A stretch of 64,000 nucleotides of DNA from Alloascoidea hylecoeti (GCA_001600815.1 BCKZ01000003.1:500581-564580); one strand, 5' to 3'. Positions 1 to 64,000 are shown, counted from the stretch's first letter. A program made the numbers and translations. The notes: generated by a model not told the origin, from the letters alone.

Positions 1-369
1 ATTATATCTAACTCAAAATCTGCTTTCAACTTTCTTATACTACAAATATGTATCCCCTCATCTTAATCTTTCCTCATTCTGACTTTTTTTATGGAAGGAC
101 TTGGGAGAAATCCGCCTTTTAACATAATATTTTCTACGTGTTTATATAACTTATACTGTAGAGGCCTAAAAACGCCCAGGAAGAATCGTGTATCTCATCA
201 CAATCCCAAACCGAATGCTGCTATCTCAGAATGAACAACATTAATAATCAGATTCAAAATAATCATCCATAAAAGAGTAATTAGATTTAAGAGATACACA
301 CATCATTAACGATAGAAAACACAAGTTATTTTATTAAAAATCTCTAAACTAATTCTCCAAAATTCAAAC

Positions 370-3300
370 TCAATGGCGTGTAATACTTCGGTTACGGCTA
401 AGGGATCGTGATAAATTTAATCCTCTTGGGCTTCGGCTTCTACTCCTTCCAGGTGCACCGGGCGACAGTGTCAATGGCCTCAATTCAGGCTCCTCGGGAT
501 CCAAGCCACCTGGGCTCGTGGGCTTTTGAGTAGGTGTTTGCAGTGGTGATCCTGAGATTATCTTAATTGGTGGGGATTCCGATTCATCCCTATTCGGACT
601 GTGAACTCCTTCCCAAGTTCGATGTTTGGCCTTCTCAGTTTGTTCCTTATCGGCTTGTTCCCGTTTCTGTCTCAATTCCTCAAGTTTTTGCTGTCTAGCG
701 TGAAATTGTTCACTTGCTGTCTCTAACAATGGTCGGAATAACGAATCTCCAAATGTCAATAGGTCTGTTAACAGTGGAATTAAAACTCGTTCTTTAATGT
801 TCAGCCCATTAACCACTGAATCTCCATTAATAATTCGTGGTCTCATGATGAAATGTCCGAATTGTGTTTGTTTTGAGAAAACCTCAATTAAATTGATACT
901 AAAAATATCATCGTCATCGTCATTTTTGGAATCATCTTCCTTTTTTTCTCCTTCTTCTGCCTTCGCCTTTGATTTCCCCTTTGTATCTCTTAATCCAAAT
1001 ACCTTATTTAAATGAGCAATTATGGTATTTAGTGTGGCAAGATTACTCCATGGTAACTGAGCCAAAGTTTTGGCCAACACTTGTCGTTTTTCAACTTCAT
1101 CTATGACCTTGACATCATCCGACTCATAAATAGATTTAATTTTATCATATAATGTAAAAGGAATCAATGAATCAGGTAATTCTAACAGATACAACTCTAA
1201 AATACCCACAATTAAATGAAGTTTAACTTCTTTAAATACCTTACTTGGTTCAAATATTCCATCGTTCTCTTTTATCGAATTAACAGTTTTATTTTCTAAA
1301 TTATGAACCTTTTGTAATGATTTTTCAGAAATATAAGTTTTCCAAATTTCAGCAAAACTAATTTCACTTTTAGACTCTAACTCTTCAAGATATTCTAATA
1401 AGGTAATTAAAAATTCAGGTATTGGTGGATCTCTTCCTTTAGTTAAACTACCAAGCTCAACACCGAAAATTTCTAGATTTTGCTTTGATGAATTATAGTA
1501 ATTAATATACGTTGCTTTCCGTGGTGAATAAAATCCTAATCCATAAGTCTTAATTAATGACTCAAAACCAAGTTTATTATTGACTAATGGTATAGGTTCA
1601 CCCATAATTTCATAGGCATTATGAAGAAGAGGTGTTTGATTTTTAATGATAAGCATGATTTGTTGCATAACTGTTTTAATTGCTTCTAATCTGCTAATCT
1701 CACATTTCTCCATATATTGAAAATGTGACAAAATTGATTCCTCTAAATCTTGACGCCTAAAATTTAATTGGGAGATTTGGGTCTGATAAAATGTATCAGA
1801 ATCGTGCATTTCTCGAATTAATTTATCAGAATAGCTTTCACCTGGTAGAGTACCACGTAATGAATTTGAAATTTTATCAAATACACTAATATTTGTGCCA
1901 TTTACGGTTGTAGTAGGAACGCGAGTACTAATTGAATGAGAGCTTGGAGATGTAGGTTCATTAGAAGATGTAGTTGTTCTTCTCTTAACAAAGCTTTCCA
2001 ATAATGTCGATGCTCGAGACATACCAACAACATCACTACCAGCATCGCTTCCATCGGTTTTCTTTTCTTGTCCATCCTCTAACTTTCCAACTTTAAACGC
2101 TGATGATTGCCACTGATAACGTGAATCAGCAGTATCTGTAAATTTATTACCAACAGCTCCAACCAAGCGTAAATATCCTAAATTAATCAAATCTTGTCCA
2201 AATTTCTCCGTTTTAGCTAAAGAACTAAGTGATCCAACATTTTTTCTTAACCAGTTAGAAATATCAGCACCAGTAGAAACATTTGGATAAGTACCAATTA
2301 ACGGTAACTTATAATCATTTCTTGGAATATTCAAAAGTAATCTTTGAAAAAGAATATGTAATTGCGGTGGGTAATATAATAATTTACCAATTTCAGTTGG
2401 CTCATCTGGATTTGTAGATCTAGCTGGATACGCTGTTTCAATAGGAGTACCTGGAAGCTCTTTTTCTTCCTCCTTTTTGTCTCCATCTTTTGATTCATCT
2501 TTTAATGCATCTTTTAATTCATCTTTTGATTCATCTTTTTCTTCATCTTTTTCTTCTATAATGGACTTAGGGGGTTCACTTCCACCAATCGTTGCAGATC
2601 TTCCTTTTTTAGCTAAAGTTGTAAAACGTCTTGACAATGAAGTAAAAGAATTAACAATTGGATTGACAACTTCATCACTAACAAGATTATCAGTGTCTAA
2701 AAAATCATCAATTTGCTTCTTGTTAATATCTTTTTCTGGTCTATTATTATCCTCCAAAGCTCTACATTTAGCAAAATACTGAAGTTGTGCCTTTTTAGAG
2801 ACATCATTTTGTTTCTCATAAAATTTTACTTTTTCCATTAATCTATCATAAGAATATTGAACACGCTCATAATGTTTTAAAGACCACTCTGAAAAGGGAT
2901 TTTTAACATGTTGCTTTAAATTAGTTGCAATTGATTGATGTGATTGTCCTTCAATGGACATTCCTTCTAACAAGGACTCATATTGAGTTAAAAGAGAAGC
3001 ATTTATCCTTTTAGACGTATATGAAACTTCATCAGTCGCCTGTTTTGGGGCCGTCGTTATTGTTTCTGTGTTTGTATCATGATCAGCAGCTGATGGGTCA
3101 AATTTGACAGTATCCATCTTTTCCTTCGGTTTCTCAGATTCATCCTCAACAACTTCCCATACGTCGTTTGCCTTGATAGCACCAAACCCTTCCTTATCGG
3201 GGGCGTTAGTAGACGGTAAAACAGCTAGTTTGCTTGCATATATTTCTTCTAATTCAATTCTAGCTTCAACTAGATCTAAAACCTCTTGATCTTCATTACA

Positions 3301-3444
3301 GCCTTCAAATAACTTGTTAAATAATGTCTCTATGCCAGTCTTATAATCGGGAGTCCAGAATAGATCAGCGAAATGTGCTTGTGGCTCATCTTTAACGGGT
3401 GGTGGTGACTGATTTTGATCAGCAATTTTAGGAACCTCGGTCAT
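370..3444 (-). CDS. RGD2: F-BAR/DEP/RhoGAP protein (Rgd2/Rgd3/Rga8 family)
   Basis: 1024-aa ORF; N-terminal FCH motif FADLFWTPDYKTGIETLFNKLFEG, DEP-like segment GADISNWLRKN...AKTEKFGQDLINLGYLRLVG, RhoGAP entry IFGVEL and LELYLLELPDSLIP. RGD2 versus RGD3 orthology not resolvable by eye. Confidence 0.85.
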   Translation of the reverse strand: MTEVPKIADQNQSPPPVKDEPQAHFADLFWTPDYKTGIETLFNKLFEGCNEDQEVLDLVEARIELEEIYASKLAVLPSTNAPDKEGFGAIKANDVWEVVEDESEKPKEKMDTVKFDPSAADHDTNTETITTAPKQATDEVSYTSKRINASLLTQYESLLEGMSIEGQSHQSIATNLKQHVKNPFSEWSLKHYERVQYSYDRLMEKVKFYEKQNDVSKKAQLQYFAKCRALEDNNRPEKDINKKQIDDFLDTDNLVSDEVVNPIVNSFTSLSRRFTTLAKKGRSATIGGSEPPKSIIEEKDEEKDESKDELKDALKDESKDGDKKEEEKELPGTPIETAYPARSTNPDEPTEIGKLLYYPPQLHILFQRLLLNIPRNDYKLPLIGTYPNVSTGADISNWLRKNVGSLSSLAKTEKFGQDLINLGYLRLVGAVGNKFTDTADSRYQWQSSAFKVGKLEDGQEKKTDGSDAGSDVVGMSRASTLLESFVKRRTTTSSNEPTSPSSHSISTRVPTTTVNGTNISVFDKISNSLRGTLPGESYSDKLIREMHDSDTFYQTQISQLNFRRQDLEESILSHFQYMEKCEISRLEAIKTVMQQIMLIIKNQTPLLHNAYEIMGEPIPLVNNKLGFESLIKTYGLGFYSPRKATYINYYNSSKQNLEIFGVELGSLTKGRDPPIPEFLITLLEYLEELESKSEISFAEIWKTYISEKSLQKVHNLENKTVNSIKENDGIFEPSKVFKEVKLHLIVGILELYLLELPDSLIPFTLYDKIKSIYESDDVKVIDEVEKRQVLAKTLAQLPWSNLATLNTIIAHLNKVFGLRDTKGKSKAKAEEGEKKEDDSKNDDDDDIFSINLIEVFSKQTQFGHFIMRPRIINGDSVVNGLNIKERVLIPLLTDLLTFGDSLFRPLLETASEQFHARQQKLEELRQKREQADKEQTEKAKHRTWEGVHSPNRDESESPPIKIISGSPLQTPTQKPTSPGGLDPEEPELRPLTLSPGAPGRSRSRSPRGLNLSRSLSRNRSITRH

Positions 3445-3769
3445 AATTCACAAGGACAGGTTACTTGACTGGATGATATAAATAGTAAAATTACGTGGTG
3501 GAGAAGAAGTTAATGTGAAAACTGAAGTATGTTAGGTGTGGGATCAAAAAAAAAAAAGTATGAACGTGTCTAAAGTAAGTATTCAGGGGAAAAGTTTCTA
3601 CCTAACAACTAACTTAAATATAATGTGGTTAAATTGAAAACATTGATCTATTTTTAATTAAGAACATCTGCATTGTTTCATATTCCAATATATAAATAAA
3701 CCATCACAAAATTAATACAGCCTATATCTCAACATCCACTGCCGTTACGCTCCACAGCTGATCATTCAA

Positions 3770-6640
3770 ACATGTTATGTTTCATGACCCTTAGTAGAAT
3801 TGTAAGGCTCAAGGCATGTCGTATATCGTATAACTGCACTTAGGCTTGGCCAATTGAAGGAATTGAATGGCGAAATAAACTGCCCTTCAACCATAACGTT
3901 AATCACTCCGTTCATTTCAGCTGGGCCAACATACTCAATGATCCGATCATCCATCAATATCGTGTACATGTAGATATCTTTATCTCAGGATTTATCTCCG
4001 TCGCTCTTTACCATAGCATATCTACTTCAGATCCAAAGCTCTGCTTTTATCTTCTGGATATTTGTCTTTCTATAAGCCTCCCAAACACTTGAAGCATGTA
4101 GCACTATAATTTGAAAAAGCCAGCGTTTCAAAAAGCTCATTCACATAGCTTTCGGATTTTACCATCTCTTCAGCAAACCAAATAGAAACTTGCCAACCAC
4201 TAACGTAATATTACTACCATCATTAATATTTTGGTCTAGTTCTCGAACTTCTTAATAAACTGGTCAACAGCACTTTTAAAATTCATCATAACACAACGTT
4301 TTTTCTCATTCCAAAGTAAGGTTTCCCAAATGCAAGGGTCGAAGATCAGTCAACTTTTTCAGGTTGCATATTTGATGATCATCCCATAACTGAGATGCTT
4401 TATAAATATATAGAACGGTTGGTGAAATGAACTTTGAATATCTCACATCAAAATATCAACTTTTGAAAGGTATTTCCGAATATCAGCATTTATTGTCCAA
4501 TTATAATTCCAGGAAGTAGAGTGTCTATTGAGCTTGTCAGCATGCTTATTGGAAATATCAACAATATGCTCCATATTAGGATTGCAATTATTTTCTTTTC
4601 AGTAAGAAGTAAAAAGCAGTATAATTTGTATTTTCATTAAACAAGTAATGTATTCAACATGTTCAATACTTGATGGCACGTTAATCTCAGACGAAAGATA
4701 GCTATAGTTGATATTCTTACTTTAACGTGCCTTGATTTATATCGTTGAATATCCGTTCAATTATAATATTTGAAAATTTTAATAATATAACCCAGGCTTT
4801 TTCCAAAATTCTGTTTTCAGTCAAGGTCAAGTCCTTTTGCATTATATATTAAACCATAATAAAGTAAAGCCAATTTCACATCCTGAAGAGATTTTAGCAA
4901 TGATAATATGTTATTAATGAATTTATCATCAATATCTTTATACGCTTTAGGTTGAGTGTCATCTTCTTGTAACGGGTCATATAAATCCTCCGAGGTATCT
5001 AATAGACCATACGGATCGAGAAGAGGTGAACCAACACCCCAAACAGAGCAGATCGCATTAACTGCTTTTTAGAAGCTTCATGATCATGTTCAAAAATATA
5101 AAGGAATGGAATAATATCTTCCGAAATTGAAAGGGTCAAACGTGGCAATACAATCATCTGAGATATCAGTTGAATGAGAAAGTTTAACTCCTTCAGTATA
5201 ATTTCATTTTTTTTCCAATTTAGTATTAATATTTGTTGGAAATCATTTTCCTTCGAACACTTTTTTAATCCAGGCTTAGGATTGCAAGTGACATTTAATT
5301 TAAGTAAACATTCATCCCATCTATCGTTCTCTCTACCTTCCTTTTCACCAATATGTGGTAATTCTTTATCCCAAAAAAATTGTTTAAATGAAATTTTGAC
5401 TTTTTCTAAAAAGCTTAGTTTAGTATCTCCCTTTCCAAAAAAAGTTTAGCTCAAGTAAGGCCTGAAATAACGCGGTGAACATTTCTTAATAAACTGGGAC
5501 ATAATACTTCCATAAATCAACGATATTTCGAAATTTTCAATTATTATTTCTCATTATAATAGATCGTAAAGATAGAAAAATGTCATCTAATCGTTTTAAA
5601 TTTTAATACCTGTTTTAATCCAATAGAGGTTGATGTTTTTAAATATAATTGAAATCTTAAAAATGGAATTAAAAATTCAGGAACCGAATTCGAAGAAAAT
5701 TTATCAATTAATTCTCTTCATTTTCTTTCTGTTTCGATTTCTGATTTCCATTTTTCTTTATTGAATTTCATATTTCAAAGTTAAAGTAATGTCTAGGATT
5801 TGATTTTAATGGTTTTGATAATATTGAAAATATCAGTTCATTATGCTAGGTTTGATATTTCCTTCTTATGATGATGTGAGTGATGTTTAATTATGTTTTC
5901 CCATGCTTTAATGTTTTTTGGATTTGAATCTATTTCTTTTTGTTGGGTAATTAGTTCTTCATTGTTATATTTTTCTACAGTAGATATCATCAGCTTAGGC
6001 GTCAAGTTTGGAATCATTTTGTGAAAAGATGGATCTAAAATCTGGAATATTCAAATCAATATTATTATTGCTCGAATGGCATCAATTGGAATATAATCAT
6101 CCTGCTGTATCACAGCTTCTCATCGATCTCGTTTAAATTTATAACTGTGTGATAACTGTGTGATGACTATGTTCTGTAATCATTTTGTGAAGTACTTTTC
6201 CGATTTCGAGTGATTTCTTCAATAACGATTCCAGACTTCGGATTATAATAGCTACGTTAAATTCGTAGATTTGATAGAAGACCTAATATTTTTCCATTTC
6301 CTATTCGCCTACATTTTCCTATTAAAACTATCTTTTTTGTACTTACTAGACATCTTATCTTTTATTAAAAAGTGATTGTCTAGATCTATTAACTAGCCTA
6401 TGATGAAATCTCTCTCTTCTCTTATAGCTAGCTACCTGAAGACTTATGGCTTATACAATGCTCTTTACCAGAGCTTGTCATGATACTTGCTTTCACGATG
6501 ACTCCTACCATAAGATTAATCTTTATCCGATAAACTTGATTCATCTTTATCCCCAGATTTGAAATTGAAAGACTTGAACTGTGAAAATGATGAGCCCATC
6601 GCATTTTCTTAATGCTGTGAGAAAATGCCAAAGTGATGAA
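3770..6640 (-). pseudogene. Heavily decayed ~2.9-kb coding relic of unknown family
   Basis: Minus-strand translation gives successive protein-like blocks in shifting frames with many stops (e.g. LDPSFHKMIPNLTPKLMISTVEKY, FFWDKELPHIGEKEGRENDRWDECLLKLNV, AICSVWGVGSPLLDPYGLLD, and ORF 3775-3969). No diagnostic motif recognised; boundaries approximate. Confidence 0.45.
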
Positions 6641-6679
6641 ACATGTTTTGTTGTAATTAAGCTTTCAATCTCCAATTTG

Positions 6680-6751
6680 AAATAAACAACAATATCAAAA
6701 TAAACAACAATATCAAAATAAACAACAATATCAAAATAAACAACAATATCA
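6680..6751. repeat. Perfect 18-bp tandem repeat x4 (AAATAAACAACAATATCA)
   Basis: Four exact consecutive copies read directly. Confidence 0.95.
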
Positions 6752-6879
6752 AAATCAAAATCAAATTAAAAAGCTTGCAAAAACAATTCAACATGTCCTG
6801 TATAGGATCTTCAAAAATTTAGACTAGTTTTTCCTGATAGTCCCATCTTGATATCTACCGATTTTAACATTCTTTATGT

Positions 6880-7450
6880 TACTGTTACTATTTACCATAT
6901 CCTATTAACGATCACTTTGCCTGCTGCACAGGAATGGTCTAATTTAATGTATTTTAGAAATATCTCCTGGTGAATTATAGGTGAAGTTCGGTAGAACTTT
7001 ACTTAATAATAATAGCTACTTTTGATAATAACTACTTCCACTAAACTTCCTATAAGTATAATAGTTCTTTCGTTAGAACTTACTACACATTAAGTAGTTA
7101 TATAATTAATCAACTAGTTAGAAACAATATAAAAGGAGAACAAAATCTACTTTATAGGTTTTGTTCTTTAGTGAATTACTTTTATATCTTTTTTAAAAAG
7201 ACTAACTCTAACATTACACCTGGTCACATAATGATCTACAAATATCTATGGTTATAACTTATTATGGGAAACTAAAACTATCTTTAATCTGAATTTGAAC
7301 TAATTTATAAGTATAAAATTCTAGCAAAAGAACTCGTCTATTATGTTTAAGTATTAAGAATTTTCTATAAAATTTGTCAATGTATATTAACATTATATGT
7401 TTATAACACGGAATCTAGTTGAATTTTGAAACTCTTGGACTACGTATCTT
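6880..7450 (-). mobile_element. Decayed Ty1/copia integrase-region fragment (copy 1)
   Basis: Shares the core TTTAATCTGAATTTGAAC...AAGTATAAAA with the copies at 22.5 and 29.3 kb; minus strand encodes IFVDHY, resembling the copia integrase F[IV]DD[YF]SR motif. Lower boundary uncertain. Confidence 0.6.
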
Positions 7451-8853
7451 TGGCTCGCACCTAGGGTGACACCTACATTGTGATCACTATAGGTATAAAT
7501 GAATAATATATCAATAGTTTTGTTATTATCAACCTAGCAATTAGGTGGGGTATCTTTTCAGCTGCAAATGATGAATCCTATCAAAATTATATCATACAGC
7601 TGCAGATAAGATAAAAATCTGATATTTATAGGGTCAAACTTTCAAGCTATTATGTGTAAATATATTACTTGTAGGGTTACATTGCAGGAGTTATCAATAA
7701 TGAGCTTGATACAGAACAGATACGTATGCAACCGTGAGTGATTAGAGGAAAAAAGAGCTCGAGTGAGAATGATAAATCTCCGGGCCGAGTTAGTATTATT
7801 ATAGCTGAGAATGAACAAAAAAGGTTCGGAACTGTTTTAAGATCAAAGTATGACAGGCAAAGTTGCTGCCCAAAAGATATGTTCTCTTACATTGAGGGAA
7901 ACTTACATACAAGTACGAAGCATCATAAGGTGAATATTTTTCATTTTCCGATGCCTTACACTTTGAGGCTCATGGTTGGGTTGATTGCCTCAGATTTCTT
8001 CCACTAAAGCCGTGCTTGTGTTTATGATTAGTAATTCTACGAAACAGAGGGTAAGAAGTAGGTTCACCATTAATACAATAAGATCTAGATGGAATGAGCA
8101 ATTATACCCAATTCTGCAGTCTAATTAAATCACTCTATGATAATAGAAACATTTTCCAATTCTCTGAGGGCCTTGAGGGCGAGACATACATAAGAATGAA
8201 TATTATATAAGTCTGCATCACGTGCCAATGATATTCGAACAATAAATTATAATTGGAATTAATTCAGACAAGTTTCGATAACATGGGGATTATACATATT
8301 CATAAAAATAGATGTCTACATTTTCAAGGTTAATACAGCTGACTCATGTACAAACACACATGTTAGCATTTCCTAAATTGATTAATTAAACTCCAAATAT
8401 GATCAAAAAGTTCAAAAATGATGAACAATTGTACAATAATAATTTAATTTAATTGTTTTAGATTTATAAAAATTTATAAAATTTATAAAATATGTTTAAA
8501 TTAAACAAATAAGAATAATCATATATATGGTATATATAATAAAAATTTTTAAAGAAAAATAGTATAAATAATAAATAAGTAAAAAAGTTATAAAAAATTA
8601 TAAATATAAATATCAGATATAAAATTATTTTATACATTTAAGAACCTAAGCTTTAAAACAATATATGTTTTTTTATTTATTTATTTTTTAATAAAAACAA
8701 TATTAATGATTTGAAGAAATAAAGAAAGAAGGAAGGAAGGAAGGAAAAGGGCAGATAATAATAATTTCAATTTTTCTAACAAAAAAAGCAAAAAGTTCAT
8801 TTGAAAAGTTCATTAGTTAATTAGTTAAATTATCAAATAACAAATTTCAATTT

Positions 8854-11595
8854 TCATATTTTATTATCTTGATCATAAGGAATTTCATCTTCAATTTCAT
8901 TCTTATGATCATTTTTAATTTCAATTTCATTTTCATCATCTTCATTGATATTTTCAATTTCTTCATCAATATCAGCATCTTTTGCATAAATTGAAATCTT
9001 ACTACTAAAAATTCTATTTAAATTTCCAGATCTTCCAGTTAAATTTCTAATTGTAATTGCATTTTTTAAACCATCATCATCATATAAATATTGTAATTCT
9101 GAATTTTCATCATCAACATGATGAATTTTATACATTAAAATTAAATTATCTGTATTTAATTTCAAATAAATTTTTTTACAAATATCGTTTAATGAACAAT
9201 TTAAATTTTCTCTAAATGCAATTATTATATCTGAATAATGAACTTTTACTTTCATTAATGATTGTTTATTATTTTTTAATGATTTTGCTTGTGATTGTGA
9301 TTGTGATTGTGATTGTGATGATGATTGTGATGATGATTGATTATTTATTAAATTTATACTTGTTTTTGTATTTAATGTAGGAGTTGGATTTGATTTTGTT
9401 CTAATTTTTGTCTTTGGTGATGCATTAATTGATATATTTGAATGAGAATTTGATCTAAATTTAAATCCAGAATTCATTGATTTTGGTGATGATAAATCAT
9501 CAATATTATTCATTCCAATTCCAATTCCAATTCCATTTGATAAAATATTTGGATTGTTTATTGGAGAATAAGTATCACTTATTGGACTTTCATGTAATGA
9601 ATGATTATTTGTTAAATTTGTATGATTTGATTCAATTGAAGTACTTGAACTATTTGTTGATTTTATTGGAGATTTTATAAAAATATCAGTAACATTTGAT
9701 GAATTTTCAGATTTAAAACCAATTGATGATGATGATGTTGATCTTTGTTTATTAGTAGAACCACCTGGAGTTGTTGCTGTATATTCAATATCACCATCAT
9801 GTGGTTCAAACCATAATTTAACAACATCTGATTGACTTATATGTGATGGAGCTTGAATTAATTTTTTAATATAAATATCTAAATCAATTCTTCTTTGTGT
9901 TGCAATATTTTCATTAAAACTTGTACATGGAGGAGGTATATTTGGTATAATTCTTTCATCATTATCATTATCATTATCATTTATATTGTTGTTGTTATTA
10001 TTTGATTTTATTCTTTTAATTGATTCATTTGGAAATTTTTCATATAAAGAAATTTGTAAATTATAAAAATCTTGATAATATCTCCATAATTCTCTAATAA
10101 TATTATTTGACATTAAAATTTTTAAAAAATACCAATATCTTCCTCTACTAAATGAGCAAGATTCAACAGTTGCTGATAAAATTCTTGGTTCAGACCAAAC
10201 TTGTGATAATCTTAAATTTTTATAAATAATTTCAGTTAAACTATCAACACTTAATCTTGTTTTCCTTCTTTGTTCATATTCATCTTCATTTTCTTCAGAT
10301 GATGATGATGAATCTTTTAATGGTTCTTCTCTACCTGTTGATGAAAAATTATAATCTTCTTGTGTGTTGATATTAAGATTAAGATTAAGATCTTTTAAAG
10401 ATAGATTAGGTTGAGGTTCAACCTCAATATTTTCATCATCAACATTATTTGTTTCACCATCATTTAATGATTTTTGATTTTGATTTTGATTTTGATTTTG
10501 ATTTTGATTTTGATTTTGATTTTGATTTTGATTTTGATGGTTTTGAGACTGATTTTGATTTTGTGGTTGATCAAAAACATCTAAAGATTGTTCCATTTCA
10601 ATTTCTTTTTTCCAACTATCCAAATCCGGTATATTACTTTTTTTAATAAATTTAATTTCATTTTCTTTTGAAACCAATAATTTATTAGTTAAATCAAATA
10701 ATTGTATATAACTAACAGGTATAAAACCTGGACCACCTAATCTTCCAACAGGTTTTGCTAAAAACCATTCATAATTAACATGAGCACAAATAGTTATATG
10801 TTCACCAGGTTTTGCAGATAATTCACCGGGTTGTTCGGAAATAAATTGATATTTAACAATACCTATAACAACTACTTTATTTTTAGATGAAGAAATTGAG
10901 GTTTGAGTTGATGATAAAGATTGTGTGTTATGATGTATTTGATTAAAAGTTGAAGAGTGATGAGAAATTGAATCACTAGAAGTAAGAGTTGATTGATCTG
11001 GAACAACAGTTGTTTGGGTAGTCGTAGTTTGAGTACTATAACGAGCATTAATATTATAATCATCCAATTGTACATTAATATTATTCATAATAATATTTTT
11101 ATTATTAATTTTATCATCTGAATCATAATTATTTGGTTGAGCTATTGAAGTTGAAACACTAGAATTTGAATCACTTTTTATCGACAGCGGGGTTATATTT
11201 AATTGTGTTGTTATTGAAGAAGAAGAATTTGAAGTTGATAAAGCATTATTCATTCGATTATTTTTGGATAGAACTTCAAAGCAGTTAACAGGAACTTGGC
11301 CGGTCAAGCCTAGCTCGGGATTCGCAACGATATACCAATCATTATCATCTTCCTGGTCGATGACATGGAAGAAGTCGCCTTTCTTGAACGATAATTGGTT
11401 TGGGAGGGAGGTCGAACGATCGGTTACAGCGCGGATGATTAATTTTGGGACTTGCAGGGCGATCTGGCTTTGTTGGTGGGCGTAGATTGGATTTGAGGAG
11501 GAGGTGGTCGGGGTTCGGGGAGCAGAAGCGACAGACACAGCACCGGGAGAATTATGAAGCGGAGATTGCTTCTTCGACATCCGAAAATGGACCAT
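8854..11595 (-). CDS. BEM1: Bem1-like polarity scaffold, paralog A (SH3a-SH3b-PX-PB1)
   Basis: SH3a LSFKKGDFFHV...WY..ANP..G.VP; SH3b ICAHVNYEWFLAKPVGRLGGPGFIPVSY; PX ELWRYYQDFYNLQISL; PB1 MKVKVHY; long N/Q/S low-complexity inserts. Confidence 0.9.
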   Translation of the reverse strand: MVHFRMSKKQSPLHNSPGAVSVASAPRTPTTSSSNPIYAHQQSQIALQVPKLIIRAVTDRSTSLPNQLSFKKGDFFHVIDQEDDNDWYIVANPELGLTGQVPVNCFEVLSKNNRMNNALSTSNSSSSITTQLNITPLSIKSDSNSSVSTSIAQPNNYDSDDKINNKNIIMNNINVQLDDYNINARYSTQTTTTQTTVVPDQSTLTSSDSISHHSSTFNQIHHNTQSLSSTQTSISSSKNKVVVIGIVKYQFISEQPGELSAKPGEHITICAHVNYEWFLAKPVGRLGGPGFIPVSYIQLFDLTNKLLVSKENEIKFIKKSNIPDLDSWKKEIEMEQSLDVFDQPQNQNQSQNHQNQNQNQNQNQNQNQNQNQNQKSLNDGETNNVDDENIEVEPQPNLSLKDLNLNLNINTQEDYNFSSTGREEPLKDSSSSSEENEDEYEQRRKTRLSVDSLTEIIYKNLRLSQVWSEPRILSATVESCSFSRGRYWYFLKILMSNNIIRELWRYYQDFYNLQISLYEKFPNESIKRIKSNNNNNNINDNDNDNDERIIPNIPPPCTSFNENIATQRRIDLDIYIKKLIQAPSHISQSDVVKLWFEPHDGDIEYTATTPGGSTNKQRSTSSSSIGFKSENSSNVTDIFIKSPIKSTNSSSTSIESNHTNLTNNHSLHESPISDTYSPINNPNILSNGIGIGIGMNNIDDLSSPKSMNSGFKFRSNSHSNISINASPKTKIRTKSNPTPTLNTKTSINLINNQSSSQSSSQSQSQSQSQAKSLKNNKQSLMKVKVHYSDIIIAFRENLNCSLNDICKKIYLKLNTDNLILMYKIHHVDDENSELQYLYDDDGLKNAITIRNLTGRSGNLNRIFSSKISIYAKDADIDEEIENINEDDENEIEIKNDHKNEIEDEIPYDQDNKI
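10475..10538. repeat. (TGATTT)n coding microsatellite giving a QN dipeptide tract in BEM1-A
   Basis: About ten hexamer units; translates to QNQNQN on the minus strand. Confidence 0.9.
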
Positions 11596-11784
11596 TTGAC
11601 CACTCTGTATTTATCGGGAGACTTGGAAAGAAAGAAATCAAATTAAAAATGTTCAGACTGGAGAAAAAAGGGTTTAAAATTTAAGAAACTAACCTAAAAA
11701 AGAAAATTAAAAATAAAAAGAATGGGAAGGTCAGACACTATGCACGCGGCCCGAAGAGGACACTGCATGTGGATGATATATGTA

Positions 11785-13886
11785 TTACGTAAGGTCGCGG
11801 ACAATCCCGGCCAGCCGCTTGTAGTCCTGCAGCAGTGCAGCCACGTCCCCAAGCGTCAGCTGACTCACATCCTCACAACCCTCAAACCGCTCGATCGGCA
11901 TTTTGGCAGGCCTGCGCGGTGCGGTCTGCAGCGAGCGTGTTCTTGTTTGCGACTGGGTCCGGCTGCGGGTTCGCGAGTTCGTGAACACGCTCAGAAAGCC
12001 ACTGCCGTTTGTGCTGGAGCTCGATAGCGGCAGGTCATTACTGCTGCCATTGTTCCCCAACGCCGCGTGCAACGGGTCACTCAACCCACCTGTGCCACTA
12101 GTGTTCCCACCGGCACTAGCTCCAACCCCTTCCGTCTCCGTCTCCGATTCCGCCTCGAGCTCCGAAAGTGATTGCTGTGAAAACGATGCATTCCGCGACG
12201 AATGTGAATGGAATCCATTACCCGCTGATGACACCGATGTTGAGGGGGTCGGAATTGGTGGCTTCAAGTTAGAGTTGCTCCGATTACGTGTGGAAATTGA
12301 TAAGATGTTTTGTAATGAATTGATAGACGAAGAGCGTGATCGATTTCTTTCATTCGATAATACCGAATCATTTGAATTGTTTGACCTTAAACTTCGAATT
12401 ATTCCTAGATTTGGTATGCGGTTTAATGGATTAAGACTTTCTGATTGTGATGATGATGAGCTTGGTGATGTAGGTAATGATTCATTGACTCCAACAATCT
12501 TTTTAACTTCTGAAAGCGTTTTTGGATAATTCACGCTTGTTGATTGTTGTTGAGCATTTGAATTTGCATTTGAATTTGAATTTGAATTTGAATTTGTTAA
12601 TCTTCCAAATAATTTATTGAATGATTCGACGGTATTTCCAATAGCACGTAATCCTTGATCTGCTGATGCTGCTGCTGTTAATGCTAATTCTGTCGGATGT
12701 AATAAATTAAATGTTTTGGTAAAATCTGTCGATGAATTGATTCTTTTATTCTTAATGAAAGATTCAGGCCCTTGATTTGGTTTTTCAATAGGTACTGGTA
12801 ATAATTTCTTTAATGGTTCTTTAACAAGTAATAATTCTCCATATTTATCATCTTCTTCATTATATTCAATACCTAAAGATTTTAAAGTAATTGATTCTAA
12901 AAATGAACAAACTGCTTCATAATTTGTTAAAACAAATAAATGTTCTCCATTTAAACTTGATTCTTTTCTATATCTTTTAATAAATAAAAAATTTAACCAT
13001 AAGTTTGGTATATCAAAATAAATAAAACAAAAGATTAAAACTGGTAAAATTAAATCTGCACTTGCATCTTTAATACCTAATTTATTAAAAACATCTTCAA
13101 TTATTTGTTTATGAGCAAGTAATAATAATTCTAATTTTTCTAATGGATTTTTAAAATCATTTATCTTTTTTAATGTTTCACTTGAATTTTTTAAATTTTT
13201 TAAAATTATTTCATCATTTAATTCATTAACTTCCAATTGTTTTAATGAAATTTTTAATTTTTTTAAAATTTGAATTTTATTTGTTAATAAATTATTTAAA
13301 ATTAAATCATTACCTAAATTTGGTTTAAAAATTTTATTATATGATTTAAAACAAACTTGTTTTTCTGAAATTTCATCATATATAATTATTTTCATTTTTA
13401 ATTCATTTTTTTCTCTTTTTTTTAATTTAATTTCTTCTTGTGACATTAATTGTTGTGTATGAGTTTTTTGAAATGTACCATAAACAAATCTTTGATTTCT
13501 TTCATGAAATGTTTTATAAAATCTTTGATATAATATAACTATATCTTCTGGCATTAATGGTTTTTCATATCTAGGTTCTTGTAAAGAAACATAAAATCTA
13601 TCAACACCATATTAATATAATTAATTCATATTAAATATCAATAAAAAAATACTTACCGCTCAACCAATGTCTGTAACTCAGGTGGTAAAGTATCCCCTTT
13701 CTCCTTTAAATGTTTCTCCAAATATACCTTTTCATCAAACACATCTTCATCAGTCCCATCCATAATTCCATCATTTATCTTTTTTGGTGTTTGAGTTATT
13801 GCTTGTTGTTGATCTGGCATATATGATTCCTTTGCTGCCTCATCAGCCCACGGTCTTTCTGGATTAATGGGTGGCGTATGGAACAT
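11785..13886 (-). CDS. MUK1: VPS9-domain Rab5-family GEF Muk1; two exons (13886-13657, 13597-11785)
   Basis: Intron 13598-13656 (GTAAGT...TAG) joins ORF 13653-13886 in frame to give LPPELQTLVERFYVSLQEPRYEKPL; N-terminal FHTPPINP, VPS9 core SADLILPVLIF and FVLTNYEAVCSF, C-terminal LTLGDVAALLQDYK all match the Muk1 pattern. Confidence 0.88.
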
Positions 13887-14098
13887 CCAAAAACTTAGTA
13901 TTGTGTAACTAAAGCGGTGGGAAATGCCAAATTGAATTAAGCCATGTATGTACTAAACATCTGTGCTGGAATTTACCCAGATCCTGCGTAATCTTTATTT
14001 AAATATTTATGATTATCGGGTTTTCTAGAAAACTCCATCATTTTTAATTATAAACGGTACTTTTTACTGACATTTTTATGATAAAATGTTGATACAAC

Positions 14099-15040
14099 AT
14101 GTATTTACAACATGGATTAAAAAGACCTGCTGATTATATAGAAGGTGCAACATTTAAAAAACGATTAGTTGATTCTTTTAATCATTTATCATTATCTGAA
14201 TCCAATTTGAAAAATAAGCAACAAAATCAAAATTCAAATGAAATCAACAATGTTAATGAAAATGAAAATGAAATTATTGATTATATGGATATAAATGATT
14301 CAAATACTGTTTTTATACCATCAATAGATGATTTTTTAAAAGATGAATCAGATTCAGAATCAGAAAAGAAAAATCTTCAATTACAATCATTAAACAAAAA
14401 TGATAATGATAATTTAACACTTAATATTTTAGATAATTTTATATTATTAAAACCAATTGATTTATTAAATAAAAAATCATTAATTAAACCAACAAAAGAA
14501 AACCTACGAAGAAAAAAATTTAAAAAATCAAAATCATCACATAATAGTATTTTAAATAAATTATCAAGTTCAAGTCCAAGTACTGATAATTCTGATTATG
14601 ATAATGAAAGTGATTATAGTTATGACGATTATGGACAATATTATTATGATGAATATATTAGACAAAATTGGTCAATGATAATTTATAAAGATCCTAAAGA
14701 AGTAATATGGGACATTATTATGAATTGGTTAATTAATACAAATAATATAAATAATTATGATGAAAATAATATTCATAATTATAAAATTAATGAAATTAAT
14801 GATGATGATGATGATGATTATTCAACAAATGATATGGATATTGATATGAATATAGATGTTGATATGGATATTGATATTGAATCAAATTCAAATCCCATTA
14901 TTGAAGAACCTATTGATGATCAAGAACAAAGCACAAATTTTGATTATAATCAAAATCAATTACAAAATAATTTATATATTAATGATGTTTCAAATGTTGT
15001 GGAGATTAATGATGGTGATGAAGAAATGGTTTTGGATTAA
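14099..15040 (+). CDS. Uncharacterised acidic protein, probable YPL071C homolog
   Basis: 313-aa ORF; blocks KKRLVDSFNHLSL, SMIIYKDPKEVIWDIIMNWL and DMDIDMNIDVDMD resemble S. cerevisiae YPL071C as recalled; divergent from MUK1 (YPL070W) as in S. cerevisiae. Confidence 0.7.
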   Translation: MYLQHGLKRPADYIEGATFKKRLVDSFNHLSLSESNLKNKQQNQNSNEINNVNENENEIIDYMDINDSNTVFIPSIDDFLKDESDSESEKKNLQLQSLNKNDNDNLTLNILDNFILLKPIDLLNKKSLIKPTKENLRRKKFKKSKSSHNSILNKLSSSSPSTDNSDYDNESDYSYDDYGQYYYDEYIRQNWSMIIYKDPKEVIWDIIMNWLINTNNINNYDENNIHNYKINEINDDDDDDYSTNDMDIDMNIDVDMDIDIESNSNPIIEEPIDDQEQSTNFDYNQNQLQNNLYINDVSNVVEINDGDEEMVLD

Positions 15041-15169
15041 TATAATGTACTGTAGACAATAATTGATTTTATAGACATAATAATATTTATTTACTTATAT
15101 ATACCTATTATATATAATCACTAGAGATGGTTTCATAACTTAGCTGAAGTCTACATTATTTTATGATCA

Positions 15170-16690
15170 ATATTGCACTGTAGGTACAGTTAAGAGTAAA
15201 AACAACAAGTGGATATACCATAAAATGGTCCACAAATTTCAAAGTCACTGCTCTCTGTAAATACAGATACATATTCTTCTAGATTGAGTAGAAAATAAAT
15301 ATCAATATCCATATTTTACTAGAATATTAAAGTTTTTAGTCCGGTAAGGTTATGTTAGCAAACTGTAACCCATATATTTGCCAAGAACAGTTGTGTTTAA
15401 ATAAATATTGAAGCGATGAACTCACTAGACACTACAGAAGGAATCAAGTCACATAGATGGGAGAGAAAGGTAGTTCAATAGTCTCACCTATTCCATACTA
15501 TAAACAAATCATATTAATATCATCCAATTTTATAGATATCGATAATTCTTAAAGCTCAAACGTAACAAACCAGTTCAAATTCAGATTAAATATAATAGTT
15601 TCTGTTTCCATATATAATCATAGATAACTGATATAGTTCAATGAGATGGTAAACTCAACTCAAAATTAAAAAAGTTAAGGGTTTGTTATCCAATTCTTCA
15701 ATGATGCTAAAAAACAGTTAAAAATGTTATGATTATAAATTGGATACTGTTTAATTTATCATCATTATTTGAAAGATAGGCATCATTGACCAATACCATC
15801 ATGTAAAACAAAAAATCAAGCTAATGCTAGCAACAAGTAACCTTCCAAGAAACACTGGGCACACGCATTTTACTACAGTTTTTGCGAAAGCGAAGTCGTG
15901 GGAATGGTAGAGAATTAAATAACAATATGGCCGGGTAATGTTTAATGATATGCACGAGTCCCAATTTAATCGTTGATTTGATAACAACAAAAAAATCACA
16001 TTAACTAATATAAATTATACTGAATACGAGTCTGAGCGTTATACCAATGTCAAAAGAATAATAAGATATTCTACTTAATTATAATGTTTAAATATTGCTT
16101 ATAGCTCTATTATAAACATGAGTATTAAAGGATCATCTTGTGTTTCTGGTAATAGAGAACGAAGTGGAAAGGAATATCTTTGTACCAAAATTAAATGTTA
16201 AAAGCTTATTTATGTTTATGGATACCATCCCACCAGATTTGACTTTAAAAATGGTTGGATCAATTCCCTAATCGATGTTTATGTTTATGTATGAACATTG
16301 CAGGTAAGGACCATTATGGATGAATCAATGAACCTAAATGTTTGAAAGAACTCAATAATGTTTATATTAAATAATGCTCTAAAAAGCAAAACTTGGTATT
16401 TATTCGGACGATGCAATTTTTCTTTACAACCATGATAAAGATGTTGAAAAATGAAAGTAAATACTTTTGGAATTCACTATAAAATGGGTAAGTGATACCA
16501 TTGAAAAGAATCAATTGGAACTATTAGGTTTAACTTGGATATAAAATAATAATATGAGTACATTCTTGGAAATAAATTTAATATTTACAAAAATCTATAA
16601 AAAGCCATAATATTATTAAAGATAGAAAAATAAGAAAATCTACTTCACCTCATATTCCCAACGATTACATTGATAATCAGCGGATTTCTT
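15170..16690 (+). mobile_element. Decayed, internally deleted Ty1/copia pol (PR-IN-RT order; copy 2)
   Basis: Motifs in order with frameshifts and stops: PQISKSLLSVN (~15230-15262, post-protease), YIIID..YSSMRW.TQLK (~15610-15665, integrase), LMLATSNLP/KHWAHAFYYS (~15820-15880), LGIYSDDAIF (RT YxDD, 16401-16412), ELLGL and RKIRKSTSPHIPNDYID (16624-16674; cf. Ty1 RKLSAPGQPGLYID). IN before RT is the copia arrangement. Confidence 0.8.
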
Positions 16691-17584
16691 GTTGATACAT
16701 ATGGTGGGCGTCACACGACTTGTCGCACTTTAGGAAAATCAAAAATATTTTCAATACCTCTTTCAAGAAGTCTCACCACCATACCAAAACTACTTCATTT
16801 ATATTTTAATGATGACAGAAGATAGATAAATGATAAAAGAAACTTCTGTTTTTGTTAGAATTAATTTTGGACTACTCCGTCATTGTGATGAGCTGTAAAA
16901 TCTTCCAATCAAAAGTTTTAAAATATGTATAAATTACCGTATATGAATGTATGCATGCATTATGCATCATATATACTTCCAGATAGCGTATTTTCCAAAG
17001 TTGCATGCATACTACGCCCAAATTTCAAAAAAAAAAAAAGTGCGACAAGTAGTGAGACGCCAACCGTGTATAGCAGCAGTAGATGTGTATTAAATAATTA
17101 TAAAGTTTATATATTTTAAAACAAATATACGAGATATCTACTATAAGGCTTATACCCGTACATATGGCTCAAGATGAACTAGGGGTATACGACATTTATT
17201 AGTGTCGTATTTCAACGTTAACATGGCTTTACTACATGACCTTATTTGTGGGTTCTCAGTGTTAATAAACGTTACTTACGCAGCTGTTGATGGAATTTAT
17301 AAAAATCCATCTATTCACTCACATTATATTTAATTGGAAAGTTTTACTATGCATACTCCAGTTCTACATATGCATGTGGGTAAGAATATAAAAAGAGTAA
17401 AATATTAGAGATATAAAAAGTAAATAATGTACAATAATTATGAATTAACAGTTATATAAAATAACATTAATATTCGCAATTACTGAGTTCAAATTCAAGC
17501 TCACAATCTAAGGTTAAAATTTTTGAAATAAGTTGTGTTTTCTTTTTTGATATTTTTGTGTTGTCATTTGTATTTCATTTGTGC

Positions 17585-17585
<1 letters not shown>

Positions 17586-17620
<35 letters not shown>
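17586..17620. repeat. (TTTCGT)n hexamer microsatellite just downstream of the GATA-like gene
   Basis: About six units read directly. Confidence 0.9.
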
Positions 17621-17682
17621 CTTATAATATAACTGAATAGCTAAATATTGTTGAAAAATATAAGAATATAGTATTGCCCATG

Positions 17683-18660
17683 TTAATTTTTGAGAGTTGA
17701 AATACGATATTCACGTAATTCCAATAATGCTGTCGCCGCATTGAGCTCCTGCTCCATGAACCTTTCCTCCATAACTCCCAAAAAAATTTTATCGGTAGAC
17801 TCTTCCTCTGATAACTCTACCTCCGTTAACTCCTCGTTCTTGGGCTCTTCCTCCGTTGACTCTTTCACCTCAGACGCTTCCTCCCTAGGATGAAATTCCA
17901 AAACGTTATATTTTTCTGCATGTTTCATTTTTCTTACTCTCTGCGTATTGTTTCTTTCCTTCCAAGAAAAGAATTCGTCGGTCCTTTGGCCTGACTTGAA
18001 AAACTTATTACATCTGCCCCAGTATAAACCACAAGAGTTGCAGACACTTCCATAAGCTTGAATATTACGACCTTGTATTTTTGTCTTTCCTTTTTTAGTG
18101 TGGCAATAGCTGCAAGTTTTCATATTCCTCTCAGCTGATGTTTCAATTATACCAGTGGAGCTAGTATTAGCACATGTAGGAGAGTTATTATCCTCCAACT
18201 TAGCAGACTTTCTCTTTTTCTTTCTCTTAAGTTTTTCTATATTGAAATCTGACTGTAGTGTTCTTGAAGTGCTTCTCCTCGATTTTCTATCAACTATTTC
18301 AGTTGGTGATATTGTTTTTGGTTCAAAATATTTTATTCGATTAACATTTAAATTATCTGAGTTTTGTGATAAATTTGATTGTGTGGGAACATCCTTTTTT
18401 ATGAGATCAAGGTATTTAGGCTTAGAATATTTAAAAGATACCATACAAGTTGAGGGTTTCTCTGCAAACTCCTCTTGAGTGTTTGTATTATTTCCACTAT
18501 TACTATTAATAGTAGAATTCACAAACCCAATCGAGGTCCTTACGGATCCATTGGATATAGGACTCATAAATTTTTCATTTTGATTGATAGTTTGCTGCTG
18601 GACTTCTGTCAGATCTCCGAATGGTAGTGATAAACGGGAATTCAACTCAAGGCAACTCAT
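17683..18660 (-). CDS. Divergent GATA-type zinc-finger protein (C-x2-C-x20-C-x2-C)
   Basis: CSYC-x20-CNSCGLYW; basic NLS-like KLKRKKKRK; acidic C-terminus ending AATALLEL. Lacks the usual TPxWR loop. Confidence 0.7.
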   Translation of the reverse strand: MSCLELNSRLSLPFGDLTEVQQQTINQNEKFMSPISNGSVRTSIGFVNSTINSNSGNNTNTQEEFAEKPSTCMVSFKYSKPKYLDLIKKDVPTQSNLSQNSDNLNVNRIKYFEPKTISPTEIVDRKSRRSTSRTLQSDFNIEKLKRKKKRKSAKLEDNNSPTCANTSSTGIIETSAERNMKTCSYCHTKKGKTKIQGRNIQAYGSVCNSCGLYWGRCNKFFKSGQRTDEFFSWKERNNTQRVRKMKHAEKYNVLEFHPREEASEVKESTEEEPKNEELTEVELSEEESTDKIFLGVMEERFMEQELNAATALLELREYRISTLKN

Positions 18661-21600
18661 TCTTGCGATATATAATAACTGATTTTTTTGATTTGACTGT
18701 AAGCTAAAAATAAATAGAGATTTCAGAAGTGTGGTTAACAGTGTTTATCAAAATACAGGTAATAATAATAATATAAAAGATATAAGATCGTATCCTCTTC
18801 TAAAAAATATTTTATATTTTATTTTGCATTTTCCTTATTTGTCACACGCGTATAAAGTAAATGATATTAAGTTTATGTAGATGTCTCTTTTCGATCAATA
18901 TTTTTGGAACTCCAAACTTTAATCAGAGGAATGAATAAACTTGTCTACTATATGTATTGCAAAATTTGGAAAAATATTGTAGCTTCATTACTTTATTTTT
19001 ATCATGCACGTATGCATAATACTGAACCTACACAAAATTAAAAGCAACACAATATATATGGATTTTACATAGATTGCTATTATATAACCAAAATATGTAC
19101 CTATCCAATCATGTAGAGATAACTTTTCCATTACTTGCTCTAAGATTGCGATTTGGGTTTTGATGCTCGATTGCTTAATTGGATAACCTATGAAAACATG
19201 GATGCATGTGGTGAAATCGCAAGATTAGTTATTGCACCAATTACCATAATTAACAACAAAATGTAAAGCGCTCAGTACTAATGATTACCTTACACTATAG
19301 CCAAAGCGTTATATATAAAAATCAGAGTATGTATGAGACGAGGCATCCTGTTGTAATCAAGCGCTGTTTCAACTTCACTACTTCATGATTATTCACCAAT
19401 GTTACACATCATTATCCTTTTTAACTCTTTCATAACCAATATTATTTTCATGATTTTTTCAAATTTGTATAGATAATAGTAGCTTGCACTATTTTATAGT
19501 TGCATATTAGTACCGCACGCAAACTAGTGGAGATTAGAAATTAAATATTGTAGGCCATTTTGTATTTAAATATATTTTCTAGAATAGAAATAATTAAAAG
19601 ACGGATCTAATATTACTATATTTCCAAAAATAATTTTATCTTAGTGCACAACTTACAAGAGAAAAGATATATCAAACAAAGTATCATAGGTATTTTTTCC
19701 TGTAAATGTCCTTCTATAAAGTTTACATAAATCTTTGGTTGGGTAAGTAAATAGTACTCATGTAAATAATTAGTTTAATTTAGAGCTTTAATGGTCACCT
19801 GAAAATAGAAGGAACCATGCATGCTTAGTGGAGTTGAAAGAATATTCGGAGGCCAGGTAAAAAGATTTTGAAAAAATATATATGTAACCATGAGTAGGAA
19901 ATAAGAGGATGTCGCGCTATAGTATGAGGTTTTATTGGGATAAATATTCCCCTCTGCTCCATCTCTTTGAAAGTGAAGAGAAGGTGAATGTTTTGAAAAA
20001 TGCTTTCAAACTTCACCTCATCGAAGATTTGGCAATGTATTTCGGAAACAAAATAAACTTATGTAAGATAATGCATCTTTTCATATCTAACTCTATCATG
20101 TACTCGTAATTAAAAGAGGAAATAATTGAAGTGATGGAGTAGCTACATTTACTTAAGACCTGAGCCCAATTATGGTATGAGTTGCAAAAGAATTATTGTT
20201 AAAGATGAACCAGCCCTTATAATACTACAAGAAAGTAGGTAAATAATATATTAACTTGGAAAATATACTGTAAGATCTCCCAATAATATAGATCCATCTT
20301 TTTATAATATTATCTCGAACACCGAAGGTCTAGCTAGGTGGTGTGCCATCAAGAAATGGGGGTGGCTATATTGGAGGGTTGAACCACGAATATTTAATAT
20401 TCGGTATATAAAATAACTAGAAAGGAAAGATCTGGATCTTTTATTTTTCCCTAAAAAGTATGTTCTTACTTTGTTAACATATGTGTAATCTGTGATTAAA
20501 TTAATACCTGAGAGGTGGTACACTATTTTACCAGTAGCGGTACAGATGTTCATTATTTCTTGCTCTAGAGGTAAAAGCAAACCACTTTATGAAAGAACTG
20601 GATTTTCTTAACCATTAATATTCTTGCATTGTTTGTTTTCAGTCTTCATATTTCACTATAATTAAATCAGTATCTTTTATTTCTGTAGGGTGTTTTTTGC
20701 TAATAGAAATGTGAATAAGATCGAAATATAGTCGATTAACTAAATAAAAGATAGAAACAACTACTACGCTTATCATTTACCAGTTAAAATGTTATACCTA
20801 ATTATAATAATTTGTAACGAATTGAGATCTAACATACTTATATTGGACTTCAAAAACATTTATTCAAAGAAACCCAGTTCTTTTGAGTATTTAATCTTTG
20901 AATCGAAGTCCTCCATTTATTTGGAATTTTAATTTGGAGAGATATTCAAGTCGGTTGCTGTTTAGTTATCAGCATAATTGACTTCAAATCTCTTATCTTA
21001 GATGAATCAATATTAAATAATGCTTTTAATATCCATATACTCTATAGCTAGTGACAGAGAGTTTAATTAATATTAGACAGCAGTTTTATTTATAATTATA
21101 TTGCTTGTCTTTTCGAAGACCAAGCGATATCATTTCCAGTAGAAAATTTTCTTGATCATATATTATCCTCTGGTTCATCTGCTTATTAATTAACTTTTTG
21201 TTGTTAATTCTTGTTATGCTTTTAGCCCAAAAAATCAATTGATTTGATATATAGTTATTAATTATATAGCAAACATTACTGTACTTATTATGAAACTTAA
21301 TTCATCATCAGTTGTATTGATTTTATATTTGCAAATATGAACCATTTTCATCCAATAGGAAATCTCCCAATATAGTTATGCTATAGCAAATATATGTCGA
21401 TTCCCATAAACCTTATAACTAATAGAATTTTATATACTGACTCACACCCATGTTTCCTTAAGCTTCATAAATATATAAACTTATATGCTTATCCTGTGTA
21501 TATGAATCTCGGACGACGCTCGTGTAAGTTTGATATTGCTATTATATCTTCGCTTTTAAACGCAAAACCATTTTATCTCGACCGAATTCCTATGGTTCGG

Positions 21601-22294
21601 ACCATGACAGATCTGTCCAAATCACAACTTTGAAACCATCCGAAGACCCCAATTACTGTGATTTCTCCCGGGTTGAGGTTCTGAGCGGTGTGTATATCCT
21701 TCGAGGGACTCTTGTAAACATCATATCAATGGATTCAAGTACCAAGCTTTACAATGTTACACAGAGGAGTATTTCCCTATATCTATATCTACCATAGGTG
21801 GATTATGGTCAGCAAGTGTCAAACCTGTCTTTTAGACCTAGGTATACTTCTGGGCTTTCTTCCACGAATTTCGACACTCGGAATAGGGGGTATTTGACCA
21901 TTCTATCGCGTATAAATAATAATAAAACAATGACTACAGCGGACGCACTGAGTAATTCAGAATCCTCGGCTTGGAGAGCTAAAATTATTTTACATACTAT
22001 TCACTCGTATCTTATTGGATTCAATGAAGTTTCTCGGGGTTTACAGTTTTTGTAATTACAGTTACAAGAAATAAAAAAATGCAGGGACCTGTAGTAAAAC
22101 TTATAATTCCATTATGCATATGCATAATAAATGTTGGGGTCACCCTGCTTTTGCGTGTCAATTTAATCACAATCAATAACAATATATTCACTAAACCGAA
22201 TTCTCAAAAAGGGGAGATACCAAATCAGACTCTTAAAATTGGGAGATCAGGGGATCTTAAGAGTCGTGCGCCGCTACCAAATATTAGAGGAATT

Positions 22295-22710
22295 TTGTCT
22301 AGTGGATGATAGTTCCAAATAATGATGATAAATTAAATAACCAATTTGTAATCATAACATTTTTAACTGTTTTAGAATCCCTGAAGAATTGGATAACAGA
22401 CCATTAACTTTTTAGTTTTTGAGTTGAGTTTACCATCTCGTTGAACTAAACAATCATCTATGATTATATATGGAAGCAAAAACTATTATGTTTAATCTGA
22501 ATTTGAACTGGTCTAAGTATAAAACTTTAAAAAGAGACGTCATTTGTTACATTTGAGTTTCAAGAATTATCTATAAGATTAAATATTATCATAGTAGGGA
22601 GTAGGGAATAATTAATATTGGACTACCTTTCTCTCCCGTCTATATGACTTGAATTCTTCCGTTGTGCTTAGTGAGTTCCTTGGTTCAATTTATTATAAAC
22701 ACAAATGTGT
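22295..22710 (-). mobile_element. Decayed Ty1/copia integrase-region fragment (copy 3)
   Basis: Reverse complement aligns with 15395-15775 (e.g. GAGATGGTAAACTCAACTCAAAA, TGTTATCCAATTCTTCA, ACAGTTAAAAATGTTATGATTA); encodes YIIIDDC. Confidence 0.8.
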
Positions 22711-23433
22711 CAGGAATTGTTTTATTAGTCTAGAATCACTTATTTTTGGTTAGATAAAGCGTGGAGTCCATGAACAACAAAAAAAAAAGGAAAGTGAGAA
22801 TCCTTTAATAGTCTTTATTCTCAATGTTTCAAAAGGATGTTTACTAGAAAATGAGGTTCCTATATTTCATTTTGAACAGGAGTTGTGGTAATGCACAGAA
22901 TAAATAGTTTCCTTAATATTTATCTAAGGGTTTACCTATAGGGCCTTATTGACATAGGTCTAGTTATGCCAGTGGTAGTAAAATTGTTAATAATAATAAT
23001 AAAAATAGTTCGTTTTAGCCAATCGTGTTAATTCTAGATTTCTACTTGCCAAAAGCTACTTTTCCTATTTCATGAAATGATATCAATTTCATTTCATCTA
23101 TTTTCAAACATATAGAAGGTTATATTTATATGATAGTAGTAATAAACAATAAACGCAATAATAAAATACATTCTTCTTCAATTGATAATTATAAATCAAT
23201 CAAAAAATAGAATTCCAAAAATTCAAGTAAATAAAAAAAATAATATATTAATATTAATAAAATGTAATGAATAAGTAGAAATGAATATTTACAAATATTT
23301 AGGAAGAAAAGAAAAAGAAAAATAAATGAAAATTAAAAAAAGAAAAGGAAAAAGAAAAGGAAAAGGAAAAGGAAAAGCAAAAATAAAGGAAAAAAAAAAA
23401 CCCAATCAATTACAAGTGAAAAAATAAATCAAA

Positions 23434-25176
23434 TTAACATTTAGTTCTAATATAAAATACTACTTTTCTTTTAAATTTTAAAATTTGAAATAACGTATCA
23501 TCATCATCAATTATAACTATCTCATCATCTTCATCATCTTCATCTTCATCCTTAGCGCTATTACTGCTATCAATTGAATTAAATGATTTATCAGCTTTAT
23601 AACTACCAGGTAAATAAGTCAATGACACAAGGTTAGGATCTAATGATAATTTATCTGACACTTTTGAAATTAATGAGGATAATTGAATATTTGATGGGAT
23701 AATTAATGCAAATAAATCAGTTTCATAGAAAAATTTAATTTTAATGTTATTAACTTCTCCATTTCCATTTGCAATTGCATTTGAATTTAGTTGTATTTGT
23801 GTTTGTGTTTCTGATGAATCATTTATTGGACTAATTAAATCGGATTCTGAAGTATTTAATGTATCGAATGTATTTGTGGTATCTGTTCTTGTATGAGTAT
23901 TATCAACTTGGGATTTATCATTAGGGTTTGATAATCTTCCAATATTAAAATTAATACCATCATCACCAGACCCTGAATCCGTATCAGAACCATCATATTG
24001 ATATCTATTATGATCATCAGTCTTTTGAATATCAATTTCAATTTCATCATTAATAGGAAAATCTTCTTCTTCTTCATCAATCAGTTTAATTTCTTCCCAT
24101 CCAGGTCTAGTTGGTAAACGATCAGGATATTTTCCAATTTCTTCTAAATCACCATCCCAACAATTAAAAAAATTTAAAACTAATCTATTTTTTAAGATTT
24201 TTTCAACTTTTAAATTTATAATATTTGAAACATAAGTATTAAAATCTTGCATTCTTGAAATTGTTATACTATCATTTATATAAGCAACTGGACCAGGTAT
24301 AAAAGGTAAAATTCTTGGAGGACCTTTTGGTGATCCTGCTTCTTGTGGGAAAGTGTCTAATAATTTAACTTGAAAATCATAAAAATCTTGATATAATCGA
24401 CATAATTTTCTAAAATGACCATTTGATGTTTGTATAAGGACTAAAAACCAAAAAGTATCATTTGAACAGTAATATGATGGAACTGATGCTGATATAATTG
24501 GATCATTTAATGATAGGAAACGTGCTTGAGAAGTTGGAGAAGTAATTCCAGTCAAATTATTATTATTGTTACTACTATTACGATTATTAGTAGTTGAAGT
24601 AGTGAAAATTGAATTCGAAGCTGTTGAAGTAGTTTGAAGAGAAGAAGTTGAGTTATAAGACCCTCTAATATTAGTAGTAGTATTATATAATTTTGATTTT
24701 GGCTTTGGTTGTAAAGATTGAGTTTTTGAAGTAGGAAGTAAAGCAATTGAACTTGCTTGATATTTTCTATTTCTTGATTTCCATTCTTCGACAGTTGGTA
24801 TTTCAAAAGTCTTTACAGCTTCTTCAATGTTTTTTAAAACTTGACCAGTCTTTAAGTTTGTAAGTTTAACATAAGAAACAGGAACTAAACCAGGACCACC
24901 TAATCTTTCAATTGGTTTTGCGATAAACCAATCAAAATTATGATGCGCACATATTATTAAATTTTCATTTGGATGAACAGCTAACTCATCAGGTTTTTCC
25001 GGTACAAAATCATATAAGACGTGTGCATGTAAAGCACCAGATCTACCCCCGGGAGCAACACTGGCACCGGCTCCAAAGCCGGAAATAGATGGTGAAGATG
25101 GAGTTGGGGGAGGTTTACCCGTGCTGTTTGGAGATGAATGTCTTTTTTCTCGTAGCGAACGTCGGAAGCTTTTCAT
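23434..25176 (-). CDS. BEM1: Bem1-like polarity scaffold, paralog B (basic N-terminus-SH3b-CI-PX-PB1; no SH3a)
   Basis: MKSFRRSLREK N-terminus; SH3b VLYDFVPEKPDEL...ICAHHNFDWFIAKPIERLGGPGLVPVSYV; CI IPTVEEWKSRNRKYQASSIAL; PX LCRLYQDFYDFQVKLLDTFPQEAG..RILPFIPGPV; PB1 IKIKFFYETDLFAL. Confidence 0.92.
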   Translation of the reverse strand: MKSFRRSLREKRHSSPNSTGKPPPTPSSPSISGFGAGASVAPGGRSGALHAHVLYDFVPEKPDELAVHPNENLIICAHHNFDWFIAKPIERLGGPGLVPVSYVKLTNLKTGQVLKNIEEAVKTFEIPTVEEWKSRNRKYQASSIALLPTSKTQSLQPKPKSKLYNTTTNIRGSYNSTSSLQTTSTASNSIFTTSTTNNRNSSNNNNNLTGITSPTSQARFLSLNDPIISASVPSYYCSNDTFWFLVLIQTSNGHFRKLCRLYQDFYDFQVKLLDTFPQEAGSPKGPPRILPFIPGPVAYINDSITISRMQDFNTYVSNIINLKVEKILKNRLVLNFFNCWDGDLEEIGKYPDRLPTRPGWEEIKLIDEEEEDFPINDEIEIDIQKTDDHNRYQYDGSDTDSGSGDDGINFNIGRLSNPNDKSQVDNTHTRTDTTNTFDTLNTSESDLISPINDSSETQTQIQLNSNAIANGNGEVNNIKIKFFYETDLFALIIPSNIQLSSLISKVSDKLSLDPNLVSLTYLPGSYKADKSFNSIDSSNSAKDEDEDDEDDEIVIIDDDDTLFQILKFKRKVVFYIRTKC

Positions 25177-25305
25177 TTGAGACCAATCTAGTTGAATATA
25201 ATAATTTTTGTTATTTGCTTGGAGGTTAAAATAGAGTGGGTGTATGGATGATGAACCATGTTGAACAACTGATAAAAACTCTCCCTTATCCCATCATTTC
25301 TATAA

Positions 25306-25632
25306 ATGGCCCCTTCCATCCCTCCAGCTAAAACAGCCCCCAAAAGAAAACGAGGCCGTCCGAGAACTCAAAAACAATCTTCTATCACCCAAAAGCATCA
25401 TGAACTACAATTAAAGGCACGATCTCTTAGACCTTCCTTCAGTGCGGCCCCTACTTTAAAACATAGCACACCAGAAGAAGATATGCTGAAACCACCAAAA
25501 AGAAATAGTATCAAATTTATTAACGTTGAGGAGTTCTCTTTGCCTTCTGTTTCTAAAGAGGTTCCGTGGCCCGATGATAAGAAAAAAACGCGTGAAACCG
25601 AAAAATGGCAAGGAGTGTCTTTTTTAATATAA
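25306..25632 (+). CDS. Small basic AT-hook protein (putative)
   Basis: 108-aa ORF, ATG preceded by AAA, AT-hook KRKRGRPR, divergent from BEM1-B with 129 bp between starts. Confidence 0.45.
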   Translation: MAPSIPPAKTAPKRKRGRPRTQKQSSITQKHHELQLKARSLRPSFSAAPTLKHSTPEEDMLKPPKRNSIKFINVEEFSLPSVSKEVPWPDDKKKTRETEKWQGVSFLI

Positions 25633-26657
25633 TAGACAAGTAAATATGATCACTCGCTGATTCACCAGTAATTGTTTTTATTTCAATGAAAGTGTTCAAA
25701 AACAAACTGGTGGTTGGATCTATGTTGTTATCGCACGGTTAGGAGATGGTATTGATCAAACTTATATTTTTCAATTTATCGAAAGTAAACGATATAGAGG
25801 GAGCTTTATATTTATATGTATTTCTGTATACATTTGTTCTTTGTTCTTTGTTCTTTTGTTTTCCTGTTTTGTTTCCTTTTTTCAACATTTTAAATATGTT
25901 GTTTCCATTAAATGTTTTCTTTGTTTTCAAAGAAGTTTGTTTTGCATTTGATATATCAATTATATCATTATCATGAATTTATTCCATGTAAATACTTTGC
26001 ATGTATAAATATAGTTCATATTCATTTTATTATTTTATTTTATCAGTTGCAATTGTGTTCTTAAAATTACAGTTAAGGTTATCCCAAACGGGAGTTGGAG
26101 TATCAACCTTCTATTCATTATGAAATTATTACAGGTATTAATCACTTAACTTTATAACTTTCGGTCGCAAATACTCTATTATAAATACCCCCTCATTTCT
26201 TTAACTCTTTCTTTACTCTAACATATACTATTATACCTTTGATATTTATAACACTATATTAATGAATTCTACTCATAATCTCCTTGTGTGTTTTACGTTC
26301 ACAAATACTTCTCTAGATCAGATTACATGCCATTGAAACCGTAAACATTTATATGTATGCATATACTTATTATCCTTTGAATATTATTATAAAATCTGAA
26401 ACCTCTGATAATATTTTAGGAGTACGTCTTTATTTTTTGACTGTTTAGTCACTTCTATATCTCCTTGTTTTCTTAAAACTATTCAGCCTCTTAAGCTTTC
26501 TAGTTTTATAAACAACTGCATAAATGCATGCTAATGTTATCAAGGCTAATCTGTTGTGGTAGATTTAGACAATTTATCATCTTAATATCAATATATTTCT
26601 AACTTTGTTTTAGAGAGAAGTACAATTTAGAAATGTTTATTATGTATATCATGTTAT

Positions 26658-28706
26658 TTATTTATAAATTGGAATACTGACAGAATCTGAACCAAGCAAA
26701 ACAAAGTTCAGTTTATTATCAACGATTAAAGTTCGAAAGTCATCAGTTATTGAATTATTTATTTCAATAAATTTCCATTTTTCGGTTGCTATATCATAGA
26801 GTATAAAACATTCAAAGGTTTTACCATCCATTATTTCAATATTTGGATCAGGAATAGTTCCGAGGTAGTATTGAACTTTTATTGCTATATTATTATTATT
26901 CCAGAAATATGGATAAACTTTGATTTCCTTTAATTCAAAATTAGGATACTTTATGTTTATTAAAGGTTGAAAGGTATTAATTGTAGGAGTTTCCAGTACG
27001 ACTTTCCAAGTGCAATTATCATAACTGTGAACGTGATACAAATTATTGTTAAAGGCTATATTTGGTATATTTGAAAATATTGAATTCAAAGATTCAACGT
27101 CAATTCTTAAACAATCTTCAATATTATTAATCATATTTAAAAAATTTACCACTGGAATCCATAATAATTGAAAATTATCAATACAGCATACATTATCAAA
27201 AAGTTCATCATCTATAATTTTCCAATTATAATTAATTTGAAATAAATTTGATCCAATCATGATAATCTGAGGAATTAGGAGATGTATATTTTCCGTATAA
27301 TTTTTATACATTTCCATTCGAAATGTTTGCATCTTATATCTATAGACACTTAAATCATAATTGATTTGATATTTACCTAAGTATTCACCATTTGTAGTTT
27401 TAAATACAAGCCAGAAGTAAGTATCAACATTATAATTATGTGAATATATCAATAATGGGATTAACGTATAAAAATCGGATACTTGGATTTTTAAAAAAGT
27501 TGGAATTGATAAAGTTTCCTTGATACCAAGATGGTAATTAGATTTTATCCGATTCTTTTGTAATTGGATTTTAATTTGCCAAACCATTGTTGAGTGTAGT
27601 TTGTTATTCTTATGATTATTCTTCTTATAACAATTTATAATTATAGGTGTAAGTAAATCATAATTATCATTTGGAGTGTTAATTGATATTAGATATTTCC
27701 CGGCTGTATTATCATTAATTTTTAGATATTTCTCAGGTGTGAATAAATCACCGTTTCGGATCCCATAAAATTTTTTATCCCGTTTTTTTCTTTTCTTATA
27801 AAGTAAGTTAAATAGTATAGGATCATAAAAAGTTTTATAATCATACCAAGCTGGTGGCTCTAAGTATAATTTCTCATGAAAGTTGACTGGAATTCTCCAA
27901 ATACTATAATTATTAGCACTGATAGAGCAAGAAGTATTTTCAGATTCCTTGGAGATCGCATTTTCCCAATTAAATTGATCTAAAGGCTTATCAATCAATG
28001 CAGAGGTTTGTGGGAATTTTGCATATAATTTATTGATCATTGTTTCTGATTTTGAATCTGACTGTAAATAGACGCTTGAGATGTCACGAAAACTGGATAC
28101 CCAGTCAGTTATCAAAGGGATTATTTGTATCACACACTCATCATCCGTGTCAGTATTATTTATATTATGGTCATCATCATCGATTTTAAGATTATGATGT
28201 TCAATAATAGTTGTATCAATAATTGTATTTTCGAGAGACGACAACTCCAAAAGTCCAACCACAGGGTAGTGTAAAGAATGACAATCATCGTACTCATCGT
28301 TGGTTAGAATGGGGTGCGAAGTTTCCAACATCATCTCATCGCTATCAATATAATTCCGAACAACTTGGTTTTGCCATAACATTAATGGCACTTTTTCGTT
28401 TTCGATTCTTTCAAAGGTTGGTACTTCAAGTATAATAGAATCAAATAAATTCACGATCTTAACATCCCCATTGTATAAATTCTTGACCATTCTATTCCGT
28501 TTTTTTTTCAATGATTTGATGCACTTTCTTTGATTTCCTTTAGTGAAGGAGTCCAATATAGTAGAAACATATTGCTTATTATTATAGTTCTGTTTATAAA
28601 AGGTGAAGAGTAGTTTACATGTCTTGAAGAAGTTAAATGCATCTACTGGAGTAAGGTTCTCTGCGATGAGGATAATGATATCTTCAGGAAGATTTACGGC
28701 TTGCAT
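26658..28706 (-). CDS. F-box protein with unrecognised C-terminal region
   Basis: First ATG at 28706 is followed by an F-box pattern NLPEDIIILIAENLTPVDAFNFFKTCKLLF; 682 aa, intronless. Confidence 0.7.
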   Translation of the reverse strand: MQAVNLPEDIIILIAENLTPVDAFNFFKTCKLLFTFYKQNYNNKQYVSTILDSFTKGNQRKCIKSLKKKRNRMVKNLYNGDVKIVNLFDSIILEVPTFERIENEKVPLMLWQNQVVRNYIDSDEMMLETSHPILTNDEYDDCHSLHYPVVGLLELSSLENTIIDTTIIEHHNLKIDDDDHNINNTDTDDECVIQIIPLITDWVSSFRDISSVYLQSDSKSETMINKLYAKFPQTSALIDKPLDQFNWENAISKESENTSCSISANNYSIWRIPVNFHEKLYLEPPAWYDYKTFYDPILFNLLYKKRKKRDKKFYGIRNGDLFTPEKYLKINDNTAGKYLISINTPNDNYDLLTPIIINCYKKNNHKNNKLHSTMVWQIKIQLQKNRIKSNYHLGIKETLSIPTFLKIQVSDFYTLIPLLIYSHNYNVDTYFWLVFKTTNGEYLGKYQINYDLSVYRYKMQTFRMEMYKNYTENIHLLIPQIIMIGSNLFQINYNWKIIDDELFDNVCCIDNFQLLWIPVVNFLNMINNIEDCLRIDVESLNSIFSNIPNIAFNNNLYHVHSYDNCTWKVVLETPTINTFQPLINIKYPNFELKEIKVYPYFWNNNNIAIKVQYYLGTIPDPNIEIMDGKTFECFILYDIATEKWKFIEINNSITDDFRTLIVDNKLNFVLLGSDSVSIPIYK

Positions 28707-29084
28707 GATGGTGAGATGGATCAAGAATGGCCCGCCATCTGAAGAGCGAGGCCCCACACACGTCCTTCATATAACACTATTAACTTATAAAGTGTATATG
28801 CAGTACTGGTATATCTTATATTCGCACATATTTGAAAAATAGTTCGCCCACATTTAAAGTCAATAATTCGGCCACATGATGTATTAATATTCGATCGCAT
28901 CAATAATTTAACAAGGGCTCGATATTAACGCAAAGTACCATATGCAGGTAACTACTAACTAAATAAATCTAAGATATAAAGTTTTATAAGGTCTCTAAAT
29001 TTTTGAAAGGCTTGGATTCAAAAGATAAAAAATTTCCGTCTGTCATGCGTATAGTTTTACCTACCAATTTGATAACTCCAGCAT

Positions 29085-30110
29085 GGTCAAATTTGATTTA
29101 GCTAATAATGCCATTGATATAGCTATGTTGGAATGACCCTTTTCAATTATGCCGTTAGCTTTGGGATGATATGGTGCTGTTTGTCTAGTCTTAATTCCAT
29201 ATTTTCAAATAATGATTATAAATTATCGGATAACAGACCCTTAGATTTTTAGTATTTGAGTCGAGCTTACCATCTTATTGAACTAAGCAATCATAAATGA
29301 TTATATATATGGGAACAAAAACTATGTTTAATCTGAATTTGAACCGATTTAAGTATAAAATTACAAAGAAAAGAAGTCGTTTGTTACATTCGAGCTTTAA
29401 TAATAATCTATAAAATTGGTTAATATTAACATTATTTGTTTATAGTAGGAAACTTGGTTGAAACTATTGGAAAACATTTCTTTCCCATTGATCTATAAGA
29501 TTTGAATTCTTCTGTTCTGTTTAGCGGTTCCATCGTCTCAATATTTATTCTAATCACAACTGTCCTTAGAACTTAGACAATATATGGCTGATGATTTACT
29601 ATTATAATCCTTACGGACTGAACATATTAACATTTTAGCGAAATACGAGTATCGATTTTCTAATCAATCTAGAGAAGTATGTACTTTACATGTGTTTACC
29701 GAGAGCAGTGACTTTGCAATTGGAGGAACATTCTTCATATCGGTATTAAACCATGCTGCTTACAAACTATCGTTACAAAAGAAGCTAATTATGGCTTACG
29801 GTTCAAAAAGAGCTGCCAGACGACCAAAAATTGTTACATTTCAACCACGAATGGCATAACCATCTATAGCAACAAATATAAATTATTGGAGTAGTATCAA
29901 TAAATTCTATTCAATCTCATAATTCTGACAATATATGTTCAACATATATATTTTTCAAAGATTGTTGTGTGGTAAAAGTTCTTCTACGATTATTTGGTGT
30001 ATTGAACTTACTAGCTTGAAGCTTAAGCTTCCAACATACATCTCTTTTGGTATCTCTAGAGAATCCCGTGTAAATTTTAGTATCTTTTCCCCCTTAGAAG
30101 TCAGAATTCC
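29085..30110 (-). mobile_element. Decayed Ty1/copia gag-PR-IN fragment (copy 4)
   Basis: Minus strand: FLV-(2-nt gap)-SGSS protease-site relic (~29810-29832), NVPPIAKSLLSVN (~29694-29732), and integrase KYGIKTRQTAPYHPKANGIIEKGHSNI...LLAKSNL (~29085-29205); homologous to the 15-kb and 32-kb copies. Confidence 0.82.
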
Positions 30111-31165
30111 ACTTCAAATAGCTTTTAAGGGTATCTTCTTGCACTGTGGTAGATATTTGAAATGTTAAAGTCTCTTGAAGATATTTGCATATGTTTTCAA
30201 TTTTTCCAACCACGCTTAGTAAGATACTTTTAAAAACTTGATGGGTTTACATTATTCAGATAAATCCTCATATGAAATGAAATTTTCCCCGATTTTGTGG
30301 TTACTTCTACCTATCTTGCCTATCCGAATCTGTCAAAATCTATTCACACTTTGATTATATCATCTGGGGATTAAAAGGATGAATTACAATTGTTGCAATG
30401 CACGACCGAATATCTTTAGGCACTATAGCTTTAGTATCTATAGCTACATTCTGATACATTATATTGATATCCTTTTCTGAGGTCGATGGTTTATGTAATT
30501 TGTTACTTTTCAACCATAGGGCTCCAAAACCCGATACAATCATTGCCTGGATTTCTTAACTTGTGTGGGCGAATAAAATGAAATACCTAGCTAAATTTAA
30601 TTAGCCAATCCGAAATATATACTTCATTTATGATGCTAGCACTAGCTTTATATTTCGGAATTTTGGATGATGATTTATTTTTAGAGCAAACATGACAGAT
30701 TTATTTGAAAGAGAATAGGCATCGCACTCAAAATTAATTAGCTCTTCAAGATTTTAAAAATTATTGCAATTGATGGTTCAAATGCTCAAAGCTTCAATCT
30801 TTCACGATTGGATAATTTTCATCCTTGTGCCAATTATCTATTTTTAAGGTGTTCAGATCTGGTACAGTACATACTACATAATACATATACAGAAGCTTTA
30901 TAAGTATGTGTCGAATCTATTAATCAATTGAAAAATCCCCTAAGCTATGGCTACTATTGACTAGCTAGTCCCACTGTAGCCAGGTCTTCCCATGTAAATG
31001 TATTTATTTTGTACCGGTGTATGTATAATATTGTATATTAGCATCCCATTCGCTTAAAATTGTCGGGTAGATGGGTCTTTTAGATCTATAAATTGAGAAG
31101 ATATAGCTACTTACAACTTTGCAAACGGTTCAAAACTTGAAGTAATAGAACAATTGAAATTAAAC

Positions 31166-31948
31166 ATGGCCAGCATAGCTTCTATATTTGATTTAACAGG
31201 AAAAGTGGCGTTATTCACAGGTTCTTCTAGAGGAATTGGTGCTGCAATGGCTTTAGCTCTTGCTAGAGCTGGTGCCGATTTAATTTTAGTTCAAAGATCC
31301 CAAGCTAAAACAGATACTTATGAAAAAATTAAAGCATTAGGTAGAAAAGTTTTCATTGTTAATGCCGAATTGAGTAACAGAGAGCAGGTATCGAAAATCG
31401 TTCCAAAAGCAATTGAATTATCACCAACTGGTCAAATTGATATTCTAGTTAATAATGCAGGAGTTGCAAGAAATGCAGAACTTTCAGAATATCCTTTGAA
31501 ATATTGGGATGAGTCTCTTGAAGTTAATCTTACCACACCTTTTATTTTATCAAAAGCTGTTGGAACTCATCAAATTGAAAAAGGTATTAAAGGTAAAATT
31601 ATAAATGTAGGATCTGTTTGGGGAATATCTGGTGGGGTTCAAGTTGTTGGATATGCAGCTGCAAAAGCAGCATTAATTCACCTTACAAAATCGATTTCAA
31701 ATGAATGGGCAGGTAAAGGAATAAATGTTAATTGTATTGCACCTGGACTTATTGAGACTGATATGAGTGCACCATTAATTAGTGGTGAAAAAAAAGACAT
31801 TGGTGCTATCATCACAGCATCAATACCAAAGGGTAGAGTTGGACAACCAGAAGATTTTGATGGGATTATTTTATTCTTAGCAAGTGGTGCCTGCGATTTT
31901 GTTACAGGATTGACTATTATTGTTGATGGTGGTAGGATTTATATGTAA
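31166..31948 (+). CDS. Short-chain dehydrogenase, fungal KduD/2-deoxy-D-gluconate 3-dehydrogenase-like
   Basis: TGSSRGIG, NNAG, YAAAK, SNEWAGKGINVNCIAPG, IVDGG; first ATG at 31166. Confidence 0.88.
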   Translation: MASIASIFDLTGKVALFTGSSRGIGAAMALALARAGADLILVQRSQAKTDTYEKIKALGRKVFIVNAELSNREQVSKIVPKAIELSPTGQIDILVNNAGVARNAELSEYPLKYWDESLEVNLTTPFILSKAVGTHQIEKGIKGKIINVGSVWGISGGVQVVGYAAAKAALIHLTKSISNEWAGKGINVNCIAPGLIETDMSAPLISGEKKDIGAIITASIPKGRVGQPEDFDGIILFLASGACDFVTGLTIIVDGGRIYM

Positions 31949-32334
31949 ATAGTTTATAGGGTATACAAGTATAAATTTTTTTATAGTAAAAATATAAAAG
32001 TACAATTTACCTGTGCAGATTATAATTATTTTAAAGAAGTTTGATATTTATTTTGCTTCAACGTTGCAACTGTATTTCCTGATCACCAATATAAAGCTAT
32101 ATCTATATCAGAATATAGGCCTATATGTGTTCATCTGAAAATTTGCAGCTCCTGAACCCAGGCTCACACAGTCAAATTTTTGGCTATGTTTAGCTCGTTT
32201 TGAGCTCACAAGTCGTTGATTATATAATAATAGAGTAACAATAGCAGGGTACTGTAAAATATTCTGATCATGTGACAACGTTTATAAGGTGTCTCATCTC
32301 GTGCTTGATTAGCCTCGCTCAAAACTCATTGCCC

Positions 32335-32750
32335 TCTGAAAGTTGGGGAAAGACGTTAATAATTACACACGATTCTCCATAGAGAACAAAAAGAGATGTA
32401 GGATTATATCGGAGCTTGGAGCTAGTGAGCTCAATACACAAAATCGTAGAAGAACACTCAAACCGCAACCCATATTTCGCTAAAATGTTAATATGTTCAG
32501 TCCGTAAGGATTATAATAGTAAATCATCAGTCATACTGTCTAAGTTCTAAGGACAGTTTTGATTAGAATAAATATCGAAACGAGCCTCATAGATGGGAGA
32601 GAAAGGTAGTCCAATAGTTTCATCTAGGTTCCCACTATAAACAGATCATGCTAATAAACCAATTTTATGGGTTTTTCTATTTGTTAAAGCTCAAACGTAA
32701 CAAACGACTTCTTTTTTGTAATTTTATACTCATACCAGTTCAAATTACAT
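32335..32750 (+). mobile_element. Decayed Ty1/copia fragment with internal deletion (copy 5)
   Basis: 32335-32455 matches the reverse complement of ~29965-30105 and 32474-32750 matches that of ~29335-29645; roughly 300 bp of copy 4 is missing between them. Confidence 0.8.
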
Positions 32751-33613
32751 TGTAATAAAACATGTTTCATTATCACAAAAGTCTCACACTAATTTCACCT
32801 GCATAATTAGCTTGACAACTGGTTTTGACATAATGCTTTTCCTGTGTTTTTGAAAACACCATGACCGATAAACACCTGGGTCGTTTTACGAAAGTCAAAA
32901 AATGAAAAAATATAACGTCCTTCATTGTCGGACCTCAAAACAACATTATACTATATACGGGGAAACATTGGAAAAAAGGTACATGTATTCAATTAATGAA
33001 GTTTTATGGAATATATATTTTAATTGTGGAAGTAGAAAAAAAGTAGTAGTTTTGGGTCTTGTATAGATGTTGTGGATCCGGAACTCATACATGGATTTAA
33101 GGAAGAATTAATTGCAATTGGTATTCTCCAACATCGATATCCTACTACAAGGTGTGTGTGTATTCTAATTGAGTAGCGAATCGGATTGCAAGCCCCCAAT
33201 TGGGTAATAGATCATTTGTTTAACTAGGTAAAAATCATTAAATATATTTTCATCACTATAAGTGTGTCTTAACAGATATCAAATAGATAAGCTTATAAAC
33301 TTATAGGTGAAGCATATATTTTCCAATTAAGGGAATTGTATACTTTATGCCTAGACGTGTGTCGGTGCTGATGATTACACTAGACTCCACAATGACGCAA
33401 AGACGAAGTAAACCTAGAAGCATAAGGTTACGAAGACCGTACTGATAAGGATGTTAAAACTGGGGATCATCAACCTCATATAAATAGAAGGAGGATTTCT
33501 CATAGCTTATAATAATTAATCCTACTACATCTCTCTTTATCCGTTCTGACAATTACGTTCTACGATTGAAGATCAATTGACCAATCCACCTTCTCCAGTA
33601 CAAACATAAAGAT

Positions 33614-34480
33614 ATGGCCTCCAGTTTAAAACAAGTCACCAGTTATAAGGCATTATCCTCCGGTTATAAGATTCCTTCAGTTGCACTTGGAACTTGGAAT
33701 CTTCCTTATGACAAAACAGCCGAAATTGTTTATCAAGCATTAAGAAATGGTTATAGACATTTTGATACTGCTGTGTGTTATGAAAATGAAAGACCTGTTG
33801 GCTTAGGAATTTATAAGTGGTTACAAGAAAGTGATGTAAATAAAAGAGAAGATGTTTTTTATACTACAAAATTATGGAATTCTCAATTAGGTTATAAACA
33901 AGCTAAAAAAGCAATTGATGAATGTCTTAAAGATGTTAAAGAATTAAAATATATTGATTTATTATTAATTCATTCTCCTCTTTGTAGTCCTGAAGATAGA
34001 TTAGGTACTTGGAAAGCATTACAAGAAGCTGTTGAAGAAGGTAAAGTTAAATCAATTGGTATTTCAAATTATGGTGAAAAACATATTGAACAATTATTAA
34101 ATTGGGATGGTTTAAAAATTAAACCTGTTGTAAATCAAATTGAATTATCTCCATGGTTAATGAGAGTTGATTTAGTTAAATTTTGTTTTGAAAAAGGTTT
34201 ATTAATTGAAGCCTATGCTCCATTAACTCATGGTAATAAATTATCAGATAATGAAATTCTTAATGAATTAAGTGAAAAATACAATAAATCTCAAGCTCAA
34301 ATTCTTATTAGATGGAGTCTTCAACAAGGTTTTATACCTTTACCAAAAGCTTCAAATCCAAAACATGCTGCTAGTAATTTAAAAGTATTTGATTTTGAAA
34401 TTTCAGCAGAAGATATTGGAAAGTTAAGTCATCCTGAAGCTTATGAACCTACTGACTGGGAATGTACTGATGCTCCTTAA
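33614..34480 (+). CDS. Aldo-keto reductase, YJR096W type (xylose/arabinose reductase-like)
   Basis: GYRHFDTAVCYENE, VFYTTKLW, IDLLLIHSP, KSIGISNY, and the characteristic C-terminus AYEPTDWECTDAP. Confidence 0.92.
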   Translation: MASSLKQVTSYKALSSGYKIPSVALGTWNLPYDKTAEIVYQALRNGYRHFDTAVCYENERPVGLGIYKWLQESDVNKREDVFYTTKLWNSQLGYKQAKKAIDECLKDVKELKYIDLLLIHSPLCSPEDRLGTWKALQEAVEEGKVKSIGISNYGEKHIEQLLNWDGLKIKPVVNQIELSPWLMRVDLVKFCFEKGLLIEAYAPLTHGNKLSDNEILNELSEKYNKSQAQILIRWSLQQGFIPLPKASNPKHAASNLKVFDFEISAEDIGKLSHPEAYEPTDWECTDAP

Positions 34481-34662
34481 AAAAAATAAAAAAAAATAAA
34501 TATATCAAATAAAATGATTAATTCTTATAATTATTCTTATATAATCGTGAACGTGTATAACATCAATGTAAAAGGCGGGTAACTATCAACGCGAAAAGAA
34601 AACAACCACTTTTTTGAAAAGATTCATACTTTTCAAAAAAACATAAAGATAAATCCATTGAA

Positions 34663-37600
34663 ATGACAGCAGTTGCATCTGTTTCAGGATCCGGTGCTCC
34701 ATCAGGTGCCTCAGGTTCTCTGGGATCTCTAGGGTCCATAGGGACTTGGGACTCACTAGGTTCATCGAAAACATCGGCCACCTTTCAAAAACCAGCTACT
34801 GCTTTACTGAGTGAACTTTTAGAAGCTGCAAGAAATTTACCAAGTGCAAGTTCTGATCTTGGTACTTTACAACTAGGATTGATTGATATTAAAAAAAGAG
34901 CCCATGATTTACGTGGTAAAGGTACTTCAAAAACAGATACAAAAGCGTATGTTTATCATCATTAATTAAAAAGTTAAATTTAATTAAATATTGAATAAAT
35001 AACTAATTTTTTTCTTTCTTTTTTTATATTATAGACATTATCTACTTGCCGGAAGTGGGATTAATGCAGAAGAAATTGAACATGATATTCGATCAATTGA
35101 CGTTCATCAGATTTTAGAACCATCAACAACAAATGATTTCACTGATATTGATGTAAGTGAAAAAGTAATCAAGATAACAAAAATATATTTATTTTATTTA
35201 CTAATAATCATTTTTAGAGTTATTTAAGATCCAAAAAGGAAGAAAATATACTTGCTTCAATTGAAGGTTCACTTAGAAGTGCTGCAAAAGATTTTGATGT
35301 TTTTGTAAATAAAGGTGTTAATATTGATTGGAGAGCAAAAAGAGATGATATTCGTCGTTCATTTGGTATAATTTCTGGTAAAACAAGACCAGATATAAAT
35401 AATAATAACGGAATACGATCTTCTACACAATCAAAAGAAATCAGTTATTCAAAAAATATTTCAAATAAATGGGGTAAATCTTCATTGGGTAGAAATGTTC
35501 TTGGTCCATTAACTGGTGGTGGAGAATTTACAGATATTGAAACACCAATAGTAACATCAAATCTCACAACTTCATCATCATCTTCTTCAACTCCAGCACA
35601 AACAACGACGACGACAACAACAAATTCTGTATTAGGATCTAAAAGTAATGCTCAATTTATAAAACAAAAATTTGAAAAATTTGCAAATGTTGTTATTAAT
35701 CTTAATGATACGAGATTACAAGGTAAATTTTTTCCAATTTGTTCACAATTTGCAACAATTTCAGATTCTTTTGGTTCAGATACAAGGAGTCAACAAATTT
35801 ATGATTCATGGCAAATATTATCAAATATAATTGATGAATATAATTATAAAGGTCCAACGTTAGAAAGAAATTTTTCAAAAGATTATTATTTATCAATAAA
35901 TGATATAAATAATTCAGAATCAATTAAATTAAGAAAACAAATTGTTCAAGGTAGTAGACAATTTCTTGAAGATCAATTTTTTGCACTTGTTGAAACTGAA
36001 ATTTCAAAATTTCCACAAGATGCTCAATTAGGTGGTATACCATCAGTTTCAAATAAAATTAGAGCATATTTAAATTTAAAATTTTCAAAAGATGAAAATT
36101 TTAAATCTTTTAATTTAGAAATTGTTAATAATGATCCTGTTTGGGCAATTATTTATTATATGATTAGATCTGGTTATTTAGAAGAAGCTTTAGAATATAC
36201 ACAATCAATTGAAGGAATTTTTAAAAAAGTTGAAAGATCTTTCCCAACTTATTTAAAAGAATATGTTGCTTCAACTGAAAGAAGATTACCAAGAGAATTA
36301 TTAGAAAGATTACATACTGAATTTAATCAACATATTAGATTTATTGATGAAAAATCAGATCCATATAAATATGCACTTTATAAAATCATTGGTCGTTGTG
36401 AATTATCAAGAAAAACAATTCCAGGAATTTTAAATACCGTTGAAGATTGGTTATGGGCACATTTAGTTTTAACAAGAGAAGGAAATTTAGTTGGTGAACC
36501 AATGCAAGAAAGATATAGTTTAATTGATGTACAAAGAATGATTGTACAATTTGGTGCAAAACATTTTAATCCAACTGGTTCAAATCCTGGTATGTATTTT
36601 CAAGTATTATTATTATCTGGTTTATTTGAATGGGCTGTACACTATATTTATTCATTTAGTGAGATTGATGGTGTTCATTTCTCAATTGTTTTGGCTTATT
36701 TTGGTTTATTAAGAGTATCACATACAGCTGCTAAAATTGGTGAAACTGATTTAATTACTTTAAATCAAAATGAACAACCTGAATTAAATTTTGCAAGAAT
36801 GATTGGTTATTATACAAGAGATTTTAGAAAATCTGATCCAAAAATTGCTGTTGATTATCTTATATTAATTGCATTAAATGGTGATTTACCAAATGGTGTT
36901 GGTGAAGAACAATTAGAATTATGTCATGAAGCAATTAGAGAATTAGTTTTAGAAACTAGAGAATTCTCAAGATTAATAGGTAATATTAAAGCAGATGGTT
37001 CAAGAGTACCAGGTGCAATTGAAGAAAGAATGAGACTCATTAATTTGGAAGATGAAGAAGATTATTTACATGTTATAACACAAGAAGCAGCAAGACGTGC
37101 AAATGAAGATGGTAGAAGAGCAGATGCAATCTTATTATATCAACTTTCTGAAGAATATGATGTTGTTATTTCAATTATTAATAAATCACTTGGTGAAATA
37201 TTAAGTATTACTGAATTAGATAAACCATTGGCTACTTTACCATCAGGAGCTTCATTATCAATAAGTGCTTCAGAAGATCCTGCACAATTAGCAAGAAATA
37301 TGCTTTCAGTTTATACAGCGAATGTTGGTATGTTAAAACAAGTAAGTCAAAGAAATCGAGAAACTTGTCAATTACTTTTATCAATTGTGGAAGCAAAAGA
37401 ATATTTTGTAGCTCAAAAATGGGATGAAAGTTTACAAAAATTATTACAATTAAATATTATACCAATAGATCCAAGACTTGATTTAGGATTCGTTAGACGG
37501 AAAGCACAACAATTTGGTTCATTACATGAAAGTATTGCAAGAAATGTACCTGGATTATTGGTTATGGCAATGACATGTGTCTCACAACTTTCATTTGGTT

Positions 37601-37755
37601 TAAGAAGAAGTGAATATATTGCTTCAAGTCGTGTTGATAAATTAACAAGTTTAAAAGAAATGGCAAAAAATTGTATGATTTATGCGGGTATGGTTCAATA
37701 TAGAATGCCTAGAGAAACATATAGTATTTTGATTAGTTTAGAATCATCATTGTGA
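34663..37755 (+). CDS. NIC96: Nucleoporin Nic96; exons 34663-34946, 35035-35152, 35218-37755
   Basis: Introns GTATGT..TAG and GTAAGT..TAG rebuild DTKAHYLLAGSG and TDIDSYLRSKKEENIL; DPYKYALYKIIGRCEL, TVEDWLW, YAGMVQYRMPRETY. Confidence 0.95.
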
Positions 37756-38154
37756 ATAGTATTTAATTTAAAAAGTTTAAACATAATTAATACTATTTTA
37801 CATTTATATATGCCTACACATACACATACCCATATTATAATTATAATTTGTAGTTGACTTTAAAATAGATTTGAAATAGAATTAAATCTTTTTTCGTCCT
37901 CATTGTATACTATTAAGTAATTTTAACCTTAGGAAATTTAAATGTAAACAAATAATCAGCTATAAGGCCTTATATATATTCCGAAATTTATTATATATAG
38001 CTACAGTATAGGACATGTATAACAAATGAAAATAATGAGTCTTAGTAAATCATTCGAAAAGAAACCCCTGATAGCGATGATTTTATTTTGTGTTTTGTAT
38101 CATTTATATTACAACGAAAATCAGGAAATAAACATTTTGATGTGACAATATTAG

Positions 38155-38586
38155 TCAAGGGTGAGAATTCCGTATTGGTTTTTGTTTTTCATATGCATTA
38201 GGCGAAGGGGTCCGTCTCACCTTACGAGGTCTTCCAGGATTATGATCACATTTATGATGATTACTTTTGCCATTTGGTTTTCCTTTCCCATTATCATTAT
38301 GTCCAGCGCCGTCAGAGTCGGAATCTGAGTCTGAAGAACTTGAAGAACCGGAATCAGATTCACAAGAAGATTCTTCCTCTGATGAAGATTCATCGAAATT
38401 TCGTTGTTTATGGAATATACAGCATATTTTAGTTTTTTTCTTATTCATGTGTTCGTTATCAATGACGTCAGTCTCCCACCTAACCCTTCTGTTTGGAATA
38501 GGGGCTCTTAGGCGTAAAATCGTAGCAGGAGTCTCTTCTTCTTCAACAACGATGGTTGAGGACCCAACTCTTGGAATTTGTTGCAT
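38155..38586 (-). CDS. YPI1: PP1 regulatory subunit Ypi1 / inhibitor-3
   Basis: [27 protein letters not shown] and SPNAYEKQ; first in-frame ATG at 38586. Confidence 0.92.
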
Positions 38587-38753
38587 CTTTGATGTTTTGG
38601 TGGATCTGTGGAAGCAAAGGATCAATCTAATAAAATGGTGGGTGTATGGGTGTATTTACTATGATAATAAGTTGACTAAATTGAAGAAGGTTTAATATGT
38701 CACAAACACAAACACGAACACGAACATCATAATTATAAAACAAATTAAAAAAA

Positions 38754-39657
38754 ATGACGAGGACAGACTTAACAGACGATGATAAAGCGACGGCAATGGT
38801 ACGTGCTTGTATTAGACGATTTTTAATTAACATTAACAATTTTTAGCGACTCAAATCTGCAATTTGGTATACTGTTTCTAAAATAGTACAAGAAGAAACA
38901 ACTATATTAAGATCAAATCCAACTTCTCAATTCACTGCAAATTTAACAGAATTGGTTTATAATCAGGCACGTAAGTGAACTTACTACTATTACTTGTAAT
39001 ATTTCGTTATTAATAAACCATTCTGTTAGTGACGTTAGGTGAAGACCTAGAAATGTTTGCAAAGTATGTGAAATCTATATTTATAATTAGTAATAAGCAA
39101 TCTGCCTACACATATTTTTAAATTTATTCATATCACCTTCTAACCTTCTTCACTTAATAATATAAAGCCATGCAAAAAGGAAAACAATTCAAAAAGATGA
39201 TTTATTAATGGTATGCCGAAGAAATGATAGTTTAAAAGAAGCTATGATTGAATTTTCAAATAAATTATCTGAAGAGAAAAGAAAAGAAAAGGAAATTTCA
39301 AAACAAAAAAAATCTAAAACAGTTTCAACATCTATTGGATTAGGAATTGATAATAAAAAGAAAAAATCAAATGGTAAAGAAAAATTACAAACTAGATTAG
39401 AAATACCTACAAAATCAAATTCAAATTCAATTTTAAATTCCAAAGAAAAAGAAACAGAAAAAGATGGAAATAATGACGATAATATAGTGAATAGAAGAAC
39501 TTCGGGTAAAAATCGTCCGTCAAAGAGAACAATACCATCCGATTCAGAAGAAGAAGATCTAGAAAATTATAATGAAGAAGATGAAATTAATGATTCAGAT
39601 GAAATTCTTGTCGACTCGGATTTGGAAATGGATTTAAGTGCAATTGAAAATTCATAA
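38754..39657 (+). CDS. MHF1: Histone-fold protein Mhf1/CENP-S; exons 38754-38798, 38847-38970, 39030-39063, 39168-39657
   Basis: Three phase-consistent introns give RLKSAIWYTVSKIV...FTANLTELVYNQALTLGEDLEMFANHAKRKTIQKDDLLMVCRRN. Confidence 0.88.
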
Positions 39658-39775
39658 AAATTCAAACCAGCTGATATTACCTACATATTTATATATCCAG
39701 ATATATATAATCAATATTTATGAATCTTATATGATTTATTTTCCCTTTACTATCATTATCATTATATATCAACAG

Positions 39776-42712
39776 TTAAAATTGAATTTCCCAATCCTCA
39801 CTAATAATAGGAGAAGGATTACGAACAATAAAAACATCACTTTCAGTACTCTTTTCTTTTAATATTTGTGATGTCCAATTTTTTGAACCTTGAGAAACTT
39901 TAGCTTCAATTCCAAAAGTATTTTTATTACCACCAATAATGATTATTTTTTCAATTGTCAAAATCTTCCCAATATTTGAAACATAATCACCAAAACCGGA
40001 TTTATTTGTATTAATTGAAGTTAATTTATTTAATTTACTATCAAATTTAAATTCAACATGAATAAAATCACCGGATTTAAAGTTAAATGATTTACCATCA
40101 TCAAGGTATAAATCACCAAATGCATTACCATCTTTTGAACTTAAAACAATAACTAATGTAAAAGGATCATATTTCATTGTTTCAATTGATCTTCTATATC
40201 TATCTCTTCTTGAAATAATATGTCCACCTTCAAGTAAAATTGGGATTTTTTCTAATGGTGCTTCAATTTTATGATATCCTTTACCATTATATTTTTTATA
40301 ATTAAAATAATCATAATATGATTCATCATCCTGTGGTAAATAAATATTAACAGATGAACCACCTTCTTCAATAACAGGTTTAACTAGAATTCCTTTATCA
40401 GTGAAATAAAATTCATCTTCAATTTCGTATGTTTCTTCATTATTAGGATGATGATAAAATAATGGTCTCATTATTGGACTTCCATCAACATTGCTATGAT
40501 GAAAAGAAGTATATAAAGTTGGCATCAATGAATATCTTAATCTAACTGCATCTCTCATAATTGAGGTGTATGGTTCACCAGCAATCCATGGTTCACGACG
40601 ACGTGAATCAATATGAGCATGAGCTCTAAAAAATGGATAAAATATACCAGTTTGATACCATCTTGTTAATAATTCTTTTGATGGATCACCAAAAAATCCA
40701 CCAACATCAGAACCGGCAAATGGATAACCACTAATACCTTGATTTAAAACCATTGGAATTGATAATTTAAGATATTCCCATTTTGACATATTATCACCTG
40801 TCCACATTGCTGAAGTTCTTTGTGATCCAGAAAAGAAACTTCTTGTCAAAACAAAAGATCTTGAATTACTATTATCATTAAATCTTTCAATTAATGCATC
40901 ATTTGTAGCTTCATGAAATGTCATTCCATATAAATTGTGAACGGATCTATCTTCCCAATTACCAAAATAAATTGCATCTTTTTCAATTGTTGTTTCTGGT
41001 CCACTAAAAACAGATGGTTCATTCATATCATTCCATAAAAATAAATTTTTTGCATCTGAATTAAATTTTGATCCATATTTAAATAGTGTTTTCCAATATA
41101 ATTTTGATTTTGGATTTAATGTATCAATCCAAATTGATTCACCTGGCCAACAATGACCATGATAAGAAATACCTTTATTATTACAAATTGATAATTTATT
41201 ATCTTCAACATATTTTGAAACTTCATAATTAACTTTTAAATGTGGATCAATAATTGCAACTAAATTTCTTTTTGTTTTATTTAACATTGATAACATTTTT
41301 GAATAATTTGGAAAAGTTTCTGGACCCCATGTAAAATATTTTTTTTCATCAGTATATTCAATATCAAGCCAAATTGTATCATAAGGAAATTTAAATTCAT
41401 CCATTTTTTTATGAACAGTTAAAACATCATCTTCGTTATTATAATTCCAACGACATTGATGATAGCCAAGAGAAAATTCTCTTGGTAATGCTGTTGTTCC
41501 AGTTAATGAAGTATATGATTTTAAAATTGATGCTGGATCTGGACCTAACATTATAACAACATCAATAATACCATTTTCAGAAATCCAATGAGATTGAGTA
41601 TTTGAATTTGATTTAGTTATATCGATCCAAGTATCAGCACTATTTATCCAAAATATACCAATACTTGAACCAGGTTTATGAGATTGTAAAAATGGAATTG
41701 AACCATACATTGGCATCCAACTATCAACTTCATATTCAAATATATCAACATTCATTAATCGGTAAGGGTCATTATGATTACCTTCACCACCTTTTGTTTC
41801 TCTTAAAGATAATTTATCAGCATGTTGAGGTATACCATAAGCATGCTTATAATCAATAAAAGAAAAATCTAAACCAATTGATTCAGGACCTAAAGGAATT
41901 GTATCTTTATTTGAATCTTTAAATTCATCTTTCCACATTCCATCGGAAATTTCAAAATCACTTAAATTAATATCATTTTTTTCATCATCTTCATTAGAAG
42001 GTTGCTTTCTCCAATGTTCAACATTTAATAAACCTCTATCGTTTAAAATTAATTGAGTAATTCCATTAGTTTTAAATTCAACTTTAAAAGGATTAATGTA
42101 AACAATTGCTTCATTAATAAAATTTGGACCATAAGTTATTGTAAAAAAACCATGTTCGTTGATTAATTCTAAATTTAAACCATTAATTTTGAAATTTTTA
42201 TCAAGTTTTTTAGCAGCATGGATATCACTATCATCAAAGGCCCATTTTGCAGCTTCATTATATCTAAATTTAGAAATGATTTTATTTTCACCTCTTAATT
42301 CAAGAGCTGGATCAAGACGCTTCTTTTCATCAATTTTCAATCTAACATTATTGTTGATTAAAAAACTTAATTGAAATGGTAAATCAATTGGAGTTGAAAT
42401 TACTTCAGAATTATTGGTTCTGAGAATTGATTTTTGAATTATACCAGAAATTACTCCATCATTGTTAATTTTTAATGAAGATGGATCGATTTTATAAGGG
42501 CTTGACCAGTTTGGACCAAATTCGTTAATTTTGTTGGCATAATGACGGTTTCTCTTGCAAAAGCCAGATTGATCACAAGTTTTGAACAAGTAAGACTTAA
42601 CGGCAGAAGCAGGAGCTGGTAGCAACACCAGAAGAACCAGCAACGTCAATGGCAGCAGGGATTTCAACGAGCAACACCAACTCTTATTTCGGTTGTGAAG
42701 ATGGAGGCCCAT
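39776..42712 (-). CDS. ROT2: Glucosidase II alpha subunit (GH31)
   Basis: Signal peptide, FKTCDQSGFCKRNR, catalytic WNDMNEPSVF, WTGDN, FFRAHAHIDSRRREPW. Confidence 0.97.
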   Translation of the reverse strand: MGLHLHNRNKSWCCSLKSLLPLTLLVLLVLLPAPASAVKSYLFKTCDQSGFCKRNRHYANKINEFGPNWSSPYKIDPSSLKINNDGVISGIIQKSILRTNNSEVISTPIDLPFQLSFLINNNVRLKIDEKKRLDPALELRGENKIISKFRYNEAAKWAFDDSDIHAAKKLDKNFKINGLNLELINEHGFFTITYGPNFINEAIVYINPFKVEFKTNGITQLILNDRGLLNVEHWRKQPSNEDDEKNDINLSDFEISDGMWKDEFKDSNKDTIPLGPESIGLDFSFIDYKHAYGIPQHADKLSLRETKGGEGNHNDPYRLMNVDIFEYEVDSWMPMYGSIPFLQSHKPGSSIGIFWINSADTWIDITKSNSNTQSHWISENGIIDVVIMLGPDPASILKSYTSLTGTTALPREFSLGYHQCRWNYNNEDDVLTVHKKMDEFKFPYDTIWLDIEYTDEKKYFTWGPETFPNYSKMLSMLNKTKRNLVAIIDPHLKVNYEVSKYVEDNKLSICNNKGISYHGHCWPGESIWIDTLNPKSKLYWKTLFKYGSKFNSDAKNLFLWNDMNEPSVFSGPETTIEKDAIYFGNWEDRSVHNLYGMTFHEATNDALIERFNDNSNSRSFVLTRSFFSGSQRTSAMWTGDNMSKWEYLKLSIPMVLNQGISGYPFAGSDVGGFFGDPSKELLTRWYQTGIFYPFFRAHAHIDSRRREPWIAGEPYTSIMRDAVRLRYSLMPTLYTSFHHSNVDGSPIMRPLFYHHPNNEETYEIEDEFYFTDKGILVKPVIEEGGSSVNIYLPQDDESYYDYFNYKKYNGKGYHKIEAPLEKIPILLEGGHIISRRDRYRRSIETMKYDPFTLVIVLSSKDGNAFGDLYLDDGKSFNFKSGDFIHVEFKFDSKLNKLTSINTNKSGFGDYVSNIGKILTIEKIIIIGGNKNTFGIEAKVSQGSKNWTSQILKEKSTESDVFIVRNPSPIISEDWEIQF

Positions 42713-42936
42713 TTTTAGAGGAGTTGGAGATGGTCAAGTGGAGGGAGTGGTGTATCTGTCTGAATACGGCCGGCCGGACATAAACATTTGTTCAAACAAC
42801 ATTTATTATAAAATAATCTTATTGACACCTCTACAAGAACAAATAATAACATAGATAATTATATTAACCATGTGGCCTTTTATAATTATAAAGTCTCCTT
42901 CTTTCGCCCCTCAGATTTTCGTAGATCACAATTCCA

Positions 42937-45900
42937 ATGTCTTCTGCTGTTAATCCAACCTTCAAATTCCCTGTCGAGGGACGTTTAGTGGTGATATATG
43001 GCATAACTCACGACCCTCTCGTTACAGCATTTGCTAAACTTTTATATTCAAAAGGTGCCAATATAATCCTGGTTGGCCCAAATGAATCAAACCTGCTAAA
43101 ATCAATAAATAACATAAAAGACGTTGAAAGGAAAGATCAGGTTTTGAAACACATAGTGGCAGACTTATCAACAACGGGCGTTTCAAACAGCATCTTCTGT
43201 AATATTCCTGATGTTGATATTGCTATCTTTACAACTGAAACAAATCCGACGCCATGTTTATTAAAAGATTTAAACTCAACTGATATTGAGTCAAATATTG
43301 AATCTCAATATTTATCCTATCAAAATTTTTCAAAATCTGTTTTCCATTGTATGGCTTCAAATTTAAACGTTTCTAATGATATTCCAAAACATATATTATT
43401 TATCTCGTCTTCTTTGGCTTTCTATTCTCCTATTGGGTATAGTCAATATTCTCCTTTATATTCAAGCTTGAAATCATTTACTGATATTCTAAGAGTTGAA
43501 TGTTCTCCTTATAATATTAAAGTTGAGTGTATATATCCAGGTCTTTTAAATCATAATACTACTGGCGAACAAAAAATCTTTAGAAGTCGATTACCTTTAA
43601 GTAATATTTTTAATAATAATAATTCAAAATATTTAACATATGATGAAGCATCAATATTAATTTTAAAAAAATTAAATAAAGGTAGAGAACAAATAACAAT
43701 TGATTTTTTATCATGGATTTTAAGTTGTTTAACAATTTCTTCAAGTCCAAGAGAATTTAGTTTTTTACAATCATTTATTTCATTTTGGTTTATTTTATTT
43801 TTACCAATTATTAAAAATTCAATAAATAATGATTTAAAATTTTATTGGGAATCACATAAAGAGAATTTAAATATTAAATCGATTAATGAATTATGTGATG
43901 AAGATGAAAATGAAATGTTACAAGTACAATTACATGAATCACTAATATCAGATTTAGATAAATTGAAAATTTTAAAACCAATTGTTGAAATTTCAAGAGT
44001 TGATAATGAAGAGGTTGAAAATAAAGTATTAGAAGGATCTGAAGAATCTTCAACAAAAATTTTAAATTTTAATTATTCCCCACAGAAGATAAATGATGGT
44101 CGTGGTATTGATAATAGTCCATTAACACCTGTCAAAGCTTTAGTTTTAGATTCAAAGTCAACTCCAATTCCAATTCCAATTAATATTAATGCTCAAGTGC
44201 TTGAGGTTCCTAAACCATATGACGATGTTCCTAGAACATTACCGAATATTAATACTACTGAAATCATTTCGAATTCTAGAAATATTAATAATAGTGATAA
44301 TAAAACCGAAGAATCAATCTCAATTGGTCCTGACGAACAAGAAGCATTACTTTCTGATAGTACACAATTTCAAAATGAAATAAATGTTGAAAAATCTAGT
44401 ACTTCAATCAATAACGATGAACATGATGATGTTTGTTCACCACTTGTTACAAAATTATCTTCTGATATTGATAGATTTATTGATAAAATAAATAACTCAA
44501 CACTTGATGATAATAACGATGATAATGATGATGCCTCATCTGAAGCTTCATGGCCTGAAGAAGAGGAATTACCACATGAAATTTCAAACCCATTAATTGA
44601 AGTTTCAAAAGAATCACTTCAAGAAAATGATATGAGTATTCCATACACAACTATTTTACATCCTAATGAATATAAAACTCGTAAACAGCAATGGAATTCT
44701 GATAGAGATTTATTTTTAGATACTGGAGAAGATTTAAAAGAAGTAGCAGAATTCCCTGCTGTCAAAGCAGAATATTTAACAGAAATCGAGGATTCTTCTA
44801 ATTTGGTTAACACAGTTGATGATGAGCCTATTGAAAATTCAATAGTAGATAATGAACAATATATTGAACCGCAAGTTAATTTATTAGAGCAAGAATCCAC
44901 TACAATTGATAATACTAATGATATTCAAGAACCATTAACAGTATTTCCACAAAAACTTACTGATAATGATTCATCAGAGGATGAATCAATCCATGAAAAA
45001 TCATGCTCTAAATCTACTTCATTATCAGATATTGATGACGAATATCAAAGTGATGTTGCAATTGAAAAATATGATATACCTTATGATCATAATTATTCAA
45101 CTAATGAACCTCAATTGGAAGAAGAAATTAATGAAAATTATGAAAATTATGAAGAACCACCTCTTTTACCTTTACCTTTACCTTTACCCTTAAATGATCC
45201 AATTACAAATGATAATATTCCAATTGTAACTGGTGATGAAAAATTAAATGAATTTTCACCTTCTTGGAACGATGTTAATTATTCTCCAGTTGAAGAATCT
45301 AGTAAAGAAGTTTCTCATGATGAAGAACAAGATATTGATCCTCAGTTTAATCCTAATCCTTCGGTTGTTATAAATACAGATTTAGATTCAACAGATGAAC
45401 CATTACCTCCCCCTCCTCCACGGAAACCATCTATTGGTTATCCGAACCCTTTCAAGAATCAATCAGTGAAAAACAGACTTCTTTCTCATTATCAAGAATC
45501 AAGGGCATCAAGTACTAGTACTAATAATGAGGATCCAATTTCTGTAACAAATATTCGACATTTGGAAGAAATGTCTAAAGTTGATAATACTATAGATGAT
45601 CATAAAGATATTAGCACTAATAGTTTACTCCCAGCTACTATAACTTCTACTGATAATATTTCCCCTATTACTACAGGTACCGATGTTCCATTAAGTTTAG
45701 AAAGTGATAATTCAAATGATCATGAAGTTAAAAAGGCTTTTTTTCAACAAGAGTATGAAATTGATAATCCTTATGCTGATGAAGCACCAACTACTGATTT
45801 AAATAATGAAGAAGTGATGAATGAAGAAACAACAAAAGAGCCTACATTTTCTTTTGACGTGAATAATGATGACGAAATAGTTATTGATGATAATCATGTT

Positions 45901-47340
45901 GAATCATTAGATATAAATGAGTTTGAGGATAATAAAGAAAAAAAATTACTTGTTCCTACTCTTTCTATTCATCCTGCAACAAGTTGGTATGATGATAGTG
46001 ATAATGAAAATAATGATTCTAAACATAAAGATGATGATGAAATTGAAAACGAATTCTCCCATACACATGATAAAGCAATCGATCATGACTTTTCAGATCA
46101 TAGTGATGATAACATTGATGATTATAATAAATTTAAGCTTAAAGATAATTATGAAGTTGAAAATGAATTTTCTCTTATGGATGATGAACAATCAGTTGAT
46201 GATAGTTTTTCAAATAGTGGTGATCATGATGAGGATGATGAAGAAGTTAATAATACTTCAAACTTAGAAGATGAAATCAATATGAGTACTATAACCCAGG
46301 ATGAAGATGAAGATGAAGATGAAGATGAAGATGATAGTAGTGATGATGATAAAGAAGATCATATTGAAGCTTTACCAATTTCCAAGATTTATTCTAGAGA
46401 ATATCTTAATGATCTCAATCAAACATTAGAGAATATTAAAAGATTTAATTCTCCAAATATGAAGCAGGATAATTTTATAAATAAGGAAGAAGATCTAAAA
46501 AGATCTTTTGATGATGACGATGATGACGATGATGATGATGATTTGAAAAGATCTTCTAATAATAATGATAATACTAGTACTTCAAAATTACCCATTGATA
46601 ACTATATCAATACCTTAAGACAAAAATCAAGAATTAAAAGACCAAAAAGAAATACTTTAAAGAATGTTAATGATACTACTGCTAATGTTGGTACAATTAG
46701 TGGAGTCAAAGAAGATACACATACTGGAACTAGTAATCATGATCAAGAAACTAATGAAGGAGATGATTCTTCCAGTGATAAATTCAGGCCTAAACAGTTT
46801 GATTTTTCCTCACAAGGACCACAAATGGCATCTTCTGTTCCTATGATGCAAGAATTAAAACAATTTTTTAAGAAAAAGGAAGTATTAACAACAGAAAATA
46901 ATAATACAAATCTTCTTAAACCTAATTCAAGAGATCCAAATTTAAAGAAATCATTTGAAAAGTTAGTTAATGAAAAAGAAACAGAAATTGAAGATTTTAA
47001 CCCAGTTAAAGGTGTTAGAAATGAAATAAATGAAAGAAATAAAAGAGATTTAGGAAGTGATAATGATTCTAATCATAGTGTTGAAGAAGATAGATTTGTT
47101 TTTGAAGAACCATGGACACCATCACCACCTCATTATTTTTCAAAAAATGATAATGATTCAATTACAAGTAGTGGATCAGAATCAAATAATGATGTTGCAT
47201 TTGAATCAGAATTTGTTAGAGAACCTATAACACCAAAGTCTCCAATTACAATTACAAGGGCAGCAGCATTAAAATCAGCAGCATTAAAGACCAAACAAAC
47301 ACCTACAGAAAAAAACATCTCATATATTATAACTAGTTGA
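42937..47340 (+). CDS. Tsc10/KDSR-like degenerate SDR domain fused to a ~1150-aa acidic low-complexity tail
   Basis: N-terminal FKFPVEGRLVVIYG, ILFISSSLAFYSPIGYSQYSPLYSSLKSFTDILRVECSPYNIKVECIYPG and hydrophobic IDFLSWIL...FWFILFLPII follow the Tsc10 layout; the ORF is uninterrupted for 1467 codons. Confidence 0.8.
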   Translation: MSSAVNPTFKFPVEGRLVVIYGITHDPLVTAFAKLLYSKGANIILVGPNESNLLKSINNIKDVERKDQVLKHIVADLSTTGVSNSIFCNIPDVDIAIFTTETNPTPCLLKDLNSTDIESNIESQYLSYQNFSKSVFHCMASNLNVSNDIPKHILFISSSLAFYSPIGYSQYSPLYSSLKSFTDILRVECSPYNIKVECIYPGLLNHNTTGEQKIFRSRLPLSNIFNNNNSKYLTYDEASILILKKLNKGREQITIDFLSWILSCLTISSSPREFSFLQSFISFWFILFLPIIKNSINNDLKFYWESHKENLNIKSINELCDEDENEMLQVQLHESLISDLDKLKILKPIVEISRVDNEEVENKVLEGSEESSTKILNFNYSPQKINDGRGIDNSPLTPVKALVLDSKSTPIPIPININAQVLEVPKPYDDVPRTLPNINTTEIISNSRNINNSDNKTEESISIGPDEQEALLSDSTQFQNEINVEKSSTSINNDEHDDVCSPLVTKLSSDIDRFIDKINNSTLDDNNDDNDDASSEASWPEEEELPHEISNPLIEVSKESLQENDMSIPYTTILHPNEYKTRKQQWNSDRDLFLDTGEDLKEVAEFPAVKAEYLTEIEDSSNLVNTVDDEPIENSIVDNEQYIEPQVNLLEQESTTIDNTNDIQEPLTVFPQKLTDNDSSEDESIHEKSCSKSTSLSDIDDEYQSDVAIEKYDIPYDHNYSTNEPQLEEEINENYENYEEPPLLPLPLPLPLNDPITNDNIPIVTGDEKLNEFSPSWNDVNYSPVEESSKEVSHDEEQDIDPQFNPNPSVVINTDLDSTDEPLPPPPPRKPSIGYPNPFKNQSVKNRLLSHYQESRASSTSTNNEDPISVTNIRHLEEMSKVDNTIDDHKDISTNSLLPATITSTDNISPITTGTDVPLSLESDNSNDHEVKKAFFQQEYEIDNPYADEAPTTDLNNEEVMNEETTKEPTFSFDVNNDDEIVIDDNHVESLDINEFEDNKEKKLLVPTLSIHPATSWYDDSDNENNDSKHKDDDEIENEFSHTHDKAIDHDFSDHSDDNIDDYNKFKLKDNYEVENEFSLMDDEQSVDDSFSNSGDHDEDDEEVNNTSNLEDEINMSTITQDEDEDEDEDEDDSSDDDKEDHIEALPISKIYSREYLNDLNQTLENIKRFNSPNMKQDNFINKEEDLKRSFDDDDDDDDDDDLKRSSNNNDNTSTSKLPIDNYINTLRQKSRIKRPKRNTLKNVNDTTANVGTISGVKEDTHTGTSNHDQETNEGDDSSSDKFRPKQFDFSSQGPQMASSVPMMQELKQFFKKKEVLTTENNNTNLLKPNSRDPNLKKSFEKLVNEKETEIEDFNPVKGVRNEINERNKRDLGSDNDSNHSVEEDRFVFEEPWTPSPPHYFSKNDNDSITSSGSESNNDVAFESEFVREPITPKSPITITRAAALKSAALKTKQTPTEKNISYIITS

Positions 47341-47767
47341 ATTGTTGGATCTTAGGTTAGTATATATTTTATAAATTTTATATTTTTGTTATATATTTCA
47401 TTTGTTATGTTAGTTAATATTTTATATGACCCAAAGGGAATTGATATGGGTGCTAGAGGATTAGGTCCAGTACCAAGTAGCACATTTATTTAGCATATAT
47501 ATTTATAAGAAAAATATTGATACTACATATCCTTTTTCACTCCACCCAGAATCTCGATTCTCTAATAACGTTTTTGCATCTATAAGCTTCCTAATTCAAT
47601 CTTATTTTTTTAACAGATTAAGACACATGGTACTTTATTTAGCTATAGTCAAAAATCTTTGAAAATGATTAATGGGTCAAATATGGAAACTGTTATGCAG
47701 ACACTTTTATCAGAGACATTTAGCATTTCTATTCATAATAATAATTATATAACTAACATTTCCATAT

Positions 47768-48924
47768 TTAATTTAAAGATAATTCATAGCTGGTTCTTGA
47801 TCCATAAACTTCACCATTTTTAAGTGTAACACTATTTTTAATATTTGGATCATCACTATTAATTGCATTGATAAAACTACCAGATTCTAAACAAAATCCA
47901 GCTCTTTTACCATGTTTACCAGTATCAACAAAATCACCGGTATAGAATTGGAAAGCAGGTTGAGTAGATGATGCTTTTAAAGTTAATTGTTTATATGATG
48001 CTTCAGCAAATGTAACCAATTTCTTTGATCTACTATCAAGTGAATGTTTGACACCATCCAATACAAAACAATTATCAAATTGTGGGTCTGTTTCTCCAAG
48101 CTCAAAAGTAGTATCTTTGATAGATCCAAATTTACCAGTTGGATGATTATTTGAATCACAATCCATATATTTATTTGTGTGCAATTTGATTAATGTACCA
48201 GTAATATTTTTTCTATTGTCAATTCCTCCAAGAATAAAGTAAGAATGGTTTGTCATTGAAATAGCGGCAGGAACAGAATCATGATTCCTAACTTCATAAT
48301 CAATATGCAATGCTGAACCTTTCTTATCATTATCAACAAACCAATAATAAACATTCACATCCAAAGAACCTGGAAATCCACTACCATTTTCATTAGTATC
48401 AGTATAATTTAAAATTTGAAACCTATATTTAGTTAAATTATCTTGAGAAACTGCAACAGGACCATCAAAATTAACTGTATTAAAACCATTTTTACCACCA
48501 TGTAATACTGAATGTGAACCTTCTTCATTTAATTTGACTTGATAAACTTTTCCATTAATATTAAATTTACCAAATGGAATTCTATTTGCATATGGACCGA
48601 TTGTTGCACCGAAATAAGGGTTTGAATTTGCCTTATAACCTTCTAATGAGTTATGACCATTTACAACATTAATCCATTTACCATTAATTTTGATTTCGAA
48701 TTTAACAATTGTTGCACCACGACTTATAAAACTTGCTCTTACATTACCATTATTCGAGGTTAAAGTATAAAGCTTAACACTATCTCCTTCACCAAAATTT
48801 GAAACCGTTAAATGTGAACTATATGAACAAATAATTATAATTAAAAGTTAATAACCATTTGAACAAAATAATTATTAATTTATAGTTAATTGTAGAAACT
48901 TAATTAAGCTTACACTCCAGCCAT
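47768..48924 (-). CDS. Stand-alone aldose 1-epimerase (galactose mutarotase); exons 48924-48914, 48818-47768
   Basis: Frame extends upstream of the listed ORF: NPYFGATIGPYANRI, LHGG, GFPG, TNHSYF, FQFYTG, GFCLE; intron 48819-48913 GTAAGC..TAG. Confidence 0.92.
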
Positions 48925-49810
48925 TATATATATATTTTTATGAATATTAATCTATTTATATTCTTTAAGTTGCAATATCAATTGACAGCAAACTTGAAAT
49001 ATAGCAAAAGGTTGAATATTTATGTATAAACATGAATTTATCCGATTACTGGATATAGTATGATTTATCCGGGCATACATACGAGAAAAAGACATCTTCA
49101 CATCCGGAAAAACTGCAATGTAACTCCTCAATACCATTAAATTATATTCACCTCCGGCGCTTAGCTATAGCATAACATCAATTGATCCGGATATACATTT
49201 TTTAATTTACACCACTAAATTAGTTATAAATTAGAAGCGTAAAACTGTGTTGCTTAATTCCGGGTACGGATAATTTCTTAGAATTCAAGAAACCCGTTGA
49301 AAAATAAGGGAAAATTGGGTGAAACTGTGAAATTGTGAAGATTATAATTTAAAAGTAGTTATTTTCAATTCAAGAAAGGAAAAATTAAACTATTTAAATT
49401 TAAGGAAAATTATTCAAAAGGCTAGAACTGTGAAGTAAGAAGGGAAAACTATCTAATTGCAATATTAATTTATGATATTAATACCATAACCAAAAACTAT
49501 CAGAATCCTCTGTTGGAATCACCCAATACCACTCTAATTTTCCCATTGAAACAAATCACAAGATTAAATATCTAAGATAATTCTTTTAATCACATATAGA
49601 AACATTTTGGAGCTTACAAGAAGTTTTTTTTTGATATTGGTTGTTGTTTTTTCCTACCTTATATCCAACTTTAGATCTAATATTTAAAAAATATCTATCT
49701 ATTGAATTCCCTAGTACTATAACTACACATTAACCAAATTTGTTCGAATAATACAAGTTTTTTTTATCTTCTTAGATCAATGAACCTAAATTGTTAATTA
49801 AAATATGGAA

Positions 49811-50206
49811 ACCTTTGTGGCGTGTGTTTGTAAAATTTGTTACTACATGTGACAAAATATTCGAAAAAGGAGCAGGGCCACCGTTTTTCAACCATTCAAA
49901 AATGGACTTCAAATTAACATCAGTTGAAGATAATTGTCCTGTATCGCCTAATCCTAAGTCTTTAATGATAACACATTATTTTGCCGATTGGCAGCACTTA
50001 TTTCGCCGGCAAATTAATCGAATTATTGATACGGTGGTTACTTGCCAGAGGAATAATAACATTCGGTATTATACAGGAAGATTCTTTATATGTGGAATTC
50101 CAAACTTGAACTTCACAATCATCGTATCATGGGTGTATTTAATTAACGTTTGTATGCCTTTCTCCTTCTTTTTTGGCAAGATCGCAGATTGACGCAATGG
50201 CCGGGT
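49811..50206 (+). ncRNA. Candidate structured non-coding RNA, family unassigned
   Basis: Nested helices found by eye, several with G-U pairs on the + strand: GGCCACCGT 49876-84 / ACGGTGGTT 50031-39; ATTATTTTGCCG 49975-86 / CGGCAAATTAAT 50007-18; AAGGAG 49867-72 / CTCCTT 50162-67; plus several hairpins. Confidence 0.4.
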
Positions 50207-50304
50207 AACTTATGGAATTTCATTAAAATACTCAGTTGTACTCATATTTACACGCAGAGTATTGATTTCGAAAGAAATACTTTTCATTCGACAAATCATC
50301 AAAC

Positions 50305-51399
50305 ATGCTGGCTCGAAAGGCTTTGTTCAAAATCCCAACTATGGGATATCGGACATGTTTGAGTAGCTTACAATCTTTTCCTACTCAAAGTATTAATTCC
50401 AACTTTTTAACTCGTTCATTTTCAGCATCTTTAATTATGAAGAATGAAAGATTAAATGATGATGAATCTTCAAATACAACGAATTTTAGATCAAATCCAG
50501 TTCCACCAACACCTGTAAAAAATGAACTAGATGTTTCTTCTTCAACAATTGTTTATACTATTCCGAATCATCCTTCATATGATCATAAATTGATCGAAAT
50601 TCCAACAAAAAATAAAGGAAGAGGAAGAAGAAGGGATGAAGAAATTCCAGAATTACCAGAAATTGAAGATTTAAGAATTGTTCCAGCTTTAAAGACTTAT
50701 TATTCTAGAAATCCTATACATGATGATAATATAGAAAAATTGAATGCTCTTTGGAGAAAATATTGTACATTACCTTTGGTACAAAGGCCAGAAGGTGAAC
50801 GATTAAGGTGGAAATCTCGAGAAAGTTATGCATTAATAGGTGGTGAAACTAGATTAAAACCAAGAAATTATAGAGATTTACTCGAAGTTTTAAATAAACT
50901 AAGTTCAATCAATGAAGAATTAATGCCTGATGAGGTTAAACAGGGTATTCAACCATATATTCTAGAAGATAGTGGTTCTTCATCAACAAGAAGGCCAAAA
51001 CTTATTGATCAATATGGTAGAGCAGTTGGTATTGGGCGAAGAAAGACTTCTTCTGCTAAAGTATATCTTGTGAGGGGTACAGGTGAAATTTTGGTAAATG
51101 GTAAACAATTTGATTCTTATTTCCCACGTCTAAAAGATAGACAAGATATTCTTCTTCCATTATTAGCATGCCAATCCGAAGGAAAATATAACGTTTTTGC
51201 ATTAGTTAAAGGTGGAGGTACTACTGGTCAAACAGGTGCTGTTAAATTAGGTATCGCAAAAGCTTTAACGGTTTTTAACCCATTATTAAAGAATAGATTA
51301 CGTCAAGTTAAAGCCCTTAGGAGAGATAAAAGAGAGGTTGAAAGAAAGAAACCAGGTAAAGTTAAAGCCAGAAAAGCACCTACCTGGGTTAAACGTTAG
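50305..51399 (+). CDS. MRPS9: Mitochondrial ribosomal protein uS9m
   Basis: Presequence-like N-terminus; GIGRRKTSSAKV, VKGGGTTGQTGA, REVERKKPGKVKARKAPTWVKR. Confidence 0.96.
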   Translation: MLARKALFKIPTMGYRTCLSSLQSFPTQSINSNFLTRSFSASLIMKNERLNDDESSNTTNFRSNPVPPTPVKNELDVSSSTIVYTIPNHPSYDHKLIEIPTKNKGRGRRRDEEIPELPEIEDLRIVPALKTYYSRNPIHDDNIEKLNALWRKYCTLPLVQRPEGERLRWKSRESYALIGGETRLKPRNYRDLLEVLNKLSSINEELMPDEVKQGIQPYILEDSGSSSTRRPKLIDQYGRAVGIGRRKTSSAKVYLVRGTGEILVNGKQFDSYFPRLKDRQDILLPLLACQSEGKYNVFALVKGGGTTGQTGAVKLGIAKALTVFNPLLKNRLRQVKALRRDKREVERKKPGKVKARKAPTWVKR

Positions 51400-51721
51400 A
51401 AAATTTAATGAATTTGAAAGTTTTTGTTATAATTGTTTATATCATTGGTTTGGCTCGTTTTACATATCTGTATATAATTCAATGAATAATTCAAATGTAT
51501 ACGTTTCCAATTATCCTTTTAATAACATTATTTTCAATTGGCATTCATAATTGTTCAAGTTGTTTCAATTGTAAGCTTCTATAGTGCTTCCAAGACTAGC
51601 CAATAATTAAGTATGGCCTAAATTAAGTGAATATCTCTAAACCTTCCAGTGCACGTGCGCCAGCAAAAGAATATTTCATACAAAGTAATATAGGCCGTAG
51701 ATGTAACTTCCAACGAACTCC

Positions 51722-52306
51722 ATGAATGCGATAAAAAGGATAATCCCTTCAAAACAAATTAAAGGGATAAATATAAGATATTTCAACACTTCGCATATTC
51801 AAAGTATCCAATTAACATCAACATGTTCCCAAAAACAGTTGAAAAATAGGCGAAAATTGCCAACATTAGGCCTCCAACATGTATGTATTATATAGGGTTA
51901 ATCATTGTGTGACTATATTCTCAACATTTGTTTTATCTGGTATAGTTCCTATTATTCAGTCAGTCGAGAAAATTATGGAGAGATATTGTGAGGACTTCAT
52001 ATCGTAAGTTAACCAATACCATATTTTTCATCAATAAATATCATTACTAAATTTATTTGTTATTTGTTATTAGAAATAAAGGATCCTATTACAAGAAATG
52101 ATCTAATAGATTTTGCAAAACAGGAGTTTAAACATAACAAAAATGTAAAAGATGCAGAACAATTACGATACTTAATATCAATTGGATCAAAGCAATTCCG
52201 AGATATGTCAAAAACTCTTGGTTTATCAATGCCTGATGTATCAATTGATTTACATGCCAATGGAAATAATCTAGTTCGATCACAAGAAAAATCAAATAAA
52301 AAATAA
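51722..52306 (+). CDS. Mitochondrial LYR-motif protein (LYRM2-like); exons 51722-51880, 51946-52003, 52074-52306
   Basis: Spliced product LGLQHFLLFSQSRKLWRDIVRTSYQIKDPITRNDLIDFAKQEFKHNKNVKDAEQLRYLISIG; introns GTATGT..TAG and GTAAGT..TAG are phase-consistent. Confidence 0.8.
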
Positions 52307-52383
52307 TATTTCATATAGTCATTTATATTCATCTATTCACATAACAATAATAATAAACTATATATTCATATATGACAATAAAA

Positions 52384-55200
52384 CTAGAGAGTTTTAATGA
52401 GATAAAGTCCAGTATCCTGAGAATCTCTAATGCTTTTAAAAATGTCTGATGTAAATGATGTTGAAATCTAAATCACAATAGTTAGTAACAACACTCTTCA
52501 AAAAAGTTTTATTTTAAAAAATAATAATAAACTTACTCCATGGTTTTCACCCCAAATTTCAAGAGTTTTTTGTTGTTCTAAATATCTTGAATTTGATTGA
52601 TTTTTTAATTTTTGAGCTTCATTATTGATAAATTCAGTTATTTCATTAGATTGATTTTTTAATTTTAAAATACTTGATGAATGAGGTTTATATTGGTTTT
52701 TTCCAGCAATTAATGATAAACAATAAGAATGAATTATATTTGAAATCTAAAATTTTCATTTGTTAGTTTCTCTTTTTTTTTAAAAAAAAAAGTTTTAAAT
52801 AATTATCATACCTCCAAAATACTATATAACCAATGAAAATCTTTATAAGAAAATAAACCAGAAGGTTTGTTTGGAAGTGAATCAATTGAAACAATAGATA
52901 ATAAATTTTTATAACTTTTTGCAGTTCCTTTTGATAAAGAAGATTTACCAAGTTCTAAAATTATTTTACAAGACCAAATTTCTTCCAAAGTTAATTCATT
53001 TAATAAATCATTTTCATTTTTATCATTAAATAATTCAATTTCTAAAATTTTTAAATTTAATTTAAATTCTTCAATTTTATTTGATGATATAATTAATAAA
53101 TTATTAATAATTTCATTACAAATTGAAAAAATTTTAATCCATTTTGATTTTGGTATTGGACCAATTGTTAAATTTGAATTTGTTGCTAAATTTGTATCAG
53201 CACAATCCCAAATAATTTTAAAATCTCTATTATCTTCCCATGTTTCATCATTTGGTGTTTGAGATAAATCACCATTAATTTTAAATTTAATACCATTTAA
53301 TCTTGAAATTCTAACATTTTCGATATTTAATAATTTTCTTTGAATACTATATTCAATCCTTTCACCAAATTTAAAAAAACCTTCAATTTGACAATAAGAT
53401 TCTTTTTCAAATGATTTTTTTAAAAAATAATTAAATTCATCATCTTGTTGAGAATAATGATAAATTAAATTATTTAATTTAATTTGTTGTTGTTTAATTG
53501 GCATTAAAGTTGAAATTCTTTGAAATAAATGATTTGATAATAAATCATTTTGGATATTTTTAATTGATAATGATTCATAATTTTTTGAACTATTTTTAAA
53601 TGAACCAATCAATAAATATAATTTAATTAACCAAATTTTTACATAAAATTGATGTTTATCTTTTAAAGATACAAATTCAAGTAAAATAATACATTTTAAA
53701 ATTGAATCAATTGAAAACTTTGTTAAATTATTATTAATTAATATTGAATTAATTGATAATAAAATAAATTCATCACCTGGATGATAATCAGTTTCTTCTT
53801 TTTGAATTAATAAATGTTTTGATTTATTATAAAAACTAATTGATTCTGAAATAAATGATTCTGATATAATTGATGATTTTGATTCAATTAATAAAAATTT
53901 AAATTTTTGAAGATTAACTAATTGAATTAATTGAGAATAATTAATTTTTGAAAAATCTAAATCATTAAAATATAATTGTTTAACTTTAATATAATCATTG
54001 ATAAATTCTTCTTTATTAAAATCAACTTTGGTGATATAATGTTTTAAATCTTCAAAAGCAACTAATTTATTATCAAAAATTTCTAAATATTTTTCAATTG
54101 ATTGAAAAATAGTTAATGGAATTAAATCTGTTTTTTTAATATTTTTTAAATTCATTGTTAATTCAATATTTGCTAATAAAGAATTTCTTGAAATTTTATA
54201 ATTTTTAATTAAATTAAAAACTTTTAAAAATTTTAAATCATCATTTAATTTAATTGATGATTTAACTAATTGTTTCCAACGATTCCAATCATCATTAATA
54301 TTCAAAATATTTTCATTATATTCAAATAATTGTAACCAATTTTCATCTAATTCTAAAGATTCACAAACAATTAATTGTAATTCTAAATCTTCTTTTACTG
54401 TTTGATTATCATTATTTGAATTATTATTCAATTCATTAAAATCTTTAACTGTTTTAAATATTTCATTATATCTTTTTAAAAATTTTAAAAGTTCAATTTC
54501 AATAAAAATTTCTTGTGAATTTTTTAAAGGTTTTAAAGATTGTATTAATTTTAAACCTAATAATGGGAATAATTTTATTTCTAAATTTGATAAATTTGAA
54601 TATGATAATTTTAAAGCAATTAAACAACATAAAGAAACCCATATCTTATAATTTCTTTTATTAAAATTATCATTTAATAATTTTGAGGATTTTTGTAATC
54701 CTGAATAATTGAAAATTTTAGCATTTTCCCAAAATAATCTAATGGTAAAGAATTCATTTTTAGGGAATCTTTTTGATAGATTTTCATAAAGTGAAATAGC
54801 CTCGGAATCTGTAAATATAATAAATAAATAAAATTAGGATATTAATAACATAACATAATATATATGAGACTCATCTAACCTTTTCCTAATTTCCTTAACA
54901 GATCAGCTAATAGATCAACAGTTTTGAAATCGGTTGGACCTGAGTCAGCAGCCTTTTTAATCAAGTTATAAGTTTCTTCTCTACCTTGATGGTAAGCTAA
55001 ATAAGCATCCAAAGCCTAAGATAGTCAATATTTATATTTCATCATACAGGAGAAATAACACATACATGGAAAAAGACATCGTTGGGATATTTCTTCAGCT
55101 GTTTTGCGATCAATTGATGAGCATGTTTGAAAGTCCTTGAATTGATTGAATCAAAAACCGCTCTTTCTTTGATGGTTAAAGAAGAATCTGATTGATTCAT
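52384..55200 (-). CDS. MDM20: NatB auxiliary subunit Mdm20/Naa25; exons 55200-55066, 55015-54880, 54808-52812, 52746-52537, 52467-52384
   Basis: TPR-like N-terminus (VFDSINSRTFKHAHQLIAKQLKKYP), KIWLIKLYLLIG...YESLSIKNIQND, DNRDF; four phase-consistent introns; neighbour of BRX1 as in S. cerevisiae. Confidence 0.88.
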
Positions 55201-55782
55201 AACTGATACAAAGTTTGAAGGTGTAAATCAGAAAAATCAAAAAAAAAATCAAAAATGAACTACATCCCAACGCCTACCAAAAACTAATTATGGGAAATTG
55301 AAGGTTTTATTTTATACTCTGTGTGATTATGGACCCAATGAATAGAATGGAAATATATATTGGTGTCAAGACATTTGGGATATGATGGTTGTGTTCAATG
55401 ACGAATGTCGATCAGGAAAAGTATATGCTCCATTGAATTCAAAACATCGTTAATAAACACTCTTTAAATTTCTTAAAAAAAGATATAACTGGAACAGTTA
55501 TCGAAAAGCAATCACATTACACAGAAAAGTATAATATTTCATGATCTCTATTTCAGCTTTTTATTTTGAAGGTGTTTATCCTAAACGTCCACCTCTTTAT
55601 AGGAATGTTTGGTTTAAATCATTCTTTGTGGTGAAATTGTAGGCTGATAAATATCTTCCCAATAGGTTGGCCCCAATTACAAGTCCTTCTTGATAATTCC
55701 AGGAACTTTATATAACTGGCACAGTTCCAAAAACTCATGTGGGAAAGTTGATCGAACACTATTTTAAAAACATTATTCTAGA

Positions 55783-55852
55783 TAGTCATTAGTATAGTCG
55801 TAACATCGTAAGTCGTGTAACGTTAAATCAAGGGTTCGATCCTGACGACTAA
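55783..55852 (+). pseudogene. Degenerate tRNA (His-like) or tRNA-derived SINE head
   Basis: Acceptor stem TAGTCAT/ACGACTA (6 of 7 pairs), A-box-like TAGTATAGTCG, B-box GGTTCGATCC, central GTG, TTTT just downstream; D and anticodon arms do not pair well. Confidence 0.4.
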
Positions 55853-55865
55853 CTTTTCTAGTAAA

Positions 55866-56021
55866 ATGAATTCCCAATCACTGTTCCTTACTTTCACGGA
55901 TAGTACATTAACGAGGCTAGTGGAAGCTGCTCCACTAACTGCCTTCAACAAGTACGCCCCAATTGCAGAAAAGATTTCCGAGAAAACAATAAAAGCAACA
56001 AACACCAAAACTAAAAACTAA
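55866..56021 (+). mobile_element. Possible retroelement integrase fragment
   Basis: Short ORF with LFLTFTDSTLTRLVEAAPL, resembling the integrase YxLxxVDxFTRWxEAxPL segment; single motif only. Confidence 0.25.
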
Positions 56022-57040
56022 AAACTAAATAACTAAATAAAAATTAAAAAAAATATAATAAAAATTAAATAATTTATAATTTTTAAATATAATCAATCAT
56101 TGTTAATACCAGTGGCCACTTGAAAAGAGAAATTAATAATTGTTAAAAAGAAATTCCAAATGAGAAGTCGAAATCCGAAAATCAACTGGTCGAACAACAT
56201 ACAAAACAAAAGGAAAATAATAGTATGAAAATGTATCATCGGATGAATACTCTGATGCTGATGAACAGTCAGATGCTGATAGCGAAGGTCATATTTGTGA
56301 TTCAAAAAGAATTTTGCTTTGCAATCCAAAGTATTTAAGTTACATAATACTTATATTTCATATGAAAGTGAGTAATCGATCGAAAGAATGTTTTATATAT
56401 TAAACAGTATATATTCTTACTATTACTAATCATTTTAAAATATTCTTTTGTTATTCAACGAAAAGTATTTTAAGTAGATTTTTAGGGTACTGATTCAATT
56501 TGCTAACGCAATTTATGTGATAGTTATAAATAGAGGTCACCGGATATTTTTCATATCAGATAATTACGCGAAAACATTTCTACCTTTTCTTCCAACCTGT
56601 ACATTGGTATATATAGAATAATGATGTTTCAAGATTGAACACAACTTTTCTTAACGACCCCCAGACTTCTACTCATGAACATGAATGTTTTCAAAAATCT
56701 AAAATCCCTGGATATTTTATTGTTGCTGATGTACAGTATATCGTCGCTATCGAGATGCTATTAACCTTGATTTCATCAATTGGAAGCTATATCGTGGTCA
56801 TGAAAAGAAAGAGAACATGGTGATAATCTTATAAATGTATTTTCAAAGTTTTAAGGTTGAGAATAAAACATAAATATAAACTTAAAAGTTATATGAACTG
56901 ATATGGTTGTTTAAATATTTTTACCTAGGTATCTGAAAAGATTCTTTTTCAAATATAAAAGTGAATTTGAAGATATTTCTTGTCCATAAGCGATACCTAG
57001 GTGGTTAGGCTACTTTAATCGAGATAGAATTAATGCTATG

Positions 57041-57086
57041 ACAATTACAATTTCAATTACAATTTCAATTACAATTTCAATTACAA
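57041..57086. repeat. 12-bp tandem repeat (CAATTACAATTT) x3+
   Basis: Read directly, just downstream of the interrupted ORF. Confidence 0.85.
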
Positions 57087-57182
57087 AATATATTTACTTT
57101 GGAAGTTACAATTATTTAATATAAAGAAATCATAAAGATGTTCATACTGGTTTTGATACCATTTAGAGTTATATTCTCCAAA

Positions 57183-57980
57183 TTAAAGGCTATCCCAAAT
57201 TTTCACACTATATCTTATTTTTGGAAATAACTTATCTCTCTTAGCTATCATATTCTTTAAGCTAATTTCATCGGTAACTAATAGATTTATATTTCCTGTA
57301 TCATCGACTTCAGATATGCCTCTTCCATAATTAAAGGCTTTTCCTAGGTAAATATCCTGCATAATATCTGTTGTTATTGCTTTGATTCTTAAACGAATAT
57401 TTTCATTTCCATCTTTGTTTTTAATTGTTTCAACTAAGCCTTCAAGATGACCATATCTGAAATTTGTTTCACCTTCGTCTCCAATCTTACAGAGATAAGT
57501 GTGACTTCTGTCGATGTATTCAATTTCCTACTGTTCTGTTACAGTGGTGGCACCAGATTGGATTTGTGTTTTTAGAGAATAAGTTGCAACCACTTGTTTA
57601 CAAGTCCGGCATAAGTAACGATTTTTTGGTGATACCAAAGAATTACCATTAGTGACAATAAGTTTGTTTTTGGCTGTAAAAAATAACCAGATCCCAAAAC
57701 TCATTTCTTTTTCTGTTAAGAAATAATCTTCAACGTTTAAATCGAAACAATTAACACAAAATCGGAACCAACCCCGCAGACCGCCATCACCAACATAAAA
57801 TTCAACACTCTCTTGAAGAACATGGTCCAAATGGTACGGGTCTATGCACCGTTTTTGTGAAGTCAAGAAAATCTGGGTGGTGCTTTCATTAACCGCTGAG
57901 TTAATTTCTACCATTAGTTCTTCTAGTGGAACTTGTGTTATAGTCACCAACCCATTAATATATTCATCGAGATTATCCAT
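57183..57980 (-). pseudogene. Orphan Cys-motif ORF split by one in-frame TAG (150 + 114 codons)
   Basis: After TAG at 57530-57528 the same frame stays open to TAA at 57185-57183 (EIEYIDRSHTYLCKIG...YSVKIWDSL); the first part has CVNC and CRTC. Confidence 0.65.
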
Positions 57981-58659
57981 TGTGGTTCAATTTATGCTTT
58001 GGGTATCTTAAATAATAGGAAATTTGTTCTGAATTATTGTGTGTGTATAGCAAACTTATAATATATTTGAGGTTCATGAGAAGGTGATTTTTTTAAATTA
58101 TGTGAGTCCAACAGCAAGACATTTGATTTCACTGAAAACAACTATTCCTATGTTTTTAGGCGGTATTACTATAGTTTATTTTTCAATATTTTCAAAATCA
58201 ATTGTACCGGTATAGTATTTTACATAGATTTAAATAATCTTAAAGCATAGAAAATAAAACGTATAGGTAATTACAATGTCATGAACCTTATAAGCTAGAA
58301 CAAAGAATAGTCGGCTTCAATTAAACTCATTTTTTTGTTTATCTTATGCTAACAGTCTTTATATCTGTTCATAGCGCTATAGCTATTCTCAAAAATAATA
58401 AACGAAGCTTAAGTGTCTTTGTGTAAATTGGCGATATTTGCCTTAAGTTATTAACTATCTCTTCGGGAATTATTTAAAATTATTTCTGGTATTATACTTT
58501 AAATACGTATTAATTTATATTACTAGGGCTACATATATAACTTATACTACCTTGTGGTGCTTCACATGGCCGAAACTAAGTCAAATAAGTGTGCATTGAT
58601 GAAATATAATCTCTATCAAGAATGTGGAGGATGTAATCAGCATATGAATTAAATATAAT

Positions 58660-59000
58660 GAACTCTCTCAAATCTTTAGAATGAAGACCTTTGCATATTC
58701 TTAGCAGGAATGGTAATTAAAATTTTCAATCGTAGACAAAATATTTGGACACTGACTTTTCTATTCAAAATGTACAATTCTCTTGTTATTAGAAGGGGTT
58801 TTATAATTAGAATTAATTCTGCTGTATTTATGCCATCATTAACAGATGTTTATTTTCAAATTTCATTATCAATATCACCATTCTTAGTAATATCACCATT
58901 CTTAGCAAAAACAGCAAACCTTTTCGAATAAATACAAATTGATGCTTGCTTTAAACATATTTCAAAAGATTTTAAAATTTTATGTTCTTTTAATAATATC
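58660..59000 (-). mobile_element. Possible hAT transposase C-terminal dimerisation relic
   Basis: Frameshifted CPNIL / LKILITIPAKNMQRSSF resembles hAT PNIxxLLxILLTIPxTSASAERSFS; one weak motif. Confidence 0.25.
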
Positions 59001-59269
59001 TAAGATGAATTATAAATACTAATAAATGTAGTTCAATAATAACTTATACTGGTAATTACAGAAATGATTTTATTATTAATTATACATCCCCCGATGTTGC
59101 TTGATACTATTTGGTTAAGGTTTAATTAACCATTTAAGGTTTCGAGGAAATTATGAAAACCAGAGAGCAATGTTGAGATTAATTTGAAAAGAGAAATATT
59201 CTCACTTCACGAAACTTTTACTCTAAAAATATTAACTAATTATTCATCATATATTAGAAGCTGCAACCT

Positions 59270-59313
59270 TTTACCAATCTTTTACCAATCTTTGACCAAT
59301 TTTTTACCAATCT
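59270..59313 (+). repeat. Four 11-bp CCAAT-containing tandem units upstream of the F-box/WD40 gene
   Basis: TTTACCAATCT-like unit x4, followed by ATAACGCAT x2. Confidence 0.8.
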
Positions 59314-59353
59314 TGATAACGCATATAACGCATATTTAAGTACACACACAACA

Positions 59354-60664
59354 ATGAATCTTGAGAATAGAATCAATTTTATTAATTATTTCCCTTGTGA
59401 AATAAATGGTTTAATCTTCAGAAAATTATCAATAAAAACTTTACTTAGCTGTAGAGAACTATCTAAATCATGGAAACAAACAGTTGAATATGATGGTATA
59501 TGGAAATCAAAGTTTGAAGATCAAAAATATTGGAAATACTTTAATGACAATTCAGAAACTGATTCATGGTATGAATTATATAAAGAACGTTATCTTTTAG
59601 ACTTGAATTGGAAAAATGATAATTTTACTGCGCATATACTAAGGGGTCACTCTAGCGGTACAGAGTGCGTGAAATTTTATAAAAACTGGATTATAACTGG
59701 TTCACAGGATTGTACAATTAGAATTTGGGATAGTGAAACATTTCAATGTTTAAAAGTTATAAGTGAACCAGGTCCTGAGATTTTAAAGAAATTAGGTATA
59801 GCACATATAAATCATTTAATTGATCATAAGAGTCTATCACAAACCAAAATATGGGAACTAACAAAAAATTTCGATATTAACTTTCATTTGGATTATGTTA
59901 CCTCTATTGATATTAATGATAAATATATGGTTTCTGGTTCAATGGATGGGGTTTGTATAATTTGGAAATTACCAGATTTTAACCTAATAAGTCGCCTTAA
60001 AATGCCACAAGGTCTTTTTATTTTATCTATAAATGACGTCGCTTTATACAAAGATTATATTGTATGTTATAGTGATAGAGAAATGTGGGTTTGGAAATCA
60101 GATATCGATAATTTAGAAAATCAATTACAGTTTAATTTACAGTACATTTTAGTAGGTAAATCTTGGAAGGATATTTGCATTCATAATGATATTATATATG
60201 GCCATCAATTTGGTGATGTAATAAAATCCTGGAATATTGAAACTGGCCAAATAATCCAAGAATTTCGAGGAGATAAACTAGGGTTCATGACAGTAAAGGA
60301 TCAAAACTTATTTGCTACTATTTACGACAACCAAATAACAGTTCAGGATTTGCAATCAAATAAATTAATAAATATTATACCAGATGATGAAGGATTTATA
60401 TGTTCTATTGTATTATTAATGGTTGATAATAGAATCATTTGTTATGATAATGGATGTACTATTAGGGTTTGGAATTTAAATGATTTAAAATTATTTAAAA
60501 AAATTAAAAAATCAGATCTTCACACCCTACTTTTTCTTGATAATCGTAAATATTCAATTGATGCTGATTCGAAAAAAATGGCTGTTGTTTATGATCCGAA
60601 TGGTGATGTTGTTATTTATGATTATACTAAATATTTAAGGAAAAAATATTTAAAACATTTATAA
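59354..60664 (+). CDS. F-box/WD40 protein (divergent Cdc4/Met30/beta-TrCP-like)
   Basis: F-box FINYFPCEINGLIFRKLSIKTLLSCRELSKSWK; WD repeats LRGHSSGTECV..IITGSQDCTIRIWD and MVSGSMDGVCIIWK; later repeats degenerate. Confidence 0.88.
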   Translation: MNLENRINFINYFPCEINGLIFRKLSIKTLLSCRELSKSWKQTVEYDGIWKSKFEDQKYWKYFNDNSETDSWYELYKERYLLDLNWKNDNFTAHILRGHSSGTECVKFYKNWIITGSQDCTIRIWDSETFQCLKVISEPGPEILKKLGIAHINHLIDHKSLSQTKIWELTKNFDINFHLDYVTSIDINDKYMVSGSMDGVCIIWKLPDFNLISRLKMPQGLFILSINDVALYKDYIVCYSDREMWVWKSDIDNLENQLQFNLQYILVGKSWKDICIHNDIIYGHQFGDVIKSWNIETGQIIQEFRGDKLGFMTVKDQNLFATIYDNQITVQDLQSNKLINIIPDDEGFICSIVLLMVDNRIICYDNGCTIRVWNLNDLKLFKKIKKSDLHTLLFLDNRKYSIDADSKKMAVVYDPNGDVVIYDYTKYLRKKYLKHL

Positions 60665-60777
60665 TTTATTGATAATTGGAAATAGATATCATTGTTACAA
60701 TTGCTCAATTGTAAAGAAATTTTAATTGAAACTAATATCACTATGGCCATTTAAATTTATTAGGTGTTTAATTTTGT

Positions 60778-60862
60778 ACTAATGACGGAATTGAACTCAT
60801 GTTTCCTATCTGCTCCCTCTTGGGCGGTCGAATATTTAGTTCATCAACTGGGCTAATATTAG
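60778..60862 (-). pseudogene. Second degenerate tRNA-like relic
   Basis: Minus strand: CTAAT...ATTAG terminal pairing, A-box-like TAGCCCAGTTGA, B-box-like GAGTTCAATTCC; no clean cloverleaf. Confidence 0.25.
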
Positions 60863-61469
60863 TGAATCAGTCAGCGAATTTTGCCATCGTCAGAATATTA
60901 CTACTGTTCTGTATCCCTAGTGTTGGCCTCGTTTTAGCTTCAGAAAAACTTAGCTAATTAGTCTTAAAAAAACATGTTTTTTTTTCAATCATATATTTAA
61001 TTATTTTAATCAATATATAGATCTACTCTTCCTTGTAAATACATGTAGTAAGAATGAAAATGAGAATTGCAATACAAGCAACTTGAAAGAGAAAATGAAG
61101 TCAAAGCAACAAACGAAAAATAGAACAATACTTTACAAGAATAATTGATCTTAAGGAGTTCCTAGGATTTATCGTAAAGGTATTTTGTATCAAATAAGTG
61201 CTCAAGTAGAAATAAACAGGTACTTCATCGCGATATATTTTGGTAATACTTAATATCTCTTGGAGCTCTAACGGTGAATGAATACTAAGCTTAAGAATTC
61301 CTTTTATGGACTAATATAATCTTTAGTATCCACGTAACATTCTGGACTATTCTGCCCTCAATTATGATTTATGTGGTTATTATTTGGAGGTTGGATGTCA
61401 TGTTGTAAAAACTTTTTCTTTCTTATAAAATTGAATTTCAACCATCTCATCAAATAAAATAATCAAAAA

Positions 61470-62415
61470 ATGTCTTCATTATACAAAGCCCTATCGGCTG
61501 GAAAATCAAAACCAGACCAAAAAGAACACAAGTCGAAGAATAAACAGAGAGTTCTTATAATAACATCAAGAGGTGTTAACTATAGACATCGTCATCTCAT
61601 TAGTGATTTATCATCAATGATGCCTCATGGTCGTAAAGAATCAAAAATTGATTCAAAATCAAAATTATATCAATTAAATGAAATTGCAGAACTTTATAAT
61701 TGTAATAATGTTTTATATTTTGAAGCTAGAAAACATATGGATTTATATATGTGGTTAAGTAAAGCACCAAATGGTCCAACTGCTAAATTTCATGTTCAAA
61801 ATATGCATACTTTAGAAGAATTAAATTTTACTGGAAATTGTTTAAAAGGTTCAAGACCAATTTTATCTTTTGATAAAAGTTTTGAAGATGCTGCTCATAC
61901 TAAATTAATTAAAGAGATGTTTATTCAGGTATGTTCATCCATTATTATTATTATCTTCATTTTCTAAATCACTAACTAAATTTTTTTAGACTTTTGGTGT
62001 TCCTCCTCTAGCACGAAAATCAAAACCATTCATCGATCATGTCATGACATTTAGTATAGTTGATGGAAAAGTTTGGGTTAGAAATTATCAAATCACAGAA
62101 TCTATTAAACAAAAAGAAGCAAATGAATTAGGTGATGAATCTACTAAAAAAGGTGATGAATATGAAACAACATTAGTTGAAATTGGTCCAAGATTTGTTA
62201 TGACTTTAATTACTGTTTTAGAGGGCTCATTTGGTGGTCCAGTTATTTATGAAAATAGAGAATTTGTTTCTCCAAATTTCGTTAGAGCTCAATTAAAAGC
62301 ATCAGAAGCAAAAGAAGCAAAAGGTAGATCTGATGCTGCTATTGCAAGAAAGATTAAAAAGAGAGAATCTGTTCTTGCTGCTGATCCATTAGCTGATAAT
62401 ATCTTATTTAGATAG
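61470..62415 (+). CDS. BRX1: Ribosome biogenesis protein Brx1; exons 61470-61928, 61990-62415
   Basis: NKQRVLIITSRGVNYRHRHL, LNEIAELYNCNN, FTGNCLKGSRP, EIGPRFVMT; intron GTATGT..TAG. Confidence 0.97.
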
Positions 62416-62561
62416 AACCAACCATGTAATTATAGAAAACTACGTATTATTATACTTTTATTTGTTTATATGATATTCATCTGCAATTGTTATTATAATA
62501 TAATAGAACTAGATAACTAAATCGATAAATGTAAGTATATGATTAACTAGTGTGAATTTGT

Positions 62562-62825
62562 TTATTTCTTTTCTGCTTTTTTCAAATAATCCCTATATCT
62601 CCCAAAAATATAAATTAGTTTCAATTCTTTTTGATTAAAATCTTAGAAATTAACTTACAAAATGAACTTTTCTTCTTCAGGACTTGAAGAATTAAGAGGT
62701 GGATATTTTGGGGTTTCTTTTTTTCCCTTTGGAACAATAATAGCGAAAACCAGAGCACCGAGAGTTCCTAAAGCTAACTGATGGGGTAAAACTGATTTAC
62801 CAAAAATTATATATGCGGCACCCAT
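62562..62825 (-). CDS. ATP19: ATP synthase subunit k; exons 62825-62659, 62592-62562
   Basis: MGAAYIIFGKSVLPHQLALGTLG...EEEKFILDYLKKAEKK; intron GTAAGT..TAG; absent from the ORF track. Confidence 0.92.
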
Positions 62826-63023
62826 TTTTTTAAAGATTTTTGATGATTTTTATTGTTTTCAGTTTTGTTTTGGAGGTTTTGAAAAGTATGAACTCCGACT
62901 GTTTTTACTGGGCTGTCCGGCATGCTCATATTTACCCTGACATCTAACTTAAAACACCTTACTTGTTATCTTCACCATCTTAAATCTTAAACATAAACAT
63001 ACACACTGAATGAATAGTTTGAA

Positions 63024-64000
63024 ATGGCTTTGCCACAAGAGCACAGCTACATTCTAAACTATTTAAGGACATCTTTCTTAAAATCTTATGATGATGGTAT
63101 AAGTGATAGAGTTATAAAACCATACTTAGACCCACAAACCATAGATTCCACAAACGATAATAATCAAGATTATGGTAATCATATATTCAATGGTCTAGCA
63201 GATTTACCTGAAAATCTTGCTCAATTATATAAAAGATCAAATTCACCTCCAATACAAAGAGATTTATTTAGTGATGTTAAAGAACGTAAGAAAAATAATA
63301 GAGATCTTACAACACATTCAAAAATTGAAGAACATGAAGATGAAGATGAAGATGTTCATAGTTTTATGAATAATACTGCAAAAGCTTCAACTGGCTTAAC
63401 AAATAACACAAACAATACAAATAATGATAATGGAAATGATAATACTTTAAAAAAACCTGATAGTAATAGTGGTATGCTTGCTGAAAGTTTATCAACAATG
63501 CCTGAAAGTATAGTAACTCCAAAAGTTTCTAAAAATCCAATGAATATTGTTAGATTATTAAGAAAATCTTCTGATAATAATAAAAAAGTTAAAATTGATA
63601 ATAATAATACAACAAGTGAATCAGATTCTGATGAAAGTAGATTATCCTCAATACCTGAAGGTAGTATGATATCTTTACCATCTAATACTGCAAATACTAA
63701 AACACAACATTCTTTTGATACTTTACATCATCCTGCTACATCTTTTATGCCAAAAATTGATGTTATAGAACAACAAAATGATAAAATTGCTGAAAGTTAT
63801 TCAAGTTCAAGTTCTGATTTTGATAATACTGATGAAGATGATGATGATGATGATGACGATGATGATGATAGTGACCTTGATGGTTATGATTCTGATTTTG
63901 ATTTTGAAAGAGCTGCACAAGGAATGAAAATGTTTAAAGGCTCAAATGATGATTATTCAATTTATTCATCAACAGGTGGTGCAAGTAAAAACCAACAACC
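63024..64000 (+). CDS. AVO1: TORC2 subunit Avo1/Sin1, 5' part (runs off the window)
   Basis: MALPQEHSYILNYLRTSFLKSYDDGISDRVIKP matches the fungal Sin1 N-terminus; adjacent to ATP19 as in S. cerevisiae. Confidence 0.85.
   Translation, partial: MALPQEHSYILNYLRTSFLKSYDDGISDRVIKPYLDPQTIDSTNDNNQDYGNHIFNGLADLPENLAQLYKRSNSPPIQRDLFSDVKERKKNNRDLTTHSKIEEHEDEDEDVHSFMNNTAKASTGLTNNTNNTNNDNGNDNTLKKPDSNSGMLAESLSTMPESIVTPKVSKNPMNIVRLLRKSSDNNKKVKIDNNNTTSESDSDESRLSSIPEGSMISLPSNTANTKTQHSFDTLHHPATSFMPKIDVIEQQNDKIAESYSSSSSDFDNTDEDDDDDDDDDDDSDLDGYDSDFDFERAAQGMKMFKGSNDDYSIYSSTGGASKNQQ

Follow-up and report, generated by a model that had tools for sequence, protein, structure and literature searches.

Two linked BEM1-family paralogues with complementary domain losses in Alloascoidea hylecoeti

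Bem1 scaffolds with one or two SH3 domains

Bem1 is a scaffold that links Cdc42, Cdc24, and PAKs and is normally encoded by a single-copy gene. That rule, on which a sequence-only reading of the present locus had relied, has published exceptions, i.e., the extra Bem1 paralogues with one SH3 domain in Ashbya gossypii (AgBem1-2) and Candida albicans (CaBem1-2) (Verschueren et al., 2015; PMC4466140). In the accessible part of that paper, the single SH3 domain is of the SH3b type and lies near the N-terminus (residues 37-102 of AgBem1-2 and 47-105 of CaBem1-2), and no reciprocal loss from the principal Bem1 is mentioned. The annotated BEM1 proteins of Saccharomycodes ludwigii (KAH3902197.1) and Hanseniaspora osmophila (OEJ83019.1) likewise have one SH3 domain, as opposed to two in the S. 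cerevisiae control. Engineered alleles of S. cerevisiae Bem1 provide a further comparison. According to the accessible text of two studies, N253D is defective in Cdc42-GTP binding and localizes with normal dynamics, K482A weakens Cdc24 binding, and W192K abolishes SH3b ligand binding (PMC7409549), while cells whose Bem1 lacks SH3a grow well and a fusion of SH3b to PB1 can fully take the place of Bem1 (PMC9713459).

The two genes described here, paralogues A and B, resemble Bem1 of S. cerevisiae and Scd2 of S. pombe in sequence, domain order, and fold; SH3b-CI, PX, and PB1 are found in both and SH3a in A. They differ from these proteins in being two copies rather than one, in the lack of SH3a from B, in the CI segment of A (4 of 11 conserved residues, with D at N253), in the length of A (913 aa, with low-complexity linkers), and in branches 6-9 times the family median. 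B shares with the S. ludwigii and H. osmophila proteins a canonical basic N-terminus, linker, SH3b-CI, PX, and PB1 without SH3a. In a quick tree, however, those two and a further sequence (P0222) were sister to Saccharomycetaceae (98), whereas B fell in a basal polytomy outside the Saccharomycodes/Hanseniaspora clade (33 rows, long branches), so that by this tree SH3a was lost independently. Judged by published SH3 position and motifs, B is also like AgBem1-2 and CaBem1-2 in its single near-N-terminal SH3 (residues 53-104), but the SH3 motifs printed for those proteins are far more divergent than B's (PMC4466140, accessible part). Among the engineered forms, in the parts of those reports that are accessible, B resembles the SH3a deletion (PMC9713459) and A an N253D-type, Cdc42-uncoupled Bem1 (PMC7409549). 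However, such alleles are laboratory constructs in a single-copy background, whereas here both states coexist as natural genes. The novelty of the locus is tempered, as single-SH3 BEM1 genes (S. ludwigii, H. osmophila) and extra single-SH3 paralogues are already known.

Two intact BEM1-family genes and no SH3a relic near B

Alloascoidea hylecoeti is an AT-rich budding yeast of an isolated lineage. In the window, i.e., the whole 64,000-nt stretch of its DNA that was analysed, the sequence-only reading had placed two linked minus-strand BEM1 paralogues about 12 kb apart. Its observation as a whole, two linked copies with complementary losses, was confirmed: open reading frames occupy exactly those positions (Table 1), and 11.8 kb separate the start codon of A from the stop codon of B. 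Every significant database match of either protein was a Bem1/Scd2 protein, and solved Bem1 SH3-CI and PX structures matched both by sequence and by fold, so that, with the domain assignments, membership of the family is upheld. A consists of SH3a, SH3b with a degenerate CI segment, PX, and PB1, and owes its length to long, low-complexity N/Q/S-rich linkers, while B consists of a basic N-terminus, SH3b-CI, PX, and PB1. At 29% G+C, the chance of such open frames is ~3e-34 for A (913 codons) and ~5e-22 for B (580 codons). No other two ORFs in the window are paralogous to each other; A and B also share a strand and have host-like GC3 (0.11-0.12 in both), and these features were counted in favour of a local single-gene duplication. 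Between them, at a distance of 190 bp upstream of A, lies a VPS9-domain gene. Two yeast-like metagenome loci also have a VPS9-domain gene downstream of BEM1 and on its strand, and the gene may mark the ancestral surroundings of BEM1. Several other window genes seemingly begin in an upstream exon; the Nic96 frame, for example, is open from 35218 and has its first ATG at 36160.

Table 1. Positions of the two BEM1-family genes, their domains, and the intervening gene, counted from the first nucleotide of the window
Feature	Position	Strand	Evidence
Paralogue A, 913-aa Bem1-family protein	8854-11595	-	ORF, Pfam, AlphaFold2, PDB sequence and fold matches
A SH3a, residues 50-112	11260-11448	-	pLDDT about 95; SH3a HMM 71.5 bits; 18/23 conserved columns
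A SH3b and CI-like helices, residues 240-341	10573-10878	-	Conserved columns, PDB matches, AlphaFold2, residue table
A PX, residues 470-610	9766-10188	-	Pfam PX 8.8e-09 (500-598); 2v6v TM 0.80
A PB1, residues 778-880	8956-9264	-	hhalign to family profile, 88% probability, E 3.1e-06; AlphaFold2; NBR1 PB1 TM 0.80
VPS9-domain gene	11785-13554	-	Pfam VPS9 2e-21
Paralogue B, 580-aa Bem1-family protein	23434-25176	-	ORF, Pfam, AlphaFold2, PDB matches
B canonical basic N-terminus (MKSFRRSLREKRH...)	25117-25176	-	Aligned with start of other Bem1 proteins
B SH3b-CI, residues 48-147, canonical	24736-25035	-	2rqv E 4.8e-32; pLDDT 94-98
B PX, residues 225-350	24127-24504	-	Pfam PX 2.5e-06; 2v6v TM 0.84-0.86; AlphaFold2
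B PB1, residues 475-578	23443-23754	-	Pfam PB1 19.5 bits, E 0.001; 1ip9 E 0.0065; AlphaFold2

The upstream exons seemingly present in other window genes, such as Nic96, would lend something to the notion that B's absent SH3a or A's odd CI is an artefact of misassembly, a frameshift, or an unrecognised intron, but the chance of this is negligible. Contigs from three DNA runs, belonging to three studies, matched both genes with 0 other letters in the covered spans (23444-25929 or beyond, 9290-10463, and about 10570-12093), and no differences, insertions, or deletions were listed inside A or B. Since three DNA data sets agree with the region, an assembly artefact is rejected. The frame of B is unbroken from its canonical N-terminus into SH3b and therefore no intron can supply an SH3a. 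Sequence resembling SH3a was absent from the minus-strand frames of 25177-26657, tblastn with the SH3a of A gave no match over the region upstream of B, and a Bem1-SH3a HMM run on six frames of the whole window recovered only the SH3a of A and weak cross-matches on both SH3b domains. The statement that B proceeds to SH3b at about residue 48 without SH3a thus withstood frame reading, tblastn, and HMM searches, none of which revealed a relic.

Residue patterns of the two proteins

Conserved columns and a residue table were scored against 150 relatives, with residues given in S. cerevisiae numbering. SH3a, which B lacks, kept 18 of 23 columns in A; in the shared domains, A and B respectively kept 22 and 24 of 29 columns in SH3b, 4 and 8 of 11 in CI (the lowest value among the relatives being 8), 29 and 31 of 39 in PX, and 4 and 6 of 7 in PB1, where A is under the family minimum. 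By this measure, A has diverged further than B in each domain that the two share, and overall identity between A and B is 27%. Both proteins have the equivalents of W192, P208, R316, R349, R369, and K482, each present in 150/150 relatives. Since several domains of A and B are at or under the family minimum of conservation, a partial loss of function is possible in either. The complementary pattern is real at the level of residues: A has SH3a with an out-of-range CI, and B has a canonical CI without SH3a.

A had been described as lacking the typical basic N-terminus; it is indeed less basic, but a recognisable motif, MVHFRMSKKQ, is kept (family M-x-K-x-F-[KR]-x-S-K). Its two N-terminal SH3 domains (Pfam stretches 54-105 and 246-294) both fold at pLDDT about 95. 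The reported change of ALYDY to AVTDR was found at residues 56-60, but the retained SH3a is itself remodelled: the fold is kept while three aromatic residues of the ligand face are replaced (Y81T, Y83R, and Y126C; Y83R and Y126C each occur in 0/150 relatives). SH3b keeps the W192 and P208 equivalents, and AlphaFold2 predicts CI helices H310-319 and H325-341. The claim that the Cdc42-interaction segment after SH3b is eroded (DSWKKEIEMEQSL, A 326-338) was borne out, since its column score falls to half the family minimum and its C-terminal half is degenerate (Y249E, N253D, I254V, L256D), with E where the family has Y in 150/150 and D, seen in 0/150, where the family has S, T, or N. The conserved Cdc42-GTP contact motif (W-K ... 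Y-K-A-S-x-I-x-L-G) is thus not preserved in A. The PX domain contains an N/D-rich insertion and keeps its basic pocket (R312, R316, K338, R349, and R369 equivalents). In PB1, which has no Pfam PB1 match in A, K784 aligns to K482 and I takes the place of D488 (D in 148/150 relatives); pLDDT is mostly 92-96, falling to 59-79 past residue 850. The four domains of A are mostly at pLDDT 90 or higher and the linkers unfolded; confidence drops in the PX insert, around residues 530-550, and towards the end of PB1.

The basic N-terminus and canonical CI segment reported for B (EEWKSRNRKYQASSIAL, B 130-146) are both present. Pfam finds a single SH3 and a PX at residues 256-338. The CI contact motif keeps the Y249, I254, and L256 equivalents and would be expected to bind Cdc42-GTP; the N253 position holds S, as in 69/150 relatives. 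PX keeps the R316, R349, and R369 equivalents, with S at the K338 position. The Pfam PB1 score of B is below the cut-off of 23.6 bits, as is that of S. cerevisiae Bem1 itself (19.9 bits). The PB1 lysine had been said to survive in both copies and does so, K481 of B and K784 of A corresponding to K482 (K in 150/150 relatives). The AlphaFold2 domains of B (48-143, 225-350, and 477-578) have a mean pLDDT of at least 86 per 10-residue block, except for an acidic PB1 insertion of low confidence at residues 533-546.

Age of the duplication and proposed roles of A and B

A phylogeny of Bem1 homologues, which the earlier reading had named as a check, gave a divided answer: A and B were never sisters in free ML trees (54, 27, and 33 rows), but an AU test did not reject their sisterhood (p 0.123). 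Branch lengths were 2.2-2.9 for A and 1.7-2.0 for B, and since both are very long, the basal placement may reflect long-branch attraction. Only 5 rare residues are common to A and B, no more than A has in common with unrelated long-branch sequences, and protein searches and a metagenome scan found no orthologue of either. Of the proposed old local duplication, the age stands, since the A/B divergence is deep, while an origin in this lineage is a possibility that the free trees do not favour and the AU test allows. Naive Nei-Gojobori dN/dS between A and B was 0.63 in SH3b-CI, 1.25 in PX, and 1.07 in PB1, values discounted on account of a GC3 of 0.11-0.12 and of near-saturation between the paralogues; they give no sign of purifying selection and are not in favour of the explanation that we prefer.

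We consider it somewhat better than an even bet (roughly 0.55) that an old local duplication left B as the minimal core scaffold for Cdc42, Cdc24, and PAK and turned A into a diverged adaptor that is no longer coupled to Cdc42-GTP; the earlier interpretation as a whole, which also put forward a possible split between budding/hyphal growth and mating/fusion, is partly supported. A and B would have arisen when a single gene was duplicated at the ancestral BEM1 locus or close to it, after which both would have evolved 6-9 times faster than a typical Bem1 and a different module would have been lost from each. From S. cerevisiae genetics we infer the binding partners of the domains and the division of labour. 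By this transfer, SH3b of B would bind PAKs and Boi proteins through their PxxP motifs, CI, which is intact in B, would bind Cdc42-GTP, PX would bind phosphoinositides, and the PB1 lysine would bind the PB1 of Cdc24, giving B all parts required for the Cdc42-Cdc24-PAK positive-feedback complex. With SH3b, PX, and the PB1 lysine in place, A can probably still bridge PAK/Boi-type ligands, the membrane, and Cdc24; as its Cdc42-contact motif is destroyed and the ligand face of SH3a rebuilt, it most likely works as an adaptor that does not depend on Cdc42-GTP and whose SH3a partners have changed.

An older paralogy, in which a 'Bem1-2' orthologue from a duplication predating the lineage (most likely B, with its single SH3) stands beside the true BEM1 orthologue, would account for the separation of A and B in every free tree and for the similar SH3 positions of AgBem1-2, CaBem1-2, and B (PMC4466140, accessible part). 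It is nonetheless unlikely, as B has 24/29 SH3b columns and a canonical CI, whereas the AgBem1-2 triads QDY/FLNV/LPC in the same part of that paper deviate from SH3b, and as the AU test and the possible long-branch attraction weaken the argument from the trees. Nor do we favour a reversal of roles, with A, which alone has the complete four-domain architecture of the family, as the principal Bem1 and B as an accessory or condition-specific short form. Since N253D localizes normally without Cdc42 binding (PMC7409549, accessible part), a degenerate CI need not cripple a Bem1; yet A has the longer branch, greater divergence in every shared domain, I at D488, and no Pfam PB1 match, and the architecture of B is sufficient in S. 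cerevisiae constructs and natural in the Saccharomycodes/Hanseniaspora group, which makes the reversal quite unlikely. Decay of a duplicate that has lost its function (A being the likelier candidate), with the complementary pattern a coincidence of erosion, would fit the sub-minimum CI and PB1 scores of A and the naive dN/dS near 1 in PX and PB1. We judge such decay very unlikely, because the 913-codon frame of A has stayed open despite 27% A/B identity, its four domains fold while its linkers do not, and all six family-invariant residues are kept.

A bolder extension of the preferred duplication scenario, which we offer tentatively and regard as possible rather than probable, is a natural dissection of Bem1 by duplication-degeneration-complementation. 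Positive feedback through Cdc42-GTP, Cdc24, and PAK would rest with B, and A would have a Cdc42-independent role that depends on its rebuilt SH3a, e.g., as a scaffold in exocytosis, mating, or cell fusion; the yeast would require both genes, and the ancestral Bem1 would be matched by neither on its own. The locus may represent a hub protein, normally a single one, that has been split in nature and, if this is true, A. hylecoeti would offer a natural separation of functions in a scaffold whose many roles are hard to separate in S. cerevisiae.

Two Bem1-family genes on the minus strand

Where the sequence-only reading had placed two linked BEM1 paralogues, we found two open frames on the minus strand (A and B), with 11.8 kb between the start codon of A and the stop codon of B. 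Both are of great length given the AT-rich DNA, both carry the host's extreme codon bias (GC3 of 0.11-0.12), and they form the sole paralogous pair among the 105 stop-to-stop frames of at least 70 aa in the whole window. The two products are 27% identical over their full length, 38% across the second SH3 domain and the Cdc42-interaction segment that follows it (SH3b-CI; E 2e-23) and 31% across PX (E 2e-16), with a weak match at the C-terminus. Pfam recognised two SH3 stretches and PX in A, and one SH3 and PX in B. The C-terminus of B scored 19.5 bits against Pfam PB1, compared with 19.9 bits for S. cerevisiae Bem1 itself; that of A had no Pfam match and was assigned to the PB1 part of the family profile with 88% probability (E 3.1e-06). 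Three ORFs lie between A and B, and the remaining intergenic DNA is gene-poor.

AlphaFold2, run on both proteins with a 58-row alignment, gave B three confident domains, namely SH3b-CI (48-143), PX (225-350) and PB1 (477-578), with pLDDT of 86-98 (mean per 10-residue block) except at an acidic insert (533-546). For A it gave SH3a, the first SH3 domain (50-112), SH3b with two CI-like helices (240-341), PX (470-610) and PB1 (778-880), separated by long disordered linkers rich in N, Q and S; most 10-residue blocks of these domains reached 90-97, with lower values at the PX insert and the end of PB1. The best structure matches of A and B, by sequence and fold alike, were the solved Bem1 SH3-CI and PX. 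A predicted complex of the PB1 of A with that of B scored 0.00, which lends no support to pairing of the copies and counts neither for nor against it.

Features of the window (positions in nucleotides)
Feature	Position	Strand	Description
Paralogue A	8854-11595	minus	open frame, 913 aa
Paralogue B	23434-25176	minus	open frame, 580 aa
VPS9-domain gene	11785-13554	minus	between A and B
313-aa ORF			acidic, N-rich; between A and B
325-aa ORF			GATA-like zinc-finger motif; between A and B
108-aa ORF	25306-25632	plus	AT-hook-like motif (KRKRGRPR); begins 130 bp from B start codon, opposite strand
Dispersed repeat, ~0.5 kb	7150-7650; 15150-15800 (inverted); 22250-22750; 29150-29780		4 copies in 23 kb
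G+C-rich patch	11600-12100		3' end of VPS9-domain gene, directly upstream of A
G+C-rich patch	25040-25120		N-terminal P/S/G-rich linker of B, expected SH3a site
Hexanucleotide microsatellites	10465-10558; 9282-9345		in A; poly-QN and poly-SQ runs
Nic96 frame	35218-37755	plus	open from 35218; first ATG 36160; Pfam match starts at profile position 113
Aldose-1-epimerase frame	47768-48847	minus	359 codons open; ATG ORF only 162 aa
1467-aa ORF	42937-47340	plus	short-chain dehydrogenase match at residues 30-209 only; other ~1200 residues without Pfam family

The two G+C-rich patches are local features of a window of ~29% G+C. If real, the 108-aa ORF would share a very short divergent promoter with B. 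The Nic96 and aldose-1-epimerase genes look as if they start in a short upstream exon, i.e., have 5' introns.

Domain-by-domain conservation

The complementary degeneration proposed from the sequence is real at the level of single residues, as judged from counts of conserved columns (those conserved in at least 80% of 150 relatives) and from residue mapping against the same relatives: A has lost the CI motif and B has no SH3a. Residue numbers below are those of S. cerevisiae Bem1 unless a paralogue is named.

Conserved columns retained by A and B, by domain
Domain	Conserved columns	A	B	Family
SH3a	23	18	absent	5th percentile 18, median 22
SH3b	29	22	24	minimum 22
CI	11	4	8	minimum 8
PX	39	29	31	minimum 29
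PB1	7	4	6	minimum 5

Equivalents of W192, P208, R316, R349, R369 and K482, invariant in 150 of 150 relatives, are present in both copies, and the PB1 lysine was indeed kept (K784 of A, K481 of B). The family-invariant functional residues are all retained, except in the CI of A and at D488 of its PB1. The eroded post-SH3b segment noticed earlier lies at residues 326-338 of A. In the CI of A, Y249 (Y in 150/150) is replaced by E, I254 (150/150) by V and L256 (148/150) by D, and D stands at position 253, which every one of the 150 relatives fills with S, T or N. The corresponding canonical segment of B was found at residues 130-146. Divergence is unusually strong along the whole of both proteins, and even the SH3a of A is rebuilt: residues 56-60 read AVTDR for the family's ALYDY, with Y81 changed to T (seen in 1/150 relatives), Y83 to R (0/150) and Y126 to C (0/150). 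In B, K338 is S (1/150), and A247 and G257 are R and L (0/150 each). The claim that A lacks the typical basic N-terminus held in part, in that this end is less basic, but a recognisable N-terminal motif is still there.

The absence of SH3a from B was borne out alike by HMM, tblastn and frame reading. A Bem1-SH3a HMM was derived from the relatives that had been fetched; across all six reading frames of the window it detected the SH3a of A only (71.5 bits), apart from 11-bit cross-matches on both SH3b domains; tblastn with A's SH3a found no match upstream of B, and no SH3-like frame occurs in the 1.5 kb upstream of it. Since the frame of B runs unbroken from the family N-terminal motif, the canonical basic N-terminus, through a 30-residue P/S/G-rich linker to an SH3 starting at about residue 49, no intron hides an SH3a. 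In contigs of three DNA runs, each from a different study, both genes were reproduced without any other letters and without internal insertions or deletions; an assembly artefact was ruled out. Contigs of every run are interrupted at the two microsatellites of A.

Age and mode of the duplication

All significant matches of A or B were ordinary Bem1/Scd2 proteins at ~25-45% identity. A full HMMER scan with B as the query, covering 1.84 billion representatives, gave 743 matches at E <=0.001, with identity of at most 47% among the best 150; a scan of metagenomes, for which the family alignment was used, matched 449 stretches, 330 of which were relatives, and the best 80 of these 330 were 27-39% identical. 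Neither these two scans nor word-indexed searches with A and B returned a close orthologue of either copy, and Protein Atlas look-ups with B and with the protein P0291 gave ordinary Bem1 clusters only. The organism itself represents an isolated budding-yeast lineage, to judge from the window's glucosidase II, which is about equidistant (47-53%) from all budding-yeast orders and Pezizomycotina.

We placed the copies in quick maximum-likelihood trees (LG+C20+F+G4) of 54, 27 and 33 rows. Both ended very long branches (2.2-2.9 for A and 1.7-2.0 for B; medians 0.26-0.37), and in none of the three trees were they sisters. B and Babjeviella shared a basal polytomy beneath the sequences of the CTG-clade, of Phaffomycetales-type yeasts (Cyberlindnera, Wickerhamomyces) and of Saccharomycetaceae; A branched off one node deeper, its exclusion being supported at 84-97. 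These placements bear on the main rival reading, that A or B belongs with the extra Bem1 paralogues of Ashbya gossypii and Candida albicans (AgBem1-2, CaBem1-2; Verschueren et al., PMC4466140). Since both branches are so long, the placements are unsafe, and a tree joining A with B was not rejected by the AU test (delta lnL 9.8, p 0.123). A and B have five rare residues in common, a count that unrelated long branches reach as well.

The gene order offers a further hint. Read on the minus strand, the window has B first, then two ORFs, then the VPS9-domain gene and finally A. In two yeast-like metagenome loci, L062 and L004, BEM1 has a VPS9-domain gene downstream of it on its own strand, and both loci also carry DER1, the neighbour of BEM1 in S. 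cerevisiae. This arrangement weakly suggests that the pair occupies the ancestral BEM1 neighbourhood, as expected of a local duplication, the comparison consisting of 2 of 80 loci, probably from one yeast group. A segmental duplication was rejected, as the genes flanking A have no paralogues among those flanking B, and horizontal origin of one copy because both have host-like GC3. Each of the two BEM1 genes is followed, ~1-1.5 kb downstream, by one copy of the ~0.5-kb dispersed repeat, and several matched repeat segments are 80-92% alike; since the repeat copies are much more alike than the genes, they are later than the gene duplication and not its remnants. The repeat may be a solo LTR or other mobile-element relic. 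The earlier interpretation was supported in part: it stood as to an old duplication and reciprocal module loss, but the sisterhood of A and B is absent from the quick trees. In our view BEM1 was duplicated long ago, probably locally, and the copies then degenerated reciprocally, B losing SH3a and A its Cdc42-contact motif.

Precedents and expected roles

Bem1 is the central yeast polarity scaffold and a model for the loss, bypass and rewiring of an essential-like hub, and its study relies mostly on engineered alleles (SH3a deletion, N253D, K482A). SH3b recognises the PxxP motifs found in Cla4, Ste20 and Boi1/2, CI binds Cdc42-GTP and PB1 binds the PB1 of Cdc24; N253D is in use as a Cdc42-binding-defective allele, binding to Cdc24 is impaired by K482A, and localisation that depends on SH3b is lost in W192K (PMC7409549). 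Bem1 without SH3a supports good growth, and an SH3b-PB1 fusion can fully replace Bem1 (PMC9713459). Judged by these S. cerevisiae functions, B, an SH3a-less but otherwise canonical Bem1 resembling the engineered SH3a deletion, would have every part that a core scaffold is known to require. A, a four-domain copy that has lost its Cdc42-contact motif and so resembles an N253D-type allele, would no longer bind Cdc42-GTP directly but would keep the functions of SH3b, PX and PB1. Of the two, B is therefore the stronger candidate for the core role, with A a candidate divergent, Cdc42-uncoupled adaptor; a division of labour between growth modes is speculative.

A strong SH3a match was missing from 50 of 301 fetched database proteins. 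Since, of ten looked up, three had longer cluster mates with two SH3 domains and seven came from short contigs, these are probably mostly truncated gene calls. Only three have the full canonical N-terminus directly before SH3b: the annotated BEM1 of Saccharomycodes ludwigii (P0201), Bud emergence protein 1 of Hanseniaspora osmophila (P0209) and a relative without a name (P0222); Pfam found one SH3 stretch in each and two in the S. cerevisiae control. All three have a single SH3 like B but group with Saccharomycetaceae, apart from B; SH3a has therefore been lost at least twice in budding yeasts. The literature searched held no mention of the single-SH3 BEM1 of S. ludwigii or H. osmophila and no linked Bem1 pair with reciprocal degeneration; among the papers on extra BEM1 copies, PMC4466140 was the only report of paralogues, and PMC6054225 scored Bem1 as presence or absence only. 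Single-SH3 Bem1 and extra Bem1 paralogues are thus already known, and the linked pair with reciprocal degeneration is an apparently new variant.

Three things were counted in favour of function for both copies: the great length of the frames in AT-rich DNA, the retention of folded domains as linkers drift, and the retention of the invariant functional residues apart from those in the CI of A and D488 of its PB1. Naive Nei-Gojobori dN/dS between A and B (SH3b-CI 0.63, PX 1.25, PB1 1.07) is uninformative, being distrusted at this codon bias and near saturation, yet it shows no constraint. The three DNA runs had zero differences inside A or B, so there was no polymorphism for a within-species selection count, and one metatranscriptome (X8) gave only 27-35-base pieces, all on low-complexity stretches. 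Should either copy prove silent, or the genome contain a third, canonical BEM1, the pair is an ordinary diverged duplicate. As it stands, a single genome apparently holds natural counterparts of two laboratory-type Bem1 alleles next to each other, one without SH3a and one without the Cdc42-contact motif. Provided that both are expressed and needed, the pair would show that duplication can partition a hub scaffold, and Cdc42-coupled and Cdc42-uncoupled functions of Bem1 would be separable without mutagenesis.

Follow-up and report, generated by a model that had tools for sequence, protein, structure and literature searches.

Reading frame and assembly

The window, that is, the whole 64-kb stretch of DNA analysed, has a GC content of 29%. 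Its longest open reading frame runs uninterrupted for 1467 amino acids:

42937..47340, + strand: whole gene, 1467 codons plus stop, no intron predicted

No stop interrupts the 1467 codons of the gene frame, compared with 50 to 326 in the other five frames, and from the base composition of the gene the natural logarithm of the probability of such a stop-free frame is -132. An in-frame stop lies four codons 5' of the ATG. Splice signals were absent from the gene strand within 42937..47340, where neither GTATGT, GTAAGT or GTACGT nor CTAAC was found. Judged from its sequence, the locus is a real, intact predicted gene of a low-GC budding yeast, derived from TSC10, which encodes the 3-ketodihydrosphingosine reductase of sphingolipid synthesis. 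The product joins a Tsc10-like head and its hydrophobic anchor to a giant tail. The protein collections and the literature searched yielded no other protein built in this way, in agreement with the original prediction, which knew of no such described arrangement. Orthologues were likewise not found in the protein collections searched.

The possibility was considered that a mis-assembly, or a sequencing error that deleted a stop, had fused the head and tail of two different genes. Contigs from the runs of three studies (X1, X2 and X4) span 42500-46292 without a gap or a single difference, although the assembly may itself derive from among these runs, so that their independence is incomplete. 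Single contigs cross the head-tail junction (about 43815-43870) together with approximately 2.4 kb of the tail; the junction, which the original prediction had proposed to check as a possible assembly join, is therefore not one. The short-read contigs are indeed interrupted within the tail (46293-46359), and two contig joints bypass approximately 3 kb of gene sequence, 43674>46636 in X4 and 43843>46941 in X1 and X2. However, the break falls on a GATGAA repeat and the contigs restart at 46360. The sides of the joints measure just 21-22 letters and lie within 80-93% A+T sequence, and such joints are often repeat-derived, as the contig tool cautions. Moreover, an independent second assembly contains the same protein, P0002 (1448 aa), which differs from the gene product only in where the start was called and in one PL unit, in frame, and the variation of the gene between the assemblies is in-frame only. 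The sequence following the hydrophobic hairpin can also still be aligned to the Tsc10 C-terminus (NNDLKFYW vs. RDVxxYF). A fusion artefact is hardly credible.

Homology and fold of the head

42937..43704, + strand: Tsc10/KDSR-type short-chain dehydrogenase/reductase (SDR, Rossmann) domain, aa 1-256, degenerate (Pfam adh_short)

Residues 1-310 are homologous to the short-chain reductases of the Tsc10/KDSR family. In a phmmer comparison with 1.84 billion representatives, the best relatives, which align over aa 11-312, were named Tsc10s from Meyerozyma, Lipomyces, Sugiyamaella and Yarrowia (E 1e-33 to 9e-30, 29-30% identity), a likeness much too strong to be accidental. The first 300 or so residues thus follow Tsc10 up to and including the anchor hairpin, which aligns as well, as had been predicted. 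In the Atlas, the nearest clusters were 3-dehydrosphinganine reductases without exception (score 0.95). Of 7 PDB sequences, Cryptococcus Tsc10 (8jat) matched best (E 1.9e-7); against it the head scored 34 bits and the canonical P0004 118.8 bits. The Pfam adh_short match was similarly reduced (E 5.8e-11, 42.7 bits vs. 93-114 bits in six canonical Tsc10s).

The structure prediction suggested earlier for aa 1-310 returned an SDR fold. The AF2 model, built on a 41-row alignment, had a pLDDT of 87.6 and a pTM of 0.87, a confidence that leans on the alignment of canonical enzymes. Foldseek gave at least 500 SDR matches for the head, the best of them classical SDRs (TMq about 0.64, TMt 0.77).

Over the whole of the approximately 310 residues, the closest relative by sequence is Tsc10p/KDSR (FVT1, EC 1.1.1.102, 8jat). 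The gene product shares with it the SDR fold, the active-site Ser and Tyr, the SPR turn and a hydrophobic hairpin at the C-terminus, and it falls in the budding-yeast Tsc10 clade. Replaced in the gene product are the glycine-rich loop, Arg48, the A-G pair of CCAG, Asn124, Lys175 and the KTKPEIT..IEG motif. The proteins also differ in size. KDSRs have about 300-370 residues (about 320 in Tsc10p) and no further domain, whereas the gene product has 1467, and among the 150 phmmer matches listed only P0002, its own second copy, exceeds 541 aa.

Loss of cofactor and catalytic residues

42994..43023, + strand: degenerate glycine-rich cofactor loop IYGITHDPLV, aa 20-29, by alignment with 40 relatives
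43078..43080, + strand: R48P, the Arg after strand beta-2 (R in 39/40 relatives)
43228..43242, + strand: FTTET, aa 98-102, replacing the F/I-C-C-A-G (NAG-type) motif in the alignment
43306..43308, + strand: N124Q, the Asn of the SDR tetrad (N in 34/40 relatives)
43405..43461, + strand: active-site stretch, aa 157-175, aligned with Ser157/158 and Tyr171 kept and Lys175 replaced by Tyr (YSPLY)

The motifs were examined in alignments of 11 and of 40 Tsc10/KDSR proteins, and the original readings of IYGITHDPL, FTTET and YSPLY proved exact in both; they stand where the family has [IV][TS]G[GA]SxGxG, CCAG and YxPxK, respectively. In the cofactor loop, S24T, G26D and G29V replace residues that are S, G and G in 40/40 relatives, and one residue (P27) is inserted; G22 is retained. 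In place of a TGxxxGxG-type NADPH-binding loop the head therefore reads GITHDPLV. The Arg lost in R48P occupies a position that we take to bind the 2'-phosphate of NADPH in SDRs. Within FTTET, A101E and G102T stand where A is present in 38/40 and G in 40/40 relatives. The catalytic triad is incomplete: Ser158 and Tyr171, both invariant in the family, are retained, but Lys175 is Tyr and Asn124, which accompanies the triad, is Gln. Both K175Y and A177S replace residues found in 40/40 relatives.

When the 26 columns common to at least 36 of the 40 family members were compared, the head was changed in 13, whereas among the 40 relatives the median number of differences is 1 and the maximum 3. The changes in the head are concentrated at cofactor and catalytic positions in the alignment with these relatives. 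The predicted alteration of these motifs was thus upheld, with replacements far more frequent than in any of the 40.

Replacing the Lys or the nucleotide-loop glycines of an SDR abolishes activity. Because the loop glycines, the Arg after beta-2, the tetrad Asn and the Lys of YxxxK are lost, the head would most probably neither bind NADPH nor reduce 3-ketodihydrosphingosine and would be a pseudoenzyme, with the fold retained and the catalytic and cofactor residues gone. NADPH-dependent reduction by the head is very unlikely on these grounds, and enzyme activity as a 3-ketodihydrosphingosine reductase is not expected. The retention of Ser158 and Tyr171 leaves room for some chemistry or ligand binding.

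Divergence and other TSC10 copies

The gene product fell inside the budding-yeast Tsc10 clade with SH-aLRT support of 99 in a 42-row tree and 98 in a 19-row tree, with no resolved sister in either. Its divergence is accelerated. The end branches were 2.46 (median 1.03) and 2.52 (median 0.76), approximately 2.5-3 times as long as those of its relatives, although the tree tool flags the letter make-up of this row and the length may partly reflect composition. Two other genes of the same window offer a comparison. A generic SDR at 31166-31948 retains TGSSRGIG, NNAG and YAAAK (178 bits), and a ROT2-like neighbour matches Chaetomium glucosidase II with 966 bits. Since these genes are not decayed, the decay is specific to this gene.

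No second TSC10 was found within the 64-kb window. A metagenome scan detected 40 loci, the best four with E values of 3e-45 to 6e-38; because their GC content is 36-42% compared with 29% for the window, they could not be assigned to the organism. If the head is dead, a separate active KDS reductase would be expected elsewhere in the genome and the present gene would presumably be a paralogue.

Alternatively, the gene could be the organism's sole TSC10, a reductase that still works, through an unusual cofactor site, and carries a tail peculiar to its lineage. Its place in the clade without a resolved sister would fit, as would the retained Ser158, Tyr171, hairpin and overall fold, the lack of another TSC10 within the window and the metagenome loci that are not assignable. 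Furthermore, active-looking yeast Tsc10 homologues with low-complexity, N/S-rich extensions of about 50-120 aa exist (P0026, 455 aa; P0041, 509 aa), and the approximately 110 residues that follow the hairpin in P0041 indicate that the C-terminus tolerates additions. However, P0026 and P0041 retain all of the motifs in question, including GGSQGLG and YAPxK, and their extensions are about one tenth as long as the present tail and not strongly acidic. The substitutions G26D, G29V, R48P, G102T and K175Y fall where 39-40 of the 40 family members agree. In addition, the Ser/Tyr/Lys triad and TGxxxGxG are common to all four characterised KDSRs, according to the part of PMC6148460 available. A working sole reductase is consequently quite improbable.

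The acidic tail

43867..47337, + strand: acidic low-complexity tail by composition, aa 311-1467, 1157 aa
45157..45192, + strand: PPLLPLPLPLPL, aa 741-752, polymorphic hexanucleotide repeat (TRF, TTTACC x4.7 at 45165-45192)
45400..45429, + strand: PLPPPPPRKP, aa 822-831, sequence match to the class II SH3-ligand consensus PxxPx[KR]
46300..46335, + strand: (DE)n run, aa 1122-1133 (TRF, GATGAA x5.8)
46510..46542, + strand: D11 run, aa 1192-1202 (composition/repeat scan)
46618..46662, + strand: basic patch RQKSRIKRPKRNTLK, aa 1228-1242, within the final 270 or so residues, which are less acidic (charge map)

The tail is rich in D (12.3%), E (11.2%), S (10.7%) and N (10.6%), and its 272 acidic residues (23.5%) exceed the 101 K+R by a net charge of -171. 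It matched neither Pfam (best E 0.097) nor the Atlas. AF2 on the single sequence gave a mean pLDDT of 34, with 1130 of the 1157 residues below 50, and the modelled tail is probably unfolded or disordered. The D/E/N/S-rich tail of about 1150 residues with SH3-ligand-like motifs, as first described, corresponds to these 1157 residues with PLPPPPPRKP and PPLLPLPLPLPL; at the latter site P0002 lacks one PL unit. The consensus PxxPx[KR] occurs three times in the tail vs. 0.45 expected (13 of 1000 shuffles reach three), and runs of four prolines occur twice vs. 0.01 expected in the shuffle test. From its match to the consensus, PLPPPPPRKP is a candidate SH3 ligand. The charge map rises to +6 at aa 1221-1240 and to +4 at aa 1441-1460; the basic patch may be NLS-like or lipid-binding.

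The question arises whether the gene is a relic without function, a TSC10 that was duplicated or replaced, decays neutrally, has lost its stop and reads through into downstream sequence, the protein, if made, being idle. Half of the positions conserved in the family are gone, the branch is very long, no relative of this architecture was found in any collection searched, and the tail is of low complexity with microsatellite-like repeats, one of them polymorphic. However, a stop-free neutral read-through of 1157 codons at 29% GC is essentially impossible, and the other frames of the tail region contain 40-289 stops. Across codon positions the GC content of the tail is like that in a genuine gene, with a GC3 of 0.111 close to the 0.124 of the ROT2-like neighbour. 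The fold-determining positions, the hairpin and the open frame have been retained despite the long divergence, and the variation between the assemblies preserves the frame. On balance, a relic is unlikely.

Membrane anchor and topology

43705..43815, + strand: hydrophobic hairpin anchor, aa 257-293, FLSWILSCLTISS - SPR turn - FSFLQSFISFWFILFLPII, aligned with the Tsc10 C-terminal hydrophobic region

The head has retained both the SPR turn and the hydrophobic segment at its C-terminus, and alignment, hydropathy and predicted helices are all those of a fungal Tsc10 hairpin. The Kyte-Doolittle 19-residue mean reaches 1.99 at aa 274-292, and the AF2 model places helices at 257-264 and 275-306. Experimental validation of the C-terminal hairpin is reported for S. 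cerevisiae Tsc10 only, in the portion of PMC9123286 available, and the same protein is located at the ER and lipid droplets (PMC9123286, PMC12687448 and PMC4076087, each available in part). As the tail begins directly after the hairpin, by analogy it would be cytosolic.

A single-span reading of the anchor would place the tail in the ER lumen. There, the acidic tail could buffer cations (Ca2+) with low affinity and high capacity or form a heavily N-glycosylated domain. Only one segment, aa 274-292, passes the strict hydropathy threshold, and the accessible text of PMC9123286 regards the Tsc10 helices as able to adopt both monotopic and transmembrane conformations. Additionally, the acidic content of the tail with its D11 and (DE)6 runs and its 23 N-x-S/T sequons would suit such a role. 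The sequons, however, are not in excess of shuffled tails (19.8 expected; 240 of 1000 shuffles have at least 23), and the hairpin aligns with Tsc10 in full, the first hydrophobic helix and the SPR turn included, in a region whose hairpin has been validated in S. cerevisiae. The proline-rich SH3-type motifs and the basic patch would fit the cytosol only. A lumenal tail is very improbable.

Proposed role and comparison with known systems

The favoured reading, which we consider fairly probable, is that a Tsc10 derivative without catalytic activity has been reused to anchor a disordered tail, on the cytosolic side, at the ER or lipid droplets. The dead head would direct a long disordered scaffold to the membrane and might also oligomerise or bind lipid, and the protein would act as a scaffold or regulator; the roles first proposed for it were those of a scaffold, a lipid sensor or a dominant regulator of the real Tsc10. 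Tsc10 is multimeric or dimeric (PMC6148460 and PMC12942302, in the parts available), and since it is multimeric the dead head may pair with the active enzyme. A more specific proposal, put forward tentatively and rather unlikely, is that the head recognises active Tsc10 as a heteromer, or the long-chain-base substrate, and that the protein tunes or senses flux through the second step or links this step to SH3-domain or plasma-membrane partners via the PxxP motifs and basic C-terminal patches. If true, the protein would play the part of a 'prozyme' or tether in the second step of the pathway, as Lcb1 does in the first.

In serine palmitoyltransferase, Lcb1 is a dead partner beside Lcb2 and would be a precedent from the same pathway. 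The trypanosomatid AdoMetDC and DHS 'prozymes' are catalytically dead paralogues that partner the active enzyme, as described in the available parts of PMC5201418 and PMC3663545. In common with prozymes and Lcb1, the gene product retains the fold and has lost catalytic residues, and its parent enzyme is oligomeric, which makes a heteromer with an active copy conceivable. Unlike it, no prozyme or Lcb1 example is known to carry a giant disordered tail.

Two further systems offer partial parallels. ER proteins of the Ist2 type have a long disordered cytosolic linker that ends in a basic lipid-binding stretch. The present protein would similarly have an ER anchor followed by a very long cytosolic region predicted to be disordered, with basic patches in the last 270 or so residues. 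However, there is no homology, the anchor is an enzyme-derived monotopic hairpin and the tail is overwhelmingly acidic; an Ist2-like tether function would be pure speculation. The NmrA-like regulators are atypical, non-catalytic proteins of the SDR fold that usually keep the nucleotide-binding glycine motif and lose the Tyr. The gene product would resemble them in using the SDR fold for a non-redox purpose but, with no specific sequence relationship to them, shows the opposite pattern, the Tyr being kept and the nucleotide loop lost.

Reading frame of the Tsc10-like gene

The gene under study and its two immediate neighbours are as follows.

42937-47340, plus strand: Tsc10-like gene, a 1467-codon open frame and the longest stop-free run of the window
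39776-42712, minus strand: ROT2-like gene, divergent neighbour, 224 bp from the Tsc10-like gene
47768-48847, minus strand: aldose-1-epimerase-like frame, convergent neighbour of the Tsc10-like gene

The ATG of the Tsc10-like gene is preceded by an in-frame stop four codons upstream. The frame of the gene is free of stops, the five remaining frames contain 50-326 each, and the natural logarithm of the probability that 1467 codons lack a stop, computed from the gene's own base composition, is -132. The budding-yeast 5' splice-site words GTATGT, GTAAGT and GTACGT and the branch word CTAAC do not occur within the gene on the same strand. Alternative CUG decoding was considered as an issue and set aside. 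Only two of its codons are CTG, at 43069-43071 (aa 45) and 43093-43095 (aa 53); each falls on a conserved hydrophobic position, and the reading of the gene is therefore independent of CUG decoding. L53 of the encoded protein is an invariant Leu in Tsc10 alignments. The two CTG positions give a weak hint that CUG is read as Leu in this yeast.

The head is a Tsc10 homologue by alignment and phylogeny

The head of the protein (aa ~1-310) matched Pfam adh_short at aa 30-209 (E 5.8e-11), and the best of its seven matches among PDB sequences was Cryptococcus Tsc10, 8jat (E 1.9e-7). A phmmer search, exhaustive over 1.84 billion representatives, yielded 221 proteins at E<=1e-3, 26 at E<=1e-10 and 5 at E<=1e-30. 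The top match was P0002, the same protein from another assembly. The next five matches (E 1.1e-33 to 9.3e-30) aligned over aa 10-313 with 29-30% identity and included clusters named 3-ketodihydrosphingosine reductase TSC10 from Meyerozyma, Lipomyces, Sugiyamaella and Yarrowia, while the lower matches included the Tsc10s of Tortispora, Martiniozyma and Pneumocystis. The Atlas clusters nearest the head were all 3-dehydrosphinganine reductases. Maximum-likelihood trees of 42 and 19 rows placed the head inside the budding-yeast Tsc10 clade with SH-aLRT values of 99 and 98, without a firm position within that clade.

Structure prediction of the head, proposed as a check at the outset, was carried out by AlphaFold with a 41-row alignment and gave a confident short-chain reductase (SDR) fold with a pLDDT of 87.6 and a pTM of 0.87; Foldseek with this model returned classical SDRs. 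The Tsc10-specific C-terminus was also aligned, comprising the first hydrophobic helix, the SPR turn, the second hydrophobic helix, and NNDLKFYW against RDVxxYF of the family. The phmmer search, the trees and the alignment through the SPR turn agree with the original prediction that the head follows Tsc10 as far as its C-terminal hydrophobic anchor. Judged from these comparisons, the head belongs to the Tsc10 family as a homologue. Other profile assignments were rejected. The 64 NCBIfam matches were weak SDR matches, the best reaching 34.4 bits where the cut-off is 238, and none amounts to a family assignment. In Pfam, DUF1776 scored 20.8 bits (cut-off 25) and adh_short_C2 scored 16.8 bits (cut-off 27), both below threshold.

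Loss of cofactor and catalytic positions

Conservation was counted in the 41-row alignment, which consists of the window protein and 40 other Tsc10/KDSR rows. The window protein was the sole departing row at S24, G26, G29, G102, K175 and A177, where the others agree (40/40). It is also changed at R48, A101, E214, K218, P219, E226 and A239, where 37-39 of the 40 others agree, and at N124 (34/40). Of the 26 columns on which 36 or more of the 40 others agree, the window protein missed 13; none of the 40 other rows missed more than 3, their median being 1. G22, S158, G167, Y171, E188 and other fold positions are retained in the head.

The three motifs originally read as altered (GITHDPL, FTTET and YSPLY) were borne out by this alignment, which adds three losses: the Arg that follows strand beta-2, the Asn of the tetrad and the KTKPEIT..IEG block. 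In SDRs, the glycines contact the pyrophosphate, the Arg after beta-2 binds the 2'-phosphate and the Lys is indispensable. As the alignment reads, the degeneration of the head falls exactly at the working positions of the enzyme. A review gives a Ser/Tyr/Lys triad and a TGxxxGxG motif as common to all four characterised KDSRs (PMC6148460). By its sequence, the window protein is a Tsc10 homologue that fails the defining motifs of the enzyme. A rival reading makes it the sole, still active Tsc10 of the organism; the motif losses argue against this explanation.

The terminal branch of the head measured 2.46 against a median of 1.03 in one tree and 2.52 against 0.76 in the other, lengths that may be partly compositional since the tree tool flagged an unusual amino-acid make-up of the head row. 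The adh_short score of the head was 42.7 bits as compared with 93-114 bits for six canonical Tsc10s, and its score against 8jat was 34 bits as compared with 118.8 bits for P0004, a canonical Tsc10. A second SDR, 11 kb away in the window, has kept TGSSRGIG, NNAG and YAAAK and scored 178 bits, and the ROT2-like neighbour scored 966 bits in a full-length match to Chaetomium glucosidase II. On these scores, the decay is gene-specific within the window.

The acidic tail

The tail (aa 311-1467) is composed of 12.3% D, 11.2% E, 10.7% S and 10.6% N, and has 272 acidic and 101 basic residues, a net charge of -171. It contains one (DE)6 run, one D11 run and the proline-rich stretches PPLLPLPLPLPL (aa 741-752) and PLPPPPPRKP (aa 822-831). 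The PxxPx[KR] pattern occurs three times as compared with 0.45 in shuffled sequences, 13 of 1000 shuffles reaching three; CK2-type sites and N-x-S/T sequons were not enriched in the same kind of comparison. The final ~270 residues are less acidic and have basic patches, for example RQKSRIKRPKRNTLK.

Pfam searches with the tail in three thirds found no family (best E 0.097), an Atlas search with the tail gave no usable match, and TRF detected repeats of microsatellite scale with none of domain size. When the tail was modeled by AlphaFold as a single sequence, the mean pLDDT was 34 and 1130 of the 1157 residues scored under 50; the only helices were two short ones at aa 505-520 and 1154-1170 of the protein. 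These values fit an intrinsically disordered tail, the low pLDDT having been obtained from a single sequence without an alignment. The GC content of the tail by codon position is 0.453/0.302/0.111, the third position being as low as that of the ROT2-like gene (0.124). A neutral relic was considered as an explanation of the gene, and is opposed mainly by the tail, which is open over 1157 codons.

Continuity of head and tail

The architecture could in principle be an assembly artefact. All sampled words of the stretch were present in four DNA runs from three studies. In each of the sequencing runs X1, X2 and X4, a single contig spans 42500-46292 and shows neither a differing letter nor a gap; this span takes in the head-tail junction and ~2.4 kb of the tail, although the DNA runs compared may include the source of the window assembly. 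The contigs stop only at 46293-46359, a GATGAA repeat, and restart at 46360. P0002, which was called on a 14.5-kb contig from a different assembly, differs only in its called start and in having one PL unit fewer, the latter being an in-frame hexanucleotide-repeat polymorphism. The single contigs across the junction, with which P0002 agrees, argue against the assembly join that the original prediction had named as a way for head and tail to be separate. Two contig joints skip ~3 kb. Both have sides of 21-22 letters within 80-93% A+T sequence, and they are probably low-complexity misplacements. The metatranscriptome X7 gave two 31-letter low-complexity pieces over the stretch and is uninformative on expression.

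Search for relatives and for a second TSC10

Word-indexed searches returned only the protein itself when the whole protein was used (1 match among 7999 candidates scored) and when the head was compared with proteins of 806-2568 aa (1 among 4500), and returned 0 among 6051 proteins of 30-805 aa; such searches miss relatives of ~30% identity without common 5-residue words, as phmmer showed. Among the 150 phmmer matches listed, P0002 alone exceeds 541 aa. The protein searches agree with the earlier statement that no comparable architecture is described, and searches of the open literature found no description of a Tsc10/KDSR pseudoenzyme, inactive paralogue or disordered or C-terminally extended form; in one of them a 2018 review was the sole listed paper on Tsc10/KDSR. 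Among the proteins searched, the architecture appears unique and has so far been met in a single species.

N/S-rich low-complexity extensions are found on two unnamed yeast Tsc10s, P0026 (455 aa) and P0041 (509 aa). P0026 is extended N-terminally by ~110 aa. P0041 is extended by ~50 aa N-terminally and by ~110 aa beyond the hairpin, and also has an internal insert. These extensions show that the Tsc10 C-terminus tolerates additions. However, GGSQGLG and YAPxK are intact in both, and neither approaches the case of the window protein.

Mpo1 acts in phytosphingosine breakdown. An Mpo1-like domain (PF06127, aa 10-142, E 6e-18) was found in P0009, a 472-aa protein on a 2360-base contig of a public run outside the window, followed by a complete canonical Tsc10 (adh_short, aa 177-374, E 4e-30). 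P0009 may be a genuine fusion joining two sphingolipid enzymes; alternatively, the gene caller ran two adjacent genes together.

No second TSC10 copy occurs within the 64-kb window. A metagenome scan with the Tsc10 alignment gave 107 matched stretches, 43 of them relatives, at 40 loci. The four strong loci have 36-42% GC as compared with 29.3% for the window and are not attributable to this organism. The gene's own locus was irrecoverable because the sole peptide pattern demands the Lys that the protein lacks; the scan is uninformative on a second TSC10 and is not evidence of absence.

Probable topology and proposed role

Step two of sphingolipid synthesis, catalyzed by Tsc10/KDSR, is usually taken as an unregulated housekeeping step with a single essential enzyme. 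The most economical reading is that the window protein is a pseudoenzyme, in which case an active KDS reductase must be encoded elsewhere. Published work describes S. cerevisiae Tsc10 as essential, multimeric and 320 aa long (PMC6148460) and the Cryptococcus Tsc10 crystal as a dimer (PMC12942302). The C-terminal hairpin anchor of S. cerevisiae Tsc10 is described there as experimentally validated, and the protein as a GET3 client found on lipid droplets (PMC9123286, PMC12687448, PMC4076087). Because the hairpin region is conserved in the window protein, a cytosolic tail is the most likely arrangement; a lumenal acidic tail is possible if the anchor spans the membrane. As a pseudoenzyme, the dead head would supply ER/lipid-droplet targeting and perhaps add oligomerisation or lipid binding, and the tail would act as a long, disordered acidic arm that carries a small number of candidate linear motifs.

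A fold-conserved dead Tsc10 with a very long disordered tail would exemplify an ER lipid enzyme turned membrane-targeting module and, if paired with an active enzyme, would regulate long-chain-base synthesis. It would also be a clean test case for the behaviour of the Tsc10 hairpin once it is no longer C-terminal; in S. cerevisiae this hairpin is a client of the GET pathway (PMC9123286). The observation of an apparently dead Tsc10 head with a giant tail is solid and unusual. At present it stands as a well-documented curiosity confined to one species rather than a mechanism, its expression, partner enzyme and function being putative.

Other features of the window

The genes of the window include glucosidase II alpha (ROT2-like), Nic96, mitochondrial S9, a NatB subunit, SH3-PX proteins and an FCH-DEP-RhoGAP protein, a fungal content; the trees of the Tsc10-like head put the window among the budding yeasts. 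Of the two SH3+PX proteins, that at 8854-11595 (minus strand) has two SH3 domains and is Bem1-like by domain order, and that at 23434-25176 (minus strand) has a single SH3; nothing ties either to the PxxP motifs of the tail. A short G+C-rich stretch at 42716-42780 (ggaggagttggagatggtcaagtggagggagtggtg...ggccggccgg) lies inside the otherwise A+T-rich 224-bp divergent promoter region of the ROT2-like and Tsc10-like genes.

Several ATG-to-stop ORFs cover their Pfam profiles in part: Nic96 (36160-37755, plus strand) positions 113-606 of 607, NatB/Mdm20 (52806-54155, minus strand) 71-379 of 379, and Brix (61470-61967, plus strand) 1-121 of 193. Partial coverage of this kind points to introns, frameshifts or missed exons in the three genes. 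In the aldose-1-epimerase-like frame, 359 codons are free of stops and no break is visible. The first ATG lies ~197 codons into it, which leaves a 162-aa ORF from ATG to stop that aligns with positions 156-298 of the 299-position Pfam profile. The late ATG is probably due to an intron near the 5' end behind a short first exon, or to initiation at a non-ATG codon.
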